DNA of 64,000 nucleotides from Iphione sp. A-MEVVRFRX5 (lineage: Eukaryota), in the NCBI GenBank assembly GCA_976226885.1, contig OZ320313.1, positions 113,088,001 to 113,152,000 of the forward strand, in the 5' to 3' direction. Positions 1-64,000 of this stretch are shown here, piece after piece. Numbering within the stretch: position 1 is the first letter of the stretch; every line of letters begins with the position of its first letter. The notes under the pieces are model-generated. The model saw only the letters and a program-made list of their open reading frames with translations. It was not told the origin of the DNA and did not search any database. Both the position numbers and the translations under genes were made by a program.

Positions 1-1359
1 AACATGAAGATCTATTGCTGCCGAGGTCGTAAGAGATCACTTGATGATAAACAAGTGCGGCTAACCCAAGGGATGGCGACGCTTTTCAGATTTAACCAAC
101 GCACTGTGAGAAGCGAGACGAGGGGGTCCCTGGCCTGGGACCTGCCAAGGCCTGCCCCCTTCACTACTCCTACTACCCGAGGCTGCCTGGGTTAGGGCCC
201 TCACGCAGGGCTTGCACAATGTAATGGGGACCGGATTACCTGCCTTCATAATCCCCACGTCATACGTGACGCGCTGCTTCAGCACGCAGGTGGAGTGAAG
301 GAGGTATTGACAGGTTAACACAGTTCGGACGTACAGAAGAGGAAGACTTGCCCAGTGGAAATGGGAAACCTCGCCAAATAGTAATTCGAGCCACGATTTT
401 TACCCAAGGCTGTTAGGCCTCGGGAAAAATTGTCCAAAATTGCTTTATTCTGAAAAAAAAACAGCGAGTCAAAGCGCCTAGATACGTCGTTAAGTAATCT
501 ATAATTTTCCTCACTGCAATGGGACTGGTGCCTTTTTCCCCCCTGGCTGAATTTCCCAACCATGAATCAATCCCTTGGCATATTGAAGTCGTTCAAGTGG
601 CAAAAGGAGACAACACTGTCGCCTTCACGGGAAAGGCATTAGTTCCCTGGGCGGTCCCGGGCCTACCCCGCTAGCAGGCTCTGAGCTGTCATTTGGGTTA
701 GCAGAGGGACACGCAGACCGACGGACAATATAGCCACACAGAATGCAGGGTCCTTTCCGGCGAGCCAACCGACCGTCTTACACTTGGTCATTCAATGCCT
801 TTAGGCCAAGGAAACTTCCTGGGAAGAGGCTTCTTGGTGCGTTCCCAAATACAATGTCCTTGCGAGGCGGCATGAGACACGGGCCTTTGCCATAACTTCT
901 TTTATTGCTCTGTACATTACTCGGAAAAAAATGAGTCATAGCTTCAGACTGTATGTTCTGAATTTTTTTTCAAATACAGAGATGGCAATTATTCAGGCGT
1001 ACATCACAATGACTAAAACTAAAACAAAGAATGTAGGCCATATGATTTGTGTAAGCGTAACATGTTCCAACACCCTGGGTAGAAGATAACGGTAACAAAA
1101 GTTGTGCTCTCTATCTGATCGGCACAAAGGATAAAAACCTTGCCACCATCCCTTCATAGAAAAAGCACACACAGACAAAGCAGACGTTATCAAATGTGTA
1201 GTGTGGCGAGAATGCAAATTTTTCATTCAAAATGTACATGCTCTGCCGTGATAACTGTTTACATTGGATGTCTAAAAACTAAGGATCAAGTACCACGTTT
1301 GGTATCTCCCTGAAAATTTGCCTGTACATACTGTCTTCTTCGCCTCTTTTCAAAAACCC

Positions 1360-1441
1360 AACGCCAGAATGCCCTACTGATCCAATCGAGCTGCAAAACG
1401 TTAACGCCAGAATACCCCACTGATCCAATCGAGCTGCAAAA
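1360..1441. repeat. 43-bp tandem duplication (2 copies)
   Basis: aacgccagaatgccctactgatccaatcgagctgcaaaa at 1360 and aacgccagaataccccactgatccaatcgagctgcaaaa at 1403. Confidence 0.85.
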
Positions 1442-1568
1442 GGTAATGTCCTTGTCTTCTGTCAATCGGTGGAGGAGGAACTGAAGACACTCAACTGCAC
1501 ATGAACAGCACATCCCAATAACCCACTTGAAGCTGTCAGAGATGGACAATCTGAAGGGTGAGACCTAC

Positions 1569-1911
1569 CTGGACGGCACTGTTGAGGAAGCAGTTGTTGT
1601 CGCCTGGCGCGTTCATGAGGCCTTTGGTACTGGTGAGGGACATGGAGAGGCGTGGGTTCCATGCCTCCCGCCAGTTGGCCATCCTGTCAAGGTGCGAGAG
1701 TCGGGAAGCCATCATCTCACAGAGTTCTCCCTCGCGGGGCTCCTCCCCTGCTGATGGTCCTTGCTGTTGCTGCTGCTGCTGTTCTGAGGCGGGATGCTGC
1801 GGGACACTCTGGCTGGACAGTTCTCCACCATTAACTTTGGCATGGTTAAGATAATTGTTGTTGCTCTGTTCTTGTAGGACGTTCACCTCACCACCGTCAC
1901 TACTACCACCC
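1569..1911 (-). CDS. USP53/USP54: Coding exon of a USP53/USP54-family deubiquitinase containing the start of the USP domain (Cys box); later exons lie off the left edge
   Basis: Translates ...[38 protein letters not shown], matching the USP53/54 signature [24 protein letters not shown]. Acceptor tttgcag|G at 1911; phase-0 donor CAG|GTAGGT at 1569/1568. Frame is open across the whole exon and includes Q7 (1761-1781). Confidence 0.87.
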
Positions 1912-4041
1912 CTGCAAAGACACACAAAAAGGATACAGACGTTTGTACCAGTTTGCAGATAGATGTAATACAATAAACATAATGTATAAACAAATTTAAC
2001 ATTAACATTAACGGACATGTGTATCGACAGGAGAACATGTACGAAAACGACTGCCAAATGCATCGTGCTTCCCCGAATACATGTATACTGATTTGTTCAC
2101 ATCCAAAATTAGCAAGAATCTGCCGAGCAAGGTAATAATTTTCAGGGCGAAAAAAAATAACAACCGACGGGCTATGAAAAATACATTGTCTAGTTCAATG
2201 GTTGAGATCCCAGGCAGATACTACACATCAATATTGTTGTTTATATCACCTATCACACTAAATTGGTACACTAAATAACATTGGCCTGAATTAAATGCTT
2301 AAAGGTGAGTCACACTGCACATGTACGGTGCGTCGATTATGCTAATCGTTATGCAGTTATTACAGTCAGGACTTTCTCTCAAAACTGATAATGAAACCAT
2401 GAAAACAGTTTGGGAAACTTCAGGATTCGAAGTCATTAGCAAATTATGTGATACAAATTACATGGGTAGCTGTAATTACTGTCAATTTAAAAAAAACAGA
2501 AACTAGGGAAAAAGCTTCATTACTGTTTCGGCAGAATATTTCATAAGGTTCTGACATAAATGACTCTACTACAGCATGCCAAAAAGAAATTAACAGAGGG
2601 AAATGGCAAATATATGTAATTAGATCATCCGAATGAATCAAGGTTAGCAAGGTTGGCGAGGTTTCCACTCTACTTCCAAAAACAAGTAGGGGAACTCCCG
2701 TTGTGGCTTCAGAACATATTTCTCGACATCAAGCTGCCTTTTTCGAGCTGGGCACGCGTGAGGTGATCCCTGTTTTATCTGTCCACATACCCGGACACCC
2801 TTCCACACACACAGACACACAGGAACAGCCGCCCTCTGGGAGAATGGCTGGGGATCAAACCCTGGCGTGGATGTGGCCACGCATGACACACTCCTTTCTT
2901 TCCTTCTCTTTCTTTCTTAAATGCTGGTGAGTGTAGATGTATTTTCTAATCCATTACCAGCAGGAAATGAAAAAAGAGCCTATAGATACTGTAAGTTCCT
3001 TGGTTCTTACTAGTACGCGGCTCAATTAGCTGTAAATCGTGACAAGTGCGCCATACAATATTCATTAGAGCACTCACGTCATGTGATACATGTGTGTGTT
3101 GAAAATAGGCCAAAAAATAAACAATGAAAGATTTAAGCAGCTCTGTCGAGAACGCCATCTTTTACCCACTTCTTAGAATAGTATTGTATTCTAATGCTCC
3201 ATAGCTCAAGAATACCACATGCAGTCAGCGTGACTTTTTTTTCAGTCATCAGTGTTGACTTTAACAACAGCGCAACAGTCGGGCCACGTACGAAACGCTC
3301 CTTATATCTTTCCCTTTGTTAAAAAAAACAAAAAAAAACAAGGAGCGCTGAAGTAATCAGACAACAAAGAGTAACAAATTCTGTCCCAACCTAACGAGCT
3401 GGGATAGGGTGTCATGGACGCAAACCCCCTGGTACAATCGTCGCCTAATGGAAACCACTTTTCCTCAGTCGGATTTTTTTTCAGTGGAATTTTTTCAAGG
3501 TCGTGCGTCCCCGAGGAGTATAAACAGATCGTACTCCCGTCGCCGAAAAACGGAACAATCCGGCGCACGATCGAGTATTATAAACTAACGGGGGAAGACT
3601 CACAAGAAGAGTATATGTATAGCACACTAGTTGATCCCGTCTGGTGATCAACATGTGTTTCCTTTTCGTGCTGCGTAAGAATCGTACCCCACGTTAGAGC
3701 TCTGATTTTTAAAAAAAAAGTCATTAAAATCAACGCTCTATAGAGGCCAGGTTCAGGAAATTTCCCTTCGTTCGTATTGTTTGCAAATATTTTTCTATAT
3801 ACATGTAATTTTATTGACCGGGAAGCATATAAACATATATACAAATTATCGGCGTAGGCATAACTAAACTTTCAAGAAGCTATGAAGTGAGTCAATGAGG
3901 GTGATATAGGTAATATTCCGGTTGACTACACGTATCTACATGTATTTCCTTCTTGGAACCTGACTGACTGATTTTACTGTCTTTTTTCATTTCGGGATAA
4001 GATGTTACCCACGAAATGTAGGACGACTCTGGGAGACCTAC

Positions 4042-4238
4042 CCATAGGTACCGGTCTTACTAGAGTTATTTCGGACGCTTTTCACTATACAAGTCTGCTG
4101 TAATGGGCCTATATTGTCAAGTCCAGGGTGCATTGTCGGGCGTTCTCCCGTCATCCATGACGCAGAGGCGGGGAGATGTCTCTTGACGTGACACAACCGA
4201 CGGAAGGAGTGATGACGTGAGGAGGACGCCGTCACCAT
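4042..4238 (-). CDS. Candidate upstream first coding exon of the USP53/54-like gene
   Basis: ORF MVTASS...SKTGTY ends in GG|GTAGGT, a phase-2 donor that joins in frame to the 1911 exon (which needs 2 nt). Lies in a CpG-rich block. No recognisable homology. Confidence 0.3.
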
Positions 4239-6649
4239 GGTGACTCAGGCCAGGATCAGACGATCGACGACATCTCTAGGCGCCCGACAAAAGGACAGGG
4301 TCAGCGACAACGACTTTCCAAGGCGGTCGTCGAGCCGAGGAAAACCGAAAACCCACAACAGACGGAGTCTTCGATTTACCCAAATCTCCACTCTGCACAG
4401 ACCACAGGGCTGGCTATGCCAACGAATGAACTGAACGCATGTTATTTATGTGCTTAATTCTTCGTCAATTTGTTCAAATTTTAAATTACCTGCGTGCTTC
4501 TCACAGCTTTTTATAGTACATATACAATACACCTACATGAAGTAAGACAGGAGTTTAGCTTGTGAAGCTAGTTCTGTGAACCTTTCATCAGATTCCAATG
4601 AGGCAAGCACACGTAAATTGTATTTTCCACCACAGTCACGATGTCCAAATCAGAAATCGTGTGCTAGCGTCGAGTCCCTTGGGACCTTTGCTGTAAAACC
4701 AGGGAAACTCTCTGAAAGGTATCCTTGGCCTACAGAAAGCACAGTTCCCTCGGGCCTCCTAAAGCTTCCACCCAGGCTCCTCAAGGGACCGACAGGCGCC
4801 CGAGGTGCGAGCGTCCCTCCCACCCACCTTCTTCCCCACGCTTCACCCCCTCCCCTCTTTTCCTTGTTGCTTGCATTGTGCACAGCAGGTATCCATCAAC
4901 GTGCAGTGGGTAGGATGAGTCTATGGAGTTGGCAGACCGTCGTCCCCTCAGCTACAGGCGTTAAACATAAAACGGCGACCTGTAGTCCTTTTTTTCCATT
5001 TTACCAAGCTGGAGGTTACCCATAATTAAATGTGCATTATTCATCTGTAATAAAATAATGATGAAAATCAAATGTAAATTTAACAGGGTCTGTGTTTCTA
5101 TTCCGGGCGAGGTAATGTAAAACGCCATAAAAAATCGTCCCCCACTGTTACGACTGGCCTCGAGCCAGTCGTACTGTATATGGATTACATGTACATGTAT
5201 GTGTACGAGGATTGAAAAAAAAAAACGTTTCCTCCGGCGAATGAATCGTGCAGGCGTCTGTTTCTTAAAAAAAAAAAAGTGTCTTGGATCATCGGCACTG
5301 ACATCTGTATTGAACAGGTCGGTCATGGGGGGAAACTTCTTACCTTGGTCAATAAGTTTTCCCAATGTGTATTGAAGACTGCGTAAGTTGACATGGGGCT
5401 CGTTTTGAGTGGTTTGGCTGTTTGACTTCTATTACAGATCATGGTTGAGTCTACATTGCTCCGGACCTCCCATGACACAGTGACCCTTACAGAGACTTTC
5501 CAATTATATGGACGTCCGCGTTGGATATGGTTATTGCAATGATAGTGTAGTGTCAGCTATACGGGACACCTGTAGTAAACCCATGACAACAGGCAGCATG
5601 TCAACAATGTCACTGCCGCTCCGACCGGTTGATACCACGTGCAAATCATGTCAAAACCGCAATATTGACCCAAGGACTTAATGTTGCTGTCGACTTACAA
5701 CCGCTAATCCAGTTTGGATGCAGAGTGACACCTACACAATATGACCCACGCTTGCTAAGTGTTTTGCATTCTCTTAAACTCAGTGTGGGGCGTCTTCTAG
5801 GGAGGCCCATTGGCACGCGCGACTTATTGGGAAATTGGGGAAAACAACAAGTTGCCCGCATCTCGTCCCTGACGCTTGTGGCTTTTCGAGTGGGCATTGG
5901 CTGTGCGGCAGCAGCAGGTGTCGGCAGCATTTTGCCCGACTCCGCTTCTTCCATATACTACAAGCAAGCTATGCCAGCTGATCCTGGATGCAATGGCGCT
6001 CTTTATATGGCGGGTTATATCTTCTAATGCGCGTGTGTGCCTCGTAGGTGTAAAGGCTGTCCAGCTTACGACACGACGACCCAAGTACAGTATAGGGGGA
6101 TTAACGAGGAACACAAAAAAACCTGTAGCGAAATGGCCTCTTTGATGTCGCCGTCAAACGTTCTCACTCATTGTAATCCCCATTCGTACACCTATCTAAC
6201 TATTCCTTACTTAAGTGAAACAACATAGTTTAAAGCAATCCTAATCCCCACCTAAGGATTAGGTTTTAATTCCTTTTCATCTTTGCTACCATTAATTTAA
6301 ATTTCAGGGCTTAGAATTACCATTATATTCAATGGTATGGAGTGCCCAAATGCTTTATCAATCGCCTCCATCAAGACAGTTTTAGCTACTACCAAAAGGA
6401 ATTCAATTTTCTGAAACAGGGAAGGCTATAAAATAAAACATTATTTATTACTATTTCCAGTTGTAGAAAAACGAAGTCATAATTTGCCTAGTTTACCTCA
6501 TCCCTTCAGTATTCCCTACAAACGGGTGAGTTCGCCACATTTTTGCGGCATGATTAAATGCATAGGACCGTATAAAGCTTAGTTGTACCACAGCTCTGAC
6601 CAAGCCCTCACCCGGATGTTCAATTCTCTCAGTTTTCCCTCTTCTTTGG

Positions 6650-8300
6650 GTCCCAAGCAGAAGTATGGCGCGGAGACGAACATACATTTTGTTGTGCCAG
6701 ACAATCAGGTCAGAGCGCTGGTCCGTGACACTGCGCCCGTCCGCTTTTAGCGCAGCCCCTCTACCCGGACTCGCAAGTAGGTGGGTAGGTCGTGGAAAGG
6801 TGTACCTTAAGCTTACCTGCGGTGCGGGCACCTGTATGAACGGGATCGCCTTAACACAACCAGCTAGCTCTATACACCGACTTAACCCAGGTAGTGACAC
6901 AGGTGCAGACCTCGCTGTCCAAATACCGCCTCATTTAGAACATACATCGTAAGGGGAAAGGTGCGAATATGTCCTGTTCACCAAGTGGTATAATAAAAAT
7001 ACTGACTACGATTACCTTGCTGTAAAAGTTTACAACGCTGCCCACGCACTCTGTTCGGTCACACCTCCCGACAACTAAAGCCAGCACAGGCCTTCCCCCC
7101 GCTACAAAGCCTCCGCGATCTGTACAGCCGTGGTCGACTCACCTGTGAGTGTGTCCGTTCCTATGGTCTAACTTCATCATTGATCATCACTCGCTGACGT
7201 TAAAACGAAGGGGTAAAGATCCAAAACGTCTCTCAGTTTCGATCACATTCTCTCCTATTCCTCGCGGCAGCCATTTGGTGGCGGCGGTGTTTGGGTCTGG
7301 GTGCGTAGCTTTGCGCCTCGCTTCGCGTGCTGTGTATGCTTCAGTCTGAGTTGGCAAGCCCGCCCAGACGCAGCCAGCCAATCAGAGTCCAGCCAGGCGG
7401 TCAGGCGTAGCTGGCCTAGTGGACGGAGTAGTAAGTCGGCTCCATGGCCGGCACGCACCTACTACGGGTTCGACTAAGCACCATCCTGTCGGTCAGGAGT
7501 GAAGTGCGTCATGACAGGCCGATAAGAGCCGCTTCGTCTGAATGCACTTTGATCCCGCTCACCACTAGATAATCCACGTAAACAGACGACAATGGAATGT
7601 GGGACTCCCGACTCCAAGCGCTGCCTCCTTTGATCTGTGCTTAGCGCTTCTTATTTGCTGTCCCTCGCAGTAACCCCCTTCTCCGCACGCAGAGCGGTGG
7701 TCAGTGTACAGTGATACACGTAGAACGGCAGAAACTGCATACAAGCACGATATCGAAGTCCATGCTTTCGACGTTCAAACACTCACATGAAATAATAACA
7801 GTGGGTGGAGCTGCATTATTTTTTTTATCAGTGGTTCAGAATGTACCCATAAAACATGTGGATCCAGCAGTACTCGACTTTAGTTGATACCACGACGAGC
7901 ATTAAGCAGTAGTACATCGAGAGCGTCGAAAACTGGGACGTAGCCATTGGTTAGTAACCTGAGACTGATTACGGGACTGCAAGGCCCACTCGACGCACGG
8001 GGTTACCCCACCACGAACGGGTGGGTGGGTGTGGGGAGCAGTAGAGGGCGCCCCACTCGGAAGGGGTCACCTGGTAGATACGTCTAGAGGAGAGTCCTCG
8101 GTGCAGCCGACTCCACTGGTTACATTCTAGCGATGCCGGGTAGCGATGAAGTAGTGGACCGACTGGTCGCTGTACTCACTCACTTTTAATAGTCGTCGAC
8201 TCACTCACCTTAGTATTAGTCGTCACCAGTCACGTCCGTCGCCAGTGAAGGTGGCGAGTGAATGGTTATAAGCCTATTCAAGCCGGTTGTTAGCAAAACG
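6650..8300 (-). promoter_or_regulatory. CpG-rich promoter/5'UTR region with several candidate non-coding first exons for the USP53/54-like gene
   Basis: Consensus - strand donors CAG|GTAAGC (exon end 6817), CAG|GTGAGT (7143) and AAG|GTGAGT (8209); CCAAT box near 7378; locally high CpG. Confidence 0.35.
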
Positions 8301-9364
8301 CCCTCCCTAGGGGTTTAAATTTTGACATGACATCGACATATTTTTTCAGCAGACAATCCTGAGCGCAAAGAATGTCGAAAATTGAAGATGAACTGCATCA
8401 TGTGTGTCATTTGCTTTGAAATGGAATAGAAATACCTGTATCATCATTTTTTTTTCATATTTATCAAGAGAAAATGTACTATTCGTGGCTACTTAATCTT
8501 GCGCCACTAAATATTTTTTTACTTTTATCAGAATAAGGAATGAATAACTAAATAACTGAGACGTGCCTTAGGCCACTCTTCGTCTTGGCCTGCGGACAGC
8601 CTTCTGGCACTCTCCGTCATTATCAAGATGTCTCACTTGAGGAAATCGGAAGAGAAGCTGTGAAATGACACATGTTTCTACAACTCAGTTAGTACGAGAA
8701 CAACAGAGAATAGCCCCGGACTGACCACATACACTTCGGGGTGAGCGGCAGGTTTGAACTGTCTATACTCTGACGTGACACAGTGGGCATGCGGCCAGTA
8801 GTGCGGTCCTCCTTCGACCCTTACCAGCCGTAAACAATTCATGACCACAGACAGCAATCATATCACTGTGAGATGCCTGGAATGGCTACCAAATGAGTTG
8901 GCCAAATACTGTGAGGAGCACCCGCACAAGTTACCTCATGTACCTCATAACACCAGAAGTTGACACCTCGTCTGCTACACAGCGGACATGAACTCGATAA
9001 TAAATTATTCACATGGAAATTTCTGAAATGGTGTATGTGTATGTTAAAAGTTAGATCACGATAACTGGAATTCATTCCTGAAAGCGGCAGTGCGTGCAAA
9101 TATTCGGACCAAATAATTTTTACATGCTATCAAGGCACTGGCATGTTAAACGTGCACGGTCAGAGCACGAGTCTTCACTTTTAGAAACAAATGTAAAAAA
9201 CATTTAATTAAAAAATGAACTAGTACACGCAGTAGACTTCAGAATAGAAGCACCATTCATCATACACAGCCTTGCACTTTTTATTCCTCTTATTAAAGAC
9301 GAATTTGGCTATATTCCGATGACTGCCATAATACAAAGACAGGGCTAGAACATTTGACCAGTAT

Positions 9365-9430
9365 TTTCATGATCTTCATAATACTTGTATGTACTTGTTT
9401 CATGATCTTCATAATACTTGTATGTACTTG
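9365..9430. repeat. 33-bp perfect tandem duplication
   Basis: tttcatgatcttcataatacttgtatgtacttg x2. Confidence 0.9.
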
Positions 9431-11173
9431 TTACGTTGAATTCCCTTTAATAACTTCCGCAAAGCAATATTCATGTTACCTATACTGTACGTGGGGTATA
9501 GTAAACATGGCGCACAGGACCTGTTATGTACCACAGTAATTTCATTTCATTTCATTGTATCTTTTACCAGGAATATATTCACCTATCATATGACAGGGAT
9601 CTTCCATATCCTCCTGGGGTAGCATACTACCATCTATTGTTGAGAATTGAGAGACCAGAATACCCGGGGTTGTCCCCTACTCTTATTTCTAATAGGTTTC
9701 TGGGGTCTTTTTGTGCATAGGGGACAGAATCCTATACACCCACGGCCTTTTTACGAGTTGTGGACCACTCTGGGTTGGGGCTACAGTAAATCTGTCTGGT
9801 CATTGTCTTAAAATTACAACATTTCCTTGGACTGCTAAAGAAATGCACGTTCTGTTTCAGCAATAATTTAACATTTACATGTAATTTGTTGAGGGGAGGG
9901 GATATCACTGTATGGTAATACTGGCCATCCTGTGATTGTGACGTCTATGTCATCGCTTGGGACCCAACGCTTGACAAACAGGAGAAGGTCAAAGCTTCAT
10001 AGGGTGCCGTGTCCTGGGAGGGACTCCAGACCCTGGATGGCGTTTGCCCTCTTTCCGTCCCAGAGACCCTCGAAGCGCCCCCTATCCCCAGCTTCCAAAG
10101 CAATACATCGAGGATATGGCATTCACTTGCATCCTAGCTACAGGAGAAGAATTCGTGCACAGAAACCCCGTCGACGTGAAGACCCCAACACACACACGAC
10201 ATGTCACCACTACGATGTGGACCCGCATACGTGTATAGAAAAAACTGAGGGAAAAGATAGACACACCCCATTTCGAAAGGGGTGGTGGTAGGGAAGGTTA
10301 AGCTCTGACAATTTCACTTTCGCTTTTGTTGCATTTGTCGGAAAACAGATTAAAGACCCAACACTCAAAAATCATTATGTTAGGGTAGATTTGTCAAATT
10401 TTCTGCATAACATTAAGAAAAAAACTTTGAACAGTGCAATGTCATGAGGAATGCACTTAATTGGGACATGGTCAAGACATCAGTATTGAAATGTTGACAT
10501 TCAGAGCAGGGCTAATTCCTTTTTAATTAAACTGTATGTTTATCTTGTGTACATTTGCCTTCCACCGCACTACGCAACTGCCATTATACCGCCCAACGTA
10601 TGCTGTAGTATATATGACGTCACCATGACATTACTACTCCACTAATGACGCCACTATAACGTCCCTTACGTGGTAGGTGTTGACAGCGTTCGCGGAGATT
10701 ACAACAGATGGATGCTGACAGTCAACACCTGGAGATGATGAACCACAGCTTGGACATGGTAAAAGTGATGCATCGAAAAGGTAATTGAGCTGATATTCGG
10801 ACCAAGCGTGCGACCTAACACCGTATCCATCCTCCATTGGAACCGATCTCTTCCTCTAGATCGCAACAAAGATATAACTAAATTCGCCAAAAGGAACATA
10901 AATCTGTCACAACAAATAAATAAATTGCAACAGGTTTCTCTGTACACAGTGCCACGGTTGACATCCACAGAACCTGTTACTCAAAGCGACGGACCACAGT
11001 TCACATAAAAGATTATGTCAGTTAGTCGATTTAAGGAGAAGAGATGTTTTTGGAGACATTATTAAGCAACTGTATTCACCCCTGTCCCATTGGCATCTCC
11101 TCGACATCATCCCATGCACATGTACCAAACTCGGCAAAGTCTTTGAAAGGCGCAGGAGACACCACTAGTAAGT

Positions 11174-11186
11174 TGCCATCTAGTGG
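11174..11186 (-). promoter_or_regulatory. CTCF-like motif
   Basis: Reverse complement CCACTAGATGGCA fits the CTCF core CCASYAGRKGGCR. Motif match only. Confidence 0.35.
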
Positions 11187-14100
11187 ACAAAAGACGCGCT
11201 AAGAACTTAACCGTTCCGCAAACGTGCTGGCAACCTATGGGAACATTCACTGGCGCCACCTACACATAAGATGGGCCACAGACAGACAATTACTATAGCC
11301 CCTGGCCAGCCATTCAGATCTGCTCCAAGGGTGACTTCCATCAGGTACACAGGAGCCCAAGCCATTCACACACTAGGTGCGATGGTCCTTTCATCTGTCC
11401 AAGCTTGCCGTCGCTGCATCCCCAATGTGCCTCTCCTTTCCTCTGCACAGGTCTGCAGTAATCGCGCTGTATGAGGAGTTGCGGGGAATGAACGGCGTAC
11501 GCATACTTTCAATTCGACACATTTTGTGACTAATTTGACACGAAGAAGCGTCAAACTTTGAGGAAAGCGCTGTATGGTTCCGGACAGGATTCACACTAAC
11601 TCCGCTTATCAATGGTACCAAAATGCACAATTCAGTTGGAATAAGGGAATGGCTGAGAACAGGGTAAATACGATAAAACAGACAATACGCATAATTGTGC
11701 ATTGGACAAACCTAATCCCTCTAATGCTTGCCTTGCCTTTGTCTAGACGAATTTTTTAAATTCGTATCTAACATTCTGCTTTTTTTTGGGGGGGGGGGGT
11801 CAAGTCTATTTACAGAATGTAATATTAAACAAAGGCCTGGACGGCATACGTCGATAGTGACGTAACACAGCACCTGACTGCTGTGTCTAGTGGCAAAGAC
11901 CACTGGCAACTAATACCTGTAACGTGGGAATACAGGGGGCGGGGTTCATTGTGTAAACCATCCTCCTTCCACCCAAAACCCTTCCTCCTAACAAAAACTG
12001 GCGTTTAAGAGCCTACATGCACCTGTGCGTGTTGGCTTTGAAGTATTTGTTTCATAGCACTCTGAGTCAGGGCCTATTGTCAAACTCCCTTTAGCCCCAC
12101 TTATGTGATCTTGAACAGCTCCATATGGATTGATGCAATATTTGATAATAAATTTGACTAACAATGAACATATACAAACCAGCTGATATGATCGACATTG
12201 CCGCAAATATATCTGTATGTACACATCTGAGCCAAAGTTATTAAAACTTAAATGCTCTTGTACGAGGACTGGTGTCAAAGCTGCTTAAGAGTTAAAGCTT
12301 GGCGTTAGCATCGACGATTCAATACACGTCTCTGACCTATTGTCTTGTGTTACATGAAGTTTGGTGGCTGGTTGTTGGCAACGTGTTGGCTGAGATTGAG
12401 GGCTGCTGGAGTGGGTATAATTAAGCCTCAAAGGGAACATTTGCAGGGATGCGTACGGTTTAAAAGGGGGTAACCTATCTGTTAAGTAGGTAGTGCACGG
12501 GCGGTACCTTCCGAAATGCTGGGCAAATGATGAGATGGAAAGGACTGAAGCATAGGTAGTAACGAATTTTCTGACTGGATTGGCAGGGGTGTCCTGTACC
12601 CCGTTGATTACGTTCAGTAGATTTTGTCACAGCAAGTATTGATGCATGTTAAAAATGACAGTGACTACTGTACTTCGTGTTTTCGTCAAATGTTTTTTCT
12701 GACACGTTTCTCCTGAGAATGATGATGGGGGCGGGGGATTATAGTTGTAGACATTTAAAAAGTGATGTCATGAGTGGAAGACAGTGCTATGTGGAATCTT
12801 AATCTTCAGGTATGCAATCAATGTACATTTACTGACATCGATAAAATCAGAACTTTGGCAGGGGACTAGCTTCAAACCAAGCTGATAGGGAAACAACTCT
12901 TGCTCTGTTATTTAACTATCATCCTTGATTATCACAAAAAAAAATCAAATTTAATGTGTTACATGTGGAAGTAGTGCCTAGAGTAAAATAATATTCTGAC
13001 GAAGGCAGCTTTGAGTATTCGTGCTTATCGCATTGATCGCTGATATCGACCACCTGATGAAGCTTGGAGCACCACTCTTCATGCCCTCTTCCCTCTCTCT
13101 CTATCTGATAAGGCCTAGGCGGGATTACAGAGTGGGTTCGAAATCCTATATACTCTTGCCCTCCTTTCGCAGGACAGGGGTCCAGGACAAACATATTTTA
13201 TGAACTGGGGCTGGGGTGTGTCTCGACGAGGCGTCCAGGAATAAATCACACCCACGGCAGCATTATCAGTGGTTGCCATCGATGGGAACTGGCTATAGTT
13301 TCTTTATCTGTGGGCCTGATCAGTGCCAATTGCCGACAGGTATGCAGTGGCGACTCAGCCCCGTAAAGTGACCTTCCTGCAGGTGACCAGGGTTTGAATG
13401 ATAAACAGCATGGGAGCACCCTTCCCTTTAAGGTCCCTGTCCCAGGGGTTCCCGTTTCATGTTGACCGATGGCACTTACACAGTCTTCAGAAGGCTTCAA
13501 TAGCCTCAGTATACAGTAGGGCACAATGTAATGTAGGATAAAAGACTATAAGTTACTACAGTCGCGACTTACATATGGCAAACTCACTGGAGATTTTTGT
13601 CTCTGGGTCTCGTAGTCATTCCCAATCATGCGGTCACACAATACATTAATTTTCCAACAAATACCATCTGTGTAGAGCAGTATGTTGCACAAGTCACAAC
13701 CAACTCTTCAGATCAGATTTTGTAGTTTCTAAATTGTATTTTACGTGTAATTGCACAGCAACTTACTTATAATATCAAAATAAACCTTTCAAGTGTATAA
13801 CCGCGAACAATCAGTCCTAGCAGTGCTCCACTCAGCCTTATCATGGTGATGCATACAATAGATGAACATGTACAATTTTCGAAGAAATCATCCATTCGTG
13901 AGGCATAATCTGCCACGTCCTATCGTAGTAGTCTCTGGCACATACATACACAGACCTGAGCCTACGCAAAATACACTCTATGCGTGGACATTATTATCTG
14001 CTGACACAGTGGCACAGGCATGAAAACACTTTGATCCATGCTTCTATTTCGCACAAGAAATGCTCAAGCCATCTGTTGGTATTGTTCAGCTGTTTGATGC

Positions 14101-16903
14101 ACCGTAAACACAACAATGCAATCTGCCGCGTCCCACTGTAAGCGGCCATTGTTTGAGGCATGTCATGGGATACCTCTGGCTGAAAAGATTCCATGTCTTT
14201 TTTAAATTTTAACATATTCCATTGTTAGCATTAATGATAGGAAAATTGGATATTCGTGACAGGAACACACATGGACAAGATGAGGAACGAAAACCTTACT
14301 ATCGTTGGCACTTACGGGACGAAGAACGCGTCAAGTAATTATCTTTTAAGTGACATACTCTTTCTATAGAGAAGGAGACGAAACAAATGCGAGAGCTGCC
14401 ATCCTTTGTCTCTGAATAGACACATTATCGACAACGACTGAAGATACAACAGGAGTTCACAAACCGTGAAGCTATAATCATATGATCGCATGAAATCACT
14501 GATAATGTGTCTAATCGGTTTGCTTCTGTCCTATAAATATCCCTCTGGCGATTATGGTCAAACAAAATTAACCCTGTACAAAATGTCACCTGCTTTGGTA
14601 CATGTGTCAATGATACAAATACATGAACTTATTTGCGCATGGAAAGCGAAAGTGCAAGAAAACACTTTTACATTCTGGAAAGTCCCTGATAGGACAGCAA
14701 TTTCGATTTAGAATACAAAACGCACATTGGGAGTGGAGGCTTTTCTTTTATCTTCAGAGCAACGAGTACCAAATAGGAGGAACAATTCCAGTTAGACAGT
14801 CTTCGCATATACGTATATTTCACAGTCTCGTCTTACATATGTAGCCGCAACATGTATGGATGTACCATGTTTAGACATAACATTTAGACACATAAATGTG
14901 ATGTTGATCGGTTGTTTACCAGTTTTCCGACACACAGATGTGCATCTCGACAGGTGATAAGTTAATTTCAACACAAGCATTTACCAATTTCTGCCCCCGA
15001 GGTCACTTTGTCCCTTGTTGATACATGTACATAGAAAAGCCAACATGCACTCTGGTGTGGGAGCATCCATACTAATGCACCTCTGTGAAAAAGATCGGAT
15101 ACATGGAAAGATGAACTTAGTCTGATGCTTCTGACACCCGTCGCAGGAAGGGTTTTTATGCTCTACATTTCGAAGCAGAGTTTCATTCCCAAAACTGCAT
15201 GCTCGCTATTTTTGCAACTATTCTGCTGAGTATTGGAGATCAGGACATCCTTTTATATCTGCTGACAGTAGTTCACTATGCGTCATTCAACTGTTGCCAG
15301 CTTTCTGAATATCATATATATCAGCAGGAAGTATGCAGTTTAAGGTCGGTTTGTTTCAGGTCATGGCCGTTCCTACTTAAATGTGGCGATGGAGAACAAT
15401 TTGAAGGCTTCCCAGAATCACAAAGGAAAAACAGAAGGTCAAAGTGCCAACTGTATGGAAATGCCATCCCATTCCGACGTATTAGGCCACATGAAATTGC
15501 TAACATTAAAACTCATCGAGAACGTTAAATGTGATGGGTTTAATATAGGAAGTAAATATAAATGTCCAGAAGTTCCTGTCATATGCCATCATTTAAAAAA
15601 AGGAAAAGTTCTTCACGAGCATCAGGATACTGTTATCATCAATGTTCCAATGTTATCGACAATATAATGACTGGAAAGTATACATTAAGATGACTGGGGG
15701 TGCAATTAAATTTTAAAAAATTAACAGGACTCGTACTCATTCCAAGGGTCAACAAGATTAAAATTTTAATCACAAGCAGCAAGCAATCGATCATCAAGGT
15801 AAAAATGATCGTTTCTCGGACAAACGGAAGGATTTCTAAGTTATCTTTCATTTTGAAATCATCTCCTCCTTAGTACTTTATATCCCGTTCTATATTCTCA
15901 AAACCAATCATTGTAGTCTTTGTAATATGCAGAATGTACAGTGCAAACAAACTGTGTTGTGTTGCTTGTGACATAAAATGTGAAAACGGCGATGTGTGAT
16001 GTACAGACATGTAACCGAAGCCTTTGTACAAAGGCAAAGGGTCAACAGAGGTAAATAGTAGTGAGCTATCAGAAGCCATCAGACACACGTAGAACATACA
16101 TACTACCCTGGAGTTCAGTGCTACTATACATAAATGCCAGTAACGCATCCTCCCGAATTGGCATGTTCAGCTAACAATCACTCATCATGACAGGTCTGTC
16201 TGAAAAGACACGTCTAGGTACGAGGTCGTGCACGCCAAACCTCGTGTCATTTTGTAGATTGGTATCTCTCTTTGGAAATAGGTAACATCCGGTGCAGACT
16301 TATGAAAAAATAACAAATTACTCAATCGAAATTCGCCAAACCTGTTACACGGTTGTTATGGCATAGATACGAGCGATCAGGACAGGATTCCGTTTTCAGA
16401 CTCGTGTTGCATGTACATATCACTGCTTGCCTAGGTGAGTTTTTGCACATTTCATCCGGCTAGATTTGTGGACTGTCTACGCCACGGATTATTCATAATG
16501 CATTCAGTGCCTGTATCCGGGGTCCCTGAGTCATGCACACGCAGTCATCAGGCGATGTATTTTGCCCCAGACTTGGACAAACTTCTCCAGACTGAGTCAG
16601 GACCGGTTATTTTAATCGAAGACTGGCATTAGATCGCCACGACCACAGGAGCTGTGTTTACATGATACACCCATGTAATCTCAGGTCCAAGCCCTACAAG
16701 TAATTACTGTGTAATTGTGTACACTGTTTAAAAATAACCCCATGATCAAACGGACAGCCGAACAGGGTTGAAAGGTACATAAATGAGCACGTATTTGAAT
16801 GCTGCTGATAGAAACACTGGGACATAGCGACAAGGCGGCGACTTCACACCGAAGTTTTCACTGATTCACTTGATTTAACAAATCGACATATCATGGTGAT
16901 AGA

Positions 16904-16905
<2 letters not shown>

Positions 16906-16983
<78 letters not shown>
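16906..16983. repeat. (GA)n microsatellite, about 39 units
   Basis: Direct inspection. Confidence 0.97.
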
Positions 16984-16988
<5 letters not shown>

Positions 16989-18490
16989 GACAGAAAGGGA
17001 GACATACAAAAGGGAGAGGGGGTAGATGAGGGAATGCTGGAGGGGGAGACATGCGATGGATAGCTTTAAACAGTTTCGAGGGAGAGGGATTTGAATGAAG
17101 AACTTTTTCTGATACGGTGGTCTAGCTACCAATGGCACAAAAATAAATGAGACACTTATGACATGTACCGGTCCGCACCACCAAGCACACGTATACAGAA
17201 ACATGCTTTCCTAAGCATATATTAGGAGGCCATCATATTACTTGTGCATGTTCAGAATAGTTTGACGAGGTACGTCGAAAGTGCTGTCTACCCTAGACTA
17301 TAAGAGAGGAACGCTTTTCGTTTATACGTAGGCTCAAGCTTTGGTAGGTTATGAAGCAGAGGTCAGCGGGGCAATTAGTCACAACCAGATAGGACGATGG
17401 TGCTCAGTGGGGCAGACAGCTCCAGAGAAGAACATCGTGAAGCCAACATGATGAGGTCGCATCACAAGACTTAGCCCGCGGTGATAATCAATCACTGTAA
17501 AATGCCAGCGACTGATCACTGAATGTGTCGTCCTGGTTCCTCCTCATCAAGAGGGTATCAACGAAAAGTCATCACTCATGTGGTTGGCACGCGGTCAACT
17601 TTAATAAGTTGGGCCCACAGACCGCACAAGACGACACGCAGACAGGGCTAGCTCACCGTCCAAACCTAGCACCCCCCTGAGGGAGACTCGTGTGCCCGAC
17701 CAGAGAAGTGACCCCTTGATGAGCTGTGTGACCCCTGTACTCTGACCTCTGCTGACTTGCATTATACCCATAGTCTGAACTCTGTTCCCTTGCATTATAC
17801 CAGAAACAGCTACATGGAGAGGTCAGCGAAACAGATGGTATTGCAGGGTTGGACTTTCCTGAGGACCAAAGGAGAGAGGTTCCATTTTACTGCCTTCATA
17901 CCAAAGCATTTCAGAAGTGTAATAGCAGCCGAAAAAAGCAACTTCAAGTATAATGGCAAAGTTTTCTACTTAAGTTCCATCAACAAGTGGCCTTTCAACG
18001 GACCCATCACATCAATGTTTCCCGCATTCATAAAAGATTTTTTTTTGTGATGTCACAATGGAGAGCATGACTTGTCATAACAACGGCAGTTACAGTGGAA
18101 TATTTTCACATTCATCGAGGTAGCATCAGCTGGTCGAAGACACTTCCATGTTTTGTCTATAAAACGAATTCACAAAAGACGAAAGGGTGAAGGGGGCCCG
18201 ACTGGGAGTGAAACTAGCGTACTTCCGTTGTGTTTTTAAAGATCATCCATAATTCCATATCTTAACAATGATCTGAGACACATTCAGTGCTGTCTTAAAG
18301 ATACCTAGCAAATATAGGTATATGCAGTATCATATGGCTCAAACACCCTTTTTGGGTGTCGTTCTACTGATCTTATGTTGTTTTGTGTGTGTGAGTACGG
18401 GGGGGGGGGGGGGGTTATGCATGGTAGCTTCCAGAATGGGCAGTTATACATGGCAGCTTTCAACCTCCATTTTCAAGGTGGCTATTGTGC

Positions 18491-19158
18491 TGGGAAAACC
18501 CAAAACTTGGCATGCACACCAAAATCAGTGTCTACAATGCTTGCATCTTGAGCTCACTCCTCTATGGCAGTGAAACTTGGACAACATACTCACACCAGGA
18601 ACGCAAACTGAATACTTTCCATATGCGCTGCTTGAGAAAAATACTCGGCATTTCCTGGAGCGACAAAGTCTCAAACCAAGAAGTTCTCACAAGAACAAAG
18701 TCGACCAGCATGTATACCATCTTGAAGAAGCGCCGACTTCGTTGGCTGGGACACATACAGAGAATGGAAGATCACAGAATCCCCAAGATCATTCTGTTTG
18801 GGGAACTGGCCTCAGGAAACAGACCAATAGGACGGCCCAAGCTTCGCTTCAAAGACCTGGTGAAGAAAGACCTCCAGGGCTTCAACTTGAACCCCCAATC
18901 TTGGCAAGACCTTGCAAAAGACCGCACCAAGTGGAGAGCCTCCTTGCACAGAGGAGCTACGACACTCGAAGTGACTCTTAAACAACAAGCAGAAGAAAAG
19001 AGATCACGCAGGAAAGAGCCAAGCCGTGTTCTGATACCCGGACACACCTGTGGGATGTGTGGCAGGACATGTCTATCAAGAATAGGCCTGTACAGCCACA
19101 GCAAAAAATGTGCAAATCCATAGTCTACAAGACTGAAGGAGGCCAACTAAAAAAAAAA
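18491..19158 (+). mobile_element. 5'-truncated RTE-clade non-LTR retrotransposon (C-terminal part of the RT ORF, 3'UTR, poly(A))
   Basis: Uninterrupted ORF WENPKLGMHTKISVYNACILSSLLYGSETW...FHMRCLRKILGISW...RRLRWLGH..RM...GRPKLRFKD...W, with a terminal CxxC-x12-H-x3-C finger (stop at 19123). Short 3'UTR, poly(A) 19149-19158, and ATTGTGC on both flanks (18484-18490, 19159-19165). Confidence 0.93.
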
Positions 19159-20051
19159 ATTGTGCACAAGTATATAAAGCTGAGCTATAATGTAAAAATA
19201 TGCAATTTAGATTGGAAAAAGGACTTGTGCTTTGAAGATGACCCGGCCGACCAAATAACTAAAAAGAATCAAAAGACAAAAAAGAAGAAGACGTACCATA
19301 TTGCATTCAATCCTCTCGGAGAGAATAAGAGCCAAAGAGAAGAACGCTATGTTGGGGCTCAAGGTATACAGTGCTGCCATCTGATGCTACCGAAACACAG
19401 TGAACAGCCGCACCATCATTTACCATGTGTTCACTCTTCCCTTAAGACAACTCATTGAAAATACACACGCACATTTTAAAGTAATAGGTCACCGGGAGAA
19501 GTTTGTTAATGACATTAGTTATATTCAAATCACATTTCTACTGGTCAAGGATCAAGCGAGTGATTACTGCATGCATTTAACATCACGGCCATCGGCGATT
19601 ATTTACAACTTGAATGATCGTCTGAAGCACATATACACTCGGGTAGCCAGCATAATTTTGGTGAGAATAGAGGTAACATGTTCTTAGTATTAACTCATGG
19701 TGTATGTAGCCACAAGGTCAAGATAAGCTGTCATAAATCAATGTGTCAGACAGCAGCATTCCCATCACATGATTTAGTGGTATATATACACGTATATTTA
19801 TCTATATGGGGTGGCAAAATTCACCAAAAAGAAAGAAATGGTACACGAATACGGTACTGTTAACAGTATTCCCAATGAAGAGGCTACAAAATAAAATACT
19901 TGTACCTTCCCTAAGGTCTAGTTTCCTTGTTTATGGATTTTTTCTCGCACTGCATGTCAAGTCCAGAAAACAATCTATTTTCCAGACAAGTACGGAGACC
20001 CGGTTTTTTTTTTGCATACTCCTTGCTACTGTGGAAAATTGGCCTATGGTC

Positions 20052-20195
20052 NNNNNNNNNNNNNNNNNNNNNNNNNNNNNNNNNNNNNNNNNNNNNNNNN
20101 NNNNNNNNNNNNNNNNNNNNNNNNNNNNNNNNNNNNNNNNNNNNNNNNNNNNNNNNNNNNNNNNNNNNNNNNNNNNNNNNNNNNNNNNNNNNNNN
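20052..20195. other. Assembly gap (N run)
   Basis: Ns in the sequence. Confidence 1.
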
Positions 20196-20340
20196 GTTGG
20201 TAGAAATTTTGTGGTTTATCCGTAGAGGTTGAGGCATATCAGTTGAAATTCTGTGGTTTTTAATGAAGATTTAGGCATATCAGTCAAAATTGTGCAGTTT
20301 TTCGTGGAGGCTGAGGCATATTGGTAGAAATTGTGCAGTT
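20196..20340. repeat. Degenerate minisatellite, about 41-bp period, abutting the gap
   Basis: aaatt(t/c)tgtg-like cores at about 20203, 20245, 20286 and 20327, each preceded by ggcatat. Confidence 0.7.
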
Positions 20341-20950
20341 ATTATACAAATCATATGCATATTAGATAATTTTTTACATTGTGTATCACATGATACACAG
20401 TGTGTATCCAACTGAAAACTTCCATCTTTCTATTCTAATCCTGTGTGTGTGTGTGTGTGGTGCGGAAAAAAATGAACATTGTCTGTTTTCTATCTCTGGC
20501 ACGGATACATGGAAACAATCATGTTCAAAGTCATAGTTTCGTTCTTTTCTGTACCACGCAGTCCGTGGTCTGGGCAGAAAATCTGTACACAAGGAAATCA
20601 GGCCTGGGCCTTAATGTAAACGACAGTGAATGGATCTGTTTGATCAACTTTGCAATCAAATAAACAAAATATCGTCTTAATATAATTACTACATAAATAT
20701 GTGTATTAAAGGAATCTTGTCACTTCAAATAATGAGCAGCGTCTTTTTAAGAAGAGAGTGTGGACCTGTGAGTTCTGTTGTTCCCTGCCATCAAGTGCCT
20801 ATTTCATGCTTCATTGCACCTGCCGTGGTCAGATTTTGTGCATGTGTGTGCATGTGAGTGTACCTCAGTAGCTACAAGGCGGTAGTGGCAGAAGGGGGTA
20901 TTAGTGAATGGCTGTGTGTGAGTGTATTATTAGAGCTACAAGCGCCTTTG

Positions 20951-20952
<2 letters not shown>

Positions 20953-20986
<34 letters not shown>
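20953..20986. repeat. (GA)n microsatellite
   Basis: Direct inspection. Confidence 0.95.
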
Positions 20987-20993
<7 letters not shown>

Positions 20994-23111
20994 AGGGAGG
21001 GTTGTAAAATAGTACCTTGTACTTTGACCCCTCTTGCAAGTTTACAACCCTCGGTTCTGCTTGACTGAACAGAGGGGTAGGAATACACCACTCTGTGTAC
21101 AAAGTAGGGCCACATATGTCATATGTTTTTTTTTTAGTAATTTAAGCATTTTACATACACAATAGTTGAATAATTATCCTTCTTTTGTCCTACAATATCA
21201 TTATGCATGAAGTACTAACAAAAATAATGTATATTGGTATAATCATATCAGAATGACATGGCAGCCCCCATGGCCGGACTACTTTTGGGCAGCGTTTTAT
21301 ATAGGTAGTGTAACAAATAATCGAATATGTCCAATCTGTTAGAAAAGTTGCATCTGTTAGCAATGGAGTAAATTGACAATTTCACCTTTAGCATACTTGA
21401 ATAACTACGAAAATTATCCAGTTCTATGGGTGCATGTACATAAGTGTGATATATCATGATCAGTTCATTTGACTAGAGAGTGTGACCACAGGTCGGATGT
21501 TTGGACAGCAGTATTCCTAAGGTCCCTGCCTCCTCTGTCTATGAGGCGAGGGACAAGAAAAAGTGAAAATGAAAAAAATGGTATATCCCAGTTTCTTAAG
21601 TTCTAACATATAAATCTGGATGAGACTATCCTGATATAAAATGGCCTTGTGTGCTCTAAAAAGAATGGTTAGGAATAATTCACACCTTTACTATTGGTAA
21701 GCTGATGACCCCATTCAAACACCGATAATGCCGTGTTGCTTCTTTTTAGGCAAAACCACTTGGGTTAAGGTAAGTTTTATCTGATCTAAATGATAACTGG
21801 AAAACTTGGTGCACTCTGAGATACTGGTATATAATATATTTTTTTCAAAGTGCCAGCACTTTCCTATGTCTGACACCACTGATCTTCGGAATATGCTACA
21901 TAGCAAAAATCTCTCTCTATATGGTACACATGTACTGAACTTCTAGGTTTTGTTACAACCAGATGCTTTGACAAAAATGAGAATTTTTACAGTTTTTGAT
22001 AATGTACAAACTAAGACAGTACACATTTACTTCATACTGGGTGGTATCATCTGTTGCTTACATGTGTAAAAAGTTATATAATCCTATGTTTATTCAGTTG
22101 CAGATTATCAGCTTGCAGCATGATCATTTAATCTAATGGTGACTACCAGTTTCCAGATTAATGTTATACCAGTACTTGAAATATAAAAACGATACCGTAC
22201 TTACTTACAGAACATATATGTATATTTCACATTTACATATTAAATACATGTACTGGTACTTCAAAATTGAATTTAAGCTGCTATGATACAAAGTTAATAT
22301 ACCAGCATTTGAATTGGTTCATCCAAGTTTGCTCTATACACACAAAAAAAATCTGGCAATGTTCAGTGTCAGTTATAGTTCCATAATGAACCTACCAGGA
22401 GCAGTTGGTAATGTAAATACTACCTGCATGATCCGCGTTTCTCTTGTTCGAACCCCCTTTTTGTTGGAAGAATTAAATTTAGAATTCTGTACTGTAAGTA
22501 TGACTATGTGTATGCTATTTTCATTCACGTATTTTATGTTTTGTTCCATCCCGATCACTCACCTTGAATAGCCCCCTAAAAACAACTTTTGTTCAGGTAC
22601 GGTATACAGGTAACAATGCCTACCTGTAATCTACGGTGCATCAGACACGAAAACTTCAGTCCTTATGTCATGGTCGAGCAATTGATGGTAAAATATGAGC
22701 AATAATCCCGTGAAGACCGCAGTATTCAAAATATAAACATCCAACAAAACCTGGACGATAATTTGTGCACAGGTGAGAAATCAGACCAACATGATGACAG
22801 TGACGTCACTTGTGATTGATCGCGCATGAATATAATTGATCAACTATTGATTAGTAGTAATTTACAGAAACATATTAACGAAAGTATGTAAATTGTCTCT
22901 AAATACACTGATACTCTACAAGGCCAATAATTCTAAGATTGAGTTATTTTTCTGTGAATTGTTCAACGCGATGCCCTGAAAGTAGTTCCTCGCTGCGGAA
23001 TACAACTACCTGCTTTGTGATTTGGGTACTTCCGCTTTGGCAAAGGGAGCAACGAATGAGAGAGGGAATGTAACCCGATGGCCTGAAACCTTAATTTATG
23101 ATATATTGCAA

Positions 23112-23151
23112 ATGTCAAAGTGCCACAAATGTGGAAAACCCGTGTATTTTG
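23112..23151 (+). CDS. RASSF2/4/6-like: LIM-RASSF gene, exon 1 (MSKCHKCGKPVYF)
   Basis: CRIP-type LIM start (cf. CRIP1 MPKCPKCNKEVYFAE); phase-1 donor G|GTAGGT. Confidence 0.9.
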
Positions 23152-23789
23152 GTAGGTATTAGTTTTCTGTGCTTTATGTACTAGCTGAATCAGTGAAATG
23201 TACGCCTGTAGCCTGATTTAAGGTGCTCGGTGCGAACGATGCAAGATGACAGAGATTGAGACCGGTGAGAGCGAGATCGATGCATGAACAGTACTGAAGA
23301 GAAACGTCGTGCATGCAAAACTTTTTCCTCATTCAATTGGAATACGTAAATAATTTTAAGTCAAAATGCCGCATGGGAAAGCTAGTGTTTATTCACTGTT
23401 TTAGGTGACACTGAGTTGTACTAATCATGCAAGTAAACGTAGACCTACATCACTTCCTCTGATATTGAATTCTGAGACTCGGTGAGAGAGAAACAAATTC
23501 AACCTGAAATGGCTCGTAATGAATGCTCCCAATATGAAGTGATATGAATTGAAGGAACACATCTACTTTGTCAACAGAGGTATACCTGCTTTTCCCACAT
23601 GCAGTGGGACCTTGCTATTCTGGACATCAGAGGGACTTTGACTAGGTTTCCATGTTTTTGATTTTTTCTCCATATTCAGGGCAGTCTGGCACATTTACCT
23701 GATTTTCCAGACATTTTCAGACACTAACGACAAGGAGTTTTCCATGTGTACAAAGCTTTCTCTGTCCAGAACTGTCTCCATATGTGTCC

Positions 23790-23960
23790 TTTGTAGATAT
23801 GTGTGTGGGTTTTTGTGGAAATTGAAGCATTTCTCTAGAACTTTTCGTAATTTCTGTCCACAATACAGCACATTAGCGGAATCTGTGTGGTTATTGTTGA
23901 AATTGAAGCATATGAGTGGAAATTATGCGATTTTTGTGGAAATTGACCAATTGCATATAA
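23790..23960. repeat. Degenerate A/T-tract minisatellite
   Basis: Recurrent gtggaaatt / gaaattgaagcat units spaced about 20-40 bp apart. Confidence 0.55.
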
Positions 23961-24776
23961 CATAGAAACATAGCGTTGCAAGCTTCGTAATTATGTTGTT
24001 TATATAGTCACCTAGCTCGGGATAGCTGAAATATTAGGAAGCGGGTTAATGTCTTAGGAAATGTGTACATTTTCCCCCATTGATATATCAAATTCACCAG
24101 ACCACCGTCTTCTTGTTAACTTCACTGCAACTTAGGATTTTCTCCTCAATTTCAGCACAAATAATTTTTTCTCAAATTCACTACAAGTCATGTTTCTAGT
24201 CCCCAACTTTTTAATCTCCTTGTGACTGTCCTTACACCGCCTGCATGTCTGAATAGTTCAAAGACAGTGTCGTCCCCCTTTCCTTGTGACTTAGATGTGT
24301 GATGTTGGTAGCATTGTCCTGGGTGCTCCAATGAAGCTACATGGTCCTCCTGCCTTTCCTGCAAAACTCTTCTGGCGATTGTGTCCCTCCCATTTTTCGC
24401 AATGCCTCTTAGAGGTGTGAATAGATGTAAGCAATTGCCTATATTGTCCGATCACTCCCGTCTGAAACTCATTTTTAAAAAGTCTTTATTTGGTAACTGT
24501 GATTTCTAGTTCAGGACGAATCTTTGTGTTCTGTTTAACGGTGTTATCCGAAGAAATACACAAGCATATATCCTAGTAGAGTCTGTAGATATATGATGTA
24601 TAGCTCCGTGCAGTGTGGAACATGAAGGTGCTAATGATCTGTGTGATTCGATATGAGTTCACATACAAGTCCATTCTCTGGAGTAGAAGATGAGTAATAC
24701 CAAGAGAAAATATACATGTATCTGTTTGTTGGGATGCACGTAAAAAGTGGATTTGATGCTAACACTGCTGAACCTT

Positions 24777-24936
24777 AATGGACCGATCGCCAGCAGCAAA
24801 AGAAATGGGTAGTGCAGACGTAACTTTTATGAAATTGGGACATAGTCGCAATTCTAAGCGATTTGATTGGTCTAGTTTCATTAGGACGCCACCATTAGTA
24901 AAAATTACGTCTTTCACTGCTGGCGATCGGTCCATT
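24777..24936. mobile_element. MITE-like element, 160 bp, with perfect 20-bp terminal inverted repeats
   Basis: aatggaccgatcgccagcag (24777-24796) and its exact reverse complement (24917-24936), plus an inner imperfect IR agacgtaactttt / aaaaattacgtct. No target-site duplication visible. Confidence 0.6.
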
Positions 24937-26084
24937 GGTATCACTATCAGGACTAGCCAGTGGAACAGCATACTTTTGTGGTACTGGATTTTGGCAGTCA
25001 GTACTCTTTACCATTACAAGGAAGCCTCCAGAACTGTGTATGATACACACATTCCCTTATAGCAATAAATTTAGGTTAACCGCATATTAATATATAAATA
25101 ACCACAAGGAACATAGTCTGCCCTCAATACCTTGTCTGTCATAGCACTACCCCGTGCATCACCCTCACGCTAACATTCCATCTACATAATTTCATTTTTG
25201 TCACAACCATATCACCTGTAAGGCTCACCGTGTACAGACTGGATACAATTATACGGAATGTATAAGATAACCAGTGGAAATAAAAATTTAAAAAAAAAAA
25301 AAAAAAAAAGCCTCAGCTCAATGTCACTTCGGATCGATTAAAAAATGACCCAGAAGTCAGTCTTTTGAGGGATTGCAGATTTCTTTATGTGCATCTGTAT
25401 CGCATGGTCAAAGTACGCCAGGCCACACCCACACCTTCATACAAGGTTCCTACCCGTGTAATGAGAGCGAGGTTTTCATCGCAGCGTCATCAAATAGTCA
25501 AGTTTCACTGCCCAGTGTTGGTATTTCGAAATCTCGACCGGCCAAATACCGACCGTGATTTACATTCTGCACTGAGATGAAAATGAAATCTGCACGGAAG
25601 CTACAACATTTTGAAAAATCATATCCCTTTTGGGATAATTGAACGGTTAATGGCTTTTAACCATTTTGAACATATTTAACAACTTTATTAACGTACGTCA
25701 AGTTAAAAGCTGAATGTGTATGTAAACGGAAATTAAATGCTTATAAGGGAAAGAAGTAAGACTGTGTGAATAAATATAGCGAATGAACAGAACATGACAA
25801 GGATGCTTTGGACTGCTTACATTCTATTTGGTTTGGATTTAGATTTAGTCATTCGGATGCATCAGTTTTTACCCATGGAGAAATGACATGGAAAAAGAAT
25901 AACGGCACACATATGTATGTATGTTTTGCTGTGTATACTTCTTGCTCTCATTGATAAATCTGCTACCTGGCGTGTCCTATTTTTATCCCTAAGTAGACCA
26001 GATTTCAGAAAAAAATGAATATAGCCGTATGCATCTTCTTGATACTCTGCCATCAAAATCAGCTTGGAAACACAGGTGCCTACA

Positions 26085-26143
26085 TAGTCTTCGGTGATAT
26101 TTCTTAATCATTGCTGATGATTCCACTCACTGGAGAAAGACTA
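26085..26143 (+). ncRNA. Putative type III hammerhead ribozyme with a non-canonical core, in RASSF intron 1
   Basis: Stem III tagtct/agacta; NUH = CUU; stem I cggtgat/atcattg; CUGAUGA core; extra U; stem II tcca/tgga; GAAA. Folded by hand; activity untested. Confidence 0.45.
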
Positions 26144-26607
26144 GCATTAAGTATTCCCGATGTAACTGGTTGGTCGGTGTAGTTACAACACCCTTGGGAA
26201 ACACTGCTAACTGTTATTCGTTCCACACAGTATCGGGGTGCATTTGTATACATTGAGGATATCCACAGTCAATCCTCCCTAATCCTCCCGTGTCTCCCAT
26301 ATCCCATATATTTTATCATGTTGATTAATCAACCTTTAGTAACAGTACATGCCAGCCGGAGGAGTTGAAAGTAGGTATTGTGTGAGATTACATGTATGAT
26401 CTTTTCAAGTTGCAGAATCGGCCTCTGTAAATCACATGATATGCTGAGTAGAGGAAAGTTAGACTTAGCTAGACTTAAGGGAGATATCCTTTTGTAGTCT
26501 CTTAATAATGGTATGTAAATGCACATATTTAGACAGGTTAAGATACACAATTGAATCACTTTGTGTATGGCGCTTTTCAATCAAAACTTTTTCATTTTGA
26601 ACACCAG

Positions 26608-26702
26608 CCGAGCGTCGTACGTCTCTAGGTAAGGAATGGCATCGACAGTGTTTACAATGTGAGGAGTGTGGAAAAGTCCTGCATCCGGGTCAACATGCAG
26701 AG
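26608..26702 (+). CDS. RASSF2/4/6-like: LIM-RASSF exon 2 ([32 protein letters not shown])
   Basis: Acceptor ccag|, donor GAG|GTTAGT; LIM HxxCxxCxxC; phases 1 to 0 are consistent with neighbours. Confidence 0.92.
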
Positions 26703-29700
26703 GTTAGTATGTTCAAATTGAATTACTGGAACACAAAAGAAATTCTGTCAGGTAAAATAACTCTTACTCGTGTGGCGCATCAAATCGAATTTTTCTTTGT
26801 CAGTCACCTGATTCTCAAGTTATTTCTTCATAAAAGCATGATAATTAATTCACACATTCTAGCGTTTCTTGTGACGAATCACACGCACGAATCGATGGTG
26901 CTCAATGGAATTATCCGTTTTATTATTTACAGACATGATAACTTCAGTTTCGGTACGAGTGTCTTTTCTGATATTTATTTCAGCGATTGAAAAGCATTCC
27001 CCAGTTTTTAAACAGCCAACCCATTGAAGGCAGAGGGTGCAGTAGGTGTGCACGTAAAATTTTCATAAGATACATGTAGTTGTCCATGCATGTTTGATCT
27101 CCGTTTTCCCTATTTTTAGAGCATTGCATGCTTTTACGTTGTGCTTTATGTGAAGGAAAACGTGAGCACATGGCTGGTAACACCCCCAAACAACACTTGT
27201 AATCAATAACCGCCTCCTCTCCTTAGCGCGATTGAGAATAATTCAACTCTACAAGGAAAAGGGAATATGTAAATATTTCATGTTCATGTCCCTACTTACT
27301 TATGTTAGGGGATCACTTTTTCCTGATCGTAAATGTGTGACTGTAAATGTAACGTATGTTGACCCTTTCAACTTGTACGCTGAATGTTTATACCATTTAT
27401 ATACCTTAATGTTTACCTTTTAATTGTTATTATTTTCCCCGTGGATTGCAACTATGAATCCATTTAAACAAGTCATAAGGATTGTAACTATTTTGGTTAA
27501 AACACGGCCCTAAATGTAGAAATTGTGGATTTGGGGGAAGGCATTCGTTTTGATGTCATGGCTTTGATAATATGACCTCAGATAAAGTCATGTTGATAAT
27601 TTCTTTGGGTTCATGATTTTATCATTTGGCAACAGTCGACATAGTCCGCGAGTTAAATTTTAGGTGGCGGATAGTTTTGTTTGTGTATATTAAAGTTCGT
27701 TTATTGCACATACATTGCTTAAGCAACTGCGATAGCTCCAAGTAGTTGATATTAGAAAATTGATTGTAGGAGAGAATGTCATTAGGCCTTTGTAGACATT
27801 AGATACAGAGGAGGTCATTAATTTTCATTCTGTTATTCTGTCTTGTGTGTGGGTGTAATATCTTCTCAAAAACAAATTCGGTTCGAGTATCTTGACATCC
27901 CGTCGTAAAGATTTTTTTTTGGAAAGGTAGTTTCATGCTATGAACTTGAGAGAGAGGTAAAGGGATGGAGCAACCGGATCCTGTGAAGCCACCAGCCATC
28001 GTCAAGTGGTGGACTTTGGGTCGGCGCTGCTCACATTAAATCTGCCCGGTTTAACTCGCTTCCTGGACGTAACGGATTATCGGCCCAACACATTTGCCAA
28101 GTGAACTAACCGCCCCACATAAAGTCTGTATACATGTATGTGCACATGCAAATGCAGTTCGTGCTTCTAAATGTTTGTGGACGTATCACATAGAATCGCA
28201 CAATATGACGGCAGAGCGAAGACAGGAAGTTAGAAAAACAGCATCAACTGACCCATCTGCTCTCTTAAAGTAGCAGTCGAGTCCTTTGGAGGCGGAAGAA
28301 CGTAGTGACTATCAAAACTCTTACCAAACGGTTTGATTGAGTGGAACTTGAGAAATTAGGGCACCTCCCGGACGGGCCATTATTGTCCCAGTTTCTGATC
28401 CCTGAGAAATAAAGGGGGGGGGGGGAAACATTTTTTGTCTGCCTCGGCCTGACCATATTCCTGATCTGTTTTACTGGTTGCGTTCCACTTCATATGTATT
28501 CGTTTTTCAAAACGGGAAAGGATAATCCTGAAACGCACTGACAAACAATTATGTATCCTTGTGTGCATTGTATGGAACGTTAGATCGAATGTGGCTAAAT
28601 CGTTTTTTATTATAAGTGATCCAAATTGACGAGTTTCCCGATTTCATCGCAGTTACGCTAGTATAGTATATGACAGAATATGACGTCAGTGTCTCCGAAC
28701 CGCCAAGTTACATCATACAGATTACAATAGAGAATCATAAAGTAGTTCGGACATGAGATTAAATGCTGTGTAACAATAGCATAAGCCAACCGATGATTTT
28801 CAGGAAACAATTCCTTGAATGGAATCAACAGAACTAAATGGGCGAGTCGTTTCGAGGTCATTCATTGTCGTTAAACACTGTACCTGTATGTATCTCAACA
28901 GACTGCTCGATAGAGGTACTAAGGTAATATCATTTTATTGTCAAATATAAATTATATTTGATATCTTTCTTATGCCCACGTGAAGGTTGCTTCATACAAA
29001 GTGCTGGTGAAACGTCACGCGTCGTTGATGTGTAATTCCACATTTCCGTCACTGGTGTAGCTTTTTTTTCTGCTTGTTTGATAAATACAGTCGCCCATGT
29101 TTTTGAAGATGGCTCTGACTTAATTCAAATATATAAGCCTGCCGCCAATTTTGGAAATTTCACTTTGAACAAAATTGCTACCATATTAATGTGGTGCTTT
29201 GTTTTATCCTCTGGCTGACCAGTAACGCGGGCAGACCAAGATAAGAACAGCCTGTGATCCAGGTTGCGTTTTCACGTGCAAAAAAAATCACCGATCGACG
29301 TATTGTGAAAGGTAAACGGATGCACTTTAAAGATAAGAAGTTCAATTTTCGCATGTGGAAACTGGTGTGATATGGGGAGCCAGTGCCAAAGAGGAGTACA
29401 GGTAAACCTCCATTAACGAAGTATTTTCATTGACAACGTCATTGTGGGAAACTTCACTATCGGAGGATGGCCATTTCAGGCTGCATTTTCAATGCTTTTG
29501 ATTTGATATTTATTAAAATATGATATTTGGTTCTAGAACTGTATGTCCCTAATCGACCCAGTGAATACGTGTAAAACTCTTTATAAAAGTGGCCTGAGGC
29601 CACACAATTTCAGTAGAAAATCAACTTAGTTATAAAGGGGCTTCGGTCTCTAAGGTATACAGAATAGCAAGAGAGAAGAGAGTTTGTAGTGTTTATTTTT

Positions 29701-30137
29701 AAAAATGGTGTACGAACCGGCATCGTGTGCAAATAGAATGAACCAAGATGAAGCAAGCCATACCTTTGAGCTCCTGAAGGAGTATCGTCCCTAGGATTGA
29801 CATTGGTCGACTGAGGATCCATGACGTCTGCTGATTTATATTTGATATTTGCTTGCGCAGGATTCAGCGAGTTGTGTTCTAATCGGAGATGGTATCATAA
29901 TAGGAATGATGCCGTCTTCACTGTTAGAAAACTGTCTCGGCCGTAGCGGAGCTGATAAGCACTTCTAATTCACACCAAATCCCCGTACGAAGATTGGAGT
30001 GCCCAGCATGGATGCTGCCATCGAACTGATACCTTTCCAAGTTGATGCTTGGAGATTTCCGCCCGCATGCCACTGCTGAAAACGGCCCGCAGGTTCGTCG
30101 TCCTTTCAGCCTCAGTTCAGCAATGCATGGCTCTCAT

Positions 30138-30318
30138 GCAGGAAGAGGTCTGGAGGTGCACATTTTCCTGAAATAAACGTGTGGCAGCTGGGATGTATGC
30201 ACTGATTGAAAGTACTTTTAGTACCTGGTGAAACATCTTATCAATATTCGTGGTGGTCATCATGTAAAGAGAAGAAATCTGCATCACTAATAATGCCAGT
30301 GACGCTAACCAGTGTATT
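30138..30318 (-). mobile_element. Highly decayed BEL/Pao LTR-retrotransposon RT remnant
   Basis: NIDKMFHQV resembles the BEL/Pao ADIEKMFHQV motif, FQENVHLQTSSC resembles YxMxVHLFGATSSP, and NTLVSV lies upstream in another frame. Spacing is shorter than expected. Confidence 0.3.
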
Positions 30319-31627
30319 GACATATGTTGCAGTTGCTTTCACTGAGAAGCCTCAGTATTCAAGTTTATTTTTCTCTATGTAAGCCGATTCTGTCGATCGA
30401 ACATCACTCCTTGAAACGCAGTGAGTTTTGTTCCCTTCTACATGCGGGGATTCTATTGCCAAATGCATAACCGGCCCCAAGTCTGGGGCACATGTATATA
30501 TTATATATATGCCATCATTGACTACTAGGTGCTGATGTACCACTTACTGCCCAACTATCGAAGTGTTCGATGATTTTAGTAATTTATATTATGTGACCAT
30601 TTTGCTGTGGCCATTTGATGCGTTGATCATTTGAAGCTATTGCCAAGAAATGGATAGGGACATTCGGAAATTTAGGAAAGGTACTCTCTCTAGCTTACTC
30701 GATCTCCGAATAGAACGACTTCGCTTAACCCAGAACGGAACTTCCAGAGGTGGTTCACGACACTGCTCGTCACATTTGGCAGTATCACTTGGCGAAGGAT
30801 TTTTTTCCCCCTTTCACTGGTTTGAGTGTGACGATGGGATGGGTGGCTAGACGAACGTGCTCGTCGGAGCAGGGGACCGTTCCACTAACCCATTGTACGC
30901 CGTGTGCATCTAGTACACGTTTAAGCTGCTCGTATCGCGCGACAAGAAACCCAAACGTCCCGACAAGTGCAGGGATCCCAGGCTCGGAAGCTCGACAAGC
31001 AAGGTTGTAAGTGGTATGAATATAGCGGATCGTCAGTGTGAATTTATCGAACGTAGTCATTAGAAAGCATGTGTCTTGTATGGAATCAAATACGTTCTCT
31101 TGACGGAAGCTACTGTTTATACCGAATGGTTAGGTTCGGAATCTGAACATCCTTTAACGACGCTTTAGATCCTGTGCTTGTGTTGTTCCCTTATAAAAGA
31201 GGTAGTGTCACGCATGTCCCACTAATGAAGCAGGTTGCAGCTTGATGTATTCATCGTGTGTACGTGTATGCTGTCAATTTAGACGGGACGAAGAGTGGTT
31301 GGAATTCTTGCAACATTAATTTTCAAAGAGCATGTACATGTATATTCATTATCATTAAATTATTTGCTGCAAAAGTGAAACGAAGTTATGCGTGAACACA
31401 TCCAAGGTCGTGTCGAGCAGTTGCCGATTATGTTACGACGAAATTATCGCATCTTTCTGTACAGCGAGATGGTCTCACTCTTTACTTATATGTGAATAGG
31501 GGGAATACTTGCGTTTAAAACCTGCGTGTAGCGTTTGGTTCGATTTCAGCGAAAATAGCCCATGTTAAGAGATTACTCCATTTAAAGGGAAACGTAGTAT
31601 GTTCCGGCCAATCGTTACCTTTATCGT

Positions 31628-31785
31628 CTCAGTACCTCAGCATTATATTTTTTGAGTTGTATCAGGGGCTAAGATCAGAGTAAGAGGAACATGATGTATG
31701 TAAGTTATCTCAATACCTCAGCATTATACTTCTTGAATTGTATAAGCAGTAAGAATCAGCATAAGAAGAACATAAAGTATATTAC
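31628..31785. repeat. Diverged tandem duplication, about 81 bp
   Basis: ctcagtacctcagcattata... at 31628 and ctcaatacctcagcattata... at 31709. Confidence 0.7.
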
Positions 31786-32505
31786 GTCGTCTCCGTCCCT
31801 AAACACATTTTTTTTTATTTATGTACGGAGTTCGAAGAACATGATGAAAGAAATTTGTTAACTGCGGTGCATCCTTGTGTAGAATGTGCATTTTTTGGTC
31901 GGTCGGCAGTTTTAAGGCAGTAGTGCTCATGTTTTACACCCACATGTCCCGAAGGCCAGTAGCATGTAAAACCTACTTCAGAAAATTTAACTGAAAAACC
32001 TGCCCTCCCTATTGCATCAGTTGTTGGATATGAGATAGTGCCAGTGTCCAGACTGACAGCACGTAGCTTATTTTCCCAGCTAACTTATAAAGTGTAAACG
32101 TCGTTTTCTCCTTATTGTGTACTTTTCATGCATCGTGTACCTGCTCGTATGTATACCATATGTATATTTATATTAAAACAGTCTATGTTGTCTTTTAAAG
32201 TTGACAATGAGAATCTACCACTAGTGGTAAAATAAAATTCGGTGAAGATGATCATGATTATGCTTTCATTTAGTGTGCCCAGTGAGACATCTGCTTTCAT
32301 ATGCCTAGTAACCAGCTCAAATATTACTGATTTTTATTCCTCAGTTCGCTTGTCTAGGCGAGATGGTAAAATATATAGGATGGAAACAAGTGATGCAATA
32401 TAAGTGTCAAACAGTTCGTTTATAATGACATATATATCTTATCTATAGATCATAATGCCATTTTGCACTTCGCTATGAGTAGGATGCATTTCCTCTGTGT
32501 TGCAG

Positions 32506-32648
32506 CACAAGGGAGTACCCTATTGTAACGTGCCCTGTTACGGCGTGCTGTTCGGGCCCACCATGTACGGCCATGGCTCACCGGTCGAAGCCCACCGCAG
32601 TTTCGGTCGCCCTTCTCTTCGTAGCCCGAAGGAGTCGCCAGTCAAAAA
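32506..32648 (+). CDS. RASSF2/4/6-like: LIM-RASSF exon 3 (HKGVPYCNVPCYGVLFGPTMYGHGSPVEAHRSFG...SPVK)
   Basis: Acceptor ttgcag|, phase-2 donor AA|GTTAGT; completes the CRIP-type LIM (CNxPCY) and its Gly-rich FGP tail. Confidence 0.9.
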
Positions 32649-33084
32649 GTTAGTATCTGACATCTCAAAGCGGTTGTTATGGATTAAGCCAAGAGTTTAA
32701 AGCGTGCTGCATCTTGTATCTGCTTGTATATACATACTGTACAGTCAACCTTCGTCAACCGGATTTTTTGGTAACTTTAAGTTAGTCTGGTTGAGAAGAG
32801 AATCCGGAGTTGGAGGGAAATTACATTGATTCGTTGCCTCAGGTCATACTTCATTTGCTCCGGAAAACGAGGGAATTTGGTTGTTGAGGAGCCAGAAGAC
32901 GGAGGAGGAGACACCAGCAATGCAATACTACTTGTGATGATAACATCTTTATACAACCTATATAAAACCGTGCCCGAGAGTAGTACCGGCCAGTGTAATA
33001 GCGGAAATATCATGAGAGTTTACAAGATGTAATAATCACCACCCCTCTGTGTCCAGTTAAGCAGAACTAAAGGTTGTACAATCC

Positions 33085-33220
33085 TTCCTCTGCCTCTGTC
33101 TCTTTATCTTCCCCTCGTTCTCTCTCGCTCCCTCTCTTTCTGTCTCTAACTCTCCTTATCCCTGCCCCCCTCTCTCTCTGTCTCTCTCTCTCTCTCTCTC
33201 TTCCCCTCTCTTTCTATCTC
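33085..33220. repeat. CT-rich low-complexity tract / (CT)n
   Basis: Direct inspection. Confidence 0.85.
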
Positions 33221-33399
33221 CTAGGCCCAGTTTCCATACATGCGGCGATGTGAGTGTGCAATTCTGTGCGGTATTATCAGTATATAGGCTTAAAGTGGGA
33301 TCGTTTCCATACCTGCGGTGGCTGTCCGTGTGCGTTGACCTGCATTGCCCATTTTTGGACCAGGACCATAAATTTGCAGCAAACACAGGTCAATACAGG

Positions 33400-33640
33400 G
33401 CAATGCACTGGTATTTGCTCATATTTACTCACTTTTACTCACTTTTAGACAGGAGAGCACTGTATTGCACATTTCCGCAGTGTTTTTCTGGTTGTTTTCC
33501 ACATATTTTAGCCATTTTCAGGCCCATTTCCACATAACTTGAGGTGTTTAGGCCTATTTTCCATGAATTTCGCCATTTTTTGACCCATTTTCCATGGAAT
33601 ATGCTTGTTTTTAGTGTTTTTTGCCATTTTTGAGATCATT
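33400..33640. repeat. Degenerate A/T-tract minisatellite, about 30-bp period, near the gap
   Basis: ttccacata / ttttccatg units at about 33496, 33528, 33557 and 33588. Confidence 0.55.
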
Positions 33641-33780
33641 TCCCTTGATTCATGCACTGAATCGCACAAAGATATGGAACACCCCTGTGTGTTGCCATGG
33701 GGTAAAGGTACAACGCAGACCAATGCACTGTGAATGCACGAAGACCTCTGCCGCATGTCGCCACAGACCAACGCATTTAA

Positions 33781-33948
33781 NNNNNNNNNNNNNNNNNNNN
33801 NNNNNNNNNNNNNNNNNNNNNNNNNNNNNNNNNNNNNNNNNNNNNNNNNNNNNNNNNNNNNNNNNNNNNNNNNNNNNNNNNNNNNNNNNNNNNNNNNNNN
33901 NNNNNNNNNNNNNNNNNNNNNNNNNNNNNNNNNNNNNNNNNNNNNNNN
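33781..33948. other. Assembly gap (N run)
   Basis: Ns in the sequence. Confidence 1.
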
Positions 33949-35959
33949 AAACGACTCTCTAGCGCCAGATATGGACATCGGGCTTTAGTGACAGATTTGT
34001 TGCCAGAAAGTCAGTAAAGGTTGCAGTTATGCCAACGTAGTGAGGACTACCTTAAGGTGTTCCAACAGGTCTAAACTGGGTGACTGCTAGACTAAAAGTG
34101 AGTATCCAAGATGGCTGACTGTTCTGGCACCACTGGACTGTATCTCAGTTAGACACCTGTGTCCTTATCCTGTCTTTATCCTTATCAAGATCACATTTCA
34201 CTAGTAAGTTCATGTAACCCACTAATTCTAAAATATGCCTCGTAAGTAGACTATCCAAGTGCATCGCGTTTGTTCATTTGTAAGAAGAAACCACTGCATT
34301 CAGGACGGACAGGAGTCCTCTTGACCGGACGTTGAAAAGAGGCATTCATCTGACTGATGCTGTTGCAAACGTGGTTTTATTGTGAAAATGCTGGAATTGC
34401 TCAACTAGAGTCGCCGTGAGTCATATCCGGAGTCAATAACCCAACTGATTGGTAATATCCGAGTTGTGCGTAGAATATGAGGTGCTGACTCAGAGTGCCC
34501 TGACATACTGACGGCCACCAGTCGCTGGTAGAACCACCTGTTTACGCCTTGTGCAGTAGACTAGATGAATCAGCTCTAGTGCCACACGCATATACTCACA
34601 AACACACGCACGTGTGACTTCAGGAAGGAAGAAGGAAGGAGGAAACGATTACAGAATTTTATTCCATTAGTTAAAACATACCATAAGTGACCATTGTTAT
34701 GTTTGGTAGAAAATGCAAACGTATTGTAGATATTTTAACACGTTTTACCCTTGAGGATTATTGGTCTACCATACCCAGGAAAACTGTTGAAGAGATCTAG
34801 ATACATCAGGGGAAACGTAACTTAATATGAAAAAGAAGGACCTACAAGCTCTGTTGTCCCCCGCCCGGTGTTCAGTTAAGTGGAACCAGTGGTTACTGCC
34901 TGGGTGAGCATGTACATGTATACAGCTCTATATTCTTTCTTATACACGTGTAATGAGTGTTTTCCTAATTTCTGTTAGATGTACTTAAAATTATTTGAAT
35001 TATGAAAACCGGTCAGTAGCAAGCATCAGTATACCAGAATACCAGATCAAGAAATTGTTCAATGTGACTCAGTAGTTTAGGAGGAGATAGACTCAAAAGA
35101 TTGTGATTGAGGGTCAGATGGTCGGACAACAGCATTCCTAGGTCTCTAGGTAGCCTTCTTGTATCCCACCTGATAGAGAGTTGCAGGACACAAAGGCCAA
35201 CATATCATTCATCAAGGGAACAGACAAAATGCAGTATTCAGCAACATTACCCTGGTGTTCCTGCATTACGCTAGGTGACGTGGAAGTGAGATAAATGCAA
35301 CTGTTGTAAACCGTGGCCTCATAATACCTTAGGCCGCCGCCAGTGTAACAGGGAAGGTTTATTGGACATTAAAAGTGAATAATGAGATTACTTATCATGG
35401 AATTTATCACGATTCCCCTTTTTTTCGAAGCCAAAAAACTTCAAGAGTTCTTATCATAAGTTAGACAATGGGAGGAAGAGTATTGTATTCACAGAAGTCT
35501 GAAAATGGAAAAAAGACACAAACTAAACAATGTGTACATGTAGATGGACGGGGGGCATCAAAAAGTCTTCCTTCAGAAGCTGATACTTCCGATACATCAT
35601 ATGGTCCTTAGTTTTATTTTTTATTATACTTTTATACTTTTTTAAAGTCAGCTTTGATAGTTTTGTCAACACTACGATGGCGGAGCTGACAGTTTGTAGA
35701 GCTCTAGTACATTTGGGAAAAAAAGGTGAATGAATTTCTCATAACTCTCAGTTGTATCCAACATGTTACAGACATTCTAAACCAGCTATTTATTTTCATT
35801 GCCCTGTCGTCTTATTTGTCCATCTTTTCCTCCTCGTCGTTTATTACACATATGCAAATTTACACATGTACATACATACGTGTAAATGTGTAATAAATAT
35901 ATAAACATGACTGTTAGGGGGCGGCGGGAGGGAGGCAGAGACAAAAACACGCACTTCGT

Positions 35960-36063
35960 CACACACACGCGCGCACACATCGACGGATACACACATACAC
36001 GCGAGCGTGAGTGCGCGCGCACGCTCGCGCACGCTCGCGCGCACACACACACACACACACACA
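35960..36063. repeat. Mixed (CA)/(CG) alternating purine-pyrimidine tract
   Basis: acacacacgcgcgcacac...gtgcgcgcgcacgctcgcgcacgctcgcgcgcacacacac. Confidence 0.85.
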
Positions 36064-37197
36064 TATGAGCCTGTAAAAAAAAGTGTGGTGAGTCAGCCAG
36101 CTTATGTACATCGTCAGTATCAGTCACTTACGTGATTCACTTTCACTTACTGCAAGTAACGGGTTCTATTTGTTTTTTTTTCTTAACCCATGGAAACGGC
36201 CCCTCCGATAACAGCACATTCCAAGCTGCCTATCAGATAGCCACAGCTGTTGCAGTCTCAACTGCGCCCTGGAAACAGACCTGCTTTTTTGGCTAGTCAA
36301 ATACCTAAGGAAACAGGCTATAGTGATCATCATTCAGTGCACTGGTCGACCCTGCAGACCCAGCGCGGAACACTTTGGTTTTATCTGTGCACGTTATTTA
36401 TGCAATGACAATCCTTATGTTACTATTATTGATCCATCTATGGACTATTCAATATAATATTATTGTTTGTGGCCATCCAGTTTAAGCAACGCTCCGTTTA
36501 TATTTATATATCCTGTACCTGTGGTACGCCCAGATAACGGGAAAAGTTAGTCCTGCGATTAGCCGCCAGATGGGCTGGCGAGCTGCTCCTGTCACAGATA
36601 GCGTAGGCATCCACGTGGCCTAGATTGATGCACTGAGCGTATGGGCTTCCTCCTCCTTCCCATGAGTTGCTCTATGTGTGATGTGGCTGAAGTAAACGTG
36701 CAGACGCCTTCACTTTCACTATGAAATTTGTTTTTTTAGCATCACTTATATGCCAGCAGCAGATAATGATATTGAGCTGTATTCCGGACTACATTACTAC
36801 CTGCAGGCCGAGTATAACTCAGCCCATATTTGAGCTTGTCCCGTTTGTGAAATTAGTCCTGGCGAGGTGAACAGGACGCTATGTCAAAGGAGTTTATAAA
36901 GACATTCAGAGGAGCTCGACTGCCGCACATTTGAGTTATATTTTCTGTGTTAAGGTGTGGATGTACTTTCCATTTTGACCAGGGCAGGGAGTCTTGTTTC
37001 AGTGAACTACTTCGAAGAAAGAAGACGTAGCAGGTGGAATGTTTCAAAGTTACTGCAGTGTTTGAGTCTCATTCACCAGAGATATCTGGTTGCGGGACCT
37101 TAGGTGAATGTTTGCCTTTAGCTTGCGTCATTAATGTACTTGGAGGCACGCGACTGCTCGGCTACAAGTCTTCTCCTGATAGACTTGGCGAGTTCGA

Positions 37198-37210
37198 CGC
37201 CAGGTGGCGC
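37198..37210 (+). promoter_or_regulatory. CTCF-like motif upstream of the internal RASSF first exon
   Basis: CGCCAGGTGGCGC fits the CTCF core. Motif match only. Confidence 0.3.
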
Positions 37211-38058
37211 AGCGGAGGCGGTCCGTCTGAGCGGCGGTCGATACGACCGTGTAGCCCAGGGCTGCACGCTGGCGAGTCTACTACCATCAGTGCTCACTGC
37301 CTCGGGCGGGAAGGTGGCCCTCTGGTCATACTCACCAGCCCTCGCCAGAGTACTGCTGGAGTCCGGAGACCTGGAGATCTTCACCAGGACATCGTGTGAA
37401 GCGCGTCCTAATATCGACAAGTTGGTTCTGCGTGGATTTAGTTCTTTATATACATGTTATATATACATGTATATCCCGGACTAGGCGTTCGCCCATCACC
37501 ACCATAAATCCGTGTGTACATTGTGAGAAGTTTCCTGGTGTGCTGCGCACATCTCTCTCCCCACGGAGGCGTGCCAGGGGATCACGTCCAGTTCAGGGTG
37601 GAAGGTGTAAACTTGGACCCACTGACGGCAGACGGTACACCTATGCCCTTTCAGGCCGTCCAGGAGTAGGCACGTAGCAGCTAAAATATCGGCAGTTCAG
37701 GCTGAGACAGATAACTGCGTCACTGCTTTCATCTGCATACATACATAGGGAGACCGAGTCGGCTCTGCTTTTTTAAACGACCCACCGGTGGAGGTTTTTA
37801 GCGAGCTGACTTTAAAAGCTGCTCCGTGTAGCAGCGACCCACGCGAGGAGAGACGACCCTCACCAGGTCGAGATTAACTCTTTCACGATTGGCGATGCGT
37901 AGTTCCCATGGATAAACTGGATACATTCCCCGTGGAGTGATCTGCCTTTTGTCACGGATAAGATAAATAACCTGACTGACTGAGAGCGTGCATTGTACAC
38001 AGGTACTCCGGGAGTGGTCGTTGCGGTGACCTCAGGTGTAAGGATTTACGGCAGCAAG

Positions 38059-38117
38059 ATGACGTACCCGCACGAGAAGTTGACCATTCTGGTGGCGAGG
38101 GACAGATATATTTGGCT
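38059..38117 (+). CDS. RASSF2/4/6-like: Alternative internal first coding exon of RASSF (MTYPHEKLTILVARDRYIW-L), giving a LIM-less 316-aa isoform
   Basis: aagATG start; phase-2 donor CT|GTATGT joins exon 4 in frame. Aligns without gaps to my recollection of human RASSF2 MDYSHQTSLVPCGQDKYISK. Confidence 0.7.
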
Positions 38118-38569
38118 GTATGTATTACATTTACAGGGCGATGTCATATTTACCAACTGGGGGATCTCTCCCGGGTGTTTGTTGAGTTTGCAGAATTCCA
38201 GGTGTTTTTATTAAGTCGCTTGTATGTGAGACGGCAAAGAGTAATACGCATAGTTGTCTGGCTATGATTGAAATATGTCTCGAGTGATACATTATTGTTT
38301 CTTTATCCATCATTGTATACTGGAGTTGTTTTATATGCGTGAAAGATAATTTTCTTTATACCAGCTGCCCGACATTTACTCGCCTGGTTACCGCGCGATG
38401 CTTTTTTTTAAATATAAAAGTGTAGGATGACACCCAACAACAGAGTTTTCATTGGTAGGCGTCATTTTGTGACGCTTCAAGCTACATGTTCTTCATACAT
38501 ATCGTGCATATATGACAAGGTTTGACTTTCTGCAGAACCCGAATTCTAATTGTCTTATTTCTTCCCCAG

Positions 38570-38642
38570 ATCGGACCTGGAGACGAAACTGAAAGCGTAC
38601 AACGCGTACCACGAGGGCCGCTCACAAGTAACATCCCGAGAG
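38570..38642 (+). CDS. RASSF2/4/6-like: RASSF exon 4 (SDLETKLKAYNAYHEGRSQVTSRE)
   Basis: cttccccag| acceptor, GAG|GTACGT donor; cf. RASSF2/4 ELLxxLKTYNxYxEG...HRE. Confidence 0.92.
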
Positions 38643-40146
38643 GTACGTCACACTGCGATCGTCCTTCTGACCATACGTATATACTCGTTCTGTTCACGTA
38701 CTACATGTGTGGTGGACATGTAGTGTTAGTCGAACGGCTTGCCATGATGTTGACATTACGGCGTTCTATCTAGGTCCTCTCGTCTGATTAGTCTTCCTCG
38801 TCCGAAGCAGCGATGGCAATTGTCAACAATGCCAGTGCGCTTTATCACCAGTCTATCAGCTGGGTGAAACTAGTTGTATGTATTGTTTCTGAAAGTGACC
38901 GATCTATGTTCCGATAGTATTGCACAATGTACATAAGAACGGCTAACACCGGTGTCTTCCTCAGTCTGGTATCCTCTGTGACTTAGACTGATAATCAGCT
39001 TCTCGACTTACTTTTTTTAATGTGGTTTGCCTATCATATGGTCACAGTCCAATATGATCACGTATGTGCACAGCAAATTGTTGGCCAGTCCTTTTTCACT
39101 GTACATTCAAGATATAATATCATGTGATTAACCGCACCCCACCCCCGTCTAGACAATGACTCAACTTTTAGAAATACCTAAAATTGTTCACGGCAATTTG
39201 AGGTGACAGTAAGTGTGTGTTCCTCCCATTGTTGTAGTTTTTAGGCAGGTTAGGCTTCGTTAAGTGGTTAATCTGTTCTAATCCTGCAGTTACCTAGTAA
39301 ATCATCATAATCACCGTGCGTATATTTGTGACCGGGGATTTTTTTGTCAATCTCACGAATCTTCATGGAAAGACCAACGCAGATAAAAGAAACGAGCTGA
39401 TAACTTGGCTTTATGCACAGGTACAGAACTATTATGATAGCCGCACCCTTTTTACTTTGTCAGTAGCAGAACCTCTTTACTCAAGGTGGGCAAGACGACA
39501 CAGTACTACTTCTAAATAAAAAAAAAACCTGTTTCTCCATATCATTATCAATACCAGGTCATGGGTAAAAAGATAGAGACGTGGTATGTCACACAGCAAC
39601 ATAGTGATCAGTTCAGTCTGTGCACCATGCAGAACCACGTCGCTTTGCTGAGAGAGCAGTTTAAAACTTAAACGTGACATATTTCGTTCCACGAGTTTCG
39701 CAGAAAGTTCCTTTTGCAGAAGTAGCTGAGGTTCATCACAGATGGTTCTTGGCAGCTTATGCAGATATACCATCGGAAAATTTTACATACAAACCCTGGA
39801 TGATGTGGATGAACCCTGTCATAGTACTGCTCAGATTGACCATAGAGTACAACTGTCCTATTTGAAGTGAATGGTTGCACTACATGAGGAAGTTGCCCTA
39901 CGGTAGAAAACGCGATTAAATAAACGTAACGACCAGCCTTTGTTATATCAATAGTGACAAATCTTGGCGATATCTGGGTACGTGTAACAGTGGCACTTGT
40001 TTGACGTCTCAAATATTTACCACATTTTACACTCGGAGTGTACAAAGAAGTGACCGAAGAGAAATTTCAAGTGGATTTTCATGTATGAACTTGCCAGTGT
40101 ACACATACCATTACCAACTCTTTACTTATCGATTGGAACCATCCAG

Positions 40147-40302
40147 GTGAACGGGCGTATGGTGTTTGAGGGCGTGCTGCGCGTACACTGGGGTGTTGTG
40201 TGCCCTATCCAGCTTCAACCGAAAGATGACTCCTTACCCAAGTCGTGGCGCCGCAGTTACCACATGGCCATCAACAACGGCCTAGAAGAGGAACTCGCTC
40301 AA
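40147..40302 (+). CDS. RASSF2/4/6-like: RASSF exon 5 (VNGRMVFEGVLRVHWGVVCPIQLQPKDD...LAQ)
   Basis: cf. [23 protein letters not shown]; phase 0 to 0; CAA|GTAATG donor. Confidence 0.9.
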
Positions 40303-40982
40303 GTAATGCACCGGCACATTCCTCCGTAGCCAAAACTGAAGAGGTTTTCATGCAAATTATGAAGATTAAAAAGCTGTCGATATTTGGAATACGGTTATAG
40401 TCCTTCACAGTTTATAGCAGGCTAACTTTATAAGAATGACCATGAATAAAGCGCAAACAATCAGCGATAACTGCTCTGTAAGCACTATGAGGTTTGAAGA
40501 ATTATTGAAGTGTATATCTCTTTTGCATGAGTATTGCTAGTAGAATAAGGCATGATGTCTCTATGGTGGAAAGATAAGGGTAAAAAGACGTGTCTTTTTG
40601 GTATCTATGTACATGTAGTTAAATTCATTTAATACATGTCACTGTGTCTCCTACATGTATTACTCTTTATCGTTTGCTTTATTTAGTCTCCTCTGCATCT
40701 CCTAGTTGTTCTCTAGTTCTTTATCTGGCATGCTTCTTTCTAGTGGGCCAATACTACTTGTGCCAGCTTGTACAAGGTAAGGGCAACAGTGGTCTAGTCC
40801 TCTCTAAATTCGTACACATAATGCTGTGACTATATGAAGTTCATAATGGCAAAGTGCTCACGCTCCGGATATCTATATGCGAACTAACTGACTTGCTTAT
40901 AACATATACAAAGCATGCTTATAATTCTAAAATAAATCCATTTAGAAAGACACACAATAGTTCATCACCACAATTCTTACAG

Positions 40983-41204
40983 GATGCTGCCAGGAATGGT
41001 GATATAGCAAGCAAGAACCGGAAGTCAAGCCTCGATGACCTTTTCCAAGCCGCCGTCCGTGACCCTGAACCCTCGCCACCAACATCTCCGGTCAAGGGTG
41101 AGAAGCGGGAACAGCCAAAAAATGTGGTCATGCGGCGAGATCGAGGACGAAGGAGGCAGAGCAAACGTCTCTCCATCTTCAGTGGTCATGAGTACAATCT
41201 GGAG
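40983..41204 (+). CDS. RASSF2/4/6-like: RASSF exon 6 (linker and start of RA domain, ...RRRQSKRLSIFSGHEYNLE)
   Basis: cttacag| acceptor, GAG|GTAGGC donor; cf. RRHRFSINGHFYNHK. Confidence 0.9.
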
Positions 41205-41561
41205 GTAGGCAAGCGCTTCGATACCCACAGCTACCTGAACTGCAACAAGTTCTTGTCATCCATTTTGCTGTACGAAGCTACTCTTTTGAGGAATTGTGTA
41301 TTTATAAGCATAAAAAGGCTTATTGTGTTATGAAACTAAAGTAAATTTGCACTTAACGTTTGAGAAACCATGGTATTGGCTAACATATATTTACATCAAG
41401 GAAAAGTAGTACAAATAAAGGCTGTGTTTATTGTCATAAATTCTGTATTGTGCTCACAAGGTTCATTAAAGTAAAGAAATCCTCGCGCAGCTTTTCTCGG
41501 CTCATCTTTTTTTTGGTCGCGCTGAGTTTTCTGTCAAAATATTGTCTTCTTTTGTTTTTAG

Positions 41562-41663
41562 ACCAGTGTGTTCACACCCACTCATGGAATGGTCACAAAT
41601 GTACACGTCACCAGTCTAGACGCTACGCAAGAAGTCATCAACATGCTTTTAGATAAATTTAAG
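41562..41663 (+). CDS. RASSF2/4/6-like: RASSF exon 7 ([34 protein letters not shown])
   Basis: Close match to RASSF2 [34 protein letters not shown]; canonical splice sites. Confidence 0.95.
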
Positions 41664-41898
41664 GTGAGACATTGGCTCCTGTGCTTCAAAAGGGTGGGGT
41701 GGGGGACTTAGGAATGTCTGTTGTCAGACCCTCCTTCACAATCTTTTGTTTCTTTAAACCTCAAAACCATCTGTTTGATTTAAATAATGTTTACATATAT
41801 TTGCCTATATGGGCGCCTGCTGTTGATTTGTTCCTTGATCGTTTCCATTGAATACAAAAAATAATTGTCTCAAAACCTTGTCGTGAAAAACACACGCA

Positions 41899-41978
41899 GA
41901 GAGAGAGAGAGACAGACAGAGAGAGACAGAGAGAGACAGAGACAGAGAGTGACTGACTGACTGACTGACTGACTGACA
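41899..41978. repeat. Compound (GA)/(GACA)/(GACT)n microsatellite
   Basis: Direct inspection. Confidence 0.93.
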
Positions 41979-42212
41979 GAACAAAGTGTGAGTACATTCA
42001 TAGAAAACGAAATGGCTAGCCAACCTTGTAAGAGTGTAGAGAGTTTCATGGATAACAGTATTGGTTGTTACTGCAATCCAGTTAAGAAATGCATGTATTC
42101 GACTTCATTTAGTGGTTTCAGCCCGGTCAGTTTTGTTTTGAGGTAAACTCAATGCCCTTCTGACGATCTCTAGATCAGTCAATGCTATATCTACGTGCTA
42201 TTTTACCGCCAG

Positions 42213-42386
42213 GTGGTCAACAACCCTGAGGATTTCTGTCTGAGCGTTGTGCGGATGAGTGGGGAGACCCGTGTACTGAAGGATGACAGTTACCCGCTAC
42301 TGGAGCGCGTCCTGCTTGGGCCCCTAGAGGATGAGGTCAAGATCTTCATCATGGAGAAACACCGTTCACAGGACGTGTCCACTGAG
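42213..42386 (+). CDS. RASSF2/4/6-like: RASSF exon 8 (RA domain end: VVNNPEDFCL...YPLLERVLLGP...KIFIMEK...STE)
   Basis: cf. RASSF2 YPLIARILQGP...KVFLMEK; canonical splice sites, phase 0 to 0. Confidence 0.95.
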
Positions 42387-42872
42387 GTAGGCCCCTTCCT
42401 CCTCGCATAGACCAGATAGATAATACTTGATCAGAGGCACTCCACCCACAACCATGAAGACGTGAATGGGGATATATAGAGAATATAGAACCACATACAT
42501 GTATTTATGTAGAGTAGACTTCCTCATAGAAGACCAGATTGCAGGGGAGACCAGATCGGGCGAGAGGCTACTATATCATAGGACAAAACAGTATATTTCC
42601 AATATGATGAGAGACTGCAGGGGAGACCAGATCACAGGAGAGAACATATTCCTCCAGTCCCTGAGGTGGTTGTCCAAGCAAGAGTTCACTGTACTCATTT
42701 TAGATCCCCCCGCTTCCAACAATCGTGGTGGTGGAGGGCAAAGGAATACTACCCTCCCAACTGCGTCAATATCCGTCATGAACTGGTGATCCTCATAACT
42801 ACAAACATTTTAGTGTCAGGTCAGCTATACCCTTCTCTTGGTATTAACGTCCTACGTGTTTGCTTCTTACAG

Positions 42873-42970
42873 GTCGCCCAGTTCATTAACTTACCAGAAC
42901 CTGTTTTGAAAGGGTTCCTAGTAAAACTTGATAAAGACGAACAGGAAGATCTTGAAGATCTTAAAATTAG
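42873..42970 (+). CDS. RASSF2/4/6-like: RASSF exon 9 (SARAH: VAQFINLPEPVLKGFLVKLDKDEQEDLEDLKIR)
   Basis: cf. [27 protein letters not shown]; phase-2 donor AG|GTAAGT. Confidence 0.93.
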
Positions 42971-43329
42971 GTAAGTCCTGTACATTATTGATAAAAGTTG
43001 AGTCTGCAGCCGCAGATAATTGTGGTCTGTTGAATAAGATAAGGAACAAGTGGGCACATTTTGTAATTTTGATTCGCCCACTGCACACATGGTGACAGCA
43101 CTGAGATATACCTACTACCACGTGACCAGCACACAATTTTACTTAACTATTTTTTGTGAAATGTCAATAGGTCAATAGGCATAACTGAGGTGTGAGTACG
43201 AAAACAAATACATGTAAACAAACTGTAAAATTCTACTTCAGCGAATGTTTCCTACTAACTTAAAGTTTTGTTTACCTACGAAATACTAACCAGTTTAGAA
43301 GTTAAGAGCGGGTTGCTGTTTAATTTTAG

Positions 43330-43396
43330 GTACAACCTGTTCCGTCAGCAGCTGCAGGAGCAGCTCCAGCAAATTCTGACCTCCAAAGACCGGTAA
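43330..43396 (+). CDS. RASSF2/4/6-like: RASSF terminal coding exon (YNLFRQQLQEQLQQILTSKDR*)
   Basis: ttttag|G completes Arg; end of the SARAH helix; TAA at 43394-43396. Confidence 0.88.
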
Positions 43397-46300
43397 CCTC
43401 ATTGTCCAAGTTCTCAGCTGAAACAGACGCATGCTTACATATCATCCATCCAGAAAATGTTTACCCTTCCTGCATTTAGCCTGTTTTATTCCGCAGCTCT
43501 GGAACCCGTTTCATTCTATATTTTCATTGACGAAAAACCTTCCTGTTGCTGGCAGTGACAACGGTATGACGTGCTGATGCTGAAAATATTTTGTCTCATT
43601 GTGGTTGGTGTTGAAATTTCCCCCAGGAGAATATTGTTCTATACATACCTGAAACTGTATTGTCGACTTATTGCAGCTATATGGGATATCATTTTGAGCA
43701 GCGAGCGCAACAACGTACGTTGTATATATATGGAAAAATTGGTCATCGCCGATAGACGGATATGCATGAAGTCTTGTTCATATTCATTATTCACCCAGTT
43801 ATGTCATTACTACTAACACATAACTTGCTGATGTACGACATAATTATAGGAAAGAATCACCATGTATGGCATTTGGAGGCTCGCCTAACTTTCATTTAGT
43901 CTACTTGGTTATTCATATTGAATAACTCGAATAACTACATTTAGGATGCTTCCTCATTATAGCTTAACGAGAAGGCTTGCTTCATCGCGGATTTGCGAGA
44001 GTATTAACCAAAGATGTGTTACCAATCCTCTCAGCAAAAATACTGCGTCATAGAAAACAATTACTTCGGTTAATAGTAAAGATAAGGGAATTGTCTGAAT
44101 TAGTGCATGTTGTTATTCAGAACAGTGAACTTGTGAATGTACTTGAAAGTGGAAATCTTGTGATGAAGTAGGAGTCCGTGTATTCTTGAACCATCTCAGG
44201 CTTCTGCAGTCAGCTTAACAGGCGATGCGAGAATATTTTGAATCAACTGTATCTAGTAGGAGAAGGAATAGAACTACCTGTTTAGACTAAATATTACCGT
44301 GACTTACAACATTCCATTTTAAAAAGGACCAATAGAGGAACCCATATCATTAGAACATGGTATTTTTCCTAGCTTACTTATCAACAAATGATAGGGAAAG
44401 AGTTTACGGTACTTTTAGACAATTAGAAAGACTAACGTTTTTTACTATTCCCGTGCCTGTTTCGGATATGACGTTTAGATTGGTTGCCGATTGATCACCA
44501 AATTGTATATTTGAATTGCATTGATGGATTTAGGGGAAGACATATTCTCATATCAGTACAGCTGAAGCTTATTGATGAAGCACAGAATGTTCAGCTTGCT
44601 TCATACACGGTCATTCAAATCGTCCCTGTATGACAAAACTTTTTGTATGTCAGCGTCTCCTTATCAAAGCGTGTTTTTAAAATCTCTAAGAAGTTATCAT
44701 GTGCCATAGTCATTGAATATACTCTAACATTTAGCCCCCCCCGGACAGCATGTGCTTCGAATCCCAGATTACGTTTACCGTCATGGAAGACTTTTATGTG
44801 TTAAATTCTACTTATTGTGTCCAACAATGCAAGAAAATCAAAAGACAACCAAAGACTGATTTTCTAACCTAGGATATGCTTGTATTCTTTCTACAGTGGA
44901 TATAACAGTGATAATATACATACATGTATAAACATGTATTGGGATATGTCCTATTTATAAATATTTCTTGTACGTATATCTAACATATTTTCCGTTTGGA
45001 TTGAACATTTGCCTGTTACCCGCTTACTGTACAATATATTGTTACTTTTAAGATGTTGGCCCACACATTTTATCCAATTACACTAACTTTTATTTGTTGC
45101 GTTGCCCACCGACGTTTTATAAGCTGAAGCTCTTTTTTTTATACATGATTCATTGGTACTTCGAAAGAGAAGTCCCAGAATTGTTGTCTTTGACTGCATG
45201 ATATCTCGATGTACAAGAGTATCAATTTGCCAATCACAGTTATTTGGTTCATAAGCATAGTTTTATGCCAGGTTATTTCAGAATGGTAAATTCTTTCACT
45301 TTTGTGGTACACTAATGCACAAACGAACGATGAAATGAACTTTCTTCAGAGATGCTTATGATATTGTATGTATGGTCAGTGAGAGAAATTCGTATTGAGT
45401 GCGTTACAAGTGCTGTGTGCTGTGTATTAGCCGTGTCTCAGTTCATTAATGTTTCGTCGTGGTTGTTTTAGGTGACGTCGTGATCTGACTAACGGTTGTT
45501 CCCAACTTAAGTAAATCATAACCGAAACGAGTGTAGCAGGCAATAACAATGTAACATAGAAGTCATTAGTCGTCAGATACCTGCAGTGTGCAGTACCAGT
45601 GAATGGTCGTGATTGCATTGTTACCCCGTGGTATGATTTTTCCACGGTGTAACAGCTGTGTCGTGTGCTTGCAGCATACTTCAGTTGCACGTGCGGATTT
45701 CACGGTTACCCAATTTATTTCATTGACACAACACACGCAAGAAGCGTATTGGCGTGACATTCTTGACCTCATATCGCAGATAATGGCTTTGACGTGCTAT
45801 AAATCTCAGGTTTGGCTTTATGTGGTCTGTTCCTAACTTTATGAACTGCGTTAGTCAAAAGAAAAAACAGCAAGTTCTGTATAGTATTTGGTAGCTATTA
45901 ATGACATTTTTTTACGGGAGGGAATAGTAACCAGTGCGAAGCAAATTCAGTGTTGACTGCTTTGTGTGTCTTCAGGGTTATAAGTCGGAACAATATCACA
46001 AGCTGGTATGTGTTCATAATAAAGTTCATGGATTTTATTTGACTTCCTGTAGTTTTTCTTTGAGCTAGGTCTGTAGGAAGGTAGATGGTTTTTTTATTTG
46101 CCCAGTGGCCAATCGAGGAAATATGTCAACTTTTAAAGGCGACAATCATGCTTTTATTACTTTCCGGAAGAAAATATGCAATACAGATGAAACATATCTT
46201 GGTTTTGATTTCCAAATACATGTACATGTAAGAGCCTGATTGTGATACGTGTACGCGATATATTTTTTTGTAAGTAGTGAAACAATAAAGCTGTAAGTTT

Positions 46301-48437
46301 TAAAAGTTTGGTAACAGTTATAACCATTATGACACAATTGAAACATTAATGCTAGTGGGAGATAATTCCTGTTGGTAAACAGTTGGATATTAGATCTGAA
46401 AAACGAAAGCGCGAAAACCGTGCAAAATTAGTTGATACAGCAGCCACCAGATAGACCTGTAGTCAGAGTTTACAGAGAAATTTAGTTCTGTACTACCCCA
46501 CTAGTGGCAGTAGTGCTGTCATCACTTGCCCATGTGTAAACACGATAAGTATATCGTGGTGTATAAGTTCCGAGTTGTCTTCCTCAACTCGTAAGTCACC
46601 TAGTAACGGTCACTTACCCGGAACATGCTCCAGATATGTGTTGGATAGCTTTTTAACGAATCCATGCTTTAAATTTCGGATAATAATATATTTATCTTGC
46701 GTTGATATGAGTCCATTGTTAAAATTGCTCATCTCTAAGAGAGACTTCATATATGTTCACCCGTCTTTGCTGCAGCCACTAAAACCCCTGTACATTTCCT
46801 AGTTAGAGAACATCTAGTGATCAGCAAAAAGTCATCTGCAGAGGCTGGCTCCAACAATCAAAGAGAAATGAACCTGCACATGTCGAAGCCTCCCAAAGAT
46901 GGGTAAATTGATGATTGATTTTCTATTGAATTTTCTATGTAAACTTGTGCCCTACATAAAGAAAATCTTGTAATTTCCATTCATTTAAGCAGACCCCTGT
47001 GAGGGAAGGACACTGAAAATGTTCAGTTTATGCTACAACAGGTAGCAAACCACGTCAGGTGCTCCGTTGACCGGTGAAGACGGATAAAACCACATGTAAT
47101 GTGAGGTTTCATTTCCTGGTCAAAGTCAAATATAGTGGGAACCCTCCCTCGTGGTCACCCTTGGGTGCAGCCAGTTCGTGACCACCGGCAGAGGTGACCG
47201 CGGGAAAGCGGTAGATTACAAGATGGCAGTTCAAAAGGAATTAACAGTGTTTTCCCCAGGAATTTCACCATGAAGGAGGCGGCTGCTAAGGAGAGGTGGC
47301 CGTAAGGAGAACTCCTATATGTACTATGTAAATGTAACACAGTTTTGTCCACAAGTGTTATTGTATGGGTTTAAACGAAATTAACTCTCCAAATAAGATC
47401 TTACTCTTCATTAGGACAAATAATATCTATCCGTTATGCGCCTTGTTTTTATGTCCACTTTGTTCGGTGGTTTTTGAACCAGTTTAACCACGCATACGAC
47501 CTAAAAAATACGTATCTTGAGTTCTAGCGGTGGGGCAGATTCTCTGTGGGTGCAGCCGTCAAGAACCAGTCATATGTACCGTTCCCTTTCCTCTTTCAAG
47601 CATGACAAATTGCGTCTCTACTTCCTCAGATCTTGACCTTTTAACACCAACCCCTCTAAGCACTAAACTCCGTGCCGGGTCACTGTTCTTACAAATATAC
47701 ATACATATATGTAGGCAGCGAGGCAAGCCAAAGTATCAGGAAAGGTAGCATTAGATGAATTTAAAGACGTGGGGGGGTGTTCATGTGAGGATGGATAGTT
47801 AATCTAGAGTGAAACTGTTAAGAGAATATTTTTCTTCCCAAGATGTAGACTTCTTTGTGAGCATTTCCTGTGATCATAATACACCAAAAGATCATCTCAT
47901 ATACAGCATAAGTGACTGTAAAGCTTATATTTCAAATAGTGTGAGTGGTCTTGCCTGGCATATATGAAAAAGAAAAAAATCAAAGAATCAATTCATGTGT
48001 ACATGGAAAATTTGTTAAAGATTTTTAATTCTTCTCGGAGTTGGTGTATTTTCCACCGTGAAGGTTCAGGATATTTTCGGCCACCAAGGTCAATAAATGG
48101 GTCATTTGTTAAGTGTCCACGGTTCACTTTAGAATTCTTGTCAATATTTACCCCTGGATATAGACAATCCTTCCCAAATATGCTGCGGCTAGTAGACCCA
48201 GTTACTTAGAACTTGTACGTACATGTACATGGCACAAAAAGCTCTCCACGGTTGAGCTCGCATGTGTAGGGATGCTATAAATTTACATGTACATTATACG
48301 TATAAATATTTATATATTCATAACTTACTCGTGAGTCTTCTAAAGGTGCGAGTCTTTTGATGCTCTTTAATTGACCCATCGATATGGTCAGAGTTAATGT
48401 TATTCTTCTGTCCCCCCCCCCCCCAAGCACTCCCCAG

Positions 48438-48506
48438 CAGAGCCACCTCCCGCCCACCCCTCCACTCGGCTGTCAGTGGACGGGTCTGACGCTGTCGGCG
48501 GCGTGT
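48438..48506 (+). CDS. Candidate small upstream exon of the 50.5-kb gene (AEPPPAHPSTRLSVDGSDAVGGV)
   Basis: Pyrimidine-rich acceptor ctccccag| and T|GTGAGT donor; phase 1 to 1 is compatible with the 50468 exon. No homology support. Confidence 0.3.
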
Positions 48507-50467
48507 GTGAGTGTAGATTTGCATGCGTGTGTGAAAGCCTGCCTGGTCTCGATGGACTGACTCCCACGACTGGTCAGCGCCAACGTTATCCAACCAAGGT
48601 AGACATGTACAACATGAGGTAGGTGGACGACCGATCTGCTTATTCCCCTGCACGATCGCTGCCTGTCGTGGGTACGGCTGACAGTAGGTTTTCTCGGTCA
48701 GATACGAGGCTGTTTATGTTGCCATTTTTAAAAGGCTACCCCTGTTGTCTGGAGCTGCCGGAGTAGTTAGTGATGCGGGCGGCCATCGAAAAACCAGACG
48801 GTATTGGGGTTGCCGTTTATTCGTTATTCATCTACAGACTGCGAGCCCTACGTAATTATTTGATAGAGACTGTTGATGTTATTGCTCTCTCTGGTTATGG
48901 AAGTCAGGAAGTAAACACTAATACCTAACACACGGACGTCGGTGGAATCTACAGTAGAACAGGCTTGACACCTCCTACAGTTAAATATTCCTGGGTTTGA
49001 CTAGACCTCGCCTGGTCTAGCGTTAAATAACAACACGAGGGTACTAAAGGTGTAAAGAGCAAGGCCGATTTACGCTAATGACATACAAACATATGTAGGG
49101 AATGTCGGTGACCTCCTCCCTCACACAGTATACGTGTACGTCATCACAGCTGCCTCAGAACGGTGACTTATCATCGGTCGGCCACCACCTTCCTTGTCAT
49201 GGCGACCATCGCGATGATTGCGGCTTTCTATAATCTATCACATGATCTAGAAAGGCCCCGATGCTTGGTCAACTATAGGGGTCTTGTTTTGAAGAGTTTC
49301 TATGTACTTGAAGCGTGTAAATATTAAAGGCTAGACCAGTGACCCACTCCAATCTCATATGTATATCGTAGTGTCTTGAGGTGTCGTAGCAGAACCCAGG
49401 TAGTTTATGGGTTTCGTGGTATGCGCAGAGCTGGGCAGGGGGGTTGTGTGTTTGGTTAGTTCACGCAGATAACGATCTCACAAGTACAGATAGCACCGTC
49501 GGCGAGAGGGGCTCTCTACATGTCAGCTAACATTTTATACTTGGTTGTAATGTGTTTTGTACTGCTCATTTGCAAAGGTTTTGTGATACTACTGCTGAAA
49601 CAAACTTCACCCGGTGCTAGTAAGAAAAAAAAAACAGCGAAAAATATGCATGGTAGACTTCGTATTACCATCGTCCCTGAGGCACGTTTGAATCAAACAC
49701 GTAAAAACTTTAAACATACCCTTTCATGTATTACAAGTACAAATAACAATACACTATTCTTTATGTTGAAACCGGTATTAACGATGCCCAGAAAGCTTAT
49801 TAATTTAGGGCATTATGTGCAATGGAATTTAGCAATCTTGTACACGGCCGGCCAACCTACCGGTGATGGGTGTCCTGCTGTACGACAACCGGAAAGGGAA
49901 ATAAAAACGTCATGAGTAGGGAGCCCATTTGGTTTCCAAAAGTACATACAAAGTTTCATATCCTAGAAATCGGCATCCAAAGCTATTCTATTTCCGAATA
50001 AATTTGCCCAACTCAAACGGTTTCTCATGAAAATAACTCTCAGTGCCCAAATAAACTCAATTTCCGAGCACAGATTTGTGAAACAGCAACCTTTCCGTTA
50101 TTGAGTATTGACTGTACTTGGTGTTCGTGAACAGAAGTAGTCAACATGGTCTAGGTCTTCGCATGAAATCAAAAAAACTTTGATGGTAATGATCCCGTAA
50201 ATTGTTAGTATATGACAGAAGTGTAAATTAATAGGTTTTCAGAAATTTCAATTCTTCCTTACCAGCCTCCAAGTCTGAAAAAGCCCCACCTCTTTCGCCT
50301 TTCTTCCCACAGACACGTGGCGTTAATAACACTCCTAAAAACATTGTTTTGGAATCAACCCATCTGCCCGTAGCGTCTTGGTATATTTAACATGCACCAA
50401 TTTCCACATGCGTTTACAAGTGTACAAAATGTATGACTAAGTGGTGAATTTCTGTTATATACTCCAG

Positions 50468-63032: not shown

Positions 63033-64000
63033 AAAACACAGAAGAAACCATCGAATCAACGTACCATCAAGAAGCAAGTTCACGATGATCATCCAAACCA
63101 GCTGGCCACACTTCATGATGTAACAACGCAGAAATGTGGGTATACTACGAGTCAAGAGAGTGTGTACAGTTTACAAGAACAATCGGGTGATTTGAGAGAA
63201 TGCCCCTTCGAATCAGGCAAACAGTGGCAAAATAAGGACGATAGAAAGAAGAAACGTCGTACTGGAAAGTGTGCCGCCTTCCAACCAACTTACGTGCGTC
63301 TTACACGGAACACAGCATGGATATTTAAGGATCTATTGTCAGATAGTCAGACTACAAAGGATACTGAGGCTAAAAATAAAGAGGTCGGCAAAAAATACCG
63401 TTCCGCCTCGCAAACTACTGGTGTTATTCCGAAAGACCAAGTTAAAATAGATGAAGATTTGAACACGACGACTAGGAGTGGTGCTGGAGTACATGTATGT
63501 GGAAATCAACAGTTACAAAAAAGTACACAGAGAGCTCAGTCCGAAAAAAATAACAGAAAAGACGGTGAGGGAAATACCTGTGCGAGGAAAAAGAAGACGT
63601 CAGGGAGGGACGAAGAGAAACGACCCCAATCGAAGAAAATAATAAAAGGCAAACAAATTAATAGGAAGAATGAAAAGAGCAAAGGTAGTGTCACCAATGT
63701 TGAGATATTAAAGGATACAAATGTGCTTTCCACTGATAAAAGCCAACTTAGTAAAATAAAGTGTGAGCCGGATATTTGTAACGGGCAGTTTTCCCCCGAA
63801 GCCGCCGGTCAGCATATATTGCTAGGCAGTTTGATAAGTGACTCAAATTTGTCGCATGTACGTGATAGACTAGGAAGTAAGCTTCCAATACGAAGGAGTG
63901 CAAGACTGCAATGCGCACATACACTCTCAGAACCTTTAGCGACGCAGGGAATACGTAACTCTGGGAGGAATTCAGATGATGCAGCGTCTCAACATCATTA
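63033..64000 (+). CDS. Long basic, low-complexity coding exon, open to the window edge (322 codons); absent from the ORF track
   Basis: Acceptor ctgttttctag|. I translated KTQKKPSNQRTIKKQ...DRKKKRRTGK...IKCEPD...PIRRSARLQC...ASQHH by hand and found no stop. Confidence 0.75.

What the first reader, a model, noticed from the sequence alone, without database searches (positions are those of the whole stretch)
37900..38642. Hidden internal first exon gives a vertebrate-type LIM-less RASSF inside an invertebrate-type LIM-RASSF gene
Seen in sequence: intron 3 holds a 59-nt ATG exon with a GTATGT donor in the phase needed by exon 4. The product reads MTYPHEKLTILVARDRYIWLSDLETKLKAYNAYHEG. Established (from memory): human RASSF2 begins MDYSHQTSLVPCGQDKYISKNELLLHLKTYNLYYEG and has no LIM, while Drosophila RASSF has an N-terminal LIM. 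The two N-termini align without gaps (M1, Y3, H5, D15, Y17, I18, L23, L27, K28, Y30, N31, Y33, E35, G36). Inference: this locus makes both architectures (389 aa LIM-RA-SARAH and 316 aa RA-SARAH) from two promoters, and vertebrate RASSF2/4/6 descend from the internal promoter after loss of the LIM exons. That would be a switchable LIM input on a SARAH-domain Hippo/MST regulator.
Basis: partly seen in the sequence, partly recalled or inferred. Interest (0 to 1): 0.85.

Follow-up and report, generated by a model that had tools for sequence, protein, structure and literature searches.

The report
Candidate LIM-less start exon in RASSF gene
A worm-type (not amphioxus) Hippo-pathway RASSF gene with a zinc-finger LIM head has, inside an intron, a well-formed start exon resembling the first exon of vertebrate RASSF2 well beyond chance. 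It could make a LIM-less protein, but no RNA evidence or conservation in related animals could be found.

Summary
**Observation: confirmed.**
- A 59-nt ATG exon (38059-38117, donor GTATGT, phase 2) splices in frame to exon 4.
- The resulting isoforms are 389 aa (LIM-RA-SARAH) and 316 aa (LIM-less).

**For a real exon**
- Scored against 77 vertebrate RASSF2-type first exons, it ranks 1st of 1103 ATG..GT candidates in the window.
- Null P is 1.4e-4 per candidate, about 0.004 for intron 3.
- It also has a good donor, a purine at -3 and no upstream ATG for 150 nt. Only 0.4% of candidates pass all three (filters chosen post hoc).
- Chicken RASSF2 exon 1 also has 59 coding nt in phase 2. AlphaFold models it as a confident beta-hairpin, and the candidate exon's residue pattern fits it.

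**Against**
- No RNA run was listed.
- No similar exon turned up in nine other protostome loci.
- The conserved S-K before the junction is W-L here.

**Correction: the genome is very likely not amphioxus.**
- A published survey finds LIM-RASSF absent from deuterostomes.
- The RASSF2-like proteins retrieved from amphioxus, Ciona, sea urchin and acorn worm are all LIM-less.
- A tree places the window with annelid and nemertean genes.
- Earlier notes of this scan, on other pieces of this genome, also call it annelid-like.

**Verdict:** a plausible but unproven alternative first exon (about 0.45). Chance ORF is about 0.38.

The parts
23112..23151 (+). Exon 1: ATG and first zinc-binding CxxC of the LIM domain (MSKCHKCGKPVYF)
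   Evidence: Collinear with Capitella, Lingula and Tubulanus LIM-RASSF first exons.
26608..26702 (+). Exon 2: middle of a CRIP-type LIM domain
   Evidence: Pfam LIM 31.1 bits, E 2.8e-7. PDB 1IML cysteine-rich intestinal protein E 1.2e-10 and CRIP2 2CU8 E 7.8e-10.
32506..32648 (+). Exon 3: end of the LIM domain plus linker, donor GTTAGT, phase 2 (ends ...SPVK-K)
   Evidence: PDB 1IML E 4.4e-6. Capitella exon 3 ends with the same SPVKK and the same split codon.
37963..37969 (+). TATA-like ATAAATA about 90 nt upstream of the candidate ATG. Possible core promoter element; weak evidence only.
   Evidence: No ATG between 37909 and 38058. GC is 0.52-0.53 over 37001-38000, the highest in 20-46 kb.
38059..38117 (+). 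Candidate alternative first coding exon E1b (59 nt, MTYPHEKLTILVARDRYIW + 2 nt), donor GTATGT, phase 2
   Evidence: No RNA evidence.
38570..38642 (+). Exon 4: common acceptor exon (SDLETKLKAYNAYHEG...), start of the conserved N-terminal domain
   Evidence: The same phase-2 junction 10 codons before the YN motif occurs in chicken, stickleback, bird RASSF6, amphioxus, Capitella, Lingula, Tubulanus and Lottia.
40147..40302 (+). Exon 5: conserved EG.LR.HWG...I.L block of the N-terminal domain
40983..41204 (+). Exon 6: linker and basic stretch before the RA domain
41562..41663 (+). Exon 7: first part of the RA domain
   Evidence: Pfam RA 19.9 bits on this piece alone.
42213..42386 (+). Exon 8: second part of the RA domain
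   Evidence: Pfam RA 23.4 bits, cut-off 21. An orthologous exon with the same borders is in ENA contig L001, 81% aa identity.
42873..42970 (+). Exon 9: start of the SARAH helix
   Evidence: Pfam Nore1-SARAH 15.7 bits on this piece alone. Aligned to SARAH-bearing homologues.
43330..43396 (+). Exon 10: end of SARAH and the stop codon

Best explanation
The window holds a protostome (annelid-like) RASSF gene of the fly type: a CRIP-type LIM domain (three exons), a conserved N-terminal domain, then RA and SARAH. Its long third intron most likely holds a genuine alternative first coding exon (38059-38117) driven by an internal promoter. Transcripts starting there would skip the LIM exons, splice to the shared acceptor at 38570, and give a 316-aa LIM-less RA-SARAH protein. 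Its first 19 residues (TILVA / RD / RYIW) would rebuild the two-strand beta-hairpin that opens the N-terminal domain of deuterostome RASSF2/4/6. The SARAH helix would pair both forms with the Hippo/MST kinase; only the long form would carry whatever the LIM finger binds. Shown: the sequence anatomy, the shared ancient splice site, the above-chance similarity and the hairpin in the chicken model. Inferred: transcription, splicing, the fold of the worm peptide, and any effect on Hippo signalling. I put about 0.45 on the exon being real. Within that, about 0.3 of the total is on it being homologous to the deuterostome first exon.
For: - Gene model and both reading frames.
- The LIM isoform aligns end to end with Capitella LIM-RASSF at 49.5% identity, so the host gene is sound.
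- E1b ranks 1st of 1103 ATG..GT phase-2 candidates on both strands of the window, score 31 against a next best of 25.
- A third-order Markov null gives P(score >= 31) = 1.4e-4 per candidate, or 0.0035 for the 25 candidates in intron 3.
- E1b also has R at +3 and G at +5 of the donor, a purine at -3 of the ATG, and no ATG in the 150 nt upstream. Only 0.4% of background candidates pass all three.
- Chicken RASSF2 exon 1 has the same 59 coding nt and the same phase.
- The AlphaFold2 model of chicken RASSF2 puts residues 9-13 and 16-19 in a beta-hairpin (mean pLDDT 93 for residues 11-20; residues 1-10 average 65). The hairpin is part of a structured domain spanning residues 9-68.
- The sea-urchin first exon, a true orthologue, scores 28 on the same scale, so 31 is in the range expected of old homologues.
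- A LIM-less mRNA with a 394-nt stop-filled 5' UTR exists in a related protostome (Logan contig L008).
- RefSeq predicts LIM and LIM-less forms of the Lingula gene.
Against: - No RNA run was listed for the exon, so neither the start site nor the 38117-38570 junction has been seen.
- No similar exon was found at the matching place in any other locus examined. Capitella's intron is only 58 nt. Lingula and the amphioxus upstream region gave nothing. Two clitellate-like loci and several termite loci from metagenomes gave nothing. Tubulanus and Lottia with a 4.4-kb intron gave nothing.
- The LIM-less N-termini of the sister clade (P0002 group) are short and unrelated.
- The S-K that ends the exon in all vertebrate paralogues and T-K in urchin is W-L here.
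- The exon-quality filters were chosen after seeing the exon.
Confidence: 0.45

Rival explanations
1. Chance open frame. The 59 nt are ordinary intron sequence that happens to start with ATG, end at a usable GT in the right phase, and resemble RASSF2. The gene makes only the LIM-RA-SARAH protein, or makes LIM-less forms some other way, for example from a start upstream of exon 3 as in Lingula X2 and contig L009.
For: - No RNA evidence.
- Absent from nine other protostome loci.
- Only 6 identities lie in the exon itself.
- The conserved S-K is not matched.
- The locus-level P of 0.004-0.015 is not extreme for a scan of very many windows.
- Other routes to LIM-less products exist.
Against: - It is the best of 1103 candidates in 64 kb and sits in exactly the one intron where it could work.
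- Its exon-quality features are shared by 0.4% of candidates.
- It has the same coding length as tetrapod exon 1.
- Its hydrophobic pattern fits the hairpin.
Confidence: 0.38
2. Real alternative first exon, but lineage-specific. An internal promoter and start exon arose in this worm lineage, and the likeness to vertebrate RASSF2 is coincidence or convergence on a hairpin that docks on the shared N-terminal domain. This probability is part of the 0.45 given to the best explanation (a real first exon), not additional to it.
For: Other protostomes have LIM-less transcripts with short, unrelated first exons, which suggests such exons turn over. No homologue of E1b was found in other protostomes.
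Against: Convergence on D-[KR]-Y-I at the same register, with the same exon length, is unlikely. The urchin exon shows that real homologues can keep this level of similarity.
Confidence: 0.12
3. In-frame cassette exon. Using the AG at 38053-38054, a 63-nt exon (38055-38117) would sit between exon 3 and exon 4 in frame. That would add the hairpin to the LIM form rather than replace the LIM.
For: Exon 3 and E1b both end in phase 2, and an acceptor at 38055 keeps the frame (read). No in-frame stop lies between 37993 and the ATG.
Against: The would-be acceptor has almost no pyrimidine tract (gtgtaaggatttacggcag). No LIM-RASSF protein retrieved carries such an insert between the linker and the LK.YN helix.
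Confidence: 0.04
4. One reading: an amphioxus locus that preserves the direct pre-vertebrate state, with vertebrate RASSF2/4/6 descending from this internal promoter.
For: Only the similarity itself.
Against: - LIM-RA proteins are reported absent from Deuterostomia.
- The B. belcheri gene is LIM-less, differs at 43% of exon-8 positions, and its first exon scores 5.
- The tree places the window with Capitella, clitellate-like, Owenia and Tubulanus genes.
Confidence: 0.02

Closest known systems
Drosophila RASSF (CG4656) and other protostome LIM-RASSF proteins (Capitella, Owenia, Tubulanus, Lingula, insects)
   Same: N-terminal LIM, then RA, then SARAH (PMC1828611). The 389-aa isoform aligns over its full length with Capitella (49.5%), Owenia (46%), Tubulanus (45%) and Lingula (44%), and its first 145-170 aa are 57-63% identical to insect proteins. 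Exon borders match those of Capitella, Lingula and Tubulanus.
   Different: None of those loci shows an E1b-like start exon, and their third introns are 58 nt to 4.4 kb. The fly protein itself was not retrieved here.
Vertebrate RASSF2 (and RASSF4, RASSF6)
   Same: No LIM. The first coding exon is 53-59 nt in RASSF2 (71 nt in bird RASSF6) and ends in phase 2 ten codons before the YN motif. The motif [DNE]-[KR]-[YFL]-[IV] sits at -6 to -3 from the junction. The 316-aa isoform aligns from residue 1 at 34-36% identity.
   Different: Vertebrates end the exon in S-K, whereas E1b ends in W-L. In vertebrates this is the only start described here, not an alternative to LIM exons.
RASSF1A/RASSF1C and NORE1A/NORE1B (RASSF5) promoter pairs
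   Same: Two promoters give forms with or without an N-terminal zinc finger on the same RA-SARAH core. RASSF1A and RASSF1C are stated to arise by alternative promoter selection (PMC2965177 abstract). The NORE1 pair is from my own knowledge.
   Different: The finger there is a C1 domain, not LIM, and the genes belong to the other branch of classical RASSFs.
Lingula anatina RefSeq isoforms X1 (396 aa, LIM) and X2 (312 aa)
   Same: One protostome gene is predicted to give both LIM and LIM-less products.
   Different: X2 has no coding exon of its own. It starts at a Met in the linker at the end of exon 3.
CRIP1/CRIP2 (PDB 1IML, 2CU8)
   Same: Exons 1-3 amount to a whole CRIP-type LIM protein. PMC11671023 places LIM-RA proteins in the CRIP tree.
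   Different: Here the LIM is fused to RA-SARAH. In Lottia the LIM exons are annotated as a separate 67-aa gene.

Membership tests
Classical (C-terminal) RASSF | Ras-association (RA) domain | tested here: met
   Pfam RA scores 23.4 bits on exon 8 (cut-off 21) and 19.9 bits on exon 7 alone. Aligned throughout with RA-bearing homologues.
Classical (C-terminal) RASSF | C-terminal SARAH coiled coil | tested here: inconclusive
Exons 9-10 align to the SARAH of Capitella and chicken proteins that pass the cut-off.
LIM-RASSF (fly type) | N-terminal LIM domain on the same polypeptide as RA-SARAH | tested here: met
   Pfam LIM scores 31.1 bits, with CRIP hits in the PDB. The exon 3 to exon 4 junction keeps the frame and reproduces the Capitella SPVKK junction. 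The splice itself has not been seen in RNA.
RASSF2/4/6-type N-terminus | Phase-2 intron ten codons before the LK.YN helix | tested here: met
   Window; chicken, stickleback and bird RASSF6. The LIM exon 3 uses this same site, so the feature does not by itself prove E1b.
RASSF2/4/6-type N-terminus | First coding exon with hydrophobic strand, turn, and [DNE]-[KR]-[YFL]-[IV] strand | tested here: met
   E1b has TILVA-RD-RYIW against chicken LVPCG-KD-KFIS. Score 31, P 1.4e-4 per candidate.
RASSF2/4/6-type N-terminus | [ST]-[KR] as the last two residues before and across the junction | tested here: not met
   Vertebrates have S-K or S-R and urchin has T-K; E1b has W-L.
Alternative first exon / internal promoter | Transcription start upstream of the exon and use of its donor | not testable with these tools
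   The look-up of sequencing runs listed no run, so read laying could not be used.
Alternative first exon / internal promoter | Conservation of the exon in related species | tested here: not met
   No candidate scores above 15 at the matching place in the Capitella, Lingula, Tubulanus, Lottia, clitellate-like or termite loci.

The most novel reading that the evidence does not exclude
The short first exon that opens all deuterostome RASSF2/4/6 proteins already existed in the bilaterian ancestor as an internal alternative start inside a LIM-RASSF gene. This worm still keeps both starts. Deuterostomes then became LIM-less simply by losing the upstream LIM exons and promoter. That would also give a natural with-LIM and without-LIM pair in one animal. 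Such a pair could test whether the LIM finger explains why fly RASSF inhibits Hippo while mammalian RASSF1A and RASSF2 activate MST1/2.
Probability: 0.28. Interest if true: 0.65.

Novelty: new variant of a known kind. Interest (0 to 1): 0.45.

Why it matters
Fly RASSF (with LIM) restrains Hippo by competing with Salvador and recruiting the STRIPAK phosphatase, whereas mammalian RASSF1A and RASSF2 (no LIM) activate MST1/2. This difference is discussed as an unexplained evolutionary divergence (PMC4929427). A published survey notes that LIM-RA proteins occur across animals but not in deuterostomes (PMC11671023); it does not say how the LIM was lost.

If this exon is real and homologous, it gives a simple route: promoter loss, with no need for exon invention. 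It also gives one organism in which both architectures could be compared. If it is a chance frame, the locus is an ordinary LIM-RASSF gene. Either way, the shared phase-2 splice site, the urchin-vertebrate homology of the first exon and the hairpin model are useful for annotating this family.

Tried and rejected
- **RNA evidence.** The look-up of sequencing runs on 37960-38117 listed no run, so read laying was unusable.
- **The species' own protein or a close relative.** Neither the exhaustive representative search with exon 8 nor the three word-based searches returned it. The closest was a 63-aa exon-8 fragment from an ENA metagenome contig whose introns are unalignable. The first word-based search was swamped by vertebrate RASSF2.
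- **JGI metagenomes.** A scan with the spliced 59-aa N-terminus found nothing. A scan with an exon-5 alignment gave 17 host contigs (termite-like and clitellate-like), none with an E1b-like exon.
- **A strict position-specific matrix.** Built from vertebrates alone it was too narrow: all scores were negative, with E1b top in intron 3 but 5 of 1312 window candidates at or above it. I replaced it with junction-anchored BLOSUM62 scoring and a matched null.
- **P0007 as a LIM-less isoform.** Rejected: its contig carries LIM exon 3 in frame upstream. P0011 likewise looks like a truncated LIM form.
- **Repeat, RNA gene or nested gene at 36.5-38.6 kb.** No self-matches, no Rfam hit, and no Pfam or Atlas match for the GC-rich ORFs.
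- **Folding or Pfam-scanning the spliced 316-aa isoform.** Not done, because it has no reference and long sequences must not be typed.

Full report
**1. What is in the sequence**

The plus strand between 23.1 and 43.4 kb carries one gene of ten constitutive exons.
- Exons 1-3 (23112-23151, 26608-26702, 32506-32648) encode a complete CRIP-type LIM domain. Pfam LIM scores 31.1 bits. The best solved relatives are cysteine-rich intestinal protein 1IML (E 1.2e-10 and 4.4e-6) and CRIP2 2CU8.
- Exons 4-10 (38570-43396) encode a conserved N-terminal block, an RA domain and a SARAH helix.
- The spliced product is 389 aa. It aligns end to end with LIM-RASSF proteins of Capitella (49.5%), Owenia, Tubulanus and Lingula.
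- Capitella ends its third exon with the same SPVK-K and the same split codon. The LIM-to-exon-4 splice is therefore the canonical form of this gene.

**2. The reported exon**

All of the following is read directly from the sequence.
- ATG at 38059, 19 codons plus two bases to 38117, then the donor GTATGT.
- Exon 4 needs exactly that phase.
- The product is 316 aa and begins MTYPHEKLTILVARDRYIWL-SDLETKLKAYNAYHEG.

Only six of them (M1, Y3, H5, D15, Y17, I18) lie in the new exon. The other eight are in exon 4, which both isoforms share.

**3. Is it more than chance?**

I listed every ATG-to-GT frame of 12-30 codons that ends in the phase exon 4 needs. Each was scored without gaps, anchored at the splice junction, against 77 distinct vertebrate RASSF2-type first exons.
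- E1b ranks first of 1103 candidates on both strands of the 64-kb window, with score 31. The next scores are 25 and 22.
- In 60 synthetic windows from a third-order Markov model, 9 of 64,404 candidates reach 31, which is 1.4e-4 per candidate.
- With 25 candidates in intron 3, the locus-level probability is about 0.0035. With the 105 candidates in all introns upstream of exon 4, it is 0.015.

Three ordinary marks of a first coding exon also hold for E1b:
- a purine at +3 and G at +5 of the donor;
- a purine at -3 of the ATG;
- no other ATG in the 150 nt upstream.

Only 0.4% of the background candidates pass all three. I chose these filters after seeing the exon, so they count for less than their product suggests. 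The 1 kb upstream is the most GC-rich stretch of the gene and holds one TATA-like motif. I treat both as weak evidence.

**4. Intron position**

- Chicken RASSF2 exon 1 has 59 coding bases and ends in phase 2 inside codon 20, the same length and phase as E1b.
- Stickleback RASSF2 has 53 coding bases in phase 2.
- Bird RASSF6 is also phase 2 at the same place.
- The same junction, ten codons before the YN motif, is used by LIM exon 3 in Capitella, Lingula and Tubulanus; Lottia's exon 4 starts at the same place. The LIM-less first exon of Branchiostoma belcheri uses it too.

The acceptor of exon 4 is therefore ancient. Whatever sits upstream, LIM exons or a short start exon, plugs into it.

**5. 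What the vertebrate exon encodes**

An AlphaFold2 model of chicken RASSF2 was built on a 38-sequence alignment (mean pLDDT 74.8).
- It places residues 9-13 and 16-19 in a beta-hairpin. Mean pLDDT is 93 over residues 11-20 and 65 over residues 1-10.
- The hairpin is followed by a helix (20-33) and three strands (42-68), together forming a compact N-terminal domain.
- E1b has the same pattern at the same register: TILVA, turn RD, RYIW, against chicken LVPCG, KD, KFIS.
- This is a plausibility argument only. The worm isoform itself could not be folded, because it has no reference.

**6. Whose genome is this?**

The evidence says otherwise.
- A published CRIP phylogeny states that the LIM-plus-RA protein is found throughout animals but is absent in Deuterostomia (PMC11671023).
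- The RASSF2-like proteins retrieved from B. belcheri, Ciona, Lytechinus and Ptychodera are all LIM-less.
- The B. belcheri gene has another gene, and no LIM exon, in the 10 kb upstream.
- It is only 57% identical to the window in exon 8.
- In a maximum-likelihood tree, the window falls in a clade with Capitella and clitellate-like sequences (SH-aLRT 91). That clade joins Owenia and Tubulanus (81), apart from amphioxus and from the vertebrate RASSF2/4/6 clade.
- Earlier notes of this scan on other pieces of the same genome also call it annelid-like. I used them as a lead, not as evidence.

I could not name the species.

**7. Conservation**

Here the case is weakest. At the matching place I found no frame scoring above 15 in any locus examined:
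- Capitella, whose intron is only 58 nt;
- Lingula;
- Tubulanus;
- Lottia, with a 4.4-kb intron;
- two clitellate-like loci and several termite loci from metagenomes.

LIM-less transcripts do exist in a related protostome clade. Contig L008 has a 394-nt 5' UTR full of stops and no LIM. Their first exons, however, are short and unrelated to E1b. One apparent LIM-less protein (P0007) proved to be an ORF-calling artefact of a LIM transcript. Lingula isoform X2 starts at a linker Met rather than in an exon of its own.

Absence by similarity is still not absence. On the same scale, the true first exons of amphioxus, Ciona and Ptychodera score 5, 12 and -2 against vertebrates. The sea-urchin exon scores 28 and vertebrate RASSF4/6 exons score 24-43, apart from one RASSF6 entry (Apteryx) whose annotated N-terminus scores 1. 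So some old homologues keep about the level of similarity E1b shows, and others lose it entirely.

**8. Weighing**

For a real exon:
- a similarity that is the best in 64 kb and sits in the only intron where it could function;
- correct phase and length;
- sound start and donor contexts;
- a fit to a structured element.

Against:
- no RNA;
- no conservation in nine loci;
- a mismatch at the two most conserved residues (S-K);

My estimates:

| Reading | Probability |
|---|---|
| Genuine alternative first exon | 0.45 |
| - of which homologous to the deuterostome first exon | about 0.3 |
| - of which lineage-specific | about 0.12 |
| Chance frame | 0.38 |
| In-frame 63-nt cassette using the weak acceptor at 38055 | 0.04 |
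| Amphioxus scenario as written | 0.02 |
| Other readings not considered here | about 0.1 |

**9. How it would work, and what it resembles**

An internal promoter would give an RA-SARAH protein without the LIM finger. Both forms could pair with the Hippo/MST kinase through SARAH. Only the long form would bring LIM-mediated contacts.

Toggling an N-terminal zinc finger by promoter choice is already known in this family. RASSF1A and RASSF1C are one such pair (PMC2965177), and NORE1A and NORE1B are another (my own knowledge). Mechanistically, then, this is a new variant of a known kind.

The novelty would be evolutionary. It would be a protostome gene keeping both the LIM start and the deuterostome-type start. 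That would explain the LIM-less state of deuterostome RASSF2/4/6 by simple loss of the upstream exons. It would also bear on the fly-versus-mammal difference in RASSF action on Hippo (PMC4929427).

**10. Limits**
- Assembly gaps at 20052-20195 and 33781-33948 were left untouched.
- The spliced isoforms were analysed only in scripts and were never typed in full into a tool. One 59-aa N-terminal peptide was typed for a single search.

Noticed in passing
window 26085-26190: Another first-stage note proposes a hammerhead-like fold here, in intron 1. The Rfam gathering-threshold scan of 20000-46000 gave no match to any family, hammerheads included. No permissive scan was run.
   Followed up: partly
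L028 (Lottia gigantea KB202619.1) 1-16507: The LIM exons are annotated as a separate 67-aa LIM gene, and the RASSF model starts at an internal Met of exon 4. LIM exon 3 (about 5429) and exon 4 (about 9994) lie on one strand, 4.4 kb apart. This is probably one LIM-RASSF gene split by annotation.
   Followed up: partly
L009 (JGI metatranscriptome contig Ga0307400_10255253) 1-198: The called 302-aa 'LIM-less' protein P0007 has LIM exon 3 in frame directly upstream, preceded by stop-filled sequence. The transcript either starts in intron 2 or retains it. Lingula isoform X2 may be a similar case.
   Followed up: partly
P0088 (Lytechinus pictus RASSF4-like) residues 1-19: The sea-urchin first coding exon scores 28 against vertebrate RASSF2 first exons (null P about 3e-4). 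The amphioxus, Ciona and acorn-worm exons do not. The deuterostome start exon therefore dates back at least to the urchin-vertebrate ancestor.
   Followed up: partly
window 36900-37700: This is the most GC-rich block of the gene region (0.52-0.53), with open frames of 93-121 aa in several frames and on both strands. It is single copy in the window, with no Pfam, Rfam or Atlas match. It could be a promoter-like island or just stop-poor GC-rich DNA.
   Followed up: partly
window 50479-52869: An uninterrupted 796-aa open frame on the plus strand, serine-, proline- and glutamate-rich, with a basic C-terminus and no Pfam match. It is a probable large coding exon of a neighbouring gene.
   Followed up: no
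L001 (ENA metagenome contig REYS20-1 scaffold_437934): This contig holds the orthologous exon 8 with identical splice borders and about 80% exon identity, but its introns are unalignable. It is host DNA of a related animal inside a metagenome, and the closest relative found.
   Followed up: partly
window 20052-20195 and 33781-33948: Runs of N (144 and 168 bases) in the region upstream of exon 1 and in intron 3. They were left as they are.
   Followed up: no
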